This document shows, piece by piece, positions 1-64,000 of a stretch of 64,000 bases of DNA (the stretch's first letter is position 1; every line of letters begins with the position of its first letter). The notes beneath the pieces are model-generated. The model was given only the letters and a program-made list of their open reading frames with translations. It was not told where the DNA came from and made no database searches. Origin of the DNA: an uncultured Candidatus Saccharibacteria bacterium (GTDB taxonomy: Bacteria; Patescibacteriota; Minisyncoccia; Phycocordibacterales; SBAW01). The position numbers were made by a program, and so were the translations under genes. The DNA lies in assembly GCA_964615415.1 (NCBI GenBank), contig CAZTNI010000001.1, forward strand, positions 25,290 to 89,289, given 5' to 3'.

Positions 1-1938
1 TGATGCTGGCTGTGAGCCTGCAGTTACAGAAAGTGAGCCAGCCTTCACCGTCATGGTGTTCATGTCGAACGTACCAGTTGAGATGGTGATGCTGTTACCT
101 GAAGTCTGACCAACTGGTGATGACCAGCTAGACGGAACGGTAGTAGCGTAGATCGTTGCGTTGTTTGAAGCAGTAGATGGGAGCTTACCCTTGATGGTGT
201 AAACCTTGCGACCTACTGGGAAGGTAACTGAGTCAGTGAAGGTTGCAGTCATAACACCTGATGACCAAGTGGTATCAACTGGACCTGCAACAACTGCACC
301 ATTCGAGTCAACAATAGTAACTGAAGTCAAAAGACCAGTTGCTGCTGTTGAAGTTGAGAAGGTAACAGTCATGCCTGAAACAGCAACTGCCTCACCTGCG
401 AAGTTAGTTGCGAAACCGCCGAGAGGCTGGTTAGCAACACCCGGAGCGATGTTCTGAGAAGCAACCTCCGTAGCCTTGCCGATAAGAGTTACTGTACCTG
501 GGTTGATGGTAACAGTGTACGCATCATACCAAGGAGTGTACGTACCTGATGGAGCTACACCATAGTTGTAGGTCTGACCAACAAAGTATACATCTGTAAC
601 TTTGTCGATATCAAACGCAACAGTGCGTGATGCGCTGTTTGAACCAGTGAGGTCACCCTGTACGTATACGTCAACTGAGTTGCCCTTGAGGATTGTTACA
701 CCGCCTGGGAACGTAGTTGTGTAGTAACGACCTGTTGCATCGATAGTTGCAGGATATGCAGTACCGTTTACATAGGTCATGATGTTGCTGATGTCAGCTG
801 CTGAAGCTGTACCAACCTGGCGCCAGCGGATGCTGAAGAGCTTAAGATCCTCTGCTGATCCTGCTGTGAAGCGGATACCAGAGAAGCGGACAGCTGTGTC
901 ACCGAGGTTCTTGTTCGTGTTTGCACCTGGGTCATACGAAGATGACGTAGTAGAAACTGAACCAAGAGACAACGTTGTGTTGATCGTGTGAGATGCGCCT
1001 GTGATCGGGAGAGAGCCTGCTACCGGGACAGTTGCAGCTACTGCAACAACCTGGAGAGAAACAATCTGGCCCGAAACGTTTGAAGCTGATGCAATGTTAC
1101 CTGCAACAGTGAGAGTCTTAGTCTCGCCAGGGTTGATGGTGAATGAATCACCGATCGTTGCCTGGTGGTTACTGTTGAGAGTCTTTGCAGTACCGAGCTG
1201 AACGCTGTTTGCTGCATCGATGAGCACAATGCCACCGAAGTTTGAGTCAACGCCGAGACCTGTGCGTTCAACTGTAATACCGTTAACCGTTGCTACGCTG
1301 CCAGAATTATTCTTGAGCGTAATAGTGGTGAACGGAACGCGTGCTGCACCCTGTGGTGCAAGAGCGTTAGCAGGCTGTGCACCTGCCATAACAGTGATAC
1401 CAGGACCAGTTACAACTGGGCCAGTAGAACCACCACCGCAGACAAGGGCTGCCTGAGCGCGGCTCTTAGCACCGAAGTAACCAGCGACCGGGGTAAGACC
1501 GTACTTGGTCTGGAACTTCATAACTGCGGCCTTTGTTGCAGGACCGAAGGTTGAAGTCTCGTTACCAGGAGAACCTGCACCAGTTGCTGCAACCATAGTT
1601 GCTGCATCACCGTTGAGGAACTTCTGGAGCGCCATTACATCTGCACCCGTAGAACCCTGTTGAAGGTCGCGAGTGTAGGTGTAGCACGTACCGCCAGTAG
1701 ACGGAGTTGAAGGATTGCCTGAAGTAGGCTGACCGCGGAGCGATGCGTTGACGTTGTTGATCGTCGTCTGATCAGCTCCGAACGATGAGAGGAGAGAAAG
1801 GATCGATGAGATCTGGCTCTCCGTCAAAGCCGCGCGAGCTGGTGCTGCAAAGCTGCCGAAGGCAACTGAAGCAACCAACGCTGCGCCGACCGCCAATGCG
1901 ATGAGGCGCGTAGAACTGTTAGTAAGGCTGATATTCAT
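1..1938 (-). CDS. secreted surface protein with N-terminal peptidoglycan-binding (PG_binding_1-like) domain followed by a long Thr/Ser/Gly-rich beta-rich region; partial, the 3' end runs off the window start
   Basis: ATG complement at 1936-1938. Hand translation of the complement strand is uninterrupted to position 1. It gives MNISLTNSSTRLIALAVGAALVASVAFGSFAAPARA (signal peptide), then GSTGADVMALQKFLNGD...FGPATKAAVMKFQTKYGL (PG-binding signature). It is absent from the ORF track because there is no stop inside the window. Confidence 0.7.
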   Translation of the reverse strand, partial: MNISLTNSSTRLIALAVGAALVASVAFGSFAAPARAALTESQISSILSLLSSFGADQTTINNVNASLRGQPTSGNPSTPSTGGTCYTYTRDLQQGSTGADVMALQKFLNGDAATMVAATGAGSPGNETSTFGPATKAAVMKFQTKYGLTPVAGYFGAKSRAQAALVCGGGSTGPVVTGPGITVMAGAQPANALAPQGAARVPFTTITLKNNSGSVATVNGITVERTGLGVDSNFGGIVLIDAANSVQLGTAKTLNSNHQATIGDSFTINPGETKTLTVAGNIASASNVSGQIVSLQVVAVAATVPVAGSLPITGASHTINTTLSLGSVSTTSSSYDPGANTNKNLGDTAVRFSGIRFTAGSAEDLKLFSIRWRQVGTASAADISNIMTYVNGTAYPATIDATGRYYTTTFPGGVTILKGNSVDVYVQGDLTGSNSASRTVAFDIDKVTDVYFVGQTYNYGVAPSGTYTPWYDAYTVTINPGTVTLIGKATEVASQNIAPGVANQPLGGFATNFAGEAVAVSGMTVTFSTSTAATGLLTSVTIVDSNGAVVAGPVDTTWSSGVMTATFTDSVTFPVGRKVYTIKGKLPSTASNNATIYATTVPSSWSSPVGQTSGNSITISTGTFDMNTMTVKAGSLSVTAGSQPAS

Positions 1939-2443
1939 AATTAACTAATTCGAACTTCTAATAATTACTTGTAATCACTTATAAAGCGAACAATTCTACC
2001 TGCCTTCAAACCCCCCGCATCGCTCCTATTAAAGGAGGGGGAGGCACGAAGTGTTTGGTAGCAAAAATAGGATGTGGAATTTCTGTCGTGCAATCGTAAC
2101 GGGACAAGGTAATTTCTGGAGAACACAAATACTGACGCTCTAAGCAATAATTGCTTACAACGTCTTCATGTAACATTTCGCGAACGCATCGCGTATTAAA
2201 TTGTCAACGAACCATCATGCAGACTTCACACCATCTTTACAGATATGCGGAATGACAGCCACTCGCACCATTATATAGGGCGCGTGAAGGTGCCTGCAAA
2301 AAAGCCGTGTGGATAAACACTTTCGTGCTCATCTGACGAGCGGTCGACAAGAACGGTAATAAGCCCCCAGAGGGGCCGTTTCGTCGTTGTTTTCCGCCCA
2401 CAGAACATACACTAATTGGGCGCTAGAGTCAATCAATACACTC

Positions 2444-3184
2444 CTAGGCAGTGGGGGTGGCAAAATAGAGACTCCAGCGACGTTCACCCTCTCGCCGTAC
2501 AAGACCCTTATCTATAAGGCTTCCGAGCTCCCGCTGGACCGTTTTAGGGCTACAATTGCGCACCACAGCCGTTATGTCCTTTATGGAAACACCGTTGTTT
2601 TTCCTGACTATTTCGAGTATTAAGGACGTTCGTTCTCCTGGCTCTTCTGGAGTGGCCGGAGTAGGCTTTTCTTTCTTAGAAAAGTGTCCTTTTTGAGTGT
2701 CTTTAACAGTAACTGGCACACCCGACAAAGACTCAAACTCTGAGTGTATGGTCGGCGCTGCAGACTGGAGGTACAGGCTCTCCGGAACTGCAAAATCTTC
2801 AACCGATATAAACGGCGATGGGTGGCTACGTCCTGTTATCTTAGCCACCAACTGCTCATATTCGTTAATTAAAATAAGGCCAGTTTCTTTTCCTATAAGC
2901 CCTCGAGTGCCGAGGAGCCGCAACAGTGACAACAGTGCAAATAGCTCTCCCAAGAGCACCTGTACCGATACGCTTCCTGCCACCATGCGCACTATAAGAG
3001 AAGGAAGGGAAGAGGAGAGGGAAGTCAGAGCCTTAAAGTCAGAGTCGTCTGACGTATCAGACTTTTGCACCAACATTATAAGGACATGCGCAATTTTTTC
3101 TGACTTCAAATAGCAAAAGTACCAGTCGCTTTGACCTTTAAAAAGATCTGAATTTAATGCTGTTTTATGAAAGTCATTTTTCAT
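2444..3184 (-). CDS. hypothetical protein with hydrophobic segment and C-terminal winged helix-turn-helix DNA-binding domain (putative transcription regulator)
   Basis: 246-aa ORF. C-terminal LILEIVRKNNGVSIKDITAVVRNCSPKTVQRELGSLIDKGLVRREGERRWSLY is a typical wHTH. Phased TGTCCT repeats lie upstream. Confidence 0.5.
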   Translation of the reverse strand: MKNDFHKTALNSDLFKGQSDWYFCYLKSEKIAHVLIMLVQKSDTSDDSDFKALTSLSSSLPSLIVRMVAGSVSVQVLLGELFALLSLLRLLGTRGLIGKETGLILINEYEQLVAKITGRSHPSPFISVEDFAVPESLYLQSAAPTIHSEFESLSGVPVTVKDTQKGHFSKKEKPTPATPEEPGERTSLILEIVRKNNGVSIKDITAVVRNCSPKTVQRELGSLIDKGLVRREGERRWSLYFATPTA

Positions 3185-3196
3185 GCCGAGATTTTA

Positions 3197-3262
3197 TGTC
3201 CTATACCCTGTCCTATCTAATGTCCTTTAAAAAGTTATCCACAATCAAGGACATCTGTGTCT
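3197..3262. promoter_or_regulatory. candidate operator: three direct TGTCCTWT repeats at exact 12-nt phasing plus one inverted copy, in the divergent promoter region between the wHTH gene and ftsK
   Basis: tgtcctata at 3197-3205, tgtcctatc at 3209-3217 and tgtccttta at 3221-3229. Inverted aggaca at 3248-3253. Confidence 0.35.
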
Positions 3263-3315
3263 TTAATCGTAGCTCTCGTTTCCTTTAAGCGCAATCTAGA
3301 AAGAGCCGTGATACT

Positions 3316-5559
3316 ATGGTGTGCATGGCGCGCAAGAGTAGTAAACGAGAAAGTCGGTTTAATCCCCTTGCCTCTCTCCCTACCGACACAAAAAAATCCG
3401 TTATTGTTGTGCTCTTCATTATTGTTGGCATGTTCTTAACCCTCGCCGCGTTTGGATACGCTGGCGTTGTTGGTACTGATGCGTACCAGTTCTTTGTGTA
3501 TCTATTAGGGGTTGGTTACTTCCTCCTCCCTCTCCTCTTTTTCCTTCTTGCAGGTAACATGTTCCGAGCCGAGGATTCTGCCTCAGGCCTTTCCCCTTTC
3601 AAAATTATCGCGAGCGCTGTGTTTATTTTTGCCGGCTTGGGCTTTGTAACTATTGTGAGTGGAGACGGTGGCCTCGTAGGGTCTTCTATTGCTGACCCGT
3701 TGGTTGAATTGTTCGACATGTACGTCGCCATGATCGCTTTAGGAGGAGTATCTCTTATTTCACTCCTTATACTGCTTGAGGGGCGCATCTCACTAGAGCC
3801 GTTTGCATTTTTCAAACACCTCATCACCTTCCCTGCGCAACTATATAGAAAGCTCTTTAAGCGCTCTGACGCAGGAGAAGATACGGAACTACTTGTAAAC
3901 GGTGCGCCTATAGAAGACGAAGAGGAGGGGGCGCAAGACGAGGAGCCTCAAACGTACACCAAACAGGCTCCCGAACCTGCCAAGGCTCAAAAAGCTGCCG
4001 AGGCGCAACCAGCACAGACTGGCGGCGGACTCTTCTCTACTCTTGAAGGGTTGCTTGGAGAATACACACCCCCGCCACTTTCTTTGCTTGAGAGAGACAA
4101 GGGCCGCCCAGGCGTGGGAGACATAAAAGCAAACGCAAATATCATTAAGCGCACGCTCGCTAACTTCGGTATTGTTGTAGAGCTCGACGAGATTTCTATA
4201 GGACCGTCAGTTACCCGCTACGCGATTAAACCCGCAGAAGGAGTTCGCCTTTCAAAGATTGTTGCTCTGCAACAAAACTTAGCGCTTGCGCTTGCAGCAA
4301 AGGGCGGTATCCGTATCGAAGCTCCAATTCCAGGCAAATCGCTCGTCGGTATTGAAGTGCCAAACACCGCAAAAGTGACTGTAGGCCTTGGTACCTTGCT
4401 CGACTCGAAAGATTTTTCTGATTCACCGAAACCACTTCTTGTGGCGCTTGGGCGCGATATTACCGGCAACTCAATCTTTTCAAATATCGCGAAGATGCCG
4501 CACGCGCTTGTTGCAGGTGCAACAGGCTCAGGCAAGTCGGTAACGATCCACGCCATAATTAACTCGCTCCTGTTCCGCTGCGGTCCACAACAGCTCCGCT
4601 TCCTCATGATCGACCCAAAGCGTGTTGAATTGACGCTCTACAACGCAATCCCACACCAACTCACTCCTGTAATTACTGATCCTAAGAAAGCTATTGCTGC
4701 TTTGCGCTGGGCCGGCAAGGAAATGGATCGTCGCTACAATATCTTGCAAGAAAATCGCGTTCGCGACATTGGGTCATATCACGAAAACATTCTTGCACCC
4801 GCGCTTGAAAAACTCCGCAAGAAAGGCGCACCAGATGAAGGTGAAACTGTGCCGGAAGCAATGCCATACATTGTCATTATTATCGATGAGTTGGCGGATA
4901 TTATGCAGACCTTCCCTCGCGAACTTGAAGCAGCGATCGTGCGCCTTGCACAGATGAGCCGTGCGGTCGGTATACATCTTGTCCTTTCAACACAGCGTCC
5001 GTCTGTAAATGTTATTACCGGTCTTATTAAAGCCAACGTTCCAACACGCGTTGCGCTGCAAGTAGCTTCACAAATAGACTCCCGCACTATCCTTGACCAG
5101 GGCGGCGCAGAAAGCCTGCTCGGCGCGGGCGACATGCTCTACCTTTCTACCGACATGAATAAACCGACGCGCTTGCAAAGCGCATTCATTAGCGAAAACG
5201 AGGTTAAAAAAGTTGTCGACTTTATTACAGAAAACAACGAAGCGGAGTTGCCTATCGATATCGGCGCGACACAAAGCAGCTCAGGTGGTAGCAGTGGTGG
5301 CGGATTCGATAGTGAAGGTGGTGACGATGTTGATGATGATATGTATGAAGCAGCGCGTGCTGCGGTGATTGAAGCTGGCAAAGCTTCTACGTCGTATATC
5401 CAGCGCAAACTCCGTGTAGGATACGCTCGCGCTGCGCGCCTTATGGATATTCTTGAGGAACGAGGTGTAATTGGTCCTGCAGACGGCGCAAAACCACGTG
5501 AGGTGCTCGACAAAGGCGGCACGGCTCCTGCCGAAGCAGGCCAATCCGGCGAACTATGA
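3316..5559 (+). CDS. ftsK: DNA translocase FtsK/SpoIIIE
   Basis: N-terminal TM helices. Walker A GATGSGKSV and Walker B IVIIIDELAD. C-terminal winged-helix gamma domain SYIQRKLRVGYARAARLMDILEERGVIGP. Confidence 0.9.
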   Translation: MVCMARKSSKRESRFNPLASLPTDTKKSVIVVLFIIVGMFLTLAAFGYAGVVGTDAYQFFVYLLGVGYFLLPLLFFLLAGNMFRAEDSASGLSPFKIIASAVFIFAGLGFVTIVSGDGGLVGSSIADPLVELFDMYVAMIALGGVSLISLLILLEGRISLEPFAFFKHLITFPAQLYRKLFKRSDAGEDTELLVNGAPIEDEEEGAQDEEPQTYTKQAPEPAKAQKAAEAQPAQTGGGLFSTLEGLLGEYTPPPLSLLERDKGRPGVGDIKANANIIKRTLANFGIVVELDEISIGPSVTRYAIKPAEGVRLSKIVALQQNLALALAAKGGIRIEAPIPGKSLVGIEVPNTAKVTVGLGTLLDSKDFSDSPKPLLVALGRDITGNSIFSNIAKMPHALVAGATGSGKSVTIHAIINSLLFRCGPQQLRFLMIDPKRVELTLYNAIPHQLTPVITDPKKAIAALRWAGKEMDRRYNILQENRVRDIGSYHENILAPALEKLRKKGAPDEGETVPEAMPYIVIIIDELADIMQTFPRELEAAIVRLAQMSRAVGIHLVLSTQRPSVNVITGLIKANVPTRVALQVASQIDSRTILDQGGAESLLGAGDMLYLSTDMNKPTRLQSAFISENEVKKVVDFITENNEAELPIDIGATQSSSGGSSGGGFDSEGGDDVDDDMYEAARAAVIEAGKASTSYIQRKLRVGYARAARLMDILEERGVIGPADGAKPREVLDKGGTAPAEAGQSGEL

Positions 5560-5933
5560 GAACCACGCCCACGCTGCGACGCGCACTCTTTGGTATAGGC
5601 AGTGTTTTCCTTGTTGTTGGTATCGTCGGGTACGGTTTCTTTGAAGCGCGGAGACTTGTGCAAGGTCCGATAATCACTATACTTGCCCCAGTGGACGGAA
5701 GCGCCACTTCTTCCCCCACCGTCACTATTTCAGGTATCGCAGAAAACGTTTCGTTCTTAAGCATCAACGATCGCGCAATTTTAACTGACGAGCAGGGCCA
5801 TTTTTTAGAACACATTGCCCTGCCTCAAGGAGTGTCCGTGCTTTCTGTCGCAGCAAAAGATCGGTTTGGTCGCAGTACTTCACGTCTGATCCACATTACT
5901 ATCGTAACCTACTGTCCATTGGGCTCGGCATAA
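5556..5933 (+). CDS. hypothetical membrane-anchored protein
   Basis: 125-aa ORF overlapping the ftsK stop by 4 nt (ATGA). Single N-terminal TM ([16 protein letters not shown]). Confidence 0.45.
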
Positions 5934-5952
5934 ACAGCTCACCTACACATAT

Positions 5953-7035
5953 ATGGCAAAATTTGGCAAAGATAAGGAAAAGAAAGCTCCTCGCAGCGAA
6001 CGAGACAACAGCTCAATTGAAGCAGCTATCCGCGAGATCCAGACCAAGTTCGGTGACGAAGCGATTATGAAGCTAGGTGACGCTCCAAAGGTGGACGTCG
6101 ATGTTATTCCTTCAGGCTCTATTGGTCTCGACTGGGCACTTGGCATTGGTGGCTACCCTCGCGGCCGCATTATCGAAATTTTTGGTCCAGAATCATCAGG
6201 CAAGACTACCCTCACCCTGCACGCCATCGCTGAGGCTCAGAAAAAAGGCGGCGTATGCGCATTTATCGACGCAGAACATGCGCTCGACCCAGACTATGCA
6301 CAAAAAATTGGCGTAAACATCAACAACCTCCTTGTGTCACAGCCAGATACAGGCGAACAAGCACTCGAGATCGTTGAGTCGCTCGTACGCTCCGGCAAAC
6401 TCGACATTATTGTTGTCGACTCCGTAGCTGCTCTTACACCGAAAGACGAGATTGAGGGCGAAATGGGCCAAAGCCATGTAGGTAAACAGGCTCGCCTCAT
6501 GTCTCAAGCACTTCGCAAGTTGACCGGTATCGTCTCGCGCTCAAAGACGGTAGTTATTTTCATCAACCAGATCCGCATGCAGATCGGCGTTATGTTTGGC
6601 AACCCAGAAACAACACCGGGCGGCAAGGCACTGAAGTTCTATACCTCAGTACGCCTTGATATCCGCCGCATTGCACAGATTAAAAAAGGTGAAGAAGTCG
6701 TTGGCGGACGCCACCGCGTAAAGGTTGTTAAAAACAAAGTTGCGGCTCCCTTCCGCACCACTGAATTTGACCTCATGTACAACGAGGGTATCTCAACCGA
6801 AGGCGAACTGCTTGCACTTGGCGAACGCCTTGGCGCAATACAGAAAAGCGGCTCTTCGTACAGCTTTGGCGAAGAAAAACTCGGCCGTGGCTACGACGCA
6901 GCACGCACATACCTTCGAGAAAATAAAAAGGTGTCTAACGACCTCCTGAAAGCAATCAGAAAAGGTCTTGAGGAAAACGCCTCAAGCGGTAGCAACGCGG
7001 GTAGTGGTGAAGGATCGAGCGACTCGGACGAATAG
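5953..7035 (+). CDS. recA: recombinase RecA
   Basis: [39 protein letters not shown] and the downstream RecA core are conserved. Acidic C-terminal tail. Confidence 0.95.
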
Positions 7036-7308
7036 AGAAAGCAGCGCAGCGCCTCCCACAAGTAGCCACACTTGCACCACAAGTGTGGTACTTACTATCG
7101 CAGAAACCACAAAGGTGGCGACCCCTGTCATGCCCCCATTAGTCACCGCAAGAAAGTTTTGCGCTACGTTTGGCACTGACACAAACGTACTAATGCCAAT
7201 TATCGACGCAACAAGTGCGTAGCACTGCAGCGCGAACGGGTTCGTAAGTTTACGTACGGTATATATAAGCCCGACAGAGGCCATTACTTTTTTCTCGAGA
7301 GTGGTCAT
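6982..7308 (-). CDS. putative anti-sigma factor (small multi-TM membrane protein) translationally coupled to the ECF sigma factor
   Basis: Its start ATG overlaps the stop of the upstream sigma gene (ATGA at 7305-7308). 108 aa with hydrophobic helices. Its 3' end overlaps the recA 3' end by 54 nt (convergent). Confidence 0.4.
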
Positions 7309-7910
7309 GGTGTGTTGTTGATGGAATTATAAACCCGTTTGAATTCTTGTTTTGCTCGATGTACACGTGTCTTGATGGCCCCCACAGACACTCCTTCAGT
7401 AGCGGCTATTTCTTCCTGCGACTTCCCTTCTATAAAAAAGGCTGCGAGCGCGTTTGCAAACATGTCAGGCATTCGTTTCAATACTGAGGCAACTACGTCT
7501 GAAAGTTCTTTCTTGCCAAACTGCTCAACACTCTTGTCCGGAATCAGTTCCAAAATTTCTGGCTCAAGGTCGGCACGCACTCCCCGCTCCCTCTTCCCTT
7601 TCATGTAGTGCGTAAGCGCCGTGTTAACCAAGATGCGATACCCCCAGGACGAGAATGTAGCCCCCTCCACCTTCTTAAACTTCTTTGCATTAAGGTAAAT
7701 CTTGGTGAAAGCTTCTTGGACCACGTCTTCAGCCTCTTCTTTACCACGCACAATGCTGAGTGCTTTGCGCAAGAAAGGCGCTTCATACTTGCGTACGAGA
7801 TGTACAAAGAGCGAAGGATGCGTAACTGAAGCCGCCAGCAACTCTTCGTCGCTATATGCCCCAATATCCTCGTCTTCTAGATACTTCCCCATGGTTACAG
7901 GATATATCAT
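7305..7910 (-). CDS. RNA polymerase sigma factor, ECF (sigma-70 region 2/4) family
   Basis: 201 aa. Region 2-like ...DVVQEAFTKIYLNAKKF.. and region 4 HTH ..SQEEIAATEGVSVGAIKTRVHRAKQEF.. Confidence 0.8.
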   Translation of the reverse strand: MIYPVTMGKYLEDEDIGAYSDEELLAASVTHPSLFVHLVRKYEAPFLRKALSIVRGKEEAEDVVQEAFTKIYLNAKKFKKVEGATFSSWGYRILVNTALTHYMKGKRERGVRADLEPEILELIPDKSVEQFGKKELSDVVASVLKRMPDMFANALAAFFIEGKSQEEIAATEGVSVGAIKTRVHRAKQEFKRVYNSINNTP

Positions 7911-8001
7911 AGGCTACTCCTTACAACTCTTGTGGATGGAAGAAGTTTCAAGTACACTGCCAGTATTGCCCGCCAGAACCGGCGGATTTTAATTTAAAAA
8001 T

Positions 8002-8571
8002 ATGTTGGAATATAACGAAATTCTCCCTAAAAAGGTTATTTTACTCGACGGCGAACCGTACGAAGTGCTTGACGCACACGTCTTCCGCAAGCAGCAGCGC
8101 AAGCCGGTTAACCAGACCAAGCTTCGCCACCTTATTACCGGCAAGGTAACTGAACAGGCGTTCCATGTATCTGAAAAGGTTGAAGAGGCTGAACTCTCGA
8201 GCAAGGAGGTAAAGTACCTCTTTACCAACCGCGGCGAGTTCTGGTTCTGCGACCCAAGCAATCCTGCAGATCGCTTTAAGCTCGACGCTGCAGTAATCGG
8301 TTCACAGTCTGCGTTCATGAAAGTAAACTCAACAGCCGAGGCGATTATCTTTGATGAAAAAATTATCGGCTTACGTATGCCTATTAAGGTTGATCTTGTT
8401 GTAAAAGAAGCTCCTCCTGCGGTACGCGGCAACACCGCACAAGGCGGCACCAAGCAGATTGTGCTTGAAACAGGCGCCACAGTGAACGCTCCCCTCTTCG
8501 TAAACGAAGGAGATATTGTACGCATCAACACACAAGAAGGAGTCTACGTTGAGCGCGTCGACAAGAAGTAA
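8002..8571 (+). CDS. efp: elongation factor P
   Basis: 189 aa. KVILLDGEPYEVLDAHVFRKQQRKPVNQTKLRHLITGKV is a typical EF-P N-terminal KOW domain. Confidence 0.9.
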   Translation: MLEYNEILPKKVILLDGEPYEVLDAHVFRKQQRKPVNQTKLRHLITGKVTEQAFHVSEKVEEAELSSKEVKYLFTNRGEFWFCDPSNPADRFKLDAAVIGSQSAFMKVNSTAEAIIFDEKIIGLRMPIKVDLVVKEAPPAVRGNTAQGGTKQIVLETGATVNAPLFVNEGDIVRINTQEGVYVERVDKK

Positions 8572-8579
8572 CAAGGGCA

Positions 8580-8649
8580 CAAACTAAAAATACCCCTGTG
8601 CTCCGGAGAGATATACCTCACTCCTGCACACAGGGGTATTTTTAGTTTG
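8580..8649. terminator. bidirectional terminator-like hairpin (21-bp perfect stem) with a conserved 28-nt loop; copy 1 of a repeated structured element
   Basis: caaactaaaaatacccctgtg [ctccggagagatatacctcactcctgca] cacaggggtatttttagtttg. Lies between convergent efp and rpsR. The loop is 24/28 identical to the loop at 30830-30857. Confidence 0.6.
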
Positions 8650-8660
8650 CGAGTACGCTA

Positions 8661-8852
8661 CTAGCGAACGATAAACGGCATGAGCGCCATGAAGCGTGCG
8701 CGTTTAATCGCCTGAGAAAGTTCACGCTGTGCTGCCGCAGTAAGACCAGTGCGGCGACGTGGCATGATTTTGCCATGTGGATTAACGAACTTCTTCAAAG
8801 TCTCGATGTCTTTGTAATCAATATGTTGGATTTGTGTGTATTCTTTTTGCAT
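8661..8852 (-). CDS. rpsR: 30S ribosomal protein S18
   Basis: 63 aa. [29 protein letters not shown]. Confidence 0.9.
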
Positions 8853-8872
8853 AAACGTGTGTTGATGAAACT

Positions 8873-9328
8873 TTAGAACGGAATATCGTCTGGGTTAATG
8901 TCCTCTTCTGGGTAGTCGATCGTGTCTTCTTTAGGAGCTTTCTGTGGAGCTTCTGCGTCGCTTTCGCGATTAAATGAACCTCCTTGAGCGCTACCGCCTC
9001 CGGTACTGCGAGGACCAAACTGTACGCGCTCAGCAATAATTTCAGTGCGGTACTGCTTCCCCTTCTCGCCTTCCCATGAGCGAGTCTGCAAGCGGCCTTC
9101 TACCAACACTGCGCTTCCCTTTTTAAGATACTGCGCAATAATGTCTGCCTGGCGACCAAAGACCACAACATTGTGGAACTCTACTGCCTCTTGCTTCGTG
9201 CCGTCTGCTTTTTTAAAGACCCGATTCGTTGCAACGCTGAAGGACGCTACTTGTCCACCCGACGGAAGTGCTCGGACCTCAGGGTCGCGAGTCAGATTTC
9301 CGTAGATCATTGCCTTGTTGATATACAT
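8873..9328 (-). CDS. ssb: single-stranded DNA-binding protein
   Basis: OB-fold N-terminus ([32 protein letters not shown]), Gly-rich linker, C-terminal DIPF tail. Confidence 0.9.
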
Positions 9329-9334
9329 GGGGGT

Positions 9335-9862
9335 TTAGGAAACGAGCGCGTCAATACTTTTGTCGAGCTCTTCTTCAGAAACCACTGTCTTTGCTTCTGG
9401 CTCAGCAGCTGGCTTCTTAATGGTTTCGCCTTCAAGGCGGTCAGAGGTAAACACAGCGCGACGTGGCGCAACCGTTACGTCTTCGCGAACCGTCTCGATA
9501 AGGAGATGACGGAAGATTTCGTTCGTATTGCGGAGGTACGACTCGAACGCTGGAATAGACTCCTTCTCAACTGCAAACTTTACCCAACCAAAGTATGATT
9601 CGTTATACTTTTCGCGCTTACCGGTAGCTGCACGCTCAACGGTGTACGCAAGCACAAATTTTTCTGGAGCACCTTCACTAATAATTTCTGCACCACCTTT
9701 AGCGAGTTCAGAACGAAGGCCCTCCACTGCTGAAGCAACTGCTACTTCATCAAGAGTAGGTACGAGATGGTACCCAATCTCGTAGATCGGGCGGCCATCG
9801 GCCTGCTTATTCGCTTGGGTTAAGGAATCCTTAGATTCCTGCGACTTTTCTGCCATGAACAC
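9335..9862 (-). CDS. rpsF: 30S ribosomal protein S6 (with N-terminal extension)
   Basis: YEIGYHLVPTLDE...KFVLAYTVE S6 core. Classical rpsF-ssb-rpsR order. Confidence 0.8.
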   Translation of the reverse strand: MFMAEKSQESKDSLTQANKQADGRPIYEIGYHLVPTLDEVAVASAVEGLRSELAKGGAEIISEGAPEKFVLAYTVERAATGKREKYNESYFGWVKFAVEKESIPAFESYLRNTNEIFRHLLIETVREDVTVAPRRAVFTSDRLEGETIKKPAAEPEAKTVVSEEELDKSIDALVS

Positions 9863-9908
9863 ACCTTATCACACCCCAAGAGACTTGTAAATAAAAAGCG
9901 CTCCGGGG

Positions 9909-10478
9909 TTACCGTAGCGCTTTTTCGGCAGGGAGCGCGTCCCAGACGAAATAGTTATTCTTGTCCTTTTGATGCTCGACATACCCTTCTAGCTTGTACC
10001 ACCGATCAGGGAGATAAACGTCGAACACATACATATGGAACTGGCTGTACACGCCAGGGAACGAGGTCGAAGGAAGTGGCCCCTTAACAAACCCTGGCTG
10101 CGGACTGAGCGGCAGCCGCTCAGTAATTCCCAACTCTTCTCTCAGAGCGCGGTATGCCGCTTCAATCGGATCCTCACCAGGCACCATCTTCTCTCCAACA
10201 CTCATGAGAAGATCTGCTCGGACCTTCTCCCGACCATCTTCGAAAACCTGTTTCTCTTCGCGCAGCCGGAGTGTGCGCCCGTTCTCAACATGGTAAATGT
10301 TGAGGCAGGCTCCCGTCCCGATCTTGAGCAGACGGCCGTGTTCTGACGCCAGCGTCGATTCTCCAGAGTTGAGTTCGGAGAGCAAATGCTCGATCGTCTT
10401 GGCCGAACCAGTTCCCCATAGTTCGAGAGGAACGCTCCGAGCCCGCAGATAGGCCCGGAGTTCTTCGATAGTTTTCAC
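9909..10478 (-). CDS. NUDIX hydrolase
   Basis: NUDIX box GEDPIEAAYRALREELGITE. GTG start preceded by AAAGGAG. Confidence 0.75.
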   Translation of the reverse strand: MKTIEELRAYLRARSVPLELWGTGSAKTIEHLLSELNSGESTLASEHGRLLKIGTGACLNIYHVENGRTLRLREEKQVFEDGREKVRADLLMSVGEKMVPGEDPIEAAYRALREELGITERLPLSPQPGFVKGPLPSTSFPGVYSQFHMYVFDVYLPDRWYKLEGYVEHQKDKNNYFVWDALPAEKALR

Positions 10479-10535
10479 CGGACTCTCCTTTCTCTGTTTC
10501 CAATGATCCTAATTTTAATTATACACCCTTTTTAG

Positions 10536-11327
10536 TTATTTGTCAATAGAAAATACCCGTTGTGAATTAAGGAGAATGTGCGCTGCCACATCGTCTACAG
10601 CAAGATTTTTTATTGCGGCGATTTTAACGACTACATGTTCTACATAGACCGGTTCGTTGCGCTTGCCGCGGTACGGCACCGGTGCTGCGAATGGAGAGTC
10701 AGTTTCTGAAAGAATACGGTCCATAGGCGCAACGCGAATAGACTCGTCATACATGTCGGTGTAGGTAATCGGCCCAGGGAAAGACAGGTAGCAGCCGAGG
10801 TTTAAGTACTGCTGCGCAAGTTCCCCGCTACCGGTAAAGAAATGGATAATAACTGGCACCGAGACTTTTTTCTCGCTTAAAATCTGCAACATGTCGTCGT
10901 GCGCGTTGCGGCAGTGAATGATGAGTGGCTTCCCTACTCGCTCCGCAAGCGCCACCTGCACTTCAAACCGCTCTTTTTGCGCAGCCTTTTCTTCTGCTGT
11001 GCCGCCGCTTCTAAAGTAGTCGAGGCCGCACTCGCCTATTGCTACGACCTTAGGGTCTCTCGCCAAGGCTTCGTACTTTTCGACATCAAAAACTTCTTCT
11101 TTATTGTCATTTGGATGCAGTCCAACTGCGGCCCACAAAAAGTCGTGCTGTTGCGCAAGAGTAAGCCCCGCCTCACTTTCTTTCAGGTCAGTCCCTACAA
11201 CTATTCCTCCCACCCCCTTTTCTTGCATGCGCGTAAACATAGCCTCTCGGTCGGCATCAAACTGCGAAAGCTGCGGATGGCAATGTGCGTCAAAAAATTT
11301 CATACTATCGTTTTGCAAGATCAGCAT
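10536..11327 (-). CDS. tatD: TatD-family metal-dependent hydrolase (DNase)
   Basis: FFDAHCHP, GLHP, AIGECGLDY, PLIIHCR and ETDSPF motifs. Likely start at internal MKFFDAHCH. Confidence 0.85.
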   Translation of the reverse strand: MLILQNDSMKFFDAHCHPQLSQFDADREAMFTRMQEKGVGGIVVGTDLKESEAGLTLAQQHDFLWAAVGLHPNDNKEEVFDVEKYEALARDPKVVAIGECGLDYFRSGGTAEEKAAQKERFEVQVALAERVGKPLIIHCRNAHDDMLQILSEKKVSVPVIIHFFTGSGELAQQYLNLGCYLSFPGPITYTDMYDESIRVAPMDRILSETDSPFAAPVPYRGKRNEPVYVEHVVVKIAAIKNLAVDDVAAHILLNSQRVFSIDK

Positions 11328-11832
11328 TAGATCCTTTTATTACTTTTCCTAGATAAGGTAGTAATTGTTTTTTATATTCTGCAAAAGTTTTTTCATCTTC
11401 AGCCGTGAGTTTTCCTATTTTTTGAAGCTCAATTTCAAATACATTTCCAACTCCTTTCACCGTGTCTAAATTAAAAACCGTATTCCCTTTTTTCCAAAGT
11501 TCCCGAGTTTTTTCTACCACTGAAAAAACTCCCAACACCTGCTCAAGGTATGGCAGCAAATCCTTATCTTTTATCGAGTAGAGTTTTACTTCTGCAACCG
11601 TGCCCTTCTTGTCTCCAAACGCGGGGCGTGTGTAATACACTGCGGTTTGAGTACTATTCTCGAGTCTAATTTTTAATCGAGCAGGCACACCAGACCGTTT
11701 CGGCAGGTTAAAAAAGTAATCTTTTTGTTTTTTAACTTCCTGCCTTTGAGCGCCTAGCTCTTTCAAGATTTTCCTCAGTGGAACGAAATCCTCACAAAAA
11801 TGTTTGAGTTCGAGATTGGTTTTTGATTGCAT
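11305..11832 (-). CDS. CYTH-like (CyaB/thiamine-triphosphatase-like) domain protein
   Basis: 175 aa with ELK (LELKHF), RLKIRLEN and VFEIELQ motif pattern suggestive of CYTH. Weak. Confidence 0.4.
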   Translation of the reverse strand: MQSKTNLELKHFCEDFVPLRKILKELGAQRQEVKKQKDYFFNLPKRSGVPARLKIRLENSTQTAVYYTRPAFGDKKGTVAEVKLYSIKDKDLLPYLEQVLGVFSVVEKTRELWKKGNTVFNLDTVKGVGNVFEIELQKIGKLTAEDEKTFAEYKKQLLPYLGKVIKGSNADLAKR

Positions 11833-11835
11833 GAT

Positions 11836-13269
11836 TTAGTCTTTGCGGGGGAATAAGTTTTCTGGCTTTTTGTTTGCTGCAATTGCTGCGAGAATTTTTT
11901 CTGAAGTTTCTGGCAGGAATGGCGAGAGTAATTGCGCTGCAGCGCCAAGTTCATGCACCAGGTTTACAATAAGCTCCTTCCCTTTTTCTTTATCAGTCTT
12001 TATTACCTTAAATGGTTCGGTTCGTGTAATTTCCTGGTCGATAGCTTGAACACGTCGGAACACTTCAGATATCGCCTCGTTTACTTGATAATTCTTAAAT
12101 GCAGCAGTATACGCCTCAGGATATACAACTTTTTCTATCACAACAGGAGCATCGAGATGTGTTTGCGCAAGCTGCATAATGCGTGCAGCCAAGTTACCAA
12201 GACCGTTCGCCAGGTTTGCGTTATAAAGCTCTTTAAATTGCTCCATCGTAAAGTCGCTGTCTTCAAACGGGTGGATATGGCGCACCAGGTAATAACGAAG
12301 TGCGTCCGTGCCATAGTCCTTCGCTACTGCAATTGGGTCAATAACATTGCCGAGCGATTTACTCATCTTTTGTCCCCCACTCGTAATGAAGCCGTGGTAG
12401 ACCACTTTGTCGGTATTTTTTACTCCACCCGACATGAGCATTGCTTGCCAGATAATAGACTGGAAGCGCACCTGGTCTTTACCAGCCACCTGTACAACCT
12501 CTCCATCCTCCCAGAACTTTTTAAAGTTCCCCTCTTTGTCGTCTGGCCAGCCTAACGTAGAGATGTAGTTCGTAAGCGCATCGAACCACACGTACATCAC
12601 CTGCGTCTCATCATCCGGCACCGGAATACCCCAACTCATGCGAGCTTTCTCGCGAGAAATACTGAAATCTTCAAGCCCTGCTTCTATAAAATTAATTGCT
12701 TCTTCGCGACGCCAGTCCGGCAGCACCACCTCTTCATTTGCAAGATAGGCAAGCAACTTATCTTTGTATGCACTCAAGCGGAAGAAATAATTCTCTTCTT
12801 CGATTTCCTGAAGCTCCATGTTCGGATGGTTTGGGCATTTTCCGTCTACCACATCGCTCTCGCGCAAAAAAGCTTCATCGCCTACGCAGTACAGACCCTT
12901 ATACTTCTTTTTGTAAATATCTCCCGCCACAGCGCAGCGCTTCCAGAGTTCTTGTGCGGCGTATATATGCAACGGGTCAGTGGTGCGAATAAATGCGTTA
13001 TAGGAAAGATTGAGAGCATCTTTCAATTTGGCAACCTCGCCTGCATAAAAATCTACATATGCCTGCACTTCCTCGCCTGCTTCGGTTGCTTTTTGGAAGA
13101 TTTTCTGTCCGTGTTCATCGGTCCCCGTAGTAAAAAACACTTCGCGTCCCAAGAGTCGCTGATACCGCGCAATAGCATCTGCCTGCACTATTTCCAGCGC
13201 AAAACCAATATGCGGAGCTGTGTTCACATACGGGAGCGTCGTGGTGAGGTAAAAAGGCTTGTTTTCCAT
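11836..13269 (-). CDS. metG: methionyl-tRNA synthetase (short form, no C-terminal tRNA-binding domain)
   Basis: TTLPYVNTAPHIGFALEIVQADAIARYQRL, TGTDEHGQKI and KMSKSLGNVIDP. The HIGH motif reads HIGF, verified codon by codon. Confidence 0.85.
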   Translation of the reverse strand: MENKPFYLTTTLPYVNTAPHIGFALEIVQADAIARYQRLLGREVFFTTGTDEHGQKIFQKATEAGEEVQAYVDFYAGEVAKLKDALNLSYNAFIRTTDPLHIYAAQELWKRCAVAGDIYKKKYKGLYCVGDEAFLRESDVVDGKCPNHPNMELQEIEEENYFFRLSAYKDKLLAYLANEEVVLPDWRREEAINFIEAGLEDFSISREKARMSWGIPVPDDETQVMYVWFDALTNYISTLGWPDDKEGNFKKFWEDGEVVQVAGKDQVRFQSIIWQAMLMSGGVKNTDKVVYHGFITSGGQKMSKSLGNVIDPIAVAKDYGTDALRYYLVRHIHPFEDSDFTMEQFKELYNANLANGLGNLAARIMQLAQTHLDAPVVIEKVVYPEAYTAAFKNYQVNEAISEVFRRVQAIDQEITRTEPFKVIKTDKEKGKELIVNLVHELGAAAQLLSPFLPETSEKILAAIAANKKPENLFPRKD

Positions 13270-13278
13270 GAATCAAAC

Positions 13279-14349
13279 CTACCCTTCCTGGCCTTCTTTC
13301 GCAAGGTGCTCGCCGTGAGCAAGTGCGTGTGTTTTGCGCTTATTAATGTCTGAAACGAGTTCTTGGATGGCGCCCGCGATAGGCACCGACAGAAGTACTC
13401 CAAGGAACCCAAGGAGTTTATACCCTACCAAGAGGGCCAAAATAACAAGAAGAGGCGGCACCCCGACAACCTTTTTAACTACGACAGGGTAAATAAGATG
13501 TGCTTCAAACTGCTGTACCACCAGGTACAAACCAGCCACTAACCCTGCTTCGGTCACTCCTCCGGCAACAAAGGCAATAGCAATCGCGGGCACAGCGGCA
13601 ATAAACTGCCCGAACACAGGAATCAGTTCCATAAGACCAGCCAAGACCGCCAACAAGAGCGCATAGGGTACGCCAAGAATTGTAAGACCCAAGTAGAGCA
13701 AAATACCGACAATGACACCAAGCACGAGCTGCCCTTGCATCCACTTCCCTATTTTGTCTTGCGAGCGTTTCCAGAGGTCTAAGACATATGCCTGGTGCTT
13801 CACCGGTGTGACAACGCGCAAGAAGTCATCAACACCCGTTTCTTGTACTGAAAAATAAAAAGAAAAGACGACGATAAGCACAAACGAGGTAATACCGCCG
13901 AAGAATGCTGAAAAGGTGGTAAACACTCCTCCGGTTGTATCGGTAAGCGTTTTAGAAATACTATCGAGCAGCTGGGCCGAAGATACAGAATTCCCAATAC
14001 TTGAAGGAAGCCATCCTGGCGCAAGTGACGAGAAGTTGAGTGACGCGAGTGTCTCAGGTAAGCGACTAAGGAATATCGCTGCTTCGTCCAAAATTGGCGG
14101 CACAAACGCGACCAAGAGTCCGAAAAAAGTCCCCAGTACCAGCAAGTAGCTGACTATAACACCCCAAATACGCGGCACTCCGCGCTTCGTAAACGCATGC
14201 ACCGCAGGCTCAATTGAGGACGCAATCACAATTGCCGTAAGCACAATTAACACGAGGTCGCGCAGGTAAAAGAGCAATCCCACCAACAGCACCAGTAAAA
14301 TGGCAACAAAGATGCTGCCTGCTGAAATAGTTATCGAGAGAGGTTTCAT
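13279..14349 (-). CDS. AI-2E family transporter (PerM/UPF0118)
   Basis: 356 aa, multi-TM, typical AI-2E topology. Confidence 0.8.
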   Translation of the reverse strand: MKPLSITISAGSIFVAILLVLLVGLLFYLRDLVLIVLTAIVIASSIEPAVHAFTKRGVPRIWGVIVSYLLVLGTFFGLLVAFVPPILDEAAIFLSRLPETLASLNFSSLAPGWLPSSIGNSVSSAQLLDSISKTLTDTTGGVFTTFSAFFGGITSFVLIVVFSFYFSVQETGVDDFLRVVTPVKHQAYVLDLWKRSQDKIGKWMQGQLVLGVIVGILLYLGLTILGVPYALLLAVLAGLMELIPVFGQFIAAVPAIAIAFVAGGVTEAGLVAGLYLVVQQFEAHLIYPVVVKKVVGVPPLLVILALLVGYKLLGFLGVLLSVPIAGAIQELVSDINKRKTHALAHGEHLAKEGQEG

Positions 14350-14354
14350 TACCT

Positions 14355-15764
14355 CTATAGTACCACTTCCAGTTGTGAGGAAAGGAGGGAGGAGAGTTCG
14401 CTTACCGGAACACGCTTTTGTTCACCCGTATCGCGGTCACGCACCGTTACTGTGTCTTTCAGTTCTGGCGTCTCGCCCAATGTGTCAAAATCGATCGTGA
14501 TGCACCACGGCGTACCAATTTCGTCCTGGCGGCGGTAACGCTTCCCTACGTTGCCGTTGTCGTCCCACATAATCTGCGGGATTTTTTTCTTAAGATCTGT
14601 GTAAATTTCGCGCGCCTTCGCCACAAGTTCCGGTTTGTTTTTAAGGAGTGGAAATACTGCAGCTTTAATAGGTGCAAGGTGCGGCGGAAGTTTCAATACC
14701 GTGCGCACTTCCCCACCCAACTCGTCTTCAGTGTAGGCCTTTGCAAGCACCGCGAGCACATGACGACCGAGACCAAACGTAGGTTCAAGCACATGCGGCA
14801 CGAGTTTTTCGTTCGTTGTTGGATCGAGGTATGACAAATCCACCTCACTGTTTGTAATATGATTCTTTAAATCGAAGTCTGTGCGGTACGCAAGACCGCC
14901 GATTTCATCAAACTTGTGGGGGTATTTAAAGTGAAAGTCGACCGTGCGCTTACTGTAGTGAGCACGCTCGCCGTCTGGAATCTCGATCTCTTTTATATCT
15001 TCTTTTGCAAAGCCGAGTGCCGCAAACCATGTACGCATTTGTGAGAGCCAGTATTCAAACTTTTCTTGCCACTCTGCTTCTTTAAAGAAGTATTCGAACT
15101 CCATGATCTCAAGCTCGCGCACACGGAAGATAAAGTCGCGCGGCGCGATTTCGTTGCGGAAGTTGCGGCCAATTTGCGCGATACCGAACGGGAGCTTTGG
15201 ATGGTACGAGTCGAGGATGTTTTTAAAATTTACAAACATACCCTGTGCAGTTTCAGGACGCAAATAGACGGTCGTGTCCGCACCATCAACAGAACCGACA
15301 GTCGTTCGGAACATCATATTAAACTGCTGCGGCGCGGTCAGTTCATTACCGTCAGGGCTTTTAATTCCCTTTTCTTTAATAACCTCGCCCATTTGCGCGA
15401 GTGTCATCCCGGTTGGGTTTACTCCCACTTCCTCAAGCAAGTGGTCTGCACGGTAGCGCTTTTTTGTCTTAACATCTGCAACCAGCGGGTCCGCAAAACC
15501 AGCAACGTGGCCAGACGCCTCCCACACCTTCGGATTCATTAAGATAGCCGAGTCGAGGCCGTACATGTCGTCGCGAGAGTCGACAAACATCCTCCACCAC
15601 AAATTTTCGATATTTTTCTTCAGCGCCACGCCAAGCGGTCCGTAATCCCAGGTACCCGCAAGGCCGCCATAGATCTCCGAACCTTGGTATACGAACCCTC
15701 GCCGTTTTGCGAGAGAGACGATTTTCTCCATAGTTGATTCAGATTGAGACATAACTGTCATCAT
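14355..15764 (-). CDS. glyQS: glycyl-tRNA synthetase (dimeric class II type)
   Basis: RRGFVYQGSEIYGGLAGTWDYGPLGV and the class II core. True start possibly at the internal MEKIVSLAK. Confidence 0.9.
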   Translation of the reverse strand: MMTVMSQSESTMEKIVSLAKRRGFVYQGSEIYGGLAGTWDYGPLGVALKKNIENLWWRMFVDSRDDMYGLDSAILMNPKVWEASGHVAGFADPLVADVKTKKRYRADHLLEEVGVNPTGMTLAQMGEVIKEKGIKSPDGNELTAPQQFNMMFRTTVGSVDGADTTVYLRPETAQGMFVNFKNILDSYHPKLPFGIAQIGRNFRNEIAPRDFIFRVRELEIMEFEYFFKEAEWQEKFEYWLSQMRTWFAALGFAKEDIKEIEIPDGERAHYSKRTVDFHFKYPHKFDEIGGLAYRTDFDLKNHITNSEVDLSYLDPTTNEKLVPHVLEPTFGLGRHVLAVLAKAYTEDELGGEVRTVLKLPPHLAPIKAAVFPLLKNKPELVAKAREIYTDLKKKIPQIMWDDNGNVGKRYRRQDEIGTPWCITIDFDTLGETPELKDTVTVRDRDTGEQKRVPVSELSSLLSSQLEVVL

Positions 15765-15786
15765 GGCATATTGTCGCTTTTAGCTC

Positions 15787-15828
15787 AAATAAAAAGAAGG
15801 CCGCCGCACCCTAGAAGGGGTGCGGCGG
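15787..15828 (-). terminator. rho-independent terminator
   Basis: ccgccgcaccc/ggggtgcggcgg stem, followed on the minus strand by ttctttttattt. Confidence 0.6.
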
Positions 15829-15853
15829 ATACAAAGGAATATAGCCCCAGGCG

Positions 15854-16384
15854 CTACATGCGATGACGAAAAATGATCCCGTCATCGAGAGCACGAGGAT
15901 AGGAATTCCTAGCCCAAGGAGCAGAGAGCCACAACCCGCCATTACTATGCCGACTAAGCAGAAACACACATGGCTGGTCATGAGACGAAAATATCTGCTT
16001 CATAGCGACGACTAACTTGTCGCGAAGGGGCTGATCCTTGAGAACCAGTCGGATTGCAGGACCATCGCCGGGCTTACAGAGGGAATGGCCAAGTTCAAGG
16101 ATGCGCGCCCAGATATTGGCAATCGTTGGATTTTCGGTGAAGCCGAGTTCACCTACCGTAACACGAGAAAACTTCACCCTCTCCCGCTCACCCGGCTCCC
16201 AACCACGTCTGGACATAATGTCCTCTATGCAGTCATCAGGCATAATAATACTCTCAGATTTCAACTCCCCAAGGAGTTGTTCTTTAGACTTCCCCCCAAC
16301 TTCGATGTCCAAATAGACTGGAAAGATCGAACTCTGCTGTGATATGTCCAAGTCAGTTTGCTTTGGAGTAGTTGTTGCTGTCAT
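15854..16384 (-). CDS. hypothetical protein
   Basis: ATG at 16382-16384 preceded by AGGGAG SD (6-nt spacer). The ORF-track version starts at an upstream GTG (16429). Confidence 0.45.
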   Translation of the reverse strand: MTATTTPKQTDLDISQQSSIFPVYLDIEVGGKSKEQLLGELKSESIIMPDDCIEDIMSRRGWEPGERERVKFSRVTVGELGFTENPTIANIWARILELGHSLCKPGDGPAIRLVLKDQPLRDKLVVAMKQIFSSHDQPCVFLLSRHSNGGLWLSAPWARNSYPRALDDGIIFRHRM

Positions 16385-16511
16385 CGTTATCTCCCTGAAA
16401 CAGTTGACTCGTAAATCCGAGACGAACACCTAGATCCCTGATCTGACGACACTAGAACATAATTTATTTTGCAATGCAAATATCTTAAAGAAGGTCGCAG
16501 GTAAAGCTAGA

Positions 16512-18455
16512 TTATTTTGGCGCAACAATGTCCACTCCACCAGGACCACTGTCTCCTACTAGGCGTGTTGTCGACGGATTTGCCGTAGCGCGTACCGGCA
16601 CCTGCACAAAACGATCTTGGCCGGTTAACACTACTTCGCTTGTTAAGTCTGGCGACTTACCCACCTGGCTCGTACTTGGCACAATCGTTACCTGGAAGGC
16701 AGCCTGTAGTGCTGCTTGGGTGTACCCTACACCCGCTTTAATGTCACCAATGTTCCATCGCACAGTGCGACTTGCTGCGTCGTAGGTTATGCCGCTTCCT
16801 GAAGGACTCGACATAAATTGTACATAAGACGGCAGCGTTGCAGAGACAGACGCATTCGCAACGGTGTTTGCAGAGTTTTTCACTCCCCAGACAATCGTGT
16901 ACGAAGTCGCTTGTTCGGCGCGCGGCGGCATTGGTCCGATATTTTGGAAACCGCCCGTGTAGTGCAGCGTTTTTACATCAAGCGTTGCTTGGGACGCAAG
17001 CTGCACTCGCGCGGTCGCCGCAGATGCAACCGATTCCGGCGCCCCGCCACCTCCCTGACGCACACCGCGCACCTGTAAATTAAGTTCGATAGTTGGGTTT
17101 GTAATAAGCACGCCTGCTTCTCCGGGCTTCAGTGTACTAAATGAGAAGTGGAAGGTTCCTGTTTCGCCTGGCTGTACCGTCGCAAGAGAATTGTTTTGAT
17201 CTTTAGACCAAATAATCGCAGTTTGTGCGGATTGGTAAAATCCATTTCCGGCACTAATAGCATTTTTGTTAAGAGCAGGACCAGCAAATGACAAAATTAA
17301 CTCCACGTTTGAGACCGGATCAGGGAGATTGTTCTTCCACGTCACCGTACCTTCGAGCTGCTCGCCCGCAGCAACAGAGATAGTTTTTCCTGTTTGCCCC
17401 TCGACTGCGATCGTTGCAGAAATAAACGGCTGCCGCACGGTAACAGTCTGCGGCATGATAAGGAACGGGACTTTAATTTTTGTATCGGTCTGGTCGCTGT
17501 TTGACCCCGCAAAGAAGCGGAAGACGCGTTCATCACCATCTTGTCCTTCAAGGGCACCGGTAATTTTAATAGTGCGCGATGCGCCCGGCTGTAGTGTCCC
17601 TAGTCGCCAAAACGTACCCCCTGCATCTGCCTGTGGCTGTGTTGTTCCGACCGTAAATCCAAATGGATACTGTCCTTGCAGCACTAAATTCTCGACAGGC
17701 GTTGTTGCATTAGAACGCACGGTCACGTCCATAGAAATCTCACCCCCCGTTGTTGTGTCAGTTGGCGCAGATACAGTAATTGAAACGGGAGAGGAGCCTA
17801 TCGTGTACGTCGTTTCCGTTTGCTTTTGGAAAACTGCGTTTGAATTTTTAACACTATATTCAAGCGTTGCACGGATTGTTTGCGTTTCCCCTTCTTGTCC
17901 AAACACAAGAGCAGAAGCTGTTTGTTTTATTTGTTCACCTGCAGGAATCGTGCCAATAGTGTGACGGTCGTACGTCAGCTCCTGCGCTGGGTTAGCAGCA
18001 CTGCGCGTGCCATCCGGGTACGTCAAAATAAGATCCGCAAGCTCGAGGTCAGTTTGGTTGCGGTTGGTAATAATAAACTGGAATGTTGCTTCCTTTCCTC
18101 CATCAATCAAAGACGGTGCCACTATTTCAATATCGATGTTCTGTGGAGAGATAGTATTCACTCCTCCTAAAATCATATAAGCGGCGGCGGCAAGTGACAG
18201 GAAGAAGAACGCGGCCGAACCGAGCAAAAATTTAGTAGCCATAGACATACGAGATTTGGTTTGTAGTGGTTGTGACGGCTGAGGTACACCACTTGTTACA
18301 CCTTCCGGCGTTGCAGCAGGTTCCCAAGCACGAGGAGCATCTGCAGTGCTCGGACTAAGGCTCGAGCGGTCTTCTGCAGGCGGTTTAATATCACTTTGAC
18401 GAGCATAGAGCGCGCGTTTAAGCTTCTCTACCCCGCTTTTCTCTTCGGGAACCAT
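16512..18455 (-). CDS. hypothetical membrane-anchored protein with large Thr/Ser-rich extracytoplasmic domain
   Basis: 647 aa. ~70-aa cytoplasmic N-terminus, one TM (FLLGSAAFFFLSLAAAAYMIL), then an all-beta-like extracellular region. Confidence 0.55.
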   Translation of the reverse strand: MVPEEKSGVEKLKRALYARQSDIKPPAEDRSSLSPSTADAPRAWEPAATPEGVTSGVPQPSQPLQTKSRMSMATKFLLGSAAFFFLSLAAAAYMILGGVNTISPQNIDIEIVAPSLIDGGKEATFQFIITNRNQTDLELADLILTYPDGTRSAANPAQELTYDRHTIGTIPAGEQIKQTASALVFGQEGETQTIRATLEYSVKNSNAVFQKQTETTYTIGSSPVSITVSAPTDTTTGGEISMDVTVRSNATTPVENLVLQGQYPFGFTVGTTQPQADAGGTFWRLGTLQPGASRTIKITGALEGQDGDERVFRFFAGSNSDQTDTKIKVPFLIMPQTVTVRQPFISATIAVEGQTGKTISVAAGEQLEGTVTWKNNLPDPVSNVELILSFAGPALNKNAISAGNGFYQSAQTAIIWSKDQNNSLATVQPGETGTFHFSFSTLKPGEAGVLITNPTIELNLQVRGVRQGGGGAPESVASAATARVQLASQATLDVKTLHYTGGFQNIGPMPPRAEQATSYTIVWGVKNSANTVANASVSATLPSYVQFMSSPSGSGITYDAASRTVRWNIGDIKAGVGYTQAALQAAFQVTIVPSTSQVGKSPDLTSEVVLTGQDRFVQVPVRATANPSTTRLVGDSGPGGVDIVAPK

Positions 18456-18469
18456 ATCTCTAAAGTATA

Positions 18470-19051
18470 CTACAGGTGCGTCGCAGCCAAAGATTCATTG
18501 ATCGTGCGGATTAAAAAGCCCTTTACTACCTGAGCCTGGAGCGCAAGCTCCTCAGTAATATTCTCTTCACCTACAAATGGTGCAAGTTCAGAGATGCGTG
18601 GCACGTACCCCAGCTGGGACAATATACGCAACACAAGTACCCACTCGGCGCTTTCAATCTCTTCCTTCGTGTGAGACGCTGCAAAAAATGAAAACCCTTG
18701 GCGTACGGCGACGTACAGTTTGTCTCCCCGCTCTTCACCATGAATCAGACGAAGCAGGAGTCGCGAGACTCTCCCCACTGCAACTTTCCCCTCACGCGTC
18801 GAAGGTACAAGATCACGAGAAATAGTTTCTACTCCGGTCACTTTCCACTCATGCTTACCGCGCACAAATGAAAACCGTCCTTCGGTAAGCACCTCAAGGC
18901 CGTAGCGTAATTTAGATTTTCCTAAGCGAGCACTACGTGCAGTAGCGCGGATCAATCCGAGCTCTTTCGTAAAAATTGCAACTTGTGTATTAGCCTCTCC
19001 TACTCCACGTTTCGCTAACACCACTCCGTCGCTGACATGGATTTTATGCAT
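18470..19051 (-). CDS. recO: DNA repair protein RecO (short form)
   Basis: N-terminal OB-like DGVVLAKRGVGEANTQVAIFTKELGLIRATARSAR...EWKV. Central AEWVLVLRILSQLGY resembles the RecO helical domain. Confidence 0.6.
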   Translation of the reverse strand: MHKIHVSDGVVLAKRGVGEANTQVAIFTKELGLIRATARSARLGKSKLRYGLEVLTEGRFSFVRGKHEWKVTGVETISRDLVPSTREGKVAVGRVSRLLLRLIHGEERGDKLYVAVRQGFSFFAASHTKEEIESAEWVLVLRILSQLGYVPRISELAPFVGEENITEELALQAQVVKGFLIRTINESLAATHL

Positions 19052-19053
19052 AC

Positions 19054-22000
19054 CTATCCCTTCAGGGTAATACCCTGCACCAGTGCTGCCGCTGCAGCGT
19101 CTCCGACTTCTACCTCAAGTGCTGCAAGGCCGGTTTCTTCCATAATCTCTGATTTATATTTCACCACCAAAGCCTCGCCTTCAAGATTCGTCTGCATACT
19201 GACTTGAGGGCGATCACCGATTGAAAGATTCGCCTGCTTGCGGAATTCTTGCACGGCCCGAATCGTGTCACGCAAAAGTCCCTCTTCTTTCAATTCTGGA
19301 GTTAGAGTCGTATCAAGCAAGACTTCTCCTTCCATAGACGCGTCTTGGGTAAGCGCCTTAACATTAAGCTCGTCTTTGAGTATCTCTTGCACTTGTAGAT
19401 TCGTCGGCAGAACTTTCACCGCCATAGACGCAAGAGGTTGACGCACTTTAATCCCCGCCTTGTCACGCGCCTGGAGACCAAGCGACGCGAGCTTGCGTGT
19501 TGTTTCCATTTGCTCAATAAGCAACGTGTCAACATTTCCTGCAGTAGGCCACGACGTAAGGTGCACACTTTCCGCATCGCCGCCAACATCTTTATACAAA
19601 CGCTCTGCAATGAACGGCATAAGAGGAGCACTAAGCTGTGCGAGTGTCAGAAGCACATAACGCTGTGTTGCAAGCGCATACTGTTTGTCTTCTGCATCCT
19701 TCCCCTTCACGCGGTCACGCGAGCGGCGTACATACCACGTAGAATAATCATCAATGAACGATCGCAGCGCGCGGCAAGCACCCGGGGTGTCGTACGCATC
19801 AAGCGCAGCAGTGATCGAAGAAGTGGTTTGATTAAGACGCGACAGTACCCAACGGTCGAGTACATGCGTACTGTTTGCTGCTTGTGTTGAGCCATCATAC
19901 TCCGCCTTGTAGAGCTCGAAAAACTTATAGCAATTCCAGAGCATCTGCACGACGCGATTATGTACCTCGCGCACTTCCTCGTCGCGGAAACTAAAGTCCT
20001 CTGCCTGCATCACCACACTGTTCATGAGGTAAAAGCGCATCGCATCCGCACCAAACATGTCCATCACCAAAAGCGGGTCGGTGTAGTTACCCTTCGACTT
20101 CGACATCTTCGAGCCGTCATTAGCAAGAATATTGCCCGTGGTCACAACGTTACGGAACGACAACTTATTAAACAGGAGTACGCCCATAGCGTGCATGTAG
20201 TAAAACCAGGTGCGCGTCTGTGCAATATACTCGGCAATAAAGTCTGCCGGGTATGCTTTCGGACGCAATCCAAAGAAGCGCTCCGGATTCACCACATCTT
20301 TTTTCATCGGGTAGTGCTCGGATGCAAACGGCATAGCGCCGGACTCCACCCAACAGTCGATGACTTCCGGAATGCGTTCATACTGTCTCCCCTTCTCGTC
20401 TACGAGCGTAATCGCGTCTATGTATGGTCGATGCAAGTCGAGATCGTACTGTTTTGTGTGTGGAAACGGCACAAAGTCGATCGGGCGGATTTCTCCATTA
20501 CGCAAAAACACTACGTCTCCAGCGCCTGCAATACACTCCGCAATAGTTTTACGCTCGACAATCGTGTTAAGAAGCCACGCCGGGCGCTCATGTGTCACGA
20601 TCAAAATATTTTTCCCCGCATAGCGACGCTCAATTTCAAAAATAAAGTCGCCGACACGCTCGCGGATCTGGGTATATGTCTCTGCGCCATCAGTCACGGT
20701 AGTAAATGGATCGCCATGGCTGTTAAACGACGCGCGCCACTCGATAACCGGCTTTCCGTTAAATATACCTACGTCGATTTCTCGCAGACGCTCATCAACC
20801 ATTACTGCCGAGTCCGACACACCAAGGACCTTTTGTGCGATCTTTGCTGTCTCGCGCGTACGTACCAGGGGCGACATGATAATGAGGTCGATTTTATTTT
20901 TTTGCGCAAATGTTTTTACTTGCGCTTCGACTCCTGCCTTCCCCTCTTCAGTCAGGTGGTTATTCGGGTCGCCCTTAGAGTCGAAAATCTGGTCGACATT
21001 GCTCTTCGCCTGACCATGACGCATCACAAAATATTTGTTGCCCGAGCGTTTTGTCTTTTTTGTCAGCTCGTCGATGCTACCCACCACCATAACCTTGTCA
21101 CCTTTCTTTTCCTTCCAAATAGGAAGTGGCGACGCCCAAAAACGATTGCGGGAAATGGTCCAGTCCGGCGCATTCTCCAGATTATTCTTAAAGCGGCCAT
21201 GCTTTAGGTGTTCAGGCACCCAGGTGATTTTTTCGTTTTCAGAAAGCATCTTTGCCTTCACCTTTTGGATATTGATGAACCAAGACCCGACCGCGTTGTA
21301 AATAAGTGGCGTGCCGCAGCGGTAGCAGTGTGGGTACGAGTGCGTATGCGGCTCTTTTTTATAGAGCAGCCCGCGCTTTTCTAGATCTTCTTTAATAAAT
21401 TTCTCTCCTTTTTTAAGATACTGACCACGCAGTGCTTCTGGAACAAGATCGTTATACGTCCCGTTTGCATTCAAAAGCTGCACCATCGGCAACTTTTCTT
21501 TCTGTCCGAGCGCAAAGTCGTCTTCACCGTACATTGGCGCAATGTGCACGATACCAGTACCGTCTGCAGTCGTTACAAAGTCTCCTGCAACTACGACGTA
21601 CTTTTTCCCTTTTACTCCTGCGATAGCAGGCACAGCAAAGAGAGGCTCGTATTCAACTCCAAGCAGTTCTGCACCCATGAGCGCCTTCACTACTTTTGAA
21701 CCTTCCGGCATGCGCTCTGCGGCCATGAGCAAATGCTCAACGCCTTCTTGTACCACTACGTACGAAATATCTTTTCCTACCGCAAGCGCTACATTACCCG
21801 GCAAGGTCCACGGCGTTGTCGTCCACGCAACGATAGATGTGTTTTGCGGCAGACCAGACTTCTCAGGATTTTTTATTTTAAATTTTACGTACGCGGTTTC
21901 TTCCGTAATATCTTTGTACGTGTTGTCCATCGCGATCTCCGCCTTTGCAAGCGGTGTTTCGCAGTGCGTACAGTACATCAAGACCTTGCGACCTTCGTAG

Positions 22001-22506
22001 AGCAGCTTCTTGCTATCCAAACGCTTAAGCGCCCACCAGACAGACTCGATGTACGAGTTGTCCATCGTCTTGTAGGAGTTTTTAAAGTCGACAAAGCGAC
22101 CAACACGGTCGACATACTTCTCCCAGTCGTCCACGTAGCGCAGCACCATCGAGCGTGCGGTTTCATTAAACACATCGATGCCGATATTGAGAATATCTTT
22201 CTTGCTCTTAAGCTCGAGCTTCTTCTCGACCATGCTTTCGATAGGTAGACCGTGCGTGTCCCAACCCCACCGGCGTGGAACATGGTAGCCGCGCATCGTT
22301 TTATAGCGCGGAATTACGTCTTTAATGACAGAAGAAAGGAGCGACCCCGAGTGCGGCAAGCCGGTCGCAAATGGTGGACCATCATAAAAAATAAACTCGC
22401 CCTTTGGAGACTTCTTTTGGAGCGACTTTTCAAAAATATGATTCTCTTTCCAGAAGGCAAGCACTTCCTCCTCGCGCTTGGCAACTTCCGACTTCCCGGT
22501 CGACAT
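19054..22506 (-). CDS. ileS: isoleucyl-tRNA synthetase, type 2 (eukaryote-like), carrying an inserted histidine-phosphatase-like domain
   Basis: FYDGPPFATGLPHSGS...RRWGWDTHGLPIE, TTPWTLPGN editing domain, KMSKSKGN. Residues ~491-690 match His_Phos_1 motifs (MRHGQAKSN, SPLVRTRETA, IVTHE). Confidence 0.9.
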   Translation of the reverse strand: MSTGKSEVAKREEEVLAFWKENHIFEKSLQKKSPKGEFIFYDGPPFATGLPHSGSLLSSVIKDVIPRYKTMRGYHVPRRWGWDTHGLPIESMVEKKLELKSKKDILNIGIDVFNETARSMVLRYVDDWEKYVDRVGRFVDFKNSYKTMDNSYIESVWWALKRLDSKKLLYEGRKVLMYCTHCETPLAKAEIAMDNTYKDITEETAYVKFKIKNPEKSGLPQNTSIVAWTTTPWTLPGNVALAVGKDISYVVVQEGVEHLLMAAERMPEGSKVVKALMGAELLGVEYEPLFAVPAIAGVKGKKYVVVAGDFVTTADGTGIVHIAPMYGEDDFALGQKEKLPMVQLLNANGTYNDLVPEALRGQYLKKGEKFIKEDLEKRGLLYKKEPHTHSYPHCYRCGTPLIYNAVGSWFINIQKVKAKMLSENEKITWVPEHLKHGRFKNNLENAPDWTISRNRFWASPLPIWKEKKGDKVMVVGSIDELTKKTKRSGNKYFVMRHGQAKSNVDQIFDSKGDPNNHLTEEGKAGVEAQVKTFAQKNKIDLIIMSPLVRTRETAKIAQKVLGVSDSAVMVDERLREIDVGIFNGKPVIEWRASFNSHGDPFTTVTDGAETYTQIRERVGDFIFEIERRYAGKNILIVTHERPAWLLNTIVERKTIAECIAGAGDVVFLRNGEIRPIDFVPFPHTKQYDLDLHRPYIDAITLVDEKGRQYERIPEVIDCWVESGAMPFASEHYPMKKDVVNPERFFGLRPKAYPADFIAEYIAQTRTWFYYMHAMGVLLFNKLSFRNVVTTGNILANDGSKMSKSKGNYTDPLLVMDMFGADAMRFYLMNSVVMQAEDFSFRDEEVREVHNRVVQMLWNCYKFFELYKAEYDGSTQAANSTHVLDRWVLSRLNQTTSSITAALDAYDTPGACRALRSFIDDYSTWYVRRSRDRVKGKDAEDKQYALATQRYVLLTLAQLSAPLMPFIAERLYKDVGGDAESVHLTSWPTAGNVDTLLIEQMETTRKLASLGLQARDKAGIKVRQPLASMAVKVLPTNLQVQEILKDELNVKALTQDASMEGEVLLDTTLTPELKEEGLLRDTIRAVQEFRKQANLSIGDRPQVSMQTNLEGEALVVKYKSEIMEETGLAALEVEVGDAAAAALVQGITLKG

Positions 22507-22528
22507 AAAGCAAAATATAGCACTTTTG

Positions 22529-24214
22529 CTACATTTTTTCAGGTGCTGGAATACCTAATACATGGAGACCCTTCGCGAGCGTTTGCTCCACCGCTTCCGT
22601 AAGCAAGACACCATAGTGCGGATTACTGCCCCCTATTACTCGTTCGTTTGCATACCAACTGTTAAATGCTGCGGCGAGTTCGGTTATATACGTCGTTACA
22701 TAGTGTGGCTCAAGTTCTTTCGCAGCACGCTCAACTGCGTCTGGGAAATGCAGCAGCGTTTTTTCAAGCACCGAGGCAGTAAGAGGAGCATCACTTGTAT
22801 TCCCTACTATCCCCGCCTCCTTGGCAGCATTCATGAGAGAGAGTGCTCGCGTGTGTGCGTACTGTATATACGGACCAGAATCTCCTTCGAGCGAGAGCGA
22901 CTTTGCCGGATCGAAAATAATATCTTTGCCGCTCCCCTGCTTTAACACTTCGTACTTAATACCTCCCACGGCAACCTCTTCTGCAATCTTGTCAGCATCA
23001 GGAAGGTTTCGGTCGCGCATTTTTTCCTTCGCGTCTTCCGTAAGCTCAGCAATGAGCGACTCGCCGGTAATAACGTTCCCCTTGCGAGACGACATTTTCC
23101 CCGAGGCAAAACGCATCATGCCGTGCGTGACGTGTTTTGTTTTTGCAGCAATGTCTGCAATTGCGGGAATCTGCTTCGCGGCAGCAAGCACCACTTTAAA
23201 ATAATCTTTCTGCTCGCTTGCAGTTACTGTAATAGACTCATCCACGCTCACTGTCTCTTGTTTGAGCTGCAAAAGCCCGAGGTCTTTTGCCTCGTATGTT
23301 GGCAACCCCTGCGACGTTATGAAAACGCGCGTATGCTCGCCATGAAAAACAATCGCTCCTTCGCTTTCCTCAAACACATTTTTATTCTCGTTTACTAACT
23401 GAAGCGCGATCGGCGCTGTCTGACTTTCAAAAAAGTAATGGTCAAACTTTGTACCTAACACTTTGTACAACTCTTCAAAATGCTCGAGTGATTCCTTGCG
23501 GCCCTGGTCATAGAGCGCGCTCACCGTAGCGTCGCTCTTGTCGTACACTTTTTTATTTATCGCATCGATCTCCTCTTTATGTGCCTCGTACTCGTTGTTT
23601 CCATAGACATACGCCTCGCCCCAGCGGAGTTCTGGTTTTTGCATCCTGCCCCAGATTGCCTTCGCCACATGCTGCCCCACATCACCTTGGTAGTTAGCCC
23701 GAATTACTTGCGCACCACCGCGCTCGAGCAAGCGTGCAACACTTTCCCCTATTGTGTTGCTCATGAGATGACCAATATGAAACTCTTTAAAAGGGTTCGG
23801 GTCGGTAAATTCAACCATTATTTTCTTGCCGGCATAGACGCTATTCTTCCCCCACGGCTCTTTTGTTGCAGCCTCTACCTCGCTCGTTATCGCATCGCGC
23901 GAGAGAAAGAAGTTTATAAAACCTGCACCTGCAACTTCAATTTTTTCTATTGACGAAAGCGACGAACCGCCAAACAGCTTCACTAAAAGTCCTGCAGATT
24001 TAGTTTTAGAAAATTTCGTTTTCAAGATTTCACTCAACTGTTCCGCGACTTCACGCGGATTTTTCTTCAAAGACTTTGCTGCCGCAAGAGCGGCGTTTGT
24101 AGAATAGTCACCATGCGCCATGTCCCCGGGCCGCTCCACAACAAAAGACACATCCCCCGCTTGTAGGCTTTGGAGGGCTTCTTTTACTGCCGCTTCTATA
24201 GACTCTCGTATCAC
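22529..24214 (-). CDS. argS: arginyl-tRNA synthetase
   Basis: NPFKEFHIGHLMSNTIGE (HIGH), add-1 N-terminal domain, DALR-like C-terminus. Start assigned to in-frame GTG at 24212-24214 (alternative ATG at 24121). The ORF-track extension to 24754 runs through the high-GC island and an upstream terminator and is low-complexity Arg/Ser sequence. Confidence 0.8.
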   Translation of the reverse strand: MIRESIEAAVKEALQSLQAGDVSFVVERPGDMAHGDYSTNAALAAAKSLKKNPREVAEQLSEILKTKFSKTKSAGLLVKLFGGSSLSSIEKIEVAGAGFINFFLSRDAITSEVEAATKEPWGKNSVYAGKKIMVEFTDPNPFKEFHIGHLMSNTIGESVARLLERGGAQVIRANYQGDVGQHVAKAIWGRMQKPELRWGEAYVYGNNEYEAHKEEIDAINKKVYDKSDATVSALYDQGRKESLEHFEELYKVLGTKFDHYFFESQTAPIALQLVNENKNVFEESEGAIVFHGEHTRVFITSQGLPTYEAKDLGLLQLKQETVSVDESITVTASEQKDYFKVVLAAAKQIPAIADIAAKTKHVTHGMMRFASGKMSSRKGNVITGESLIAELTEDAKEKMRDRNLPDADKIAEEVAVGGIKYEVLKQGSGKDIIFDPAKSLSLEGDSGPYIQYAHTRALSLMNAAKEAGIVGNTSDAPLTASVLEKTLLHFPDAVERAAKELEPHYVTTYITELAAAFNSWYANERVIGGSNPHYGVLLTEAVEQTLAKGLHVLGIPAPEKM

Positions 24215-24242
24215 GTATATAACACTAGCATTTGTAGGCTGT

Positions 24243-24282
24243 ATAAAAAAGAAAGAGCCGGTTCCATTTCTGGAACCGGCTC
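24243..24282 (-). terminator. rho-independent terminator for the island gene
   Basis: gagccggttcc agaaat ggaaccggctc followed by tttcttttttatac on the minus strand. Confidence 0.7.
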
Positions 24283-24311
24283 GAATCGAACTCGGGTGTA
24301 CTTGCTCGGTG

Positions 24312-25358
24312 TTAGCCGAGCGGCAAGAAGGTGCCGACGGTGTCGACACGGTCCGAGAAGACCTTGTACACCTGCACCTGGCCGTTCTGCTCGACTCGGT
24401 CGAGAGCCACGAACGTCCCACCGTTGAGGCCGGCCTTCCGGGCCTCCTGCACGGTCTCCATGCTGGGGTAGATCTGCACGTCGTGCACATCATCCCCGAT
24501 CTCCATGAGAACCGTACGAAGCGGCTTCGGCGCGGACGCCGAGACCATGCCGCGAAGAACGGGCTGCGGCGTAACGACCGCCTTCCCGACCTTCTTGGCA
24601 CCCTGGCCGCGAGGCTTCTCGATCTTGAACGCTTCGAGGAGCTTGCCGACCGTCTTGGTTTCCTCGTCGAAGGACTCGACGAGGATGACGGTCGTTCCGT
24701 GCGGCAACACCATCCACTCGGACGTGGTGACGGGAATGCCCCGCCGCCGCGCACCCTGCGCGTCGAAGCCGAAGATCACGTCGCGCGCGAGAAGCCGGTC
24801 GATCTTCGCCTGCTTCTGCGCCTGACGAGCAGCAACTTCCGCCGCACGCTGTGCATCCTCGGCAGCATTGCGCTGCCGGGCCGCCTCACGCGCAGCAGCC
24901 TCGTCCTTGGAGAAGACGAGCCTCTCCTTGTCGTTGAGGACAAAGCCCCGGCCGAGATACTCGGCAGCAGCCTCCTTGAGCAGGATCCGCTTCCGGATCC
25001 CCGAAGGCTCGTTGTTGACGAACGACGCAAGCGTGCGAACCTTTTCGATCCGCCCTTCACGACCCTTGCCAACGAGGGCGATGACCGGAGTGTCTCCCGC
25101 CATCGCCAGGATGCCGACACCGTCGAAGTCTTCCATGCCGGCGACGGCCTGGAAGGACCAGACCAGCTCGTCATCGATCGAGATCTTCGCGAGCACGAAG
25201 TTGAAGTGCTCCGGCAGATCCTTCTTGCGAAGAAGCTCGAGTTCGAGGGTCTTCCCCTCGACTTCGATCGTGCCGATCTCGACGTAGTGAGTCGAAGTGT
25301 CCTTGTTCTCGATGGTCACGAAACCAGGGAAGGAAATGCGGGAAACAATAGCGGTCAT
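24312..25358 (-). CDS. hypothetical two-domain protein with central Ala/Arg/Gln coiled coil, encoded in a high-GC island
   Basis: 348 aa of normal complexity. AGGAGG SD 6 nt upstream of ATG. GC3-rich codons (gtc gac acg gtc cga gaa gac...). The antisense ORFs here (430 aa on the plus strand and others) are low-complexity artifacts. Confidence 0.6.
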   Translation of the reverse strand: MTAIVSRISFPGFVTIENKDTSTHYVEIGTIEVEGKTLELELLRKKDLPEHFNFVLAKISIDDELVWSFQAVAGMEDFDGVGILAMAGDTPVIALVGKGREGRIEKVRTLASFVNNEPSGIRKRILLKEAAAEYLGRGFVLNDKERLVFSKDEAAAREAARQRNAAEDAQRAAEVAARQAQKQAKIDRLLARDVIFGFDAQGARRRGIPVTTSEWMVLPHGTTVILVESFDEETKTVGKLLEAFKIEKPRGQGAKKVGKAVVTPQPVLRGMVSASAPKPLRTVLMEIGDDVHDVQIYPSMETVQEARKAGLNGGTFVALDRVEQNGQVQVYKVFSDRVDTVGTFLPLG

Positions 25359-25481
25359 TGGTGTCCTCCTGGGACAGTGAGTGAATTTTCAAGATACCCC
25401 TACAGCTTGTAGAGGCAGGTTCTACCATTTACTATTGTATCACCTTTCGGCCAAAAAGTCAAGGTCTATTAGGGGCCTTAT

Positions 25482-26603
25482 TTAAAGGGTTTTTATGAGG
25501 AGGTTATCGGGCGACTTGCTCCCATCGACTGTAAATGTGTTGCGGCCGATAAGGGCGCCGTTTTCAGTTTCCACGTTACAGCGCCACTTTCCCTCTCCTA
25601 CAAGTAGGCTGCTGTAGCCGCGAAAGCCGCCTTGCCTGCCGCCACTAATTTCAAATGAGGTGCGGAACACGTCCTTCCACTTCCCTGCTTCCGCATCATA
25701 CTTTTCCCATCGATGATAAATCGGTGCCATGAGTCCTGTCGGTGCAAAGACAGACGAATAACACGTCGCTTTGTCAGTCGCATCAGTGATGTGATACGTC
25801 GAACTCGTACTGCGCCAAAATACAAACCACGATGCTGGTTCGTACACCGCCCGGTAAATTGCATCATCAATAGGTGCAGGGAGCCGCTCGAGCGTGTGAT
25901 ATACCCCGATCTCTTTTAAGGAAAGTGGCACCGGCGGAATGATCCGCATAAAATAGAGACTCGTAAACAACACAAACACAAACCCGACCAAGAACGAAAC
26001 TTCGTAGAGTTGATGTGCGCGCTCCCTGCCGCGCAACACAAGCCAATACACGAGCCCAAGGAACCCTGCGATAATAACCAGGCTAATTACTCCAGTCGCA
26101 AGAAAAACGAGCGTGCCTACGGAATGGAATACAAATGTTGGCAGCGCGATAATAAGATACGTAAACAACAAGGTGTAGTAGACCGCGATGTTAAATCGCA
26201 ACTGTGCGTAGCGCGTTTTTAGAAACTCATTACCTATCAGCATGGCGCCGAGCATGCACAGAAAGAGCGCCGAACTCGCAAAGGTCCCACTCCTGCCGTA
26301 GAGCACAAGCATGTTACTTGCCAGACCTCCGAAGCAAAACTGGAGAATGAATATCAGAAAGAGCGGCTGGTACTCGGGGTGCGTTTCCTCGCGCCTAATC
26401 GTACGTAAGTTAAGAAAGATGATGAGTGCACCCGCAATGCCCAAGTACGACAGCAAAATAAGATTGTTGGTAGGACTATCCGGTCGATCAGCAATAAACA
26501 AATCGAAAATAAAGCCGGTTAAAATACCGACGATCATGATCCGCCGCTCGTAGCGGCGCCACAGTTCAACAGACTTCGACACACGCGATCGAAACCACTC
26601 CAT
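25482..26603 (-). CDS. hypothetical integral membrane protein (N-terminal multi-TM, C-terminal soluble domain)
   Basis: 373 aa, ~6 TM helices, then ~140-aa soluble domain. Confidence 0.5.
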   Translation of the reverse strand: MEWFRSRVSKSVELWRRYERRIMIVGILTGFIFDLFIADRPDSPTNNLILLSYLGIAGALIIFLNLRTIRREETHPEYQPLFLIFILQFCFGGLASNMLVLYGRSGTFASSALFLCMLGAMLIGNEFLKTRYAQLRFNIAVYYTLLFTYLIIALPTFVFHSVGTLVFLATGVISLVIIAGFLGLVYWLVLRGRERAHQLYEVSFLVGFVFVLFTSLYFMRIIPPVPLSLKEIGVYHTLERLPAPIDDAIYRAVYEPASWFVFWRSTSSTYHITDATDKATCYSSVFAPTGLMAPIYHRWEKYDAEAGKWKDVFRTSFEISGGRQGGFRGYSSLLVGEGKWRCNVETENGALIGRNTFTVDGSKSPDNLLIKTL

Positions 26604-26623
26604 GCTTCTATTTTACTCCCTCG

Positions 26624-27892
26624 CTAGACAAACGACTCGGGTATAGGAAAACGTGTGCAGAGCGCCTTAATTTCGGTTTTGATACTTTCAAGCTTCACTA
26701 GGTCAGTTTTATTTTTGAGCGCCTCGAGCATCAGCTCTGCAATACGGGCACTTTCTGCTTCTTTAAAGCCACGCGTGGTAATTGCGGGCGTACCGAAGCG
26801 AATACCAGAGGGGTCCATCGGTCCGCGCGTATCGTCTGCGATAGTGTTTTTATTAAGCGTCATACCTACCGTATCGAGGAGCGCCTCTGCTTCCTTACCA
26901 GGAATACCGAGTGAACCGAAGACATCCGCGAGTATGAGATGGTTCGATGTGCCACCGCCAAGCATGCGAATGTTGTGTGTGCGGAATACTTCTTCCATCG
27001 CCTTTGCGTTTTTAAGCACCTGTGCTGCGTAGGTTTTAAATGATGGATGGAGCGCCTCACCAAACGCGACTGCTTTTGCAGCAATAACATGCATAAGCGG
27101 ACCGCCCTGGAGTCCTGGGAAGACTGCCTTGTCTACTTTTTTTGCAATCTCTTCGCTGTCGCGAGTTAGGATGATGCCGCCGCGCGGGCCGCGTAGTGTT
27201 TTGTGCGTCGTCGAGGTCATGACATCAAACCCATAGTCGAACGGATTCTTAACAACACCCGCCGCAATAAGTCCTGCAATGTGTGCAATGTCGATAACTG
27301 CATACGCCCCCACTTCCCGAGCAATAGACACAAACTTTTCGTAATCGAGTTCGCGAGAGTATGCAGAAAATCCTGCAAGGACAATTTTTGGCTTTGCCTC
27401 GATCGCAACACGGCGCATGTCGTCGTAGTCGATTTCGCCCGTGTCAGGGTTCTTCATCTTGTAACGCACAAAGTTGAAGAACTTTGTGATGTAGGTAACC
27501 GGATGGCCGTGCGTTAAGTGGCCACCGTGTGAGAGGTCCATACCAAGCACGGTATCCCCTGGCTGCAGGAGTGCCATATACATTGCGATGTTTGCGTTAG
27601 CGCCTGAGTGTGGCTGCACATTCGCAAACTTTGCACCAAAGAGTTTTTTTGCACGCTCAATAGCAAGTGTCTCTACAACGTCAGTAAACTGCTGCCCGCC
27701 GTAGTAGCGCTTGCCTGGGTAGCCTTCGGAATACTTGTTCGTAAAAATCGAGCCCTGCGCCTCACGCACCGCTTTTGAAACGTAATTTTCAGACGGAATA
27801 AGCTCTAAGCCTTCGCGTTCACGCTGCTCTTCGCCCTCAAGGGCTGCAAATACTTCTGTATCTTGTTTTTGAATAGATTCGTATAGGTTCAT
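26624..27892 (-). CDS. glyA: serine hydroxymethyltransferase
   Basis: LELIPSENYVSKAV..., GYPGKRYYGG, THKTLRGPRGG. Confidence 0.95.
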   Translation of the reverse strand: MNLYESIQKQDTEVFAALEGEEQREREGLELIPSENYVSKAVREAQGSIFTNKYSEGYPGKRYYGGQQFTDVVETLAIERAKKLFGAKFANVQPHSGANANIAMYMALLQPGDTVLGMDLSHGGHLTHGHPVTYITKFFNFVRYKMKNPDTGEIDYDDMRRVAIEAKPKIVLAGFSAYSRELDYEKFVSIAREVGAYAVIDIAHIAGLIAAGVVKNPFDYGFDVMTSTTHKTLRGPRGGIILTRDSEEIAKKVDKAVFPGLQGGPLMHVIAAKAVAFGEALHPSFKTYAAQVLKNAKAMEEVFRTHNIRMLGGGTSNHLILADVFGSLGIPGKEAEALLDTVGMTLNKNTIADDTRGPMDPSGIRFGTPAITTRGFKEAESARIAELMLEALKNKTDLVKLESIKTEIKALCTRFPIPESFV

Positions 27893-27951
27893 GGTAAAAG
27901 CCGTTAGTAGAATAATGCTCCCGTTTGTTGAATCCCTACACCATGACCCTA

Positions 27952-28593
27952 CTATACCATTTTTAAAAGTCGTACTTCTTCTATTGTTTTGAGTACCTTC
28001 TCCAGCACCACCTCCTTTGGTTCGCCCGCGTCTATGACTCGGTGCGGCGCCACATGCGTAAATTCTTTAAAACCGTCGCGAACGCGGTTGTGGAAGTCGA
28101 GCTCGCGCTCGTCGAAGTGCGTCTGCTTCCCTACCCGGCGCTTTGCACGCGCGAGCGCAATAGAGGGCGCAACATCGAGGATTATGTAGCGGTCTGGAAT
28201 AAATCCTTGCAAATAATGCGCGCGCATCGCCCAAAACAGGTCAATCAGCTGACGCTGCTCCTGAGCACAAATCTGGTACGCCCAGGTTGAAGAATCGAAG
28301 CGATCTGAAATAACCACCATCCCCTGCTTGAGTGCTGGGATCACTGTTTGGTTTAAGTGGTCGCGCCGTGCTGCCCAAAAGAGGCCGAACATAGTCTCTG
28401 CATCCGCATGTTTTGCATCGTCCGAAAGGATAAGTTCGCGGATCTTTTCGGCATATGGCGAGCCGCCCGGTTCCCTGGTCCAAAGGGCAGGAATACGCAG
28501 CTGCTCTAAGGCGGCAACAGCATCCTTCGACATAGTAGTAGTGCCCGTTCCCTCTCCGCCGTCGATCACAATGAATGTTCCAGAAGTAGTCAT
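27952..28593 (-). CDS. tmk: thymidylate kinase
   Basis: FIVIDGGEGTGTTT (P-loop), TREPGG, DRF. Confidence 0.85.
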   Translation of the reverse strand: MTTSGTFIVIDGGEGTGTTTMSKDAVAALEQLRIPALWTREPGGSPYAEKIRELILSDDAKHADAETMFGLFWAARRDHLNQTVIPALKQGMVVISDRFDSSTWAYQICAQEQRQLIDLFWAMRAHYLQGFIPDRYIILDVAPSIALARAKRRVGKQTHFDERELDFHNRVRDGFKEFTHVAPHRVIDAGEPKEVVLEKVLKTIEEVRLLKMV

Positions 28594-28689
28594 AGCAGTA
28601 ATTACCGTGTGTTCGCGGCAACTATACCTTGCGATATAAAAATGTACAGATCTTGCAGAGCGTCCTGGGGTGGTATACTTCTTTGCGAT

Positions 28690-29364
28690 ATGGCGCTGTC
28701 TGACCGAAAGATTCTGGAAGCAATGGAGGAAGGTTCTGTAGTTATTGAACCTTTTAAGCGCGAAAACCTGGCAACTTCAAGCTACGACGTTACCTTGGGC
28801 GAATACTTTTTTGCTGAACAGCCGCCGAAACATTTTGAAAACCTCTACAATATTTACGACAAAAAACACGTAGAGCGTGTCTGGGGCACCGAGCCACACA
28901 AGGCAAAAACTGCAAAAGAAGTACTTAAGGATTATAAATTTGATTTCACAGGCATTTCTCCTGACGACAAAATTATTTTGCTTGCACCGGGCGAAACTAT
29001 TTTAGGTCACACGAACGAGTTTATTGGCGGCCGGGAGCATATTACCACCATGATGAAGGCGCGCTCCAGCTTGGGCCGCAGCTTTATAGAGGTCTGTAAA
29101 TGCGCAGGTTGGGGGGACGTCGGCTACATCAACCGCTGGACTATGGAAATTACCAACAACTCTTCCCACTACTACATTCCGCTTGTGGTTGGTCGTCGCA
29201 TTGCCCAAATTATTTTCTACGAAACAGGTCCTATTTTGGAAAACGACTACGCAAAGAGTGGTAAATATCAAACTACTGGCTCGGTTGCACAGCTCAAAAA
29301 ACAGTGGAAGCCGGAGAGCATGCTCCCTCGCCTCTATTTGGATCGTGATATAAAAAAGAAATAA
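28690..29364 (+). CDS. dcd: dCTP deaminase (dUTPase superfamily)
   Basis: MALSDRKILEAM...IEPF...ENLATSSYDVTLG, typical Dcd N-terminus. Start taken at ATG 28690 (the ORF track starts at 28609). Confidence 0.7.
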   Translation: MALSDRKILEAMEEGSVVIEPFKRENLATSSYDVTLGEYFFAEQPPKHFENLYNIYDKKHVERVWGTEPHKAKTAKEVLKDYKFDFTGISPDDKIILLAPGETILGHTNEFIGGREHITTMMKARSSLGRSFIEVCKCAGWGDVGYINRWTMEITNNSSHYYIPLVVGRRIAQIIFYETGPILENDYAKSGKYQTTGSVAQLKKQWKPESMLPRLYLDRDIKKK

Positions 29365-29420
29365 TTCACTATGATCTAACGCGCTACGTACATATTTACT
29401 CGATTGACTGAAATACCTCT

Positions 29421-30806
29421 ATGCAATTTGAAGATCTGAAACATGTACGTCGCCCCCTCTCGGGCAATGGCAAAGTAGTAGTACTCGACACCGGCGCGCT
29501 CATAACGCCAGAAGCAAGCGCTATGCTCCAAGCGCTCCACTCGCGCTCGATCGGCGGAGTCGACTCCCACCTCGTAAAGCTCGCACAAAAAGGTGCTAAA
29601 AACTTCATGGACACGTACTACGTGGGGTACGGCGATAAGTCTATTGGCGACTGTGGCACGACAACCATCTTCGTTGAAGGAGTGTCCATGCTCGTTGCGA
29701 AAGCGATCCAGGACTCCCAACTTTATAACGGGCAGGAATCTTCGACACGCTACATCGACTTTACCTTCCAACCATTTGCAAACCCTGCAGGCACGCAAAA
29801 AGGCGCAGAAACATTAGAGTCACTCCGCACGTTTTACCTCCACGGTTTAGACGTAATGAAAGCCGAGCTCGCCAAGCGCCACCCGAAAGGCGCCGAGGAA
29901 GACGAGAAGGTGTGGCAAAAAGCAATTAACGCCCGCGCATTCGACATCATGCGCTCGTTCCTCCCTGCAGGTGCCGCAACAAACCTCGCATGGCATACCG
30001 AGCTGCGTCATGCTGCAGACCAGCTTGCACGTCTACGTAACCACCCACTTCCGGAAGTACGTGAAGTCGCTGCAGCGGTTACCGAAGCGCTTGACGAAGC
30101 GTACCCGAGTTCGTTTAAACAAAAACGCTACCCTGCTACCGAGGAATACACCCACAAGTGGATGGAAAGCTCGTACTACTACAACGACAATCCAGGAAGC
30201 GGCGCGAGCCTTGCTTCGACCGTACTCCACGGCATTACGCTCGAGAGAAACGCTATAGACTACAACTTACTGCGTTCGTATAAAACAATTCTTGAAACAC
30301 GCCCCGTCAAAACCGAACCGCCGAAGTTTCTTGCAGAAGCTGGCACTATGCGCTTCTCCTTCTTGCTCGACTTCGGATCATTCCGCGACTTGCAGCGCCA
30401 CCGCTCGCTCGTGCAGCGCATGCCGCTTTTAACCGACAAGCGCGGGTTCCACTTGTGGTACCTCGAGCAGATGCCGGAAACACTCAAGCAGGAAGCTATT
30501 GGCTTCCTTGCTCGTTACAGCAATGCAGTTGATGCACTTAAGCTTTCGTCGGTACTCACGCAGTACTACATTCCGATGGGCTACCAGGTGAGCTTGCGTA
30601 TGACGGGAGACCTCCCTGCACTTATGTGGGTTGTGGAACTTCGCTCAGGTATTTCCGTCCACCCAACGCTCCGCATCGCTGCACAGCACATTGGACAGCT
30701 CATGCTTGAGCAGCTCGGCGGCGCAGGCTTAAAACTCTACATAGACGAAAGCGAAGACCGCTTTAACTACAAGCGCGGCACGCAAGACATAGTCGAGAAA
30801 CAGTAG
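29421..30806 (+). CDS. thyX: flavin-dependent thymidylate synthase ThyX-like, apparent fused tandem duplication
   Basis: C-terminal half has FRDLQRHRSLVQRMP (ThyX RHR motif). N-terminal half has a degenerate copy (TTIFVEGVSMLVAKAIQDSQLYNGQESSTRY vs consensus fTF.ie.sRav.rQlvRHR..s.sqqSqRY). 461 aa, about twice a normal ThyX. Confidence 0.6.
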   Translation: MQFEDLKHVRRPLSGNGKVVVLDTGALITPEASAMLQALHSRSIGGVDSHLVKLAQKGAKNFMDTYYVGYGDKSIGDCGTTTIFVEGVSMLVAKAIQDSQLYNGQESSTRYIDFTFQPFANPAGTQKGAETLESLRTFYLHGLDVMKAELAKRHPKGAEEDEKVWQKAINARAFDIMRSFLPAGAATNLAWHTELRHAADQLARLRNHPLPEVREVAAAVTEALDEAYPSSFKQKRYPATEEYTHKWMESSYYYNDNPGSGASLASTVLHGITLERNAIDYNLLRSYKTILETRPVKTEPPKFLAEAGTMRFSFLLDFGSFRDLQRHRSLVQRMPLLTDKRGFHLWYLEQMPETLKQEAIGFLARYSNAVDALKLSSVLTQYYIPMGYQVSLRMTGDLPALMWVVELRSGISVHPTLRIAAQHIGQLMLEQLGGAGLKLYIDESEDRFNYKRGTQDIVEKQ

Positions 30807-30809
30807 AAA

Positions 30810-30877
30810 GTAAAAAATAAAAGCCCGTGCTTTGGAGAGATATACCTCACTCCGACACACGGGCTTTTATTTTTTAC
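30810..30877. terminator. bidirectional terminator-like hairpin (20-bp stem) with conserved 28-nt loop; copy 2 of the repeated element
   Basis: gtaaaaaataaaagcccgtg [ctttggagagatatacctcactccgaca] cacgggcttttattttttac. Lies between convergent thyX and rplK. Confidence 0.6.
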
Positions 30878-30887
30878 TTCAGTTTAA

Positions 30888-31310
30888 TTATTTTACATCA
30901 ACACCCATTGAGCGGGCAGAACCAGCAACAACTTTCATTGCTTGCTCCATCGTGTGCGCATTGAGGTCTGGCATTTTGCGCTCTGCGATAGCCTGTACCT
31001 GCGCCTTTGTAAGCGTACCGATCTTTGCAGTATTTGGCTTACCACTTCCCTTCTCTTTACCGAGGGCCTTAAGGATAAGACCAGAAACCGGAGGAGTCTT
31101 GAGGATAAATGAGTAGGTGCGATCCTCGTATACAGAAATCTCTGCAGGGATCATGTCGCCACGCATGTCTTTAGATGCCTCGTTGAATTTCTTGATGAAT
31201 TCACCGATGTTGATGCCGGCAGGACCGAGCACCTGACCCATGGCAGGGGTCATAGCCGCAGCGCCACCCGCCGCAACAATCTTGATTTTCTTGACTATCT
31301 TCTTTGCCAT
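30888..31310 (-). CDS. rplK: 50S ribosomal protein L11
   Basis: KIVKKIKIVAAGGAAAMTPAMGQVLGPAGINIGEF.... Confidence 0.95.
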   Translation of the reverse strand: MAKKIVKKIKIVAAGGAAAMTPAMGQVLGPAGINIGEFIKKFNEASKDMRGDMIPAEISVYEDRTYSFILKTPPVSGLILKALGKEKGSGKPNTAKIGTLTKAQVQAIAERKMPDLNAHTMEQAMKVVAGSARSMGVDVK

Positions 31311-31328
31311 ATGCCGAGTGATATTACC

Positions 31329-31880
31329 TTATATACGTTTGATTTGCAAAAAGTCCAATTCTACCGGGGTTTCGCGGCCAAACATAGCCACAAGGACCTT
31401 TACCTTGCCACGACTCTCGTCCACTTCACCCACCTTACCATCGAGGTCTTTAAACGGACCATCGACAATAACAACCGAGTCTCCAACCGTAAGGTCAATA
31501 GCATGTTTTACTGAACCCTCTGCAGCCTGCATGCGGCCCAAGAGCTCATCCACCTCCTTTTGCTGGAGCGGCACTGGGTTTACACCAGAACCAACGAAAC
31601 CGGTTACGCGCGGCGTGTTGCGTACGACGAACCACGACTGGTCGTCTACGATCATCTCCACAAGCACGTAGCCTGGGTAGATCTTTTCATCTTCCTCGAC
31701 GCGGCGACCGCCTTTAATTTTGACCGTGTGTTCTGTTGGTACAACCACGTTGAAAATCTTCTCTTGAAGACCGAGAGATTCGATGCGCTGCTTCAGGTTG
31801 CGAGCAACTGCGTTTTCATACCCTGCATAGGTGTGAATCGCATACCATGCCCGACCGAGACTAGAGTCTTGTTTTGCCAT
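31329..31880 (-). CDS. nusG: transcription termination/antitermination factor NusG
   Basis: WYAIHTYAGYENAV (NGN domain), C-terminal KOW GDSVVIVDGPFKDLDGKVGEVD. Confidence 0.9.
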   Translation of the reverse strand: MAKQDSSLGRAWYAIHTYAGYENAVARNLKQRIESLGLQEKIFNVVVPTEHTVKIKGGRRVEEDEKIYPGYVLVEMIVDDQSWFVVRNTPRVTGFVGSGVNPVPLQQKEVDELLGRMQAAEGSVKHAIDLTVGDSVVIVDGPFKDLDGKVGEVDESRGKVKVLVAMFGRETPVELDFLQIKRI

Positions 31881-31900
31881 AGCTACAATGAAAAAAGTGA

Positions 31901-32072
31901 ACTAAATAATGCGCTTAAGGATTGCTGAGAAGAGGTAGTCCAAAAGACCGAGGTATACCGCTACTGCGAGCGACAAACCGATAACAACAAGACTGTATGC
32001 GATTACTTGTGCACGAGTAGGCCACGATACATGCTTGAGCTCGCCCCGAACGTCTTTAATGTAGTTAAACAT
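31901..32072 (-). CDS. secE: preprotein translocase subunit SecE
   Basis: Hand-translated 56 aa: MFNYIKDVRGELKHVSWPTRAQVIAYSLVVIGLSLAVAVYLGLLDYLFSAILKRII. Below the ORF-track size cutoff. Canonical secE-nusG-rplK order. Confidence 0.7.
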
Positions 32073-32090
32073 AGGGTTATTTTTGCCTAA

Positions 32091-32116
32091 GAAAAAAGGC
32101 CTCGGCGGCCTTTATT
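32091..32116 (-). terminator. rho-independent terminator
   Basis: aaaggcc tcggc ggccttt flanked by an A-run and a T-run. Downstream of the SIMPL gene stop on the minus strand. Confidence 0.5.
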
Positions 32117-32165
32117 TCTCCCCTATCGTACCCCTTGTTGAAGGGGGTTGTCAAGAGTGGGATAT

Positions 32166-32984
32166 TTAGCGAATTTCGTAGGTAACAGTAACGTATGAGG
32201 TGATTTTATTCTCTCCTGTTGAGATATCTGGAGCCTTAGACTGAGTTACTGCATTTTCAGCACCTCCCATGCCGTACGCTACATCACGAGCGTACATTGG
32301 CACTGGATAGCCACCAGTACTTTCGTTAAATGACACGACGCGTACCAAGTGCACCCCGAGTTGCTTCGCAAGGACATCTGCTTTTTCCTTTGCATCAGCG
32401 ATAGCCTTGTTGCGTGCTTCGTCCTGAACCATATTTGGGTCATCGAAGGTGAACGTAAGACTGCTTACTTCAGTTGCACCTTTTGTGCCAACTCCTGCAA
32501 GCAGGTCACCTGCTTTCGCAGTATCACGAACTTTCACGGTAGTAGTCTGGCGCACCTCGTAGCCGCGAAGTACCTGACGACCACCTGGACAGTACGTACC
32601 AACAGCACACGTTACAGTCTCGTAATCGTATTGCGGATAAATATTGTAGCCAGTAGTGCGGATGTCCTTTTCAGCAATACCTGCGTCTTTCAGGTACGCA
32701 GACACTGCGTTCATTTTCGTCGTTGCATCTTCTTGTGCAGCGGCGACTGTCGGCTTAAGCGACGTAACCGAGAATGTAAACTCTGCAATATCTGGCACAG
32801 CAAACATTTCCCCCTCCCCACTAATGGTGATCGTATTGGCCGGCATAACACCTGCTCCTACATAGCGAAGCTCCATCATGGCTGCAACACTGCGAATACC
32901 CAAAAACACGGCAAGGATCACTACGGTAGCAAAAATTGCCACGCGCAGTCGCGAGCCCTGAGTTCCTTCAAACAACGGATTCAT
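32166..32984 (-). CDS. SIMPL-domain (DUF541) secreted protein
   Basis: Signal/TM at the N-terminus. ITISGEGEMFAVPDIAEFTFSVTS resembles the SIMPL N-terminal motif. Confidence 0.65.
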   Translation of the reverse strand: MNPLFEGTQGSRLRVAIFATVVILAVFLGIRSVAAMMELRYVGAGVMPANTITISGEGEMFAVPDIAEFTFSVTSLKPTVAAAQEDATTKMNAVSAYLKDAGIAEKDIRTTGYNIYPQYDYETVTCAVGTYCPGGRQVLRGYEVRQTTTVKVRDTAKAGDLLAGVGTKGATEVSSLTFTFDDPNMVQDEARNKAIADAKEKADVLAKQLGVHLVRVVSFNESTGGYPVPMYARDVAYGMGGAENAVTQSKAPDISTGENKITSYVTVTYEIR

Positions 32985-33020
32985 AGTTTATAAAACTAGT
33001 AAATAATTAATAACTCACTG

Positions 33021-33800
33021 TTACTGACGAGCTTGGACCTGTCTTATTACAGCCATAATGCTTTCGTACGGAAGTGCGCCAGAAATAGGCACCTGCACAC
33101 CATTACCCGCAACGATGGTGAAGGGTGTGCCTTGGCCACCATTTTGCATAGCATCCGCTGTTTCTGTATCTATTTTAGAACCAAATTTTTCACTCGAAAC
33201 ACAAGATGCAAACGTCTGTGCATTAGCACCAAACTGCGTTGCAAGCTGGGCGTAGTATGCAGGACTCATCTTGCCTTGGTTACTCATAACAGCGTCGGTG
33301 AATTTCCAAAAGCCGTTATTGCCAAGCTGGTCCGCGATACATTCTGCGGCGAGTGCCGAAGGACGCGCCTGCGGATGAATACTTTCGAGTGGGAAATTGC
33401 GGTGTACCCAGGCGATCTGTCCGTTTGATTCTTCAGCAATGCGCTTGAGTGTCGGATAAATGCGGGCGCAGTACGGACACTGAAAATCCGAGTATTCAAT
33501 AAGCATGATTGGCGCATCAGGAGAACCTACGATGTGGTCCTTGTCGGAGACAGGAGGCACATTAGTAGTTACCTGCTGTTCATTCGTGTTTACTGTAGGC
33601 ACTGCTCCTGCAGACGCCGGTCCTGGAAAATAATTTGTAAATAATATTGCAGCGGCGATCAGAGCACCCGAGGCAAGAATAGCCATAGCGGGAGAAAATT
33701 CTACTTTTTTTGTTTCTGGCATAGTACTTGTAGTGAGGATAATCGAACTACTCAAGGCTACCGTCCTTCTTCTCTTTAAGCAAATCACGAATTTCTTCAA
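33021..33800 (-). CDS. DsbA-like thiol:disulfide oxidoreductase (thioredoxin fold, CPYC)
   Basis: EYSDFQCPYCARIYP active-site motif. N-terminal membrane anchor. Start may be the internal MPETKK (33722) because the track start overlaps mscL. Confidence 0.75.
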   Translation of the reverse strand: MKKFVICLKRRRTVALSSSIILTTSTMPETKKVEFSPAMAILASGALIAAAILFTNYFPGPASAGAVPTVNTNEQQVTTNVPPVSDKDHIVGSPDAPIMLIEYSDFQCPYCARIYPTLKRIAEESNGQIAWVHRNFPLESIHPQARPSALAAECIADQLGNNGFWKFTDAVMSNQGKMSPAYYAQLATQFGANAQTFASCVSSEKFGSKIDTETADAMQNGGQGTPFTIVAGNGVQVPISGALPYESIMAVIRQVQARQ

Positions 33801-34188
33801 GCAAGCGCTCTTGTGCCGGCTTGTCGTGTGCAGGAACAGACTTCTCCCCTTCCCTAATCATGCGCTTACGTGCAGCAGAAAGGATTTTGAATACAATAAA
33901 GATCGAGAACGATACAAGAAGAAAGTTTATAAGCGCCTGAATAAACGAACCGTACTTTAGAACCACATCAGGCCGCACTGCAAACGAGAGCGTCTTAAAG
34001 TCCACGTTATTAGTAAGCAACCCAAGAAGCGGTGTGATCAAGTCTGCCACGAGCGAATTTACTACCGCAGTAAACGCAGTACCGATGATGACCGCAAATG
34101 CGAGCTCAAGCGCATTCCCTTTTACTGCAAAATTACGAAATTCTTTAAAAAACCCTTGTGTTGCTCCGATAATTTTTTCTTTTGCCAT
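33748..34188 (-). CDS. mscL: large-conductance mechanosensitive channel
   Basis: FKEFRNFAVKGNALELAFAVIIGTAFTAVVNSLVADLITP.... Confidence 0.9.
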   Translation of the reverse strand: MAKEKIIGATQGFFKEFRNFAVKGNALELAFAVIIGTAFTAVVNSLVADLITPLLGLLTNNVDFKTLSFAVRPDVVLKYGSFIQALINFLLVSFSIFIVFKILSAARKRMIREGEKSVPAHDKPAQERLLEEIRDLLKEKKDGSLE

Positions 34189-34193
34189 TGTAA

Positions 34194-34667
34194 TTAGCGC
34201 TTGGTTTGCAAACGCTCAATATCGCCTAGTAATTTTTGTAATCGGTCTTGAATCTCAACAAGCGTGATTTCCTGCGCTATCCCCTTTTCGCGTAGCCGCT
34301 CTTCTTCAGTAATACCCTCAACATCTTCCTGAATTTCGTCGACATCCTCTTGAATCTCATCAACGTCTTCCTGAATTTCGTCGATATCTTCCTGGATCTC
34401 GTCGATATCGTGCTCAACCACCTCCAAACTCTCGGTCGTTTGGTTAATACTCATTTGGATAAAAATCGCGAGATAAATTGCCTCAAGCGACACCAAGGTA
34501 GTAAGCACAAGCAGCATGCGGTCAAAAGAAACAACATGGAAAAATGCTGCTCCAAAGCAGCTGACGAAAACCAAAGTATGAAACAAGATTGAAGATGGTG
34601 AACCTATCCACCGAGTCATGCGCGCAGATGCAGCATGTATCGCTTTTGACGTCCGACGTTCTCCCAT
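34194..34667 (-). CDS. DUF1003-like two-TM membrane protein with C-terminal acidic heptad repeats
   Basis: WIGSPSSILFHTLVF...FDRMLLVLTTLVSLEAIYLAIFIQMSINQ matches the DUF1003 core pattern. The C-terminus is DIDEIQEDIDEIQEDVDEIQEDVDEIQEDVEG. Confidence 0.55.
   Translation of the reverse strand: MGERRTSKAIHAASARMTRWIGSPSSILFHTLVFVSCFGAAFFHVVSFDRMLLVLTTLVSLEAIYLAIFIQMSINQTTESLEVVEHDIDEIQEDIDEIQEDVDEIQEDVDEIQEDVEGITEEERLREKGIAQEITLVEIQDRLQKLLGDIERLQTKR
34320..34410. repeat. tandem 21-nt (heptad-encoding) repeat, ~4.5 copies
   Basis: atcttcctgaatttcgtcgac / atcctcttgaatctcatcaac / gtcttcctgaatttcgtcgat / atcttcctggatctcgtcgat on the plus strand. Encodes (D/E)EIQED(V/I) repeats. Confidence 0.7.
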
Positions 34668-34708
34668 ACAAAAAATTGTAACACTAACGCACTTTCTTCC
34701 CTATCTTT

Positions 34709-34781
34709 GGGTGCCTACTGGGAATCGAACCCAGATTGCGAGTTCCACAAACTCGAGTGTTAACCGTTACACCATAGGCAC
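34709..34781 (-). tRNA. tRNA-His (anticodon GTG) with G-1:C73
   Basis: Hand-folded. 8-bp acceptor GGTGCCTA/TAGGCACC. Anticodon loop TTGTGGA. T-arm CTGGGTTCGATTCCCAG. Confidence 0.85.
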
Positions 34782-34845
34782 CATATCTAGCACGCTCATG
34801 TTACAGCCGCGCACCATGTAGCTAACTATATATCAGAGTGCGCAC

Positions 34846-35841
34846 TTATGCGCCAGGCTCCGAAGAAGTTTCTTTTGGTTTAAATGGGTATGCACTGCCC
34901 GTAATAGGAGCAGGCTTGATAACAAGACTTAACACGACAGACGCCACCAACACGGTAAGCGTAATACTGAGTGACAACACGGTTGGGATCTTAAAGATAT
35001 CCATGAGCAGCATTTTTGTACCGATAAACCCGAGGATAATTGCAAGACCATAGGAGAGCAGGTGGAAGCGTTCATGTAAGCCTGCGAGCAAGAAATACAG
35101 AGCACGAAGTCCTAAAATCGCAAATATATTTGAGGTAAGCACAATGAACGGATCTGTGGTGACTGCGAAGATTGCAGGGATTGAATCGACCGCAAAGAGA
35201 ATGTCGACAAGACCTATCATAATAACCGCGGCAAGGAGCGGTGTCGCTGCTTTGGCACCATTGTGTAGGGTAAAAAATTTCTCCCCTTCTAGCTTTGGAG
35301 CAATTTTAAGCCCGCGCCGCAGGAGTTTCATTGCAACACTACTTTCCAAGTCGGGCTCTTTGCCGATAGAGCGCCAAATTTTGATACCCGTATAGACCAA
35401 GAATCCGCCGAATATGTAGAGCACCCAGTGAAATTCTGAAATGAGCCACGCGCCGACAAATATCATAATTGCGCGGAGTACGATCGCAAACAAAATACCG
35501 AACATAAGGAGCCGCTTTTGAAATTCTGCAGGCACCGCAAAGAACGTAAATACGAGCAAGAATACGAAAATATTATCGACAGCGAGCGCCTTTTCGATCA
35601 AGTAGCCGGTAATAAACTCGAGCGACTTCTGGTTTGCAATCGCCTGTGCTGCAGGGTCAGCGCTCGCGCCTCCTAAGTACCACCACAGCCACCCCACAAA
35701 CACGAAGGATAGGAAGACCCATGCCACAGACCATATCCCCGCTTCTTTAAGCGACACTTTGTGCGCCCCTTGTTTGCGCATGGCAAAAAAGTCGACACAA
35801 AGAGCAATCGTAACAAACACAATAAAGATTATCCAAACCAT
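34846..35841 (-). CDS. TerC-family integral membrane protein
   Basis: KALAVDNIFVFLLVF signature. Multi-TM. Confidence 0.85.
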   Translation of the reverse strand: MVWIIFIVFVTIALCVDFFAMRKQGAHKVSLKEAGIWSVAWVFLSFVFVGWLWWYLGGASADPAAQAIANQKSLEFITGYLIEKALAVDNIFVFLLVFTFFAVPAEFQKRLLMFGILFAIVLRAIMIFVGAWLISEFHWVLYIFGGFLVYTGIKIWRSIGKEPDLESSVAMKLLRRGLKIAPKLEGEKFFTLHNGAKAATPLLAAVIMIGLVDILFAVDSIPAIFAVTTDPFIVLTSNIFAILGLRALYFLLAGLHERFHLLSYGLAIILGFIGTKMLLMDIFKIPTVLSLSITLTVLVASVVLSLVIKPAPITGSAYPFKPKETSSEPGA

Positions 35842-35848
35842 ACAATGT

Positions 35849-35933
35849 GTGGTGCCCAGGAGAGGACTCGAACCTCCAAGCCTTGCGGCATATGCACCTC
35901 AAGCATACGCGTATACCAATTCCGCCACCTGGG
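35849..35933 (-). tRNA. tRNA-Leu (anticodon GAG), long variable arm, CCA encoded
   Basis: GCCCAGG acceptor. Anticodon arm TATGC-TTGAGGT-GCATA. Variable arm TGCCGCAAGGC. T-arm GGAGGTTCGAGTCCTCC. Confidence 0.85.
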
Positions 35934-35974
35934 CATGTAGAACACTATATACCAAAAAGCGCGTTGTCGCGCTT

Positions 35975-36403
35975 TTACTCCTGCACAGGAGCTGCTTCTG
36001 GAGCCGACGCAACTTCCTCTGAGGTTGAAGGAGTCTCGCGAGCCTCGACTGTCTCCTGCTTGCGCATCTGACGTTTTACATCGCGAGCAGCCTTGCGACG
36101 AATAAAGTACAGTTTTGAGCGGCGCGTACGAGTACGGCGCAACACTTCAACAGACTCGATTGCAGGAGAATAGAGCGGGAAGATTTTCTCTACCCCTACC
36201 CCGCTTGCAACGCGACGTACGGTAAACATTGCACCTGCTTCGGTGCCATGTTTAACCGCCAAAACAAGGCCCTCGAACGCCTGACGGCGGCTCTTGCCCT
36301 TCTCGACGATCTTCTGCCATACGCGGACAGTGTCGCCACTACGAAGCTCGAGCGCTGCGCGCTCCTTCATGTCGACTGGGGATGTTTTAACCGCTGATTT
36401 CAT
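35975..36403 (-). CDS. rplS: 50S ribosomal protein L19 (with C-terminal extension)
   Basis: LRSGDTVRVWQKIVEKGKSRRQAFEGLVLAVKHGTEAGAMFTVRRVASGVGVEKIFPLYSP. Confidence 0.9.
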   Translation of the reverse strand: MKSAVKTSPVDMKERAALELRSGDTVRVWQKIVEKGKSRRQAFEGLVLAVKHGTEAGAMFTVRRVASGVGVEKIFPLYSPAIESVEVLRRTRTRRSKLYFIRRKAARDVKRQMRKQETVEARETPSTSEEVASAPEAAPVQE

Positions 36404-36497
36404 GTGGAAACTACTTTAGCACGGAGACATACGTCTGTCTAGAAAATGGTCTGGCCCGAGAGGTTCCAAGCCGATACGGGAGAACCGAGGACCTTTT

Positions 36498-37232
36498 CTA
36501 GGCAGATGTTGTCGCAGATGATAAACGCTGCTCTGCCTCTACAAAATCTTTAGGCAACGGGGCCTCAAAAAGTACTTCCTCCCCTGTTTCCGGGTGCCTA
36601 AAGGTAAGCGAGAGCGCATGGAGTGCGAGGCGCTCAAAACCAAGGATAGCTGGCCGCCCTGGCGCATACATAGAGTCTGCAACGATAGGATGTTGGATAG
36701 AAGCAAAGTGTACACGGATCTGGTGTGTACGGCCTGTCTTTGGAAACACTTCTGTATATGACGCTTCTTTAGTGCGGGCAATAACCCGAAATGCGGTTTG
36801 TGCGTCTCGCAACGTACCCTTCGCATCGCGCTTTGCCGTACGTGGACCTTTTCCGCCTCGACCTGAACCGATTGGTTTGTCGATTATGCCGCGTTCATCT
36901 TTAAGCTCGCCGTAAACAAACGCGCGGTACGCTTTCTTCACTTCTCGATTTTGAAATTGCGCTTTAAGCACATCGAACGCTTCCTGTGTGCGTGCCGCCA
37001 CCAACACACCCGACGTTTCGCGGTCGATGCGGTGCACAATACCCGGACGCTCAATAAGCGAACCGTCTTGGAGTCGCTGCTCTTCCCCTACTCCCTTTAT
37101 TTCTGGATATTCGGCAACAAGCCAGTCGACAAGAGTCTTCCAGTCATGTTTACCGTCGGCATGTACAGCAAGACCTGCAGGTTTATTAAGTACCAAGATG
37201 GAATCGTCTGCGTAGATGACTGTCGGCTGCAT
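36498..37232 (-). CDS. RluA-family pseudouridine synthase
   Basis: GIVHRIDRETSGVLVAART catalytic motif. Start set at the internal MQPTVIYADD because the longer track ORF overlaps tRNA-Val. Confidence 0.8.
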   Translation of the reverse strand: MQPTVIYADDSILVLNKPAGLAVHADGKHDWKTLVDWLVAEYPEIKGVGEEQRLQDGSLIERPGIVHRIDRETSGVLVAARTQEAFDVLKAQFQNREVKKAYRAFVYGELKDERGIIDKPIGSGRGGKGPRTAKRDAKGTLRDAQTAFRVIARTKEASYTEVFPKTGRTHQIRVHFASIQHPIVADSMYAPGRPAILGFERLALHALSLTFRHPETGEEVLFEAPLPKDFVEAEQRLSSATTSA

Positions 37233-37243
37233 TGTTTCTTTTG

Positions 37244-37316
37244 TGGGCGATACAGGACTCGAACCTGTGACCTTCTCTGTGTAAAAGAGTTGCTCTACCA
37301 ACTGAGCTAATCGCCC
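37244..37316 (-). tRNA. tRNA-Val (anticodon TAC)
   Basis: GGGCGAT/ATCGCCC acceptor. D-arm GCTCAGTTGGTAGAGC. Anticodon loop TTTACAC. T-arm CAGGTTCGAGTCCTG. Confidence 0.85.
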
Positions 37317-37442
37317 GTTCCATGCACAATACCAAGTTTATATCTGGGTCACAAGTCGAATTTTCTCGTCAGAAAATTCGCTCGCGACCCCGGCTCGCGG
37401 TTTCGCAAAACGCGAAACATCGCTACGCCCGACCAACGTATC

Positions 37443-37466
37443 AGAAAAACTGCCTCAAGGCAGTTC
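37443..37466 (-). terminator. rho-independent terminator downstream of tRNA-Arg(TCT)
   Basis: ctgccttgaggcag followed by tttttctga on the minus strand. Confidence 0.5.
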
Positions 37467-37476
37467 TTTCTGTCGT

Positions 37477-37551
37477 TGGTCCCCCCGGAGGGAATCGAAC
37501 CCCCATAACCGGCTTAGAAGTCCGGTGTTCTATCCATTGAACTACGAGGGG
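37477..37551 (-). tRNA. tRNA-Arg (anticodon TCT), C1:G72, CCA encoded
   Basis: CCCCTCG/CGGGGGG acceptor. D-stem GTTC/GAAC. Anticodon loop CTTCTAA. T-arm GGGGGTTCGATTCCCTC. Confidence 0.75.
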
Positions 37552-38159
37552 AGGAGGTGCAAGTAGAGGGTACCATACGCAACAAAAATCGCGAGAACAA
37601 CGAACGCAAACCAGAGGAAATATTTATTTACAACGGCAATAATTTGCGGACCGAATTTATACGAAAAGTAGCCGACAATCCAGATGCGCGCCGCGCGTCC
37701 TAAAAACATACCCGCCGCATATCCAATAAACGAAATTCCTAAAAATCCGGCAAGATACGTAAACGGCTTGTCTGGCAATAACGTAAACGCGATAAAAAAC
37801 ATAACAAAGAAAATGTTCCCATCGAGCAGTTGCTGTGTTACCTGGTGCGCCTCCCCTGCTCCTGTCCACTGCAGGAGGGCCTCGCCAAAGCCCTTAAACA
37901 TGAACATGCCGATAAGGTAGCCGGTGATACCGCCAAGGAAGGTAAAGATAGTCGTGAGCACCATGTAGAATTTCCACTTCTCGCGACGCGCCAAAATCAT
38001 CGCAGTCATAAGCGCTTCCGGCACTATCGGAGAAATAAAAGGCTCGAGGTACGACAGAAAACACAGCCAAAAAATGCCGTGCGGACCCTGCGCACGCGCA
38101 GCAAACCACGCCCACGACTTTTCCTTAATAGTCGTGATGTGCTCGAAGATAACGTGCAT
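37542..38159 (-). CDS. DedA/VTT-domain family membrane protein
   Basis: 205 aa, multi-TM, with a LLxG...GRAARI-like DedA pattern. The last 3 codons overlap the 5' end of tRNA-Arg(TCT). Confidence 0.5.
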   Translation of the reverse strand: MHVIFEHITTIKEKSWAWFAARAQGPHGIFWLCFLSYLEPFISPIVPEALMTAMILARREKWKFYMVLTTIFTFLGGITGYLIGMFMFKGFGEALLQWTGAGEAHQVTQQLLDGNIFFVMFFIAFTLLPDKPFTYLAGFLGISFIGYAAGMFLGRAARIWIVGYFSYKFGPQIIAVVNKYFLWFAFVVLAIFVAYGTLYLHLLPS

Positions 38160-38170
38160 GCGAAAAATAG

Positions 38171-38497
38171 TTAGCGAACCGTAGAGCCTGGCGTTGCAGT
38201 CGTTTCAAATAGGGACAGCGGTTCTTCCCCGCCCCCAGTTGCAAGGATCATTGCCTGACTCTCCATACCCATCATCATGCGTGGCGCAAGATTTGTTACA
38301 AACGGACAACGCTTTCCTACCAACACTGTAGGGTCTGGAAAATATGCCGCAATGCCTGAGAGCACTTGGCGATCCTCGTTACCAAAATTAACCTGCAATT
38401 TAAGCAGCTTGTCGCTCCCTTCAATCTTTTCCGCAGACTTAATTTCTCCGATGCGGATCTCTACCTTCTTAAAATCATCAATTGAAATTTGTTCCAT
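38171..38497 (-). CDS. free-standing tRNA-binding domain protein (CsaA/Trbp111/EMAP-like; MetRS C-terminal-domain homolog)
   Basis: FKKVEIRIGEIKSAEKIEGSDKLLKLQVNFGNEDRQVLSGIA is an OB-fold tRNA-binding motif. The MetRS in this window lacks this domain. Confidence 0.7.
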   Translation of the reverse strand: MEQISIDDFKKVEIRIGEIKSAEKIEGSDKLLKLQVNFGNEDRQVLSGIAAYFPDPTVLVGKRCPFVTNLAPRMMMGMESQAMILATGGGEEPLSLFETTATPGSTVR

Positions 38498-38525
38498 ATA
38501 TTCTTCAGTAAAACGTTCTTTGATC

Positions 38526-38942
38526 TTACTCCTTATTGCGATTACGGTCGAGATAACTCTGGAGTATGACTGCCGCCGCAGCTGCGTCTAACTTATCTTG
38601 CGAGGGATTTTGCTTACGAGACCCATCTGGCGCATATTGCCTAGCTGCGGCTGCGCTCGACATAAACTCAGCTTCATACACCACTTCTTTTCCGGTTAGT
38701 TCATGAAGATCTTTCTTAAATTGCTCAATATCTTCCATGACCAAGTTCGGCTCGTTCTGAAAATTGCGCGACTCGCCAAGGATAATTTTTTCCGCACCAC
38801 TTTTTTGCACCTCTTCAGCAACGTTCGCCAAAGCCTCCTTCCCTGCCTCAACTACAGCAAGCGGAAATGCGAGACTGCCTGTGTCGTCGGACACTGCAAG
38901 TCCGATACGCTTCGTCCCATAATCAATGCCTATGTACTTCAT
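38526..38942 (-). CDS. ruvX: Holliday junction resolvase-like RuvX/YqgF
   Basis: MKYIGIDYGTKRIGLAVSD. Start at the internal ATG because the track ORF N-terminus overlaps tRNA-Ser. Confidence 0.8.
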   Translation of the reverse strand: MKYIGIDYGTKRIGLAVSDDTGSLAFPLAVVEAGKEALANVAEEVQKSGAEKIILGESRNFQNEPNLVMEDIEQFKKDLHELTGKEVVYEAEFMSSAAAARQYAPDGSRKQNPSQDKLDAAAAAVILQSYLDRNRNKE

Positions 38943-38948
38943 CTGTGC

Positions 38949-39033
38949 GGAGGGGGTGAGATTCGAACTCACGGTACCTTGCGGTACTCCTGTTTTCAAG
39001 ACAGGTGCGATAGACCACTCTGCCACCCCTCCA
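38949..39033 (-). tRNA. tRNA-Ser (anticodon TGA), long variable arm
   Basis: GGAGGGG/CCCCTCC acceptor. Anticodon arm CCTGT-CTTGAAA-ACAGG. T-arm GTGAGTTCGAATCTCAC. Confidence 0.85.
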
Positions 39034-39080
39034 ATGCAACACACAATAACCTATAAAAGTCTGGGTGTATACTAGTAGCA

Positions 39081-39554
39081 ATGAACCCTGGAGAAGACAA
39101 GGAGTTTTCTTGGAGTACACAAACGCATGAACACCGAGAGCATAGTACCGACTGGTACTGGACATTTATTGTGGGAGCCTTGGCGCTCGCAGGCTTCGCT
39201 GTCTTTCTTGGAAATATTCTTTTTGCGATTATCGTTGTGATGGGTATTGGATCCATCCTCTTCCTTGCAGCACGCGGCCCTCGCGAGCATGTTATCCGTA
39301 TTGATGAGCGCGGTGTGTCAGTCGACGGAACTCGCTATCCGTTTAACGCAATCCACTCATTTTGGATCGAGCGTGGTGTCGAAACACCTCGTCTATTTAT
39401 AACCATGAACGGAGTCCTTTCTCCCCACCTGTCGATCCCTCTCTCAAACAAAGAAGAGGCTCTTAAAGTACAGCAACTGCTCAGCCGCGTTCTGACAGAA
39501 GAAGAGCAAGGACCTCATTTTGGAGAGAACTTGGCCCGCCTTATCGGGCTCTAG
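39081..39554 (+). CDS. hypothetical two-TM membrane protein
   Basis: 157-aa ORF divergent from tRNA-Ser. Confidence 0.45.
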   Translation: MNPGEDKEFSWSTQTHEHREHSTDWYWTFIVGALALAGFAVFLGNILFAIIVVMGIGSILFLAARGPREHVIRIDERGVSVDGTRYPFNAIHSFWIERGVETPRLFITMNGVLSPHLSIPLSNKEEALKVQQLLSRVLTEEEQGPHFGENLARLIGL

Positions 39555-39597
39555 AAATTTCCTCTATTTCGTTGTATTCTCAACATTGCTTCCTTAT

Positions 39598-39669
39598 GCC
39601 CTTGTCGTTCAATGGATAGGACGGCAGCTTGCGGAGCTGCTGATGTAGGTTCGATTCCTACCAGGGGCA
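39598..39669 (+). tRNA. tRNA-Arg (anticodon GCG)
   Basis: GCCCTTG/CAGGGGC acceptor. Anticodon arm GCAGC-TTGCGGA-GCTGC (G37). T-arm GTAGGTTCGATTCCTAC. Confidence 0.7.
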
Positions 39670-39675
39670 CACGAT

Positions 39676-39708
39676 ACAAATAAACCCGGCTTAAGCCGGG
39701 TTTATTTG
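39676..39708 (+). terminator. rho-independent terminator (14-bp perfect stem)
   Basis: caaataaacccggc ttaa gccgggtttatttg followed by ttcg. Confidence 0.7.
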
Positions 39709-39856
39709 TTCGCACGTGATCGCCGGGGGCGAAATCGAAAGCCGGAGCGCGACGGCGCGAGGCAGGGTCGTGCGAATTTTCACCAGAAAATTACGCCTGA
39801 CCGATTCCTACTTTGAGTTGTGGGCCACACACATGACCACAAGAGTGTCTGTTTAT

Positions 39857-41452
39857 CTATATCTCCTCAAACGTCGGGATAATATTTGCCGTTACCGACT
39901 GAGTCAGTTGCGAGGTCGTGCGACCGCGATCGATCGTACAGGTAAGTGTGTAGACCGTTTCTGCAGTAATAACCTGCGCGATACTTCCCTGCGAACCAGT
40001 GCCAATTTGAGTGCCGTTTGCTTTGACTGTACATGAACGAGCGTTATTAACACTCCACGCAACGGTTACATTGCTTCCGGTGCGCACTGACGTCGCAGGA
40101 TAGTTACCGTTTACGGTGATTGAAGATGAGACCGGGAGGCACTGGTTGCCTACAACCGCGTATCCGGTATTAGCAGAACAGGATCCGTCGGTTTCCTGGT
40201 GACAATTTGCTGGAACTGAAGTCTGTGCACCTGCAAAGTTTGAACAAAGGTCGCTCGGTACACACTGATTTCCTGAAACTGTATAACCCACATTCGCATC
40301 ACAAGTTCCATTTTGATTGCGATGACAATTGTTTGGCACCGTAAGTTGAGTACCGGAGAAGTTTGAACAGAGGTCCTCTGTTGCTGGAACACACGAACTT
40401 CCCTGGAGCACATACCCTGTTGGACATGACGACACACAAACGCCACTACTATTCATCACTTGTCCACCAGGACATGCCGAGACGCACTGCCCGTTTTGAG
40501 ATACGTAGCCAAACGGCACGGTTCCTTGTTGACCGGAGATATTTGGGCACACATCGCTTTGCGTAGCGACACAGCTATTGTTTTGATACATGTATCCTGC
40601 AGGACAGCCACAGGTCTGAGGATTTCCTTTACCGTTACTGGTACAGTCCGGAGCAGGTACACACTGACCACCCTGCATTACTTGACCATTCGGACATTCT
40701 TGAATCTCTTGGCATTGTGAAGATGCTGACTGTACCCCAGGAACATTCGGACAGTGGTCGGTTGGTCCCGTATTGTTGTCATTTCCTCCCTCTCCACCGC
40801 TGCATTCATTTTCAGGAATAGTCGTATGCACTTCGAGCTGGCTGCTTTCGTAATACTCTACGTAGTAGCCGCAAGGCTCCCCGTCGCCATAGGTCAACAC
40901 GTTCCATTCACGATGACACCCGCTGCTATCACATTGCACTCCTCCTACATATGAATCCCCTAGTCTTTCACACTCCAAACCTCCACTCGTATTGCAGTCT
41001 CCTTGGTTTGCAATCCTATCTGCGTCTCTCCATGCCGCTGCTTCAGCGCTAGACAAACAGCGTCCATCGAGAACCATTGTTGAGCACGTGTCGCCGCTTC
41101 CTCCTCCGCCCCCGGAAGAACTGCAATATTCTGTATACCCATGTGAACACCAATATTCCGCAGAGTAGCAGTTACCATCAGAGCCTAGTGTTTCTCCTCC
41201 GCTACATGCCTGAGACCCGCCACCTGAACCACTGCAGTAACTTGAGTATCCTTGACTGCACCAATAGTCAGCATCGCTGTTCGCACTACTTCCCTCGTAG
41301 TAGTTACCATCCGGTCCTTGGTAACAAGTTACTGTTGCTCCTGAACTTGTTTGGCAAGTAGCCGCATTTGCAGGTGTAGGAACAAAAAATGACAGAGCTG
41401 CAAGGAAGAAAAATCCAAGAATGAGTGCACCGCGTTTTATAGATAGAGTCAT
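39857..41452 (-). CDS. secreted cysteine-rich repeat protein with conserved C-terminal domain and IPTFEEI tail
   Basis: Signal peptide MTLSIKRGALILGFFFLAALSFFVPTPANA. Many CPxGxVxQGxxCV-type repeats. C-terminal domain ...TVYTLTCT...SVTANIIPTFEEI. Confidence 0.7.
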   Translation of the reverse strand: MTLSIKRGALILGFFFLAALSFFVPTPANAATCQTSSGATVTCYQGPDGNYYEGSSANSDADYWCSQGYSSYCSGSGGGSQACSGGETLGSDGNCYSAEYWCSHGYTEYCSSSGGGGGSGDTCSTMVLDGRCLSSAEAAAWRDADRIANQGDCNTSGGLECERLGDSYVGGVQCDSSGCHREWNVLTYGDGEPCGYYVEYYESSQLEVHTTIPENECSGGEGGNDNNTGPTDHCPNVPGVQSASSQCQEIQECPNGQVMQGGQCVPAPDCTSNGKGNPQTCGCPAGYMYQNNSCVATQSDVCPNISGQQGTVPFGYVSQNGQCVSACPGGQVMNSSGVCVSSCPTGYVLQGSSCVPATEDLCSNFSGTQLTVPNNCHRNQNGTCDANVGYTVSGNQCVPSDLCSNFAGAQTSVPANCHQETDGSCSANTGYAVVGNQCLPVSSSITVNGNYPATSVRTGSNVTVAWSVNNARSCTVKANGTQIGTGSQGSIAQVITAETVYTLTCTIDRGRTTSQLTQSVTANIIPTFEEI

Positions 41453-41456
41453 AAAA

Positions 41457-41810
41457 TTACTGGTTAGCTGCGGGAGGAAGCACTTGTGTTGGAGGTGTAT
41501 TGTCTGAAGGTATTGGCATCGGTATTACCGGAAACACTGGTGTTTCTGTTTGAGGTTCAACTTCTGATATTTCATAGAGCACGTACCATGCGGCACCTGC
41601 CCCTCCACACAAAAGAGCGACAATAAATACCCCGAGCAATATCCACAAGGTTTTTTTATGACCTAACTCAGGTGGAAGAGTAGAAACAGGAGCAGACACA
41701 GGAGACGTTTTCATATTTTCTGAAGCCATACTTCTTTTAGTATAGCTCCCCTCTGTAGCTATCCACATAAAACACTGTCGTGTGTGGATAAAAGAAAAAG
41801 GGCCACGCAT
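41457..41810 (-). CDS. small Pro-rich single-TM membrane protein
   Basis: 4 nt upstream of the Cys-rich gene. TM segment LWILLGVFIVALLCGGAGAAWYVL. Confidence 0.4.
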   Translation of the reverse strand: MRGPFSFIHTRQCFMWIATEGSYTKRSMASENMKTSPVSAPVSTLPPELGHKKTLWILLGVFIVALLCGGAGAAWYVLYEISEVEPQTETPVFPVIPMPIPSDNTPPTQVLPPAANQ

Positions 41811-41825
41811 GTGATTGCGTGACCC
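41787..41825 (-). terminator. rho-independent terminator
   Basis: gggtcacgca atcaca tgcgtggccc followed by tttttctttta on the minus strand. Confidence 0.65.
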
Positions 41826-41859
41826 TATAAGTCGTTCACCCCCATGAGACCTCGCGATC

Positions 41860-42225
41860 TCAGTTGGTGAAATAGACGTGGATGAGCCCCTGCTCTCCGT
41901 CCTGGATCGTGCCGCCGAAGCGGTACGGACCCGGGCCGTAGAAGAGATTCACTTCCGAATACCGGATAGCGAAGCGAGGTCCGGCGTCGTGAGCTCCCAG
42001 CATGACATGCTGGATACAAGGCGCCAGAAGCTGAGCATTGAGCACCTGCACTTGGACCCCCTCGAAAGAGTAGGTCTGGGTGTCGCAGTTGTAGCTGTCA
42101 GCTCCAACCGTGGTGACTCGACCCAGGGTCTCGATGACCTGAGAGTTAGTCAGGTCAGCCGCCGCCACCGAAGTGGCGAACAGCGCAGCGGCCAGCGAGG
42201 CTGCCGCCAGAATCTTCCGTCTCAT
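41860..42225 (-). CDS. small secreted 2-Cys protein (high-GC island gene A)
   Basis: Signal peptide MRRKILAAASLAAALFATSVAAA. SD ACGGAGGG upstream. GC-rich codons. Confidence 0.6.
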   Translation of the reverse strand: MRRKILAAASLAAALFATSVAAADLTNSQVIETLGRVTTVGADSYNCDTQTYSFEGVQVQVLNAQLLAPCIQHVMLGAHDAGPRFAIRYSEVNLFYGPGPYRFGGTIQDGEQGLIHVYFTN

Positions 42226-42240
42226 CGGGATGACCCTCCG

Positions 42241-42582
42241 TTACGTCGTCGCCGGGCAAGCCGGGCTGATGAACTCGACCCATTCGGTGGGGCGAGCCGT
42301 CACAACGCCATCACCGCAACGAAGCCAGGCTTCGTAGTTGGTGTAGACCTTGATGACAGTGCTCCCGACGATCGGAACGAGAATTCCGATCTGCCCAGCG
42401 AGCAGCAGATTGTACTGCTCGTTGTAGGGCTGATAGGTCGAGCCCGGCGCGTTGAAGAAGTCGATCCAACCACCGGCGTAAAACGCCTCGGTCAGACGGA
42501 CTTCCTGTTCCTGCGCCGACGCCACCGAAGTGGCACCGAAAGCAAGCAGCGCGGCAGTAGCCGCGATGACGATTTTCTTCAT
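42241..42582 (-). CDS. small secreted 2-Cys protein (high-GC island gene B)
   Basis: ATG at 42580-42582 with AAAGGAGGG SD. Signal peptide MKKIVIAATAALLAFGATSVASA. Confidence 0.6.
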   Translation of the reverse strand: MKKIVIAATAALLAFGATSVASAQEQEVRLTEAFYAGGWIDFFNAPGSTYQPYNEQYNLLLAGQIGILVPIVGSTVIKVYTNYEAWLRCGDGVVTARPTEWVEFISPACPATT

Positions 42583-42614
42583 ATGAATGGCCCTCCTTTC
42601 GCGGCCATTTTCGC

Positions 42615-42636
42615 GAGAGCGCACCGTTGCGCTCTC
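42615..42636. promoter_or_regulatory. perfect 9-bp-arm palindrome upstream of island gene B (operator or 5'-UTR hairpin)
   Basis: gagagcgca ccgt tgcgctctc. Confidence 0.35.
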
Positions 42637-42660
42637 AGGTTGACACCTGGCCAGATCCTA

Positions 42661-44211
42661 TCACAGGACCGACCTTTTGTCAAGCCTCCCTACTCTCTGG
42701 CCAAAAAAGCCTGAAAAGACAACCAAAAGTGCACCTATGGGAAAGAACGTACCGAACACCTGGTAAGGAGTGGAGTCGGTACGCAGAGGTACGTCTTCCT
42801 CCACTACACTAGAGAGATCCCATGAAGTCTCTGTGACAACCATACCACGATTGTCGAGCATGTACGCTGGGGACATGTTGCCGGATTGCACGTACCACCT
42901 CCCCTCCTCCACTGCGCGCACTTTCGCTATCGATTGCATCTGTGCAAAAACGGTACGCGACCCATGGAACCAGCTGTAGGAGGAAACATTTGCGAGTACT
43001 GACGCTCCCTTTTCTACATCACGAGCATATAAGTACGGACTCATAACTTCGTCACAAAAACGTACTGCCATATTCCCACTCCCCACCTGTGCAAGTTTTG
43101 TGTGTGTCCCACTTACGTACGAACGTGTATTTCGCACTTGTTCTTGAAACGCCTTATTCCCTACCAACGCGAGCACTCCGTGCGATATATACGGCACGTA
43201 CTCACCAAGTGGAAGGATAAATTGTTTGTCACTCGTTTCAATACGACCATCGCGATACACAAAGATACTTCGCGCGTGCGTGTTGCCGTCATTGCTTCTC
43301 ACACTTTCTGCATCTATGAATAGCGGAACTTGCGGCACCATGTTCGCATCGCGCGCATACCGTGCAAATGCCGCACTCTCTGGAAGTAGCAGTGCTTCCG
43401 CAGTTACATGTGGCGCAACAAGTGTTGCAAGTGTATCTATACGAGTTTCCGCTTCGCCCGGAAGGAAGTGAAGTTGTGGCGGGAAGTACGTACTTACTGC
43501 AGCGACGCGAATAGTTTCTTCACTCGTCGTAATATTTCCAAACAACGACCACGCTCCATACCCGCTCACACAGCACACAACGACAATACTTACGCCGACA
43601 TAGATGTTGCGCTCGATGTTCTTCGTTGTAATGACTCTATATATAAGAACATTCACGAGTATCACTGTTGCGCTCAACAGGTATACACCGCCAACGGACG
43701 CAAGTTGCAACAACAACGCATTATTCGCGAGCACGTATCCCAAGTGACCTAAGGTAAAGTGCGCACCCAGGAGCGATCCGTTTCCTGCAAACACAAATGC
43801 AAAGACGTGCGCATGCAACCATTCCCCCACTACCCATGCAGACGGAATGCATACAAGCACGGTGTATCGATACGAAAGAAAATACTGCAGCACCACTGCA
43901 AACACCGCTGTTCCAAGCGAGAGTACGCAGACTGAAAAAATCCAGTGTGTGCCGACTGCAAGTATTTGGAGTAGTGGGTGTTCAATCCCAAACCAATCTA
44001 TCGGCAGTGTGTGCCAAAAAATTGCCCACAATGCTAACCCATACAAAGGGAGTCCGAGTAAAAAACCTCTGAACGCTTGAGTGGAAAGACCGACTGGTCG
44101 TTTTGTCGTTATAAAAAGAAATGGCAAAAACCCTACCAGTGCAAGTGGCCACAGGGCAGGGACAACAAATCCCACACCAAGAAAAATGCCGGAAACGAAA
44201 GATGCTATCAA
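42661..44211 (-). CDS. lnt: apolipoprotein N-acyltransferase-like (N-terminal multi-TM + CN-hydrolase domain)
   Basis: Catalytic-triad contexts LLLPESAAF (Glu), SDKQFILPLGEYVPY (Lys), VRFCDEVMSP (Cys). C-terminal TM. Confidence 0.7.
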   Translation of the reverse strand: MIASFVSGIFLGVGFVVPALWPLALVGFLPFLFITTKRPVGLSTQAFRGFLLGLPLYGLALWAIFWHTLPIDWFGIEHPLLQILAVGTHWIFSVCVLSLGTAVFAVVLQYFLSYRYTVLVCIPSAWVVGEWLHAHVFAFVFAGNGSLLGAHFTLGHLGYVLANNALLLQLASVGGVYLLSATVILVNVLIYRVITTKNIERNIYVGVSIVVVCCVSGYGAWSLFGNITTSEETIRVAAVSTYFPPQLHFLPGEAETRIDTLATLVAPHVTAEALLLPESAAFARYARDANMVPQVPLFIDAESVRSNDGNTHARSIFVYRDGRIETSDKQFILPLGEYVPYISHGVLALVGNKAFQEQVRNTRSYVSGTHTKLAQVGSGNMAVRFCDEVMSPYLYARDVEKGASVLANVSSYSWFHGSRTVFAQMQSIAKVRAVEEGRWYVQSGNMSPAYMLDNRGMVVTETSWDLSSVVEEDVPLRTDSTPYQVFGTFFPIGALLVVFSGFFGQRVGRLDKRSVL

Positions 44212-46551
44212 TTAGATTTCCTGAAACGCTGGCAACAGCGTAATCGTTGCGGTCGCACTTACACTTGTCTCACCATTGCTACAGGTAAGCGTATAGCGTT
44301 TTGTCTGTGTAATAGCAGTTGTTGAAACAGTACCCGTGGTGCTGGTAACGCTGTATGTACCAGTGTCATCTGTCGGGTCTGGAGAGATAGTGCAGGTAAG
44401 ACCTGTGATTGAACTGAGTGTCCAGCGGAGTGTCGAGGCTACGCCACGGCGAACTTTGTCGCCATAGAACGAGGAAATACTTGGCAAGTTAGCAACACAC
44501 TGTGTACCACTCCAGCTAAATCCTGATGGAATACAGCTGCCAGTAGGACCTGGGTTTGGCGCACTGCAGCCCGTTGGAACAGACGCCTGTCCGCCAATGA
44601 TGTCGGTACAAATATCGAGTGAACATTGGCTCCCCGTCCAGTAGTATCCTGACGGAATACATACACCTGATGGGCTTGGAGTTGGACCGGCGCAGCCCGT
44701 TGGAAGTGATGATTGCGAACCACCAACATCCGTACACACATCCGCTGGTCCAACGGTTACGGTAACCGTGTCTACCGCACTACTCCCTCCTGCTCCTGTG
44801 CACGTCAATGTATACGTGTACGTGCCGAGTGTAGAAAATGGGCCAACAGTGCGCTCTACGCCACTCGTACCCGTCGTAGATCCAGTCCACGGCGCAGCAG
44901 CATCTTTAGTGAGGGTGCAGTCGCTCGAGTTAGTAGACGACCAACTAAACGGAAGAGACGAACCTTGTGTTGTCGACACTGTGTCATCCGCTTCATTATT
45001 TCCAAGCAAGTCTGCAGTAGTGGCTGGGTTTACAGTTAGCGTTGTAGAACACGTGCCGCTGCCACCTGGTCCGGTTACGGTGCCGGTGTACGTAGTTGTC
45101 GTACTTGGCCCAACTGAAGTAGAACCTGCGCCCGGAGGAGTAGACACAGTCCCAACACTGGTTATTGAAAATGAGGTTGCCGCTGTTGAAGACCAGGTGA
45201 GCGTAGACGAACCACCACTATTTATAGTGCTTGGGCTAAGACTCAAGGTACACGTTGGTGTTGTAGCAGCAGTCCACGTAACGCGAACTTCTCCAAGACC
45301 ACCATAACTACCATCAACTTCTCTGTTCGGACCTCCGGTGCCTGTACTACCGCGTGCACCTACAGTAACTGCAATTGATGAGTCTTGGGTTAGTTCTCCA
45401 AAAGAAAATGTTTTGGTCGCATAGCCACCACCACCGCCTCCACCACCGTCGTTACTTAAACCACGACTGCCTCCACCTCCACCGCCGCCTGGCGACTTTC
45501 CGTAGTTTCCAAAAATAATGCCGGGACCGACAGCGCCGCCGCCATCACCCCCTGGTCCGCCCGCATCACCTCCACTACCACTCCAGTTGCCGGTCGGGTA
45601 TCCAGCATTATTACCGTCCTCTCCGTCTTGACTACCAGAACCTCCTCCCGAAGTCGATCCGCCGTCTCCACCAGGACCATTTCCTCCACAACAATAACTA
45701 GATGCGCGCCCCTTTTCTCCTCCATTAGCAATAACAGGGGTCGGAGAATTAAATTTACTTTGACCGCCGTTGGTTGCGTCGTCTTGCGACCACCATCCTG
45801 CCGAGCCACCACCGCCACCACCTCCCCACACTTCTACCGTCAAAGAGTCATATGCCGGAACAGTGAAAGTACCTGAAGACGTAAAGTGTTGTGTACCGCC
45901 GGTAGCGTCTATCCAGGTAATGCGTACCTCTCCGCGCGCGCCGTCACCTCCATCAGGGCTACCACTTGTAGCACCCGAGCCCCCAGACCCTACTGTTACG
46001 CTTATGTTAGACCCTGCTGTAAGCTCACCGCTTGTGTACGTTCTTGTTGCGTATGCTCCTCCTCCGCCGCCACCATAGTTTTTATAATATCCTGAAAAGT
46101 ATTCTGAATAGGAACTACTGCCTCCTCCCCCAGGAATCATACCGTTTGCCCCGTTGTCAGTGAGTGTATTAGGCGCCCCTTTACCACCGGCAGCCCCTCC
46201 TGCATTACCGCCCGCGCCTCCGCTCGCGCCACTCTGGCCCGCACTACCATTTGCACCTGAAGTTGCCCCAGAGTATGTACCTCCAGAACCTGCAGTACCA
46301 TTGTTATCGCCCCTACTTCCGCCATTCGCTATAAGCGGCGTGGGTGCATTAAATTTACTTTGCCCACCGTTACTACCATCAGCGTTGGAATTAGCGCCTC
46401 CTCCTCCACCGCCCCACACCTCCACTGTTATAGATGTATAGCCCGTAGGTACAGTAAAAGTGCCCGAACTTGTAAATGTTTGAGAGCCTGCAAACACAAG
46501 CTGTGGAAGAAATAAGAGTACACTGGCGAGAAGTAATTTTTTCATGATCAT
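44212..46551 (-). CDS. secreted glycine-rich protein with ~200-aa internal tandem duplication and conserved C-terminal domain/LPAFQEI tail
   Basis: Signal peptide MIMKKLLLASVLLFLPQLVFA. Two copies of QxFTSSGTFTVP..TVEVWGGGGGG...NGGQSKFN.PTP.IANGG...GEVR.TW. C-terminus ...KRYTLTCSNGETSVSATATITLLPAFQEI. Confidence 0.7.
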   Translation of the reverse strand: MIMKKLLLASVLLFLPQLVFAGSQTFTSSGTFTVPTGYTSITVEVWGGGGGGANSNADGSNGGQSKFNAPTPLIANGGSRGDNNGTAGSGGTYSGATSGANGSAGQSGASGGAGGNAGGAAGGKGAPNTLTDNGANGMIPGGGGSSSYSEYFSGYYKNYGGGGGGAYATRTYTSGELTAGSNISVTVGSGGSGATSGSPDGGDGARGEVRITWIDATGGTQHFTSSGTFTVPAYDSLTVEVWGGGGGGGSAGWWSQDDATNGGQSKFNSPTPVIANGGEKGRASSYCCGGNGPGGDGGSTSGGGSGSQDGEDGNNAGYPTGNWSGSGGDAGGPGGDGGGAVGPGIIFGNYGKSPGGGGGGGSRGLSNDGGGGGGGGYATKTFSFGELTQDSSIAVTVGARGSTGTGGPNREVDGSYGGLGEVRVTWTAATTPTCTLSLSPSTINSGGSSTLTWSSTAATSFSITSVGTVSTPPGAGSTSVGPSTTTTYTGTVTGPGGSGTCSTTLTVNPATTADLLGNNEADDTVSTTQGSSLPFSWSSTNSSDCTLTKDAAAPWTGSTTGTSGVERTVGPFSTLGTYTYTLTCTGAGGSSAVDTVTVTVGPADVCTDVGGSQSSLPTGCAGPTPSPSGVCIPSGYYWTGSQCSLDICTDIIGGQASVPTGCSAPNPGPTGSCIPSGFSWSGTQCVANLPSISSFYGDKVRRGVASTLRWTLSSITGLTCTISPDPTDDTGTYSVTSTTGTVSTTAITQTKRYTLTCSNGETSVSATATITLLPAFQEI

Positions 46552-47009
46552 TGACCTACATATACAACACCGACTTGCTTGCCACTTTTGTTATGGAACA
46601 GCCAGGTACCTTGCTCTTTAAATTTAAATTCCCAAAATTCTCCTGATGAAAGATTTTTGCACGAGTTAAATGCAGACTCGCCACACTCCCCTTCTTCTGG
46701 GTACGGAGGATTATCGATCGAAGAAACTCCTTCGAGCCACAGCTTCCCACCCGAGTTGTTTATAAATCGGATTGTGTCACCTGCGCGCACACGCACTTCC
46801 GACGGCTCAAAACGCGCATCGGAAAGAGAGACCAGATGTTCAAACCCGCCTTGACTTGAAGCAGGATTAGACGGCAACTCCGTTGTGATATTTTCCTCTT
46901 CCACAGGCAAAGGAGTAAGACTCGGCAAAAATATCCACGCAACAAAAAATGCAACACCTCCTAAGACAAGAAGAATGATAAGGGGGAGATATTTTTTAAC
47001 ATCCCACAT
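46548..47009 (-). CDS. hypothetical secreted/anchored protein with cupredoxin-like beta domain; translationally coupled (ATGA) to the Gly-rich gene
   Basis: N-terminal TM YLPLIILLVLGGVAFFVAWIFL. EVRVRAGDTIRFINNSGG pattern. Confidence 0.45.
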   Translation of the reverse strand: MWDVKKYLPLIILLVLGGVAFFVAWIFLPSLTPLPVEEENITTELPSNPASSQGGFEHLVSLSDARFEPSEVRVRAGDTIRFINNSGGKLWLEGVSSIDNPPYPEEGECGESAFNSCKNLSSGEFWEFKFKEQGTWLFHNKSGKQVGVVYVGQ

Positions 47010-47021
47010 GCTTGTTCCATT

Positions 47022-47043
47022 ATGGCACTGTAAAAACCCTCAT
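47022..47043 (-). terminator. rho-independent terminator downstream of tRNA-Arg(CCG)
   Basis: aaaaccctcgtatgagggtttttac on the minus strand. Confidence 0.55.
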
Positions 47044-47074
47044 ACGAGGGTTTTCAACAGTGAGGACACCTATG

Positions 47075-47146
47075 TCCTCTCGGCAAGAATCGAACTTGCA
47101 TCTCCTCCTTCGGAGGGAGGCGTTCTATCCATTGGACTACGAGAGG
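47075..47146 (-). tRNA. tRNA-Arg (anticodon CCG), C1:G72
   Basis: CCTCTCG/CGAGAGG acceptor. Anticodon arm CCTCC-CTCCGAA-GGAGG. T-arm GCAAGTTCGATTCTTGC. Confidence 0.75.
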
Positions 47147-47159
47147 GACCCGTGGAGTC

Positions 47160-47405
47160 TTATTGGGTCTTCAGAAGCCGAGCCACGCCCGCCTTCCGGC
47201 GTGCAGCGGTGTTCTTCTTTATAAGGCCACGCTTCATTGCCTTGTCGATAGCCTGGTATGCAGCTGCGAGTGCAGCGGCGTCCCCTTTGTTTGCAGAGCG
47301 AGCTGTCTTAAGAGCAGTGCGCAATGCAAAACGGCGCGAGTCGTTCATAGACTTGCGGCGGCGGCTTTGGCGGTGTGCCTTCTTTGCTGACTTTGTTATT
47401 GCCAT
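47160..47405 (-). CDS. rpsT: 30S ribosomal protein S20
   Basis: MAITKSAKKAHRQSRRRKSMN.... Start at the internal ATG. Confidence 0.85.
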   Translation of the reverse strand: MAITKSAKKAHRQSRRRKSMNDSRRFALRTALKTARSANKGDAAALAAAYQAIDKAMKRGLIKKNTAARRKAGVARLLKTQ

Positions 47406-47469
47406 GACAGGCAGAATACATTGAAAAGAGGTATTCCGCAAGCCGGCCCCTCCAGATTATAGTTAAGGC

Positions 47470-48060
47470 ATGATCGGGAAGCTTACGGGACGATTTGACG
47501 GCACCACCCCAGACGGCACCGCTCTTATTAATGTACATGGGGTAGGCTACGCCGTCCGGGTACCCGTCGGTTCCCTTCTTGACCTTAAAGCCGCATCCGG
47601 AGAAATCTCTCTCTATATACATACAGCAGTACGGGACGACGCTATCGACCTGTATGGGTTTACTGCAACCGAAGAACTCATATTTTTTAAACAATTAATG
47701 AGTGTCTCGGGTATTGGCCCCAAAACAGCCATCAATATTCTTAATGTGGCTGATGTCACCACCCTCAAAAACTCTGTTGCTCGTGGCGACAGCACGGCCC
47801 TCACTAAAGTGTTCGGTATTGGCAAAAAGAGTGCAGAGCGTATAGTAGTCGAACTGCGAGACAAACTTGCACAGGAAGTAGGAACAGCTGGCATTGGTAT
47901 TCCTGCGGGCGATGATGGCGAAGTTCTTGAAGCCCTCATGTCGCTCGGGTATAAAGCAGACGAAAGTAGAAAGGTATTGAAAGAAATCGGCCCTGCAAAA
48001 GAATTTTCTACTCGCGAGCGCATTGCTCAAGCACTCAAACACTTAGGTTCGCGCATGTAA
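47470..48060 (+). CDS. ruvA: Holliday junction DNA helicase RuvA
   Basis: MIGKLTGRF...VGYAVRVP (OB domain). LMSVSGIGPKTAINIL (HhH). Confidence 0.9.
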   Translation: MIGKLTGRFDGTTPDGTALINVHGVGYAVRVPVGSLLDLKAASGEISLYIHTAVRDDAIDLYGFTATEELIFFKQLMSVSGIGPKTAINILNVADVTTLKNSVARGDSTALTKVFGIGKKSAERIVVELRDKLAQEVGTAGIGIPAGDDGEVLEALMSLGYKADESRKVLKEIGPAKEFSTRERIAQALKHLGSRM

Positions 48061-48065
48061 GTAAT

Positions 48066-49316
48066 ATGAAATCACTACTTAAAAAACTGATCCCCGCTTC
48101 CCTGCTCGACCAGTATCATTTATTTCTTGCAAAGCTTGGCGCACGCATATACCGCCACCCTTCAAAAGAATTACTGGTAATTGGAGTGACTGGCACTAAA
48201 GGAAAATCCACTACCACAGAACTTATTCGGGCTATTTTAGAAGAAGCTGGCCACATGGTCGCTTCAACAAACACCATTCGCTTCGCCATCGGCAAAGAAA
48301 GTCGACCGAACCTTTTTAAAATGTCGATGCCAGGGCGCTTTTTCCTGCAAAAATTTTTACGTGAAGCAGTTACCAAGGGAGCTACCCATGCAGTTATTGA
48401 AATGACGTCTGAAGGCGCAAAGCAGCATCGTCATCGCGGTATCGAGATGGACGCTCTTGTGTTTACCAACCTTGCTCCTGAACACCTCGAGTCGCATGGC
48501 GGCATGGAAGCATATGCAAACGTAAAAATTTCTATCGCAAAACATCTTGCAACATCTTCAAAACGCCCTCGCTACATTGTAGCGAACGCAGACGATAAGT
48601 ACGGAAAACGCTTTTTGGAGGTCGATGTTGAAGAAAAACGCCCCTTCTCTCTGAAAGATGCAGAACCATACAACACGGACGACAAAGCTATTCGGTTTGT
48701 ATGGAAGCGCGAGCTGTTTACTGTTCCCCTGCCCGGCCTCTTTAACTTACAAAATGTGCTCGCCGCATTAACCATGGGAGACGCACTCGGCATCCCGCTT
48801 GAAACCATGAAGCGTGCACTTGAGCATGTATCAACAGTGCCCGGTCGTGCAGAGCGTGTGAACCGCGGCCAGCAATTTACCGTCATTGTCGACTACGCAC
48901 ATACACCAGATTCACTTCGTGCGCTGTACGAAACATTTAAAGGCAAGCGAATTATCGGCGTTATGGGTGCAACCGGCGGTGGCCGCGATCATTGGAAGCG
49001 TCCGGAAATGGGTGCCATTGCTGACGAGTATTGCGACATGGTCATCCTTACCAACGAGGACCCGTACGACGAAGACCCGAACAAAATTATTGCCGATGTT
49101 GCGAAAGGATTTTCTCGCAAAAAGCCGCATGTTATTTTCGATCGTCGCGCAGCTATCCGCGAAGCGCTTCGCGAAGCAAAGCAAGGCGATGCGATACTTA
49201 TAACCGGCAAGGGCACTGACCCGTACATCATGGGCCCACGTGGCACGAAAGAACCATGGAGCGACAAAAAAGTAGCTGAAGAAGAACTTGATAAACTATT
49301 TCCTTCTAAAAAATAG
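48066..49316 (+). CDS. Mur ligase family protein, MurE-like
   Basis: IGVTGTKGKSTT P-loop. VIVDYAHTPDSL (MurE-type DYAHTPD). No recognizable N-terminal UDP-binding domain. Confidence 0.6.
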   Translation: MKSLLKKLIPASLLDQYHLFLAKLGARIYRHPSKELLVIGVTGTKGKSTTTELIRAILEEAGHMVASTNTIRFAIGKESRPNLFKMSMPGRFFLQKFLREAVTKGATHAVIEMTSEGAKQHRHRGIEMDALVFTNLAPEHLESHGGMEAYANVKISIAKHLATSSKRPRYIVANADDKYGKRFLEVDVEEKRPFSLKDAEPYNTDDKAIRFVWKRELFTVPLPGLFNLQNVLAALTMGDALGIPLETMKRALEHVSTVPGRAERVNRGQQFTVIVDYAHTPDSLRALYETFKGKRIIGVMGATGGGRDHWKRPEMGAIADEYCDMVILTNEDPYDEDPNKIIADVAKGFSRKKPHVIFDRRAAIREALREAKQGDAILITGKGTDPYIMGPRGTKEPWSDKKVAEEELDKLFPSKK

Positions 49317-49334
49317 AAGGATACAATACAGCCT

Positions 49335-49544
49335 ATGGCGGACGATCATAAATCAGATCCATTTGCAGAAGCAAAAAACGTCGCGTACTGGGTAGTTGGA
49401 GTTATGTTGGTGCTTTTGGGTGCCTGGTATTTAAGCGGGGGCCCTGAACGCTCAGACCTGCGCGGCATATTCCTTACTCCTATAACGGGCGAGTCATACG
49501 GACCCACTCTTCCAACCGGACCAACGTCGACCCCTAATCGGTAA
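49335..49544 (+). CDS. hypothetical small membrane protein
   Basis: 69 aa, one TM. Confidence 0.3.
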   Translation: MADDHKSDPFAEAKNVAYWVVGVMLVLLGAWYLSGGPERSDLRGIFLTPITGESYGPTLPTGPTSTPNR

Positions 49545-49546
49545 TT

Positions 49547-49945
49547 ATGTTTAATCCATTCCCTGATCTCTTAATGTACGGGTTCTTTGCTCCCACCCTT
49601 CTTCGTTTTGCTGCTGCAACTATCTTTGCCTACCTCGCCTACCGACACTTCGAACACCGAGGAAAAGCGTCTCGCATTGTGTTCCCTATTGTAGGCCGCG
49701 GGGTTTGGATCGTATGGTTTGCAATTCTTGCAGAACTCGCAGTTGCTGCTGCGCTGTTTGCAGGATTTTATACACAAATTGCGGCGCTTGTGGGGGCTAT
49801 TATCGCACTCAAACACATTGTGTGGCGCGGCAAGTATCCAGGATTCTTTTGGATTACCCGCAGCGCAGCATTTGTACTCCTTACTGTTTGTCTTTCTCTT
49901 ATACTAAGTGGCGCCGGCGCCCTTGCTTTTGATCTTCCACTTTAG
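49547..49945 (+). CDS. hypothetical 4-TM membrane protein (DoxX-like)
   Basis: 132 aa, hydrophobic throughout. Confidence 0.4.
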   Translation: MFNPFPDLLMYGFFAPTLLRFAAATIFAYLAYRHFEHRGKASRIVFPIVGRGVWIVWFAILAELAVAAALFAGFYTQIAALVGAIIALKHIVWRGKYPGFFWITRSAAFVLLTVCLSLILSGAGALAFDLPL

Positions 49946-50029
49946 TAGGAATGGGTTAGAGAAATAAGTATTAAAGAGGCTACGCAGGCGCGACGGCGCC
50001 GAGTCTGAGCAAATTTCTAGCAAGAAATT

Positions 50030-50536
50030 ATGCGTACTCTTGAATACTTCATTTCCCAACCTATTCCCATGATTCTCATCCTCCACAACATACGCAGCGT
50101 CCATAACGTTGGATCTATATTCCGCACCGCGGACGCTGCGGGTGTGTCTAAAATATTTTTAACTGGCTACACCCCTACCCCCCTCGATCGCTTTAACCTA
50201 CCCCGCAAAGATTTTGCAAAAGTTTCTTTGGGCGCAGAGAAAACTATTCCCTGGGAATATGCAAAACAATTTGCGCCCGTGGCTAAAAAATTAAAGAAAG
50301 AGGACTACACCATTGCAGCTATTGAACAAGATAAAGACTCTACTTCCCTCTTTGACTACAAACCGCAAGATACAGAAAAACTCGCGCTTGTGTTGGGCAA
50401 CGAAGTGCTTGGTATTTCAAAACTGTCACTCAAACTCTGCGACGTTATTCTAGAGATCCCTATGCGAGGCAAAAAAGAATCCCTCAACGTCTCCGTCGCT
50501 GCAGGCATCGCAATGTTTACTGTTTTGCAAAAATAA
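50030..50536 (+). CDS. SpoU/TrmH-family RNA 2'-O-methyltransferase
   Basis: ILHNIRSVHNVGSIFRTADAAG...LVLGNEVLGIS...IPMRGKKESLNVSVAAGIAMF. Confidence 0.8.
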   Translation: MRTLEYFISQPIPMILILHNIRSVHNVGSIFRTADAAGVSKIFLTGYTPTPLDRFNLPRKDFAKVSLGAEKTIPWEYAKQFAPVAKKLKKEDYTIAAIEQDKDSTSLFDYKPQDTEKLALVLGNEVLGISKLSLKLCDVILEIPMRGKKESLNVSVAAGIAMFTVLQK

Positions 50537-50538
50537 AT

Positions 50539-50567
50539 CCCGCCGCGAATCGCGGCGGGTATTTTTA
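50539..50567. terminator. bidirectional rho-independent terminator
   Basis: cccgccgcg aat cgcggcggg, followed by tattttta (plus strand) and preceded by an A-run (minus strand). Confidence 0.7.
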
Positions 50568-50825
50568 TGAGGATGACTTGGGTGCGTCCGGAAAGAAGTG
50601 ATCTCGAACTGAGTGGAAGACACTGCCCGGAAGAGTCTCTTCGAATGTCCTCACCGGCTCCCGAAGAGGCTCGTTCGGATATTCCCCGAGGTTGAGCCGC
50701 GGCGGCTCCTTGCCCGAGAAAAATGTTTCGACAAGAGTTTCAAAGACGCTCGGGGTCTCCTCGAAGGATCTCACCGGTTCTCTCAGACCTCCGTCTTGAG
50801 GATAGATATCAATTCTGTTTTGCAT
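50565..50825 (-). CDS. hypothetical small protein with internal REPVR(S/T)FEET repeat
   Basis: ATG at 50825 with AAGGGAG SD. Two copies of LREPVRxFEETxP. Confidence 0.4.
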   Translation of the reverse strand: MQNRIDIYPQDGGLREPVRSFEETPSVFETLVETFFSGKEPPRLNLGEYPNEPLREPVRTFEETLPGSVFHSVRDHFFPDAPKSSS

Positions 50826-50937
50826 CAAACACTCCCTTGGTTACCACCAAAGGAACTGTACTCCTTAATGAAGAAACCCGCCAGAGGTCTTGCGACTTGG
50901 CGGGTTAAGCAGGTAGGGCTGCTCAGGCCTACGAGAA

Positions 50938-51279
50938 CTAGAGGTTCGGGAGAACTTCGCGGAGGAACTTCCCTCCGTCATTCGAATGCGGCACGTAGGC
51001 ACCGCGCCGAATATATCCGAAGCTGGTGCCCTGCATCACTTCTCGGAACTTCGCGACAACTGTCTGTTCGTCGAGACTGGGCAGGAAGTTTGCATTGAGG
51101 ACGACCCACGGCTTTCTGTCCTCGTCGTATATCGCGATCACGCCGTTATTGTCGTCGCACGTGAATGGCGACCCTCGGCCGACAAGCTGAGGCTTGCCGT
51201 TCACTGTCTCGGTCGTGCCGAGCGCAGAGAAAAAACCGTAGCCAAGAAGAATCTCTGAAAGCTTCTCATTCGTACCCAT
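50938..51279 (-). CDS. hypothetical protein
   Basis: ATG at 51279 with AGGAGA SD. A canonical promoter lies ~50 nt upstream. Confidence 0.45.
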   Translation of the reverse strand: MGTNEKLSEILLGYGFFSALGTTETVNGKPQLVGRGSPFTCDDNNGVIAIYDEDRKPWVVLNANFLPSLDEQTVVAKFREVMQGTSFGYIRRGAYVPHSNDGGKFLREVLPNL

Positions 51280-51337
51280 CTTGCGTCTCCTAAGACATCT
51301 TGCGGGTAGGCAGAGGCCAATCCTCATACCTAGTACA

Positions 51338-51366
51338 ATTATACACCCAAATTACATATTTGTCAA
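51338..51366 (-). promoter_or_regulatory. canonical sigma-70-type promoter (TTGACA, 17-nt spacer, TATAAT)
   Basis: Minus strand reads TTGACAaatatgtaatttgggtgTATAAT. -35 at 51361-51366, -10 at 51338-51343. Confidence 0.6.
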
Positions 51367-51513
51367 GTATATACAAGCCCCGCGAAAAAGCTTCAAAAAT
51401 AGGCACCATTTTGCTATAGTGTGTCAATTGCGCTCCATATCTGCACTTTGCTTGATATGGACGCGCGTTCGGGGCGAAAAGAAAGCGAGAGGCTTTCTTT
51501 TCTTCCTCACTTT

Positions 51514-51587
51514 GCGCCCATAGCTCAGTTTGGTAGAGCGGCTCCCTTTTAAGGAGAAGGTCCTTGGTTCAAATCCAAGTGGGCGCA
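51514..51587 (+). tRNA. tRNA-Lys (anticodon TTT)
   Basis: GCGCCCA/TGGGCGC acceptor. D-arm GCTCAGTTTGGTAGAGC. Anticodon loop CTTTTAA. T-arm CTTGGTTCAAATCCAAG. Confidence 0.85.
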
Positions 51588-51602
51588 CAAATATCCCTGA
51601 CC

Positions 51603-52163
51603 CTAGAGTTTTAAGGCAAATCGTTCCAGGAGAAGTTCTAGGTCCCCTGCCCCTCTGTGCGAATCGTGGTACAGGAAGGTTAATTCGCGCGAAAGTTTTA
51701 CATCTTGCATCTGCCGCGCCTTCCATGCCAGGAGCCCTGCTACCGCTTCTGCTTTTTCTCCTGCGCGGAGCGCTTCCGTAATCCCGAGCCACAGCTTTTT
51801 CTTATCTCTGGTACCGAGCGCAAAAGTCACTCCAAATGGATCAAATCCCCTCTCCTTTTTTGGTGCTTCTTTTTGTATATCAATGTTTGCACCTGCTTTT
51901 GTCAGGATGTCGGTCGGCCGTTTAAGCAATTTTTCTTCTTTGAAAACGAATGTGTGTTCCGACTCTACAAACACTTCTGCCAAATCTAGAAATTCGTCTT
52001 GCCGTTCACTGTTTATTGCCCCTTCTAAAATAAAAGTGCGTACTCCACCAAAAAGAGCTGTGGTGGATGCAAGCGCGGCAATCTCATCCACCGCCATGTT
52101 CATCCACTTTAATTCTTCCCCTTGCGGAGCCTTGCCTCCGCTGCCAACAATAACGCGCATCAT
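51603..52163 (-). CDS. hypothetical protein (weak resemblance to DNA polymerase III delta C-terminal region)
   Basis: 186 aa. The stop overlaps the polA start (ATGA). Confidence 0.3.
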   Translation of the reverse strand: MMRVIVGSGGKAPQGEELKWMNMAVDEIAALASTTALFGGVRTFILEGAINSERQDEFLDLAEVFVESEHTFVFKEEKLLKRPTDILTKAGANIDIQKEAPKKERGFDPFGVTFALGTRDKKKLWLGITEALRAGEKAEAVAGLLAWKARQMQDVKLSRELTFLYHDSHRGAGDLELLLERFALKL

Positions 52164-54544
52164 ATCTCTAGTTTTTTCATCTCGCCCCAGTTTTTGCCCA
52201 CCTTCCCTTCTGCAATAAATGGAATGCCTCGCGTTTCTTTAATAGAAACAATATTTTCCATAATCTCCTTAATTTTTGGCGCCAAGTAGCCTACCTTTTC
52301 TTCCTCGATCTCAAACACAAGTTCGTCATGTACCTGGAGCAGCAAGTATGCTCCGTCGCGATGCCCTTCTTTTGTAAGCAGTGCGTCAATCTGTATCATC
52401 GCCAGTTTAATAATGTCCGCCTGTGTTCCCTGCATTGGCGCATTAATTGCCATGCGCTCTGATGCTGCACGTACATACGGGATCGGCGACTTAATGCCGT
52501 CAAAATAGCGGCGGCGGCCGAAATACGTCTTTGTGTAGCCCTGGGTTGCTGCGGCAACTTTTACTTCATCTATGTAGGCCGCGAGGCGCGGAAACGCTTC
52601 AAAATATTCGTTATAAAATGCTTGGGCTTCTGCGCGCGTCGTGCCGAGCGCTTCACGCAGCGCATTTACTCCCATGCCGTAGAGGATGCCGAAGTTGATC
52701 ACCTTTGCGCGTCGGCGTTGTTCATACTCCACTTCGCTCGGAGATACATGGAACACTTTTGCCGCAACTTCCGTATGTACGTCGCGCCCATTCTTAAAAA
52801 TTTCTGTAAGCGACTCATCACCCGAAAGAAACGCCGCGATACGAAGTTCGATTTGCGAGTAGTCGAAGGACACTAACTGCATCCCCTGCTCTGCCACAAA
52901 CGCATCACGAATAGCTCGCCCCGCGTCGGTTTTAATTGGAATATTTTGAAGACCCGGATTTTTGGTAGCGATGCGTCCTGTTGCTGCACCCATTTGTATA
53001 AACGTGGTGTGCACGCGACTCTTGTCGTCCAACAATGTAGGCAGGTTATCAATATAGGTCGAGAGTAGTTTCTGTAGTTCGCGATAGCTCAGGATATCCG
53101 CCACGATTGGGTGGAGGTCTTTCATTTTTTCGAGCTCGCTTTCCTTGGTTGAGCGCGCACCTGTTGAGGTCTTCTTTTGGTTTTTTACGATAAGTCCGAG
53201 TTTATCGAACAAAATTTCGCCTAATTGTTTTGGCGAATTGATGTTAAACGTAGTGCCCGCAGCATCATAAATACGTTTTGCAATACTCTCCAACTCTTTA
53301 TGATACTGCTTAGAGAGATCTGTAAGATGATTAGTATCGATAAGCACCCCGCGCTTTTCCATAGCGCGCAATACCGGTACAAGCGGTAGTTCTATTTTTT
53401 CATATACAAACGCAAGCTCTTTCTCTTCTAACTCGGCAAGAATGTTTTTCTTTGCCTCTTCAAATGTTCTGCTGCGACCCACACGATAGATGTCTTCTAT
53501 AGTCGGCTCGGCAATATTCGAGTCGAGTACTGACACTGCTACCGCCATAGCAGCCACCTCTTCCGGAGGTACGTTTTCTTCTATGCCCAACCCCTCGCCC
53601 ATATCTTCAAAGGCATCATCAGCGTCATGCAAACTAAAGAGCCCACGCAGACGCGGAATAAGCGAACGGAACTCGAATTCAGAAAACATAGTAAGCGTCC
53701 TATCTTCGTTAGCGCTGTAGCGCCACTCTTTTTCCGGAAGGACAAACGTAATAGGTACGTCGCGGTGAATCTGTGCCAACGCCTTCGACATCTCTGCCTG
53801 CTCTTTTTGGTCTTTCAATTTTTCTATTATCCCTTTCTTGATCCCCGCCTTCTCTACCCAATCAGGATGCTTTTCGAGTGCTTCGTATACTTTTTCTACT
53901 GATCCAAATTCTTTAATGAGCGTTGTGGCAGTTACTTCGCCAATACCTTTTACACCAGGAATACCGTCTGATGGGTCGCCACGCAAACCTTTGTAGTCAG
54001 GAATCTGCTCGGGACCAAACCCAAAACGCTCTCGTACACCATTCTCGTTATACATAATGGTCTCCGACAAACCCTTTTTAAGGGTGTAGACCATTACACG
54101 GTCGTCATCTACCAGCTGCATCGCATCCATATCGCCCGAAGCAATAATCACTTGCACATCTTTGTGCGTTTTCATGCGCTCCGCGATAGTGCCTAAAATA
54201 TCGTCCGCTTCAAAACCCGGACATTCATACCGATCAATGCCGAACGCATCCAGCACATCGCGGGAACGTTTAATTTGTTCTACCAACGCATCCTCTGCCT
54301 TAGGCCGGTGCGCCTTATATTTTTCGTACGCAATATGACGATGCGTCGGCTGCGGCAAGTCGTAGGCAGCCACAATGTAATCTGGTTTGAGTTCGGTCAT
54401 GATCTTCATGAGCATTGATGCAAGGCCATAGAGCGCTCCGGTTGGCTCGCCCTTACTTGAAGAAAAGTCTGGCAGTGCATGATACGCGCGATGCAAAATT
54501 GCATGCGTATCGAGGACAACTAGTTTTTTTGAAAATTTAGCCAT
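52160..54544 (-). CDS. polA: DNA polymerase I (5'-3' exonuclease + polymerase domains)
   Basis: LVVLDTHAILHRAY...(5' nuclease). RIHTTFIQ...ATGRIATKNPGLQNIP, DYSQIELRI, LQVHDELVFE motifs A/B/C. Confidence 0.9.
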   Translation of the reverse strand: MAKFSKKLVVLDTHAILHRAYHALPDFSSSKGEPTGALYGLASMLMKIMTELKPDYIVAAYDLPQPTHRHIAYEKYKAHRPKAEDALVEQIKRSRDVLDAFGIDRYECPGFEADDILGTIAERMKTHKDVQVIIASGDMDAMQLVDDDRVMVYTLKKGLSETIMYNENGVRERFGFGPEQIPDYKGLRGDPSDGIPGVKGIGEVTATTLIKEFGSVEKVYEALEKHPDWVEKAGIKKGIIEKLKDQKEQAEMSKALAQIHRDVPITFVLPEKEWRYSANEDRTLTMFSEFEFRSLIPRLRGLFSLHDADDAFEDMGEGLGIEENVPPEEVAAMAVAVSVLDSNIAEPTIEDIYRVGRSRTFEEAKKNILAELEEKELAFVYEKIELPLVPVLRAMEKRGVLIDTNHLTDLSKQYHKELESIAKRIYDAAGTTFNINSPKQLGEILFDKLGLIVKNQKKTSTGARSTKESELEKMKDLHPIVADILSYRELQKLLSTYIDNLPTLLDDKSRVHTTFIQMGAATGRIATKNPGLQNIPIKTDAGRAIRDAFVAEQGMQLVSFDYSQIELRIAAFLSGDESLTEIFKNGRDVHTEVAAKVFHVSPSEVEYEQRRRAKVINFGILYGMGVNALREALGTTRAEAQAFYNEYFEAFPRLAAYIDEVKVAAATQGYTKTYFGRRRYFDGIKSPIPYVRAASERMAINAPMQGTQADIIKLAMIQIDALLTKEGHRDGAYLLLQVHDELVFEIEEEKVGYLAPKIKEIMENIVSIKETRGIPFIAEGKVGKNWGEMKKLEI

Positions 54545-54983
54545 GGTTTTTTTCTAGCTCAATATACCGTTCTTTCTCACCCGCTCCTTCCGAAGACAAA
54601 GAGATAACAACGTCGGGCGACGGAAGCATCCCCTCTACCCGCTCCGGCCACTCAATACACACCAAAGCACTTGGATCAGACAAAAAAGTTTCTGGCTTGA
54701 GTGTTCGAAATTCCTCTGGCGTATCTAAACGATACGCATCAATATGCACAAAGGTGCGGAACGGCCTCCACGCAATAGGATATGTTTTCATAAGCACATA
54801 CGTTGGACTTTGTACGGTGTCTGTAATTCCAAGCGAAAGCGCGAGGGCTTGTACGAAGGTGGTTTTCCCTGCTCCCAAGTCTCCCCGAAGTGCTACAATA
54901 ACTGCTTCTTTTTTATCCTGAGGGATACTGTCGAGCAGTGCCGCCGCAACACTCTGTAGTTCGTGCAAAGCCACCTTGGTCAT
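54537..54983 (-). CDS. tsaE: tRNA threonylcarbamoyladenosine biosynthesis ATPase TsaE
   Basis: VIVALRGDLGAGKTTFVQALALSLGI..SPTY.L...Y. Start at the internal MTKVALHELQ. Confidence 0.75.
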   Translation of the reverse strand: MTKVALHELQSVAAALLDSIPQDKKEAVIVALRGDLGAGKTTFVQALALSLGITDTVQSPTYVLMKTYPIAWRPFRTFVHIDAYRLDTPEEFRTLKPETFLSDPSALVCIEWPERVEGMLPSPDVVISLSSEGAGEKERYIELEKNHG

Positions 54984-55011
54984 GTGCCCGTAGTGTACAA
55001 TATATACACGT

Positions 55012-56694
55012 ATGGTGCAGTTCGCTGACACAGAACAAAATCGACGCATCGCTTTCCTTAAAAACCGAGAGGAAGAAGAGCTTGCGCAAATGCTCTCTAA
55101 AAAATATGGGGTTGAGTATGTCGACCTGTCTCTTGTTGCGGTCAACGTGGATGCGTTGCGTGTTTTAAACGAGAAAGAAGCACGAGATGCCGAAGCGGCC
55201 GTATTCGGCAGAGTTGCAAAACGCTTAAGCCTTGCCGTACGCGCACCGGAAAATCCGAAAGTAAAAACCTTGGTGCAAAAGCTGCAAGACGCTGGCTATG
55301 AAGTTGCCGTGTTTATGACCTCCCAAGAAAGCCTGCGACGCGCGTTCGCACGCTACGCCGACCTGTCGTATGCGACAGAAACAAAAGCGGGTGTATTTGA
55401 ACTGTCGAATGAAGAAGTTGAGCAGCTGCTCGCGAAGGTAACGAGTCTTGCGGATATTGGGAAACTCATTACCGAAGCAATTACGCTAAAACATACGTAT
55501 CGTATTACCCGTATTCTGGAAATTATTCTTGCTGGCGGTCTTGCCACTGGCGCGTCGGACGTACACTTTGAACCCGAAGAAGAACATATTCGCCTACGCT
55601 ATCGCCTCGACGGCGTATTGACCGACGTGCTTACGTTCGACCACGACACTTATAAACTCGTACTCTCTCGCCTTAAACTGCTTTCAGGATTAAAACTCAA
55701 TATCGTTGCCGATGCACAAGACGGTCGCTTCAGTATCAAGGTAAAAGGATCCGAAATCGAGCTGCGTACTTCAATACTGCCTGGCAACTATGCGGAAACA
55801 GTGGTGCTTCGTATTCTTAACCCTTCCGCTATTAGCGTACAACTAGAAGAACTTGGATTAGATGATGCGCTGCGGGTGCGTATTGAAAAAGAAGTTGCTA
55901 AACCAAACGGAATGATTTTAACTACCGGACCAACTGGTTCCGGTAAAACCACCACCCTCTACGCATTTTTGCGCAAAATAAATAAACCTGAAACAAAAAT
56001 TATTACGATCGAAGACCCGATCGAATACCACCTGCAAGGGATCGTACAAACACAGGTTGATAAAAAAAATTACACTTTCGCCGCAGGTTTGCGCTCAGCG
56101 CTCCGCCAAGACCCAGACATCATCATGGTGGGAGAAATTCGTGACAGTGAGGTTGCCGAAACTGCAATCAATGCTGCATTGACCGGCCACTTGGTGTTCT
56201 CTACCCTTCACACCAACAATGCGGCCGGGTCCTTCCCCCGCCTCATTGACCTTGGGGTCAGTGAAAAAGTACTTTCATCTGCAGTCAACGTTGCTATGGC
56301 CCAACGCCTGATCCGCAAACTCTGCAAGGTATGTAAAAAAACTCGGCCCGCTACCGCGGAGGAAAAAACACTGATCGATCGAGTTATGGCAGGTGTGCAC
56401 GACCGCTCACTTGTACCGCAAGACACCTCTACTATATATGAGGCTGCAGCCGAAGGGTGTGCCGAGTGCCACGGCCGTGGTTATAAAGGCCGTATTGGTA
56501 TATTTGAGGCCATTTTCATGGACCATGCCATCGAAGAGATTCTTCGCTCTAGACCATCTGAGCGTGAAGTGGCAGAAGCAGCAAAACCGCAAGGCATACC
56601 AACAATGCAGGAGGACGGGATATTAAAAGTATTGCGCGGTGTTACCACTATTGAAGAACTTTCGCGCGTTGTCGATCTTGACGCTCGCACGTAG
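55012..56694 (+). CDS. pilB: type IV pilus / type II secretion assembly ATPase (PilB/GspE family)
   Basis: ILTTGPTGSGKTTTLYA (Walker A). IITIEDPIEY, DPDIIMVGEIRD, STLHTN. C-terminal Cys cluster CKVCKK...CAECHGRGYKGR. Confidence 0.85.
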   Translation: MVQFADTEQNRRIAFLKNREEEELAQMLSKKYGVEYVDLSLVAVNVDALRVLNEKEARDAEAAVFGRVAKRLSLAVRAPENPKVKTLVQKLQDAGYEVAVFMTSQESLRRAFARYADLSYATETKAGVFELSNEEVEQLLAKVTSLADIGKLITEAITLKHTYRITRILEIILAGGLATGASDVHFEPEEEHIRLRYRLDGVLTDVLTFDHDTYKLVLSRLKLLSGLKLNIVADAQDGRFSIKVKGSEIELRTSILPGNYAETVVLRILNPSAISVQLEELGLDDALRVRIEKEVAKPNGMILTTGPTGSGKTTTLYAFLRKINKPETKIITIEDPIEYHLQGIVQTQVDKKNYTFAAGLRSALRQDPDIIMVGEIRDSEVAETAINAALTGHLVFSTLHTNNAAGSFPRLIDLGVSEKVLSSAVNVAMAQRLIRKLCKVCKKTRPATAEEKTLIDRVMAGVHDRSLVPQDTSTIYEAAAEGCAECHGRGYKGRIGIFEAIFMDHAIEEILRSRPSEREVAEAAKPQGIPTMQEDGILKVLRGVTTIEELSRVVDLDART

Positions 56695-56819
56695 GAGTGT
56701 GAAAAGGCGAAAAATTCGATATACACCGTGAAAAAAATATCGGGTCAACGTTGTGGGAGCTACTATTGAGGAGTAGAGTGGGTATGTGCGAGAGAGTCTG
56801 CCTTTCGGTAGACAGGGTT

Positions 56820-56985
56820 CGAGGGAATATATCTCCAAGCAATAACACAATTCGAAATCTATCGAAAAGCGGAGGCCGCTCTTGAGGTGCACCCCCGCCC
56901 ATGCGCAAAGCGTATGAGCCGGATTGTCCTTAGAAAGGTTCCGATACCCGCGGGGGGTCGTATTGCTTGGAGATATGCTCACCCG
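56820..56985. other. non-coding region with long imperfect inverted repeats (candidate structured RNA or miniature inverted-repeat element)
   Basis: ggttcgagggaatatatctccaagcaata (56820-56847) vs reverse complement of tattgcttggagatatgctcacccgaacc (56958-56986). No ORF of 60 aa or more. Confidence 0.3.
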
Positions 56986-57083
56986 AACCAGCAGTACAAA
57001 TAAGTCGTGCGTTGGTTCCTGGAAAAAGAAAAAGCTCCCTAGAAGAAGGAGCGCTAGAGTGATCCTAGCATACTAAAGAACGT

Positions 57084-58106
57084 ATGTCAAGCACACCGGA
57101 TATTACACCAAACGAGGGAGGGTCTCCCCTTTTTCTTGACCAAACCTTGCGTCCAGCGTCATGGAACGACTACGTGGGACAAGAAACCATCAAGAATAAT
57201 CTCCATATTTTAATCTCTGCCGCAAAAGAACGCGGAGCTCCTCCTGAACATATCCTTTTTTATGGTCCGCCGGGGCTTGGTAAGACAACACTTGCGCACT
57301 TAATTGCTCGTGAATTAGGTGGAAGTTTGCGCACAACGTCTGGGCCTGCTATTGAACGTGTCGGCGACTTAGCTGCACTACTTACTAACCTGGCACCGGG
57401 AGATATTTTATTTATCGACGAGATCCACCGCCTTTCTCGTTCTATTGAAGAGGTGCTCTACCCTGCCATGGAGTCGGGAGTGCTTAATATCATTATCGGC
57501 AAAGGCCCATCAGCACGCACGCTCGACCTCCCTCTACCGCCATTCACACTTATTGCCGCAACAACACGCGTTGCCGATCTTTCAGCACCACTACGCTCTC
57601 GCTTTTCTGGTGGTGTGTTCCGTCTTGAGTTTTATTCTGAAGACGATATTGCAAAAATTGTTGAACGCTCAGCGAACATTCTTGGTGTTGAAATAGACAA
57701 AGGCGGCATACAAGAAATTGCTCAACGTAGTCGCTCTACCCCACGTACTGCAAATTATCTTCTGAAGCGTGCACGCGACTACGCACAACTCAAGCGCGCT
57801 CCGCTGGCACAAGCATCTGTTGAAGCCGCGCTTGGCATGCTTGAAGTGGATTCCTTGGGCCTTACTCCGCTTGACCGCAAGTTGCTTACAGTACTTATTG
57901 AGCGCTTTAACGGAGGCCCTGCCGGAGTATCCGCACTTGCTGCAGCGCTTTCAGAAGAACCGGAAACAATTTCAGAAGTGCACGAACCATTCCTTTTGCA
58001 ATTAGGATTAATAGAACGCACCCCGCGCGGCCGTGTGGCGACTAAAAAAGCGTACGAGCATCTAGGAAAAGAAGCACCAGAAAACTTTAACGACAGACTT
58101 TTGTAA
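57084..58106 (+). CDS. ruvB: Holliday junction DNA helicase RuvB
   Basis: [28 protein letters not shown], sensor and winged-helix regions. Confidence 0.95.
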
Positions 58107-58111
58107 AAGAA

Positions 58112-58139
58112 AAAGCTCCGCGCGTAAGCGCGGAGCTTT
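58112..58139. terminator. bidirectional rho-independent terminator
   Basis: aaagctccgcgc gtaa gcgcggagcttt. Confidence 0.7.
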
Positions 58140-58151
58140 ATATACAAATCT

Positions 58152-58553
58152 CTAAGCAGTATCCAGCAAAGGTTGCCACTTCTCTGAAAGACCAGGGAAT
58201 ACTTCGAGCAAGCCGGCAACCAGAACAGGGAGTGCCTCGTGGACTTTATTTACATTTTCCACAGAGATTATTTCTTTCCCTTTTGTGGAAAAACACATGC
58301 GCATTTTTTGCAGGTGATCAGTTTTGCCAACTGACACTTCGCAATAAATCTCATTCGAGCCCGCACTTCCTGCCAAATGCCACCTAATATCTCCCCCATC
58401 CCACAGCATAATGCCGTAAGCTTCCCCTTTTGGAGGACCAGGGGGCAAGAAACCCAGAAGAAGCGTGGTGACTTGGAGTATTTCCTTTCTCTTGCGATCA
58501 ACTTCTGCAGAGGAGCGAATGAGTCGCGCAATGAAATTATTATCAATTTTCAC
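58152..58553 (-). CDS. hypothetical protein
   Basis: 133-aa ORF convergent with ruvB. Confidence 0.35.
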   Translation of the reverse strand: MKIDNNFIARLIRSSAEVDRKRKEILQVTTLLLGFLPPGPPKGEAYGIMLWDGGDIRWHLAGSAGSNEIYCEVSVGKTDHLQKMRMCFSTKGKEIISVENVNKVHEALPVLVAGLLEVFPGLSEKWQPLLDTA

Positions 58554-58699
58554 TGTCTACTCCTATCTCTAGGAAACCCTCTCGGGTTTGCGAATGAGCA
58601 TCTCTGCTCAGGGTTCTACCCACTTCTTATTTTACCATACTTTATTAAAATACGCAAGTATTTCCCTACTCCATTCTTTTAGAGTAAGCTCTTTTACAT

Positions 58700-59227
58700 A
58701 TGGCAGGACATAGTAAATGGGCAAAACTTAAACACCAAAAAGGTAAAACAGACGCACAGAAGAGCAAAACGTTTTCTAAACTTGTGCGTTTTATTGCAGT
58801 AGAAGCTAAAAAAGCTAAAGGAGACCGCACTGCCCCAGGGCTTCGTGCGGCAATAGAAAAAGCTCGCGGAGAAAACATGCCGGCCGACAACATTGACCGC
58901 GCAATTGATAAAGCGTCTGGCAGCAGTGCAGAACTCGAGGCGGTGCAATACGAAGCATACGGCCCAGGCGGCGCAGCAATTATTATCGACGGCTACACGG
59001 ATAGCCGTAACCGCACCGCACAAGAAATAAAACATCTTCTTTCTGAACATGGCGGCACGCTTGCTACTCCGGGCGCTGCTATCTGGGCATTTACGAAAGT
59101 TGATGGCGCACTTGAACCAACCACCACTGTTCCCCTTTCTGAAGAAGATGGGCAAAAATTAGGAACACTCCTCGAAGCGCTCGAAGAACACGATGACGTC
59201 AACGAAGTCTATACCAACGGCGCATAA
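58700..59227 (+). CDS. YebC/PmpR-family transcriptional regulator (short)
   Basis: MAGHSKWAKLKHQKGKTDAQKSKTFSKLVR...LRAAIEKAR. Confidence 0.8.
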   Translation: MAGHSKWAKLKHQKGKTDAQKSKTFSKLVRFIAVEAKKAKGDRTAPGLRAAIEKARGENMPADNIDRAIDKASGSSAELEAVQYEAYGPGGAAIIIDGYTDSRNRTAQEIKHLLSEHGGTLATPGAAIWAFTKVDGALEPTTTVPLSEEDGQKLGTLLEALEEHDDVNEVYTNGA

Positions 59228-59711
59228 TACTCGGGTCCTCGCATTTGACCCGGGGTTTGAGCGTCTTGGTGTTGCAATTGTAGAAAAACAGAGCGGCAAA
59301 GAGATTCTCTTGTATTCAGATTGCATACGCACAAGCAAATCACTTTCTTTTCACGAACGCTTGTACATAGTAGGTGCCACCGCAGTAAAACTAATTGAAG
59401 AATATAAGCCCACTGCGGTTGCGCTTGAAGAGGTCTACTTCTCTAAAAACGAGAAAACTGCTATGAAAATTGCCGAGGTGCGTGGTGTATTAGCGTATGT
59501 AGCCCGCGCAAACCACCTTCCGGTCTATGAATACACGCCCCAGGAAGTAAAAATTGCAGTTACGGGGTACGGAAAGAGCGACAAAACAGCAGTAGCGCTC
59601 ATGGTGCCGAAGTTAGTACAGGTTTCAAAACAAAAACGCTTGGATGATGAGCTAGATGCGATCGCAGTAGGGCTTACGTGTCTCGCGTCTGTACGAAATT
59701 CTCTCTCATAA
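59193..59711 (+). CDS. ruvC: crossover junction endodeoxyribonuclease RuvC
   Basis: VLAFDPGFERLGVAIVE...Y.P..VK..V.GYG...K, C-terminal D..DA.A.A. Overlaps the yebC 3' end. Confidence 0.85.
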   Translation: MTSTKSIPTAHNTRVLAFDPGFERLGVAIVEKQSGKEILLYSDCIRTSKSLSFHERLYIVGATAVKLIEEYKPTAVALEEVYFSKNEKTAMKIAEVRGVLAYVARANHLPVYEYTPQEVKIAVTGYGKSDKTAVALMVPKLVQVSKQKRLDDELDAIAVGLTCLASVRNSLS

Positions 59712-59816
59712 CGTCTTATCCACATGGGTTTTTAGAGGGGAGGGTTGCAAAGATTATTAGGTTTGATACAACTTCTTTCATTGGGGAAAAATTATTAGGT
59801 TAAAGAACACTAGGTA

Positions 59817-59978
59817 TGTACGACGAGTTTGAAATCAATGATCCGTTCCTCAGCCAAGACATGGACGAAGATGAGGACGAGGCTGCTCCAGGAGCAAGCG
59901 AGGATGAGTCTGATGACGACCTCGATGCCGATGAGGAGGGAGATGATCTCTCTGCGGACGACGACGAGGAAGAGTAGC
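59817..59978 (+). CDS. possible small highly acidic protein (53 aa)
   Basis: Hand-translated MYDEFEINDPFLSQDMDEDEDEAAPGASEDESDDDLDADEEGDDLSADDDEEE. Ends immediately before a terminator. Below the ORF-track cutoff. Confidence 0.3.
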
Positions 59979-60010
59979 AAAAACCCCGGCATGCCGGGGT
60001 TTTCTTTTTA
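59979..60010. terminator. bidirectional rho-independent terminator
   Basis: aaaaaccccgg catg ccggggttttt. Confidence 0.7.
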
Positions 60011-61201
60011 CTTCACAACGATTTTTATAAAGCGGTGCTTCCCTACACGAATAGTCATTGATTTCTGAATCGGCGTAGTAATGTCCGTAAATGCCTCCCC
60101 TCCCACTTCACTAACCGCCCCTTGAGCAACCAGGCGGCGCAATTCGCTCTTCGATTCACCAAGAGAGCTCAGTGCCTCGTGGAGAGGAGATCCCTTTGCA
60201 ACGCTCACTTCCGGAGTGTTTTCTGGTACTCCTCCTTCCGTGAAAGCGGCAGTAAAACTCTGCTCGGCTTTTTCTGCGGCTTCCTTGCTGTGATACAGAG
60301 TCACAATCTCTCGCGCAAGACGCATCTTTGCTTCTTTTGGATGGCCGGCAAGAATTTCTTTCACTTCATCCATAGGCACACGCGTACAAAGCTCGAAGTA
60401 CGTTGGCACCTGTGTGTCCGCCATACTCATTACTTTTCCGTACATGTCTTCTGGTTGTGCGGTAAGTGTAATAACGTTTCCGCGACTTGAGCTCATTTTT
60501 GTACCATCCAGACCTTCGATAAGCGGATTGAGCACAATATCCTGTGGACGCTGTTTAAAATGTTCCTGAAGTGGTCGTCCTGCAAGCACATTAAATTTCT
60601 GATCCATCCCTCCCAGTTCTACATCAGCCTTGATGGCTACCGAGTCATACCCTTGCATAAGCGGATAGAGTAATTCGCGCAACGACACTCGCTTCCCTGC
60701 ATCAAGACGACGTTTAATATTGTCGCGAGCAATAAAGTCCGCAACGGAAAAGAGGTTTGCGTGTTCACCGATTTCTCGGTAGTTAAGTTTCGAAAGCCAT
60801 TCGCTGTTATAGCGCATTTCCACTTTTGAAAGATCGAGAATTTTCCCGGCTTGGTCAAAGTACGTTTTTTTGTTTTGTTCGATAACTTCCCGGGACAGCA
60901 TCGGGCGCTCGCTGTCTTTGTCTGACGTGTCACCGATAACTGCCGTAAAATCGCCCACAATAAGTACCACCTGATGCCCTAATGCTTGGAAATCGCGAAG
61001 CTTCAGGAGCGGAATAGCCCGCCCAATATGCAAGTCTGGGCTTGTAGGATCAATACCAAGCTTAATACGTAGGCGTTCCCCGGAAAGGAGTTTGCGCCGC
61101 AGGTCTGCTTTTACGACCACTTCTGACACTCCCCGAGTGAGGAGCTCATCTACTTTTTTCTCATCGGTCGAAACAGGCGCCGTCTTAGAAAACCATCCCA
61201 T
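60008..61201 (-). CDS. tyrS: tyrosyl-tRNA synthetase
   Basis: GIDPTSPDLHIGRAIPLLKL (the HIGH motif reads HIGR), GGMDQKFN, KMSSSRGN. C-terminal S4-like domain. Confidence 0.9.
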   Translation of the reverse strand: MGWFSKTAPVSTDEKKVDELLTRGVSEVVVKADLRRKLLSGERLRIKLGIDPTSPDLHIGRAIPLLKLRDFQALGHQVVLIVGDFTAVIGDTSDKDSERPMLSREVIEQNKKTYFDQAGKILDLSKVEMRYNSEWLSKLNYREIGEHANLFSVADFIARDNIKRRLDAGKRVSLRELLYPLMQGYDSVAIKADVELGGMDQKFNVLAGRPLQEHFKQRPQDIVLNPLIEGLDGTKMSSSRGNVITLTAQPEDMYGKVMSMADTQVPTYFELCTRVPMDEVKEILAGHPKEAKMRLAREIVTLYHSKEAAEKAEQSFTAAFTEGGVPENTPEVSVAKGSPLHEALSSLGESKSELRRLVAQGAVSEVGGEAFTDITTPIQKSMTIRVGKHRFIKIVVK

Positions 61202-61243
61202 ACAAACGATACTGTAGCATAGGATCTATCGTGATAGAATGTA

Positions 61244-63445
61244 ATGGTGAAGCGGGTGTCTCGTCATCTTCGGCATCATATGGGCCTCCTACGCCAACAT
61301 TGGCGAGCAATACTACTATGGGGAACCGTCGCCTTTTTCTTCCTTGGAGGAGCTGCTTTTCTGTGGGCGGCCACGCTTAAGATCCCGGACCTCTCTTCCC
61401 TCGCTAACAGAAAGGTCGAACAGTCGGTTAAAATTTACGACCGCACCGGCGAAGTGCTTTTATACGACCTCCACCAAAACGTACAGCGCACCGTGGTGCC
61501 GCTTGATAAAATTTCTAAAAACGTTCAAAACGCGACTATCGCTATTGAAGATCCTAATTTCTATAACCATTCCGGCATTGAGTTGCGTGCTATTGCTCGT
61601 GTTGCGGTTAACCTGCTCCTCCCGGGCGGTATTTCTCAAGGCGGCTCCACTATTACGCAGCAGGTAGTAAAACTAACAATCCTTACCGGCGACAAAACAC
61701 TAACTCGCAAGTTTAAGGAGTGGGTATTGGCATTAAAGCTCACTAAGGTCTTAACAAAAGACCAGGTCTTGGAGCTGTACCTTAACCAAGTGCCGTATGG
61801 CGGCAGCGTGTATGGCGTAGAAGAGGCCGCACAAAAGTTTTTTGGTAAGTCAGCGTTGGATGTTTCTGTCCCTGAAGCGGCCTACCTCGCAGCGGTGATG
61901 CCTGCTCCTACCTACTATTCCCCGTACGGCAATCATCGCGAGGCACTGGATGCACGTAAAAACTTGGTATTGAGCAAAATGCTTGAACACGGCTACATTA
62001 CACAGAGCGAGTATGAAGAAGCAAAAATTGCACAAGTGGAATTTCAAGCTCCCCGAGATTCTTCTATCCAAGCGCCACACTTTGTTTTTTATGTACGCCA
62101 ATACCTTGAAGACAAGTACGGTGCTGATGCTCTTGAAGAAAGTGGGTGGCGCGTTATCACAACCCTAGACGCCGACATGCAAGCAAAGGCGGAAGACATT
62201 GTATATCGCAACGCGATGGCAAATGTTGAAGCATTTAATGCAAGCAATATGGCTTTAAGCGCGGTAGACCCGCGTAATGGCGAAATACTCGCCATGGTAG
62301 GTTCTCGTGATTACTTCGATGCAGATATCGACGGTGCCTACAACGTTGCAGTATCACATCCAGGCCGCCAGCCAGGTTCTACATTTAAGCCTTTTGCATA
62401 CGCTGAAGCCTTGTTAAAAGGGTACACTCCGGACACGGTATTGTTTGACGTAAAAACGCAGTTCTCTACCGCATGTGCGCCTGATAATTTCTCTAAAGAA
62501 TATCCGTGTTTCTCTCCTGATAATTACGACGGTCAGTTCCGCGGCCCTATGACGTTGCGCAACGCTCTTGCTCAATCAATTAACGTTCCTGCGGTGAAAG
62601 TACTCTATCTAGCAGGCCTTAACGACACACTCTCGTTGGCTAAGTCGATGGGTATTTCTACACTCGGCAATCCAAACCAGTACGGACTTACCCTAGTGCT
62701 CGGCGGTGGTGAAGTAACGCTGCTCGACATGACGAGTGCGTACGGCAGCTTTGCATACGATGGTATTCATGTTCCTACTACTGCAATCTTGCGCATCGAG
62801 GATGCATCAGGAGTTGTTATAGAAGACAACTTCCGTGCTCAAGGAGTACGTGTACTTCCTGCCACTGTTGCACAACAAGTTAACGACATGCTTTCAGACC
62901 CTATTGCGCGCGAACCACTTGGTAACAGTGCTCTTAATTTTCCCGGCTACGATGTAGCGGTTAAAACTGGTACCACGAACAATTACGTAGACGCGTGGAC
63001 CATTGGCTATACACCAAACGTTGTTATGGGTATTTGGGCAGGCAACAATGACAACTCTCCTATGGAAAAACGTGTGTCTGGTCTTATTGTAGGTCCTGCC
63101 TGGAGAGAAATGATGCAGTACATTCTTGCTAATACCCCTCCTACCCCATTCTCTCGTAGTGAAAGCACTCCAACTGGTCTCAAACCAGCGCTACGTGGTA
63201 TATGGCAAGGAAATACCACGTTTACTCAAAACAATATTGAGTATGTTGAGCAATCTGTACACGAAATCCTACACTGGGTATTTAAAAACGATCCAAACGG
63301 CCCAGTACCAACCGAGCCACAAAGTGACTCTCAGTACGCGCTCTGGGAGTACCCTGTCCGTCTCTGGGCGCAACAAAATGGGTATATAGATGGTGCACAG
63401 GTTCCTGTCGGCACAGCACCCTCAACCTCGCCACAATCGTTCTAA
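61244..63445 (+). CDS. bifunctional penicillin-binding protein 1A (glycosyltransferase GT51 + transpeptidase)
   Basis: IAIEDPNFYNHSGIEL, GGSTITQQVVK, STFKPF, SxN (SIN), KTGTT. Confidence 0.9.
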   Translation: MVKRVSRHLRHHMGLLRQHWRAILLWGTVAFFFLGGAAFLWAATLKIPDLSSLANRKVEQSVKIYDRTGEVLLYDLHQNVQRTVVPLDKISKNVQNATIAIEDPNFYNHSGIELRAIARVAVNLLLPGGISQGGSTITQQVVKLTILTGDKTLTRKFKEWVLALKLTKVLTKDQVLELYLNQVPYGGSVYGVEEAAQKFFGKSALDVSVPEAAYLAAVMPAPTYYSPYGNHREALDARKNLVLSKMLEHGYITQSEYEEAKIAQVEFQAPRDSSIQAPHFVFYVRQYLEDKYGADALEESGWRVITTLDADMQAKAEDIVYRNAMANVEAFNASNMALSAVDPRNGEILAMVGSRDYFDADIDGAYNVAVSHPGRQPGSTFKPFAYAEALLKGYTPDTVLFDVKTQFSTACAPDNFSKEYPCFSPDNYDGQFRGPMTLRNALAQSINVPAVKVLYLAGLNDTLSLAKSMGISTLGNPNQYGLTLVLGGGEVTLLDMTSAYGSFAYDGIHVPTTAILRIEDASGVVIEDNFRAQGVRVLPATVAQQVNDMLSDPIAREPLGNSALNFPGYDVAVKTGTTNNYVDAWTIGYTPNVVMGIWAGNNDNSPMEKRVSGLIVGPAWREMMQYILANTPPTPFSRSESTPTGLKPALRGIWQGNTTFTQNNIEYVEQSVHEILHWVFKNDPNGPVPTEPQSDSQYALWEYPVRLWAQQNGYIDGAQVPVGTAPSTSPQSF

Positions 63446-64000
63446 CGATTCATTGGCATCGCCAAATAAAAGAATGATGGGTCGCCTGCATCTTTAATAA
63501 GGATAGGCTTCCCTGCCCCATTTGAATGGATACGCACACTATCTCCAACTATTGCTTGCAAACTATCTGCAAGATATTTCCCATTAAAGTTAAGCGTTAC
63601 TGCTCCTCCTGAAATAGTCGCTCGCACACGCGATGTTTGTTCCCCAACTTCTGGATTACGTGATGAAAGCACAAGAGATTTATCAGAAGGATCTATTGTA
63701 AACGACACCTGCGCAAACTTATCAGCAAACACAGAAAGGGACTTTAGCGCTTGCGCAACATCTTCTCGCAACACTACCACTTCAGTAGAAAACGAAGTAG
63801 GAATAATTTGACGATAATTAGGAAACGCTCCATCAATAAGACGACTCGTGTAGTACACATCGCCAATATGGGTAGAAATTTGATTTTCGTTGTAATACAC
63901 CTCTACATCTCCTGATACGTTTTCAAGAAGACGCATCAACTCAGTAGCGTTTCGGATCGGAATAAGAAGTTGCGGCACACTTCCCCCATTTCGAAGTGAA
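63442..64000 (-). CDS. dnaN: DNA polymerase III beta subunit (sliding clamp), C-terminal part; the 5' end lies beyond the window end
   Basis: ...LIDGAFPNYRQIIP...VTLNFNGKYLADSLQAI...PILIKDAGDPSFFYLAMPMN. The frame is open to the window edge. Confidence 0.85.
   Translation of the reverse strand, partial: SLRNGGSVPQLLIPIRNATELMRLLENVSGDVEVYYNENQISTHIGDVYYTSRLIDGAFPNYRQIIPTSFSTEVVVLREDVAQALKSLSVFADKFAQVSFTIDPSDKSLVLSSRNPEVGEQTSRVRATISGGAVTLNFNGKYLADSLQAIVGDSVRIHSNGAGKPILIKDAGDPSFFYLAMPMNR

Follow-up and report, generated by a model that had tools for sequence, protein, structure and literature searches.

A previously uncatalogued small RNA gene with a four-armed fold opposite ruvB in Paceibacteria-type Patescibacteria

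Closest described systems

Among described RNAs, 6S RNA (ssrS; RF00013 and relatives) is about 150-190 nt long, and its ends are paired in a long stem opposite a long imperfect stem. It is encoded by a stand-alone gene with a strong promoter, and the middle of its rod is where most of the sequence conservation is found. The RNA described here, from the gap between pilB and ruvB in an uncultured member of the Patescibacteria, is similar in all of these respects, although its promoter is a predicted one. The difference lies at the centre, which is a large open bubble in 6S RNA and, in the RNA of this locus, a tight four-way junction from which two covarying hairpins project. General features of 6S RNA are given in PMC8876501.

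The Y RNAs and YrlA, partners of Ro60 and Rsr, also have their ends in a long stem with a conserved, presumably protein-recognised helix, and the remainder of the molecule is more variable. YrlA has a four-way, tRNA-like junction. However, the conserved helix of the RNA at this locus adjoins the junction and is not near the termini, T-arm and D-arm signatures are missing from it, and no Rfam Y RNA or YrlA match is obtained. No rsr gene occurs among the proteins annotated next to the RNA. A third point of comparison is the core of RNase P RNA (CR-I/P4), in which a closing stem and a 5' hairpin are likewise followed by an AGGA-rich segment, but RNase P RNA is twice the size and has a P4 pseudoknot, a specificity domain and CR-IV/V, all of which are missing here. 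Finally, back-to-back promoters and bidirectional intrinsic terminators resemble the edges of the locus, where a segment of about 45 bp is shared by the two predicted promoters and the closing stem P1, with its A/U tracts, lies between convergent genes. Such elements account for the flanks but not for the conserved 110-nt interior.

The pilB-ruvB gap and its inverted repeat

The window analysed, a single stretch of DNA of 64 kb, contains a gap of 389 nt between two genes encoded on the same strand:

55012..56694, plus strand: pilB-type T2SSE ATPase gene (Pfam T2SSE), convergent with the RNA
57084..58106, plus strand: ruvB (Pfam RuvB_N, AAA_lid_4, RuvB_C), divergent from the RNA

No credible ORF crosses the gap, in agreement with the original prediction; the ORF list gives short or overlapping mechanical ORFs only. 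The gap is also structured beyond chance, as the folding z-scores are -4.3 on the plus strand and -3.9 on the minus strand, and none of 100 shuffles folds as well on either. The GC-richer core strings and two upstream hairpins (56760-56776 and 56796-56813) that had been pointed out are found in the sequence, as are both strings of a long imperfect inverted repeat, which are near reverse complements. The repeat itself stands, and only its position needs correction: a repeat search puts one 29-nt arm at 56816-56844 and the other at 56961-56989 (86% complementarity across a spacer of 116 nt), which is 3-4 nt away from the 56820-56847 and 56958-56986 first given. The arms recur in relatives with compensatory changes.

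Architecture of the RNA

Judged from sequence comparison, the gap contains a real, previously uncatalogued small RNA gene with a four-armed fold, and the inverted repeat is the closing stem, P1 (25-29 bp), of this minus-strand RNA. The family's covariance model, R1, scores 71.3 bits (E 1e-17) on the minus strand of the window vs 39.9 bits on the plus strand, and the match at 56819..56986 is the only one in the 64 kb. The helices, with coordinates taken from the R1 model alignment, are as follows:

56819..56986, minus strand: structured core, a four-way junction of P1-P4 (covariance model R1)
56816-56989, minus strand: the same core with P1 extended by the 3 further pairs that are available
56962..56986, minus strand: P1 5' strand, UCGGGUGAGCAUAUCUCCAAGCAAU (repeat arms, covariation, model alignment)
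56945..56959, minus strand: P2, a short hairpin, GACC-loop-GGUA, directly 3' of the P1 5' strand (model alignment)
56873..56942, minus strand: P3, a long imperfect hairpin with a variable tip (covariation, model alignment)
56870-56880, minus strand: possible small extra hairpin, GCGG-CCU-CCGC, in the window copy
56847..56870, minus strand: P4, a hairpin right next to the P1 3' strand, with a CUUU...AAAG base in the family and a covarying inner stem (covariation)
56819..56843, minus strand: P1 3' strand, AUUGCUUGGAGAUAUAUUCCCUCGA (repeat arms, covariation, model alignment)

The four arms meet in a tight junction with linkers of 0-2 nt, and the core ranges from 127 to 181 nt across members. The sequence-conserved block of the family is AUCUCCAAGCAAU, the inner part of the P1 5' strand; in close members, the inner pairs of P1 are either invariant or show no change other than G-C to G-U, and the outer pairs covary freely. 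The apparent invariance of this block is partly circular because the metagenome loci were picked with a pattern that required it, but the block does vary in distant members found by the model. In P3, the conserved segments are AGGAC...CCU and CCGG/CGGGG (CUGG/CUGG in the family, with tandem U.G/G.U). Conserved nucleotides lie inside helices and around the junction, namely in the inner 13 bp of P1, AGG/CCU, the tandem U.G/G.U, the P4 base and the UA of J3/4. The hairpin tips are variable and often carry UUCG-type caps, and no conserved single-stranded seed is present in the family.

Within the family, the window copy is atypical and richer in GC, scoring 71 bits against 100-140 for most members. 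The base of its P3 is poorly paired.

Covariation and strand assignment

Compensatory changes, seen in a set of more than 90 distinct sequences, maintain all four helices P1-P4. Alignments were made both with MAFFT E-INS-i and with the covariance model. In the plain MAFFT alignment (n=83), 90.3% of the cells are paired, vs 39-51% when the partner strand is slid, and the covariation score is 0.434 vs at most 0.146 for the slid controls; none of 500 shuffles, which ignore phylogeny, reaches 0.434. The model-based alignment (n=92) gives 91.6% paired cells (38-51% in slid controls) and a score of 0.480, with changes on both sides in 40 of 49 pairs. RNAalifold independently gives P1, P3 and P4. P2 is found in all ten of ten single-sequence folds and covaries, and it is poorly aligned, with 61-65% of its cells paired.

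Individual helices follow the same pattern. P3 pairs 58-137 and 59-136 each occur as six pair types, pair 78-118 is GC in 65 sequences and AU in 19, and 78 of 91 retain the U.G at 83-114. In P4, all seven of seven pairs show changes on both sides, and 89.5% of the cells are paired. Distant members (L016, L022, L012, L028 and L059) retain P1 via compensatory changes. A search for additional covarying long-range pairs or pseudoknots returned phylogenetic correlations only.

The paired cells include 13.9% G-U and 1.9% A-C, and this asymmetry establishes the minus strand as the RNA strand. R1 agrees: at every locus, its score for the plus strand falls 30-80 bits short of that for the minus strand. 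The original prediction had framed the gap as a ruvB-upstream element with more structure than a promoter needs, and had offered a leader element as one candidate. Both are wrong because ruvB and the RNA are encoded on opposite strands; following the RNA along its own strand, one next reaches the convergent pilB at its 3' end. The minus-strand RNA is not the 5' UTR of a same-strand downstream gene, which is what a riboswitch or leader would be.

Predicted promoter, leader and terminators

Sequence signals suggest that the RNA would be transcribed from a near-consensus extended -10 promoter of the sigma-70 type, back-to-back with that of a probably leaderless ruvB:

57062..57090, minus strand: predicted RNA promoter (consensus scan, 10/12 matches plus TG)
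57090-57085, minus strand: -35 box, TTGACA, followed by a 17-nt spacer
57070-57069, minus strand: TG of the extended -10
57067-57062, minus strand: -10 box, TAGGAT
near 57055, minus strand: predicted transcription start
57023..57052, minus strand: leader hairpin GCUCCUUCUUCUAGGGAGC, then UUUUUCUUUUU, between the predicted start and P1, terminator/attenuator-like (sequence)
56790..56813, minus strand: hairpin GUCUACC-GAAA-GGCAGAC, then UCUCUC, immediately 3' of P1, a candidate terminator (sequence and folds)

The arrangement of TTGACA, 16-18 nt and TAnnnT is present in 121 of 131 members, 117 of which also have the TGn of an extended -10; on the opposite strand, 19 pass. Promoter, start site, ends and abundance of the RNA are all predicted from sequence. 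In the window, the ruvB start codon (ATG at 57084-57086) falls partly within the -35 box, and the same overlap is seen in most members. Just 1 of 99 relatives has an SD-like motif ahead of ruvB, and a -10-like hexamer stops 7 or 9 nt short of the ATG, a pattern suggesting that ruvB is probably leaderless. The two promoters are accommodated in one segment of about 45 bp with their -10 regions interlocked.

These features bear on the possibility that the element belongs to the plus strand, either as a 5' leader or riboswitch of ruvB or as an intercistronic element between pilB and ruvB. It does lie directly upstream of ruvB, in a gap between two same-strand genes, and the plus strand folds well too (z = -4.3). 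However, on that strand the G-U cells, 13.9% of those paired, would turn into A-C mismatches, the model scores fall by the 30-80 bits noted above, and ruvB seems to be leaderless, having a -10-like element of its own 7-9 nt ahead of the ATG and lacking an SD. A P1 of 25 bp would, moreover, form with or without a ligand. A plus-strand element of either kind is thus highly improbable.

Between the predicted start and P1, the leader varies in length from 3 to 180 nt across members, and processing or other promoters must therefore be assumed. The closest relative, L179, has a different leader sequence with the same hairpin and U-run, and leaders with a hairpin and U-run of similar kind occur in many members. 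Neither a tRNA nor any other known RNA was found in the long-leader variants. The hairpin at 57023..57052 could halt many transcripts short of the structured core.

At the other end, 81 of 136 members have a U-run straight after P1, an arrangement like that of an intrinsic terminator, and transcription would end at P1 and this U-run in most members. The window copy, unlike most relatives, lacks a U-run after P1, and the hairpin at 56790..56813 is a candidate for its terminator; L179 has a separate hairpin and U-run terminator about 35 nt downstream. Since pilB converges on P1, the stem probably doubles as a bidirectional terminator.

It may be that the locus is mainly a cis-acting DNA/RNA module, that is, a bidirectional terminator or insulator between pilB and ruvB combined with a strong, competing, antisense-oriented promoter, and that the transcript has no function in trans. 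A-rich and U-rich tracts flank P1, the pilB stop codon is 10-30 nt from the 3' end of the RNA in many relatives, and the linkage to ruvB is invariable. Because the -35 box of the RNA overlaps the ruvB ATG and the -10 regions interlock, each promoter, when occupied, should influence the other. A terminator, however, requires a hairpin alone, and the interior of about 110 nt keeps three more covarying helices together with conserved internal-loop and junction nucleotides in lineages sharing only 60-70% RuvB identity, which neither termination nor promoter interference explains. An exclusively cis-acting module is accordingly regarded as unlikely.

Distribution and gene neighbourhood

The same element is found in at least 120 metagenome contigs and 21 Paceibacteria-type genomes, and the RNA at ruvB was detected in Paceibacteria-type Patescibacteria only. 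It was not detected at the other bacterial ruvB loci or at three other ruvB loci of the candidate phyla radiation (CPR). Run SRR14271366 carries exactly this locus, and Hainich groundwater is among the sample sources of the contigs. The comparison with the same intergenic region in relatives that the original prediction called for shows high conservation, with the same arms upstream of ruvB. In the matches examined, a convergent pilB, the RNA and a divergent ruvB occur in a single orientation (pilB rightward, the single-copy RNA leftward, ruvB rightward). The pilB linkage is sometimes broken, and the ruvB linkage is invariable. The RNA is kept across lineages in which RuvB is only 55-80% identical. 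As it is kept at the same spot in well over 100 uncultured Patescibacteria (class Paceibacteria), it is probably a housekeeping-type RNA.

Proteins encoded around the RNA include PolA, TsaE, PilB, RuvB, YebC and RuvC. In the RNA-bearing loci examined, ruvA is not directly upstream of ruvB; it is directly upstream in the RNA-less CPR loci L026 and L038.

This distribution also bears on the earlier suggestion of a MITE-like inverted-repeat insertion, to which a remnant of some other mobile or viral element may be added. The long terminal inverted repeats around a core of about 116 nt fit such an origin. The extra copies that would mark a MITE were sought in the 64-kb window, and a second copy of the 29-mer does not occur there at up to 3 mismatches. 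All of the metagenome (at least 120) and genome (21) matches lie at the pilB/ruvB site in one orientation, and the arms change by compensation, with G-U tolerated on one strand only (13.9% vs 1.9% for A-C). No target-site duplication or transposase was seen near the RNA, and no match to it was found in viral contigs or phage genomes. With a single window copy and such strict synteny, the candidate does not survive, and the chance of a mobile origin is close to negligible.

Relationship to known RNA families

At the gathering score, none of the 4227 models of Rfam 15 matches anywhere in the window. A search of 56500-57300 at E<=10 gave a single 13-bit HOTAIR match, which lies inside ruvB; thirteen other family members gave no consistent match, and the two best members alone, again at E<=10, gave only matches of 9-18 bits (PhotoRC-I, microRNA hairpins). 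The Rfam/Infernal check that had been proposed thus returns no clean family, and this negative extends to 6S, RNase P, SRP and tmRNA. Literature searches did not turn up a description of the RNA. ARAGORN recognises no tRNA or tmRNA in 56000-57600 or in 18 family loci, and both identities were rejected.

Several further candidates were set aside. Y RNA and riboswitches were rejected on anatomy, as were hairpin-type ribozymes, conserved internal loops being present in one arm only. A retron msr-msd would have inverted repeats at its flanks, a conserved branching G beside the 5' arm and a neighbouring reverse transcriptase (RT) gene; here, the nucleotide after the P1 5' strand can be C, U, A or G, and no RT is encoded among the neighbours. 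The tip of P3 varies in length and sequence, with UUCG-type caps, so that there is no conserved apical loop of the SRP type; SRP RNA (4.5S), which is marked by a conserved apical tetraloop and by the symmetric/asymmetric internal loops of helix 8, was rejected on this basis and for want of an RF00169 match.

It could nevertheless be imagined that the RNA is a universal one (RNase P RNA, SRP RNA or tmRNA) in highly diverged or miniaturised form. In the window copy, AAGGACAAUCCGGCUCAUAC resembles the RNase P CR-I/P4 5' strand, GAGGAAAGUCCGGGCUCCAUAG, and its likeness to the E. coli CR-I/P4 strand is 16/20. The original prediction had considered and rejected RNase P RNA, and rightly so: the "P4-like" string ACAAUCCGGCUCAUAC belongs to the local covarying hairpin P3, of which it forms the 5' strand, and not to a long-range P4. 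The family consensus, AGGACGUYCUGGU, pairs locally with CUGGGRY...AUCCU, with covariation, and neither a further covarying long-range pair or pseudoknot nor an equivalent of the specificity domain or CR-IV/V accompanies it. At 127-181 nt, the core is far from the roughly 330-400 nt of RNase P RNA with its P7-P12, and there is no match to RF00010, RF00011 or any other Rfam model. SRP RNA and tmRNA are opposed by the variable P3 tip and the ARAGORN result. CPR RNase P RNAs are diverged and required lowered thresholds, which favours the idea, but the circular CPR genomes presented, among them those of Paceibacteria, all yielded an RNase P RNA with RF00010, which counts against it (PMC8172020). 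That the RNA belongs to one of these universal classes is very improbable.

More weight may be given to the RNA being the 6S-type RNA of the lineage. By analogy, its rod would mimic an open promoter and sequester the RNA polymerase holoenzyme, which would be freed by a product RNA templated on the P1 5' strand. The RNA has the rod form looked for in a 6S RNA (about 160-200 nt, with a closing and a distal stem), its core size of 127-181 nt and its layout of long closing stem and long imperfect distal stem are suitable, the predicted promoter of its own is very strong, the conserved inner P1 would template the product RNA, and the 64-kb window is without a 6S gene, although a canonical one may well be encoded elsewhere in the genome. 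To our knowledge, 6S RNA is the sole widespread housekeeping RNA that is poorly conserved in sequence. Against this, there is no open central bubble: the linkers are 0-2 nt, and P4 and, less clearly, P2 are kept as hairpins by covariation. The Rfam 6S models give nothing, even with the best members alone at E<=10. Having failed both the bubble and the Rfam tests, membership in the 6S family was rejected and a functional analogy was retained; this analogy is considered unlikely.

Proposed role and significance

Among the candidates first put forward, an unrecognised structured ncRNA is the one that fits, given the strong covariation, the RNA's own predicted promoter and the lack of an Rfam match. 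On balance, we favour, with some reservation, an independent minus-strand gene in the gap, encoding a structured RNA of about 170 nt, or more should the leader be retained, that would represent a new family and is probably highly expressed and probably protein-binding. The mature RNA would act in trans as a stable protein-binding RNA, a scaffold or decoy, and not as a base-pairing regulator; the suggestion of protein binding comes from the conservation pattern.

A more specific and very unlikely extension of this independent-gene reading is that the RNA forms the core of a lineage-wide Paceibacteria ribonucleoprotein tied to recombination, in which it would be an RNA mimic of a Holliday junction, made from the bidirectional promoter of ruvB and serving as a decoy or regulator of RuvA, RuvB and RuvC. 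The invariable linkage to ruvB, compared with the breakable linkage to pilB, the absence of ruvA directly upstream and the tight conserved junction are compatible with such a mimic.

The uncultured Paceibacteria make up a very large share of the CPR, and their genomes measure about 0.5-1 Mb. The RNA is likely to be important to the cell, since its position, promoter and four helices have been kept in a lineage with little spare DNA. It is nevertheless missing from Rfam 15, the catalogue behind genome annotation. The predicted interlocking of its promoter with that of a leaderless ruvB would make a neat case of compact bidirectional promoter design. Model R1 and alignments A2 and A3 provide a concrete, testable object for metatranscriptome mapping and pull-downs. 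The RNA may point to a new housekeeping ribonucleoprotein, or to a divergent means of fulfilling a known function, for instance that of 6S-type RNA.

The intergenic region between pilB and ruvB

There is no credible ORF between pilB and ruvB, as had been predicted originally, and the gap folds far better than its shuffled counterparts on both strands (z = -4.3 and -3.9).

55012-56694, plus strand: pilB-type ATPase gene
57084-58106, plus strand: ruvB

The two arm strings described in the original prediction are present, but were placed 3-4 nt off; a repeat search locates the arms at 56816-56844 and 56961-56989 (29 nt, 86% complementary, with 116 nt between them). The two small hairpins noted at the same time both lie between pilB and the RNA, at 56760-56776 and 56796-56813.

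Where the arms mismatch, the plus strand reads A-C, which corresponds to G-U on the minus. Counted across every predicted pair of 91 distinct sequences, 13.9% of cells are G-U and 1.9% are A-C. In each locus a covariance model of the RNA favours the minus strand over the plus by 30-80 bits (71.3 versus 39.9 bits in the window). The G-U excess and the model scores thus place the RNA antisense to pilB and ruvB: it is divergent from ruvB and convergent on pilB.

Structure and covariation

The same layout is found in single-sequence folds of 10 out of 10 members and is also recovered by RNAalifold. Linkers of only 0-2 nt connect the four helices at a four-way junction.

P1: closing stem, 25-29 bp (the inverted repeat)
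P2: short hairpin, directly 3' of the P1 5' strand
P3: long imperfect hairpin
P4: hairpin abutting the P1 3' strand

Covariation was assessed in a plain MAFFT alignment (83 sequences, less than 85% identical) and in a model-based alignment (92 sequences). Standard pairs fill 90.3% and 91.6% of cells, respectively, falling to 39-51% and 38-51% when the 3' partner is slid by 1-3 columns. The covariation score is 0.434 in the MAFFT alignment, against at most 0.146 after sliding, and 0.480 in the model-based one. For each alignment, 0 of 500 shuffles equal the observed values; the shuffles ignore phylogeny, whereas the slid-partner control does not. Changes on both sides occur in 36 and 40 of the 49 pairs, and a search for further covarying pairs or a pseudoknot found none.

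The placement of conservation along the molecule is unusual. Pairs in the outer 12 bp of P1 covary without restriction; the inner 13 bp (AUCUCUAAGCAAU / AUUGCUUAGAGAU) are near-invariant in the close set, which was itself picked by that pattern, and more distant members, which only the model finds, have compensatory changes here (e.g. UAGGC/GCCUA and UGGGC/GCCCA). P3 has the conserved segments AGGAC...UAUCCU and CUGG/CUGG, the latter with a tandem U.G/G.U; 78 of 91 sequences retain the U.G. P4 has a CUUU/AAAG base, and UA links P3 to P4. Neither length nor sequence is constant at the tips of P2, P3 and P4, where UUCG-type loops are frequent. The window copy belongs to a GC-richer sublineage shared with one other locus (L179), is one of the lower-scoring members, has a poorly paired P3 base and could form an extra small hairpin, GCGG-CCU-CCGC.

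Predicted promoter, ruvB start and transcript ends

Sequence prediction finds a promoter on the RNA strand in 121 of the 131 members with enough flank (TTGACA with at least 5/6 matches, a 16-18-nt spacer and TAnnnT), 117 of which also have an extended -10 TGn. By these criteria only 19 members have one on the other strand.

57090-57085, minus strand: predicted -35 box, TTGACA
57070-57069, minus strand: predicted extended -10, TG
57067-57062, minus strand: predicted -10 box, TAGGAT
near 57055, minus strand: inferred RNA start

In most relatives the ruvB ORF opens with ATG-TCA-A (57084-57090 in the window and the homologous position in L002-L201; N-termini MSSK, MSST and similar). Read on the opposite strand, this heptamer gives TTGACAT, a perfect -35 box for the divergent RNA promoter, so that two constraints fall on one short sequence. 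Of 99 members, one has a Shine-Dalgarno-like motif within 20 nt 5' of the ruvB ATG, and the ruvB strand has a -10-like hexamer (TAGCAT/CATAnT) with its 3' end 7 or 9 nt from the start codon (window 57062-57086). These features suggest that ruvB is probably leaderless and that it probably shares with the RNA a compact, back-to-back bidirectional promoter in which the -10 regions interlock on opposite strands. A plus-strand ruvB leader, one of the original candidates, or a riboswitch is therefore very improbable, as the RNA is on the wrong strand and ruvB seems to lack a leader.

The predicted start lies 3-180 nt from P1, and many RNA leaders are made up of a hairpin and then a U-run. That of the window is terminator-like (57052-57023, minus strand), and its equivalent in L179 (about 1690-1720, plus strand) has a different, covarying stem sequence. 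Such an element may attenuate transcription, mark a processing site or stabilise the 5' end. A subgroup with long leaders of about 85-120 nt (L093, L100, L101, L110, L115, L117 and similar loci) holds the conserved blocks CAUUAUAGCAUUUG and AUAGUAUAAU/AUAGUACAAU. As the reverse complement of the former is TGCTATAAT, a second ruvB-strand promoter is possible there; the latter may be a second RNA-strand -10 nearer P1.

Of 136 members, 81 have a U-run just past P1, at most a few nucleotides away, and the pilB stop codon is often 10-30 nt from the RNA 3' end. This proximity makes it probable that P1 is at the same time a bidirectional terminator, ending pilB transcription as well. The window copy has no U-run after P1; instead, a GAAA-capped hairpin followed by UCUCUC (56813-56790, minus strand; hairpin 56796-56813) is its likeliest terminator.

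Distribution and the separation of ruvA

The window RuvB protein is present on four contigs of public assemblies, the one listed being from run SRR14271366. Among genomes it is best matched by uncultured members of the Patescibacteria (candidate phyla radiation, CPR), of Paceibacteria/Parcubacteria type, from MAGs with Zambryski-, Nomura-, Kaiser-, Ryan- and Minisyncoccia- labels. Weak blastn matches hinted that the arm sequence recurs just 5' of ruvB in several relatives, and a direct pattern search found it upstream of ruvB in nine loci. A metagenome scan for the exact pattern of both conserved arm blocks at a spacing of 95-125 nt, and thus for a set chosen via the conserved P1 block, gave at least 120 loci. 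Eight palindromic matches were oriented by inspection (L108) or by context (the other seven). All metagenome loci listed have the element between pilB and ruvB. The ruvB linkage holds without exception (49-426 nt), and pilB is in some loci farther off or substituted.

The covariance model matches the RNA 5' of ruvB in loci L002-L019, L022 (labelled Sungiibacteriota), L028 (Paceibacterota) and L059 (Moraniibacteriota). The comparison proposed originally thus shows an element conserved beside ruvB across Paceibacteria-type loci. The model did not find it in ruvB loci of Chloroflexota, Bacillota or Proteobacteria, and switching the filters off did not reveal it in L021 (Buchananbacteria), L026 or L038 either; viral contigs and phage genomes gave no matches. 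The MITE-like insertion first considered is hardly credible: no second arm copy exists within the 64-kb window, synteny is strict, and the element evolves as an RNA.

In most bacteria ruvA is directly upstream of ruvB. This is the case in the RNA-less CPR loci L026 (ruvA at 2366-2749) and L038 (1896-2438), whereas in the RNA-bearing loci examined ruvA was not found directly upstream; in the window it is 9 kb away (47470-48060, plus strand). It may be that gain of the RNA and break-up of ruvAB coincide.

Eight tRNA genes on both strands (34710, 35853, 37244, 37480, 38948, 39598, 47075 and 51514) span about 17 kb (34710-51587) and are the sole Rfam gathering-score matches in the 64-kb window, where rRNA, RNase P, SRP, tmRNA and 6S genes were not found. 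A YebC/TACO1-family ORF (58700-59227), whose second domain is matched as two pieces, overlaps the start of ruvC (59193-59711) by 35 nt; its 175 aa are presumably short for the family. Two minus-strand ORFs have no Pfam match: 51603-52163 (186 aa) and 58152-58553 (133 aa, between ruvB and yebC).

Comparison with known RNAs

The suggested Rfam scan returned nothing: at gathering score and at E<=10, no Rfam 15 family matches the window copy, 13 relatives or the single best members. ARAGORN did not find a tRNA or tmRNA at the RNA, and no description of it was found in the literature. SRP RNA, Y RNA/YrlA and retron RNA were rejected on anatomy.

One string in the RNA resembles RNase P CR-I, which we take as a lead only. 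It is the 5' strand of P3, locally paired and covarying, and both the P4 pseudoknot and the specificity domain are absent, so the earlier dismissal of RNase P RNA on geometry holds. With no Rfam or ARAGORN match either, a diverged universal RNA is highly unlikely. One study of circular CPR genomes, Paceibacteria among them, reports RNase P RNA detected by RF00010 in all of its set, in ten only with a lowered threshold (PMC8172020).

A 6S-type function is unlikely, if less so. The termini resemble those of E. coli 6S RNA, which is again only a lead. The RNA falls outside the 6S family as defined: 6S RNA has an open central bubble, whereas the centre here is a tight four-way junction with covarying hairpins, and the Rfam 6S models score nothing.

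What was originally listed as a possible unrecognized structured ncRNA is a conserved, strand-specific and covarying RNA with a four-way junction, single-copy in the window, whose predicted consensus-type promoter is conserved as well. Every membership test run places it outside the described families, and we are highly confident that a genuine structured RNA gene of a new family lies on the minus strand. Its general kind, the stable, protein-binding bacterial RNA, is already familiar.

Possible function

The RNA would be independently and strongly transcribed and stable. Conserved nucleotides fall in helices and the junction (including the tandem G.U), the loops are variable and there is no conserved single-stranded seed, a pattern that would fit action in trans via protein binding; we give this reading an even chance. 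A purely cis-acting module is improbable, slightly more so than a 6S-type function. The shared promoter would couple synthesis of the RNA to ruvB expression, by competition or by co-regulation.
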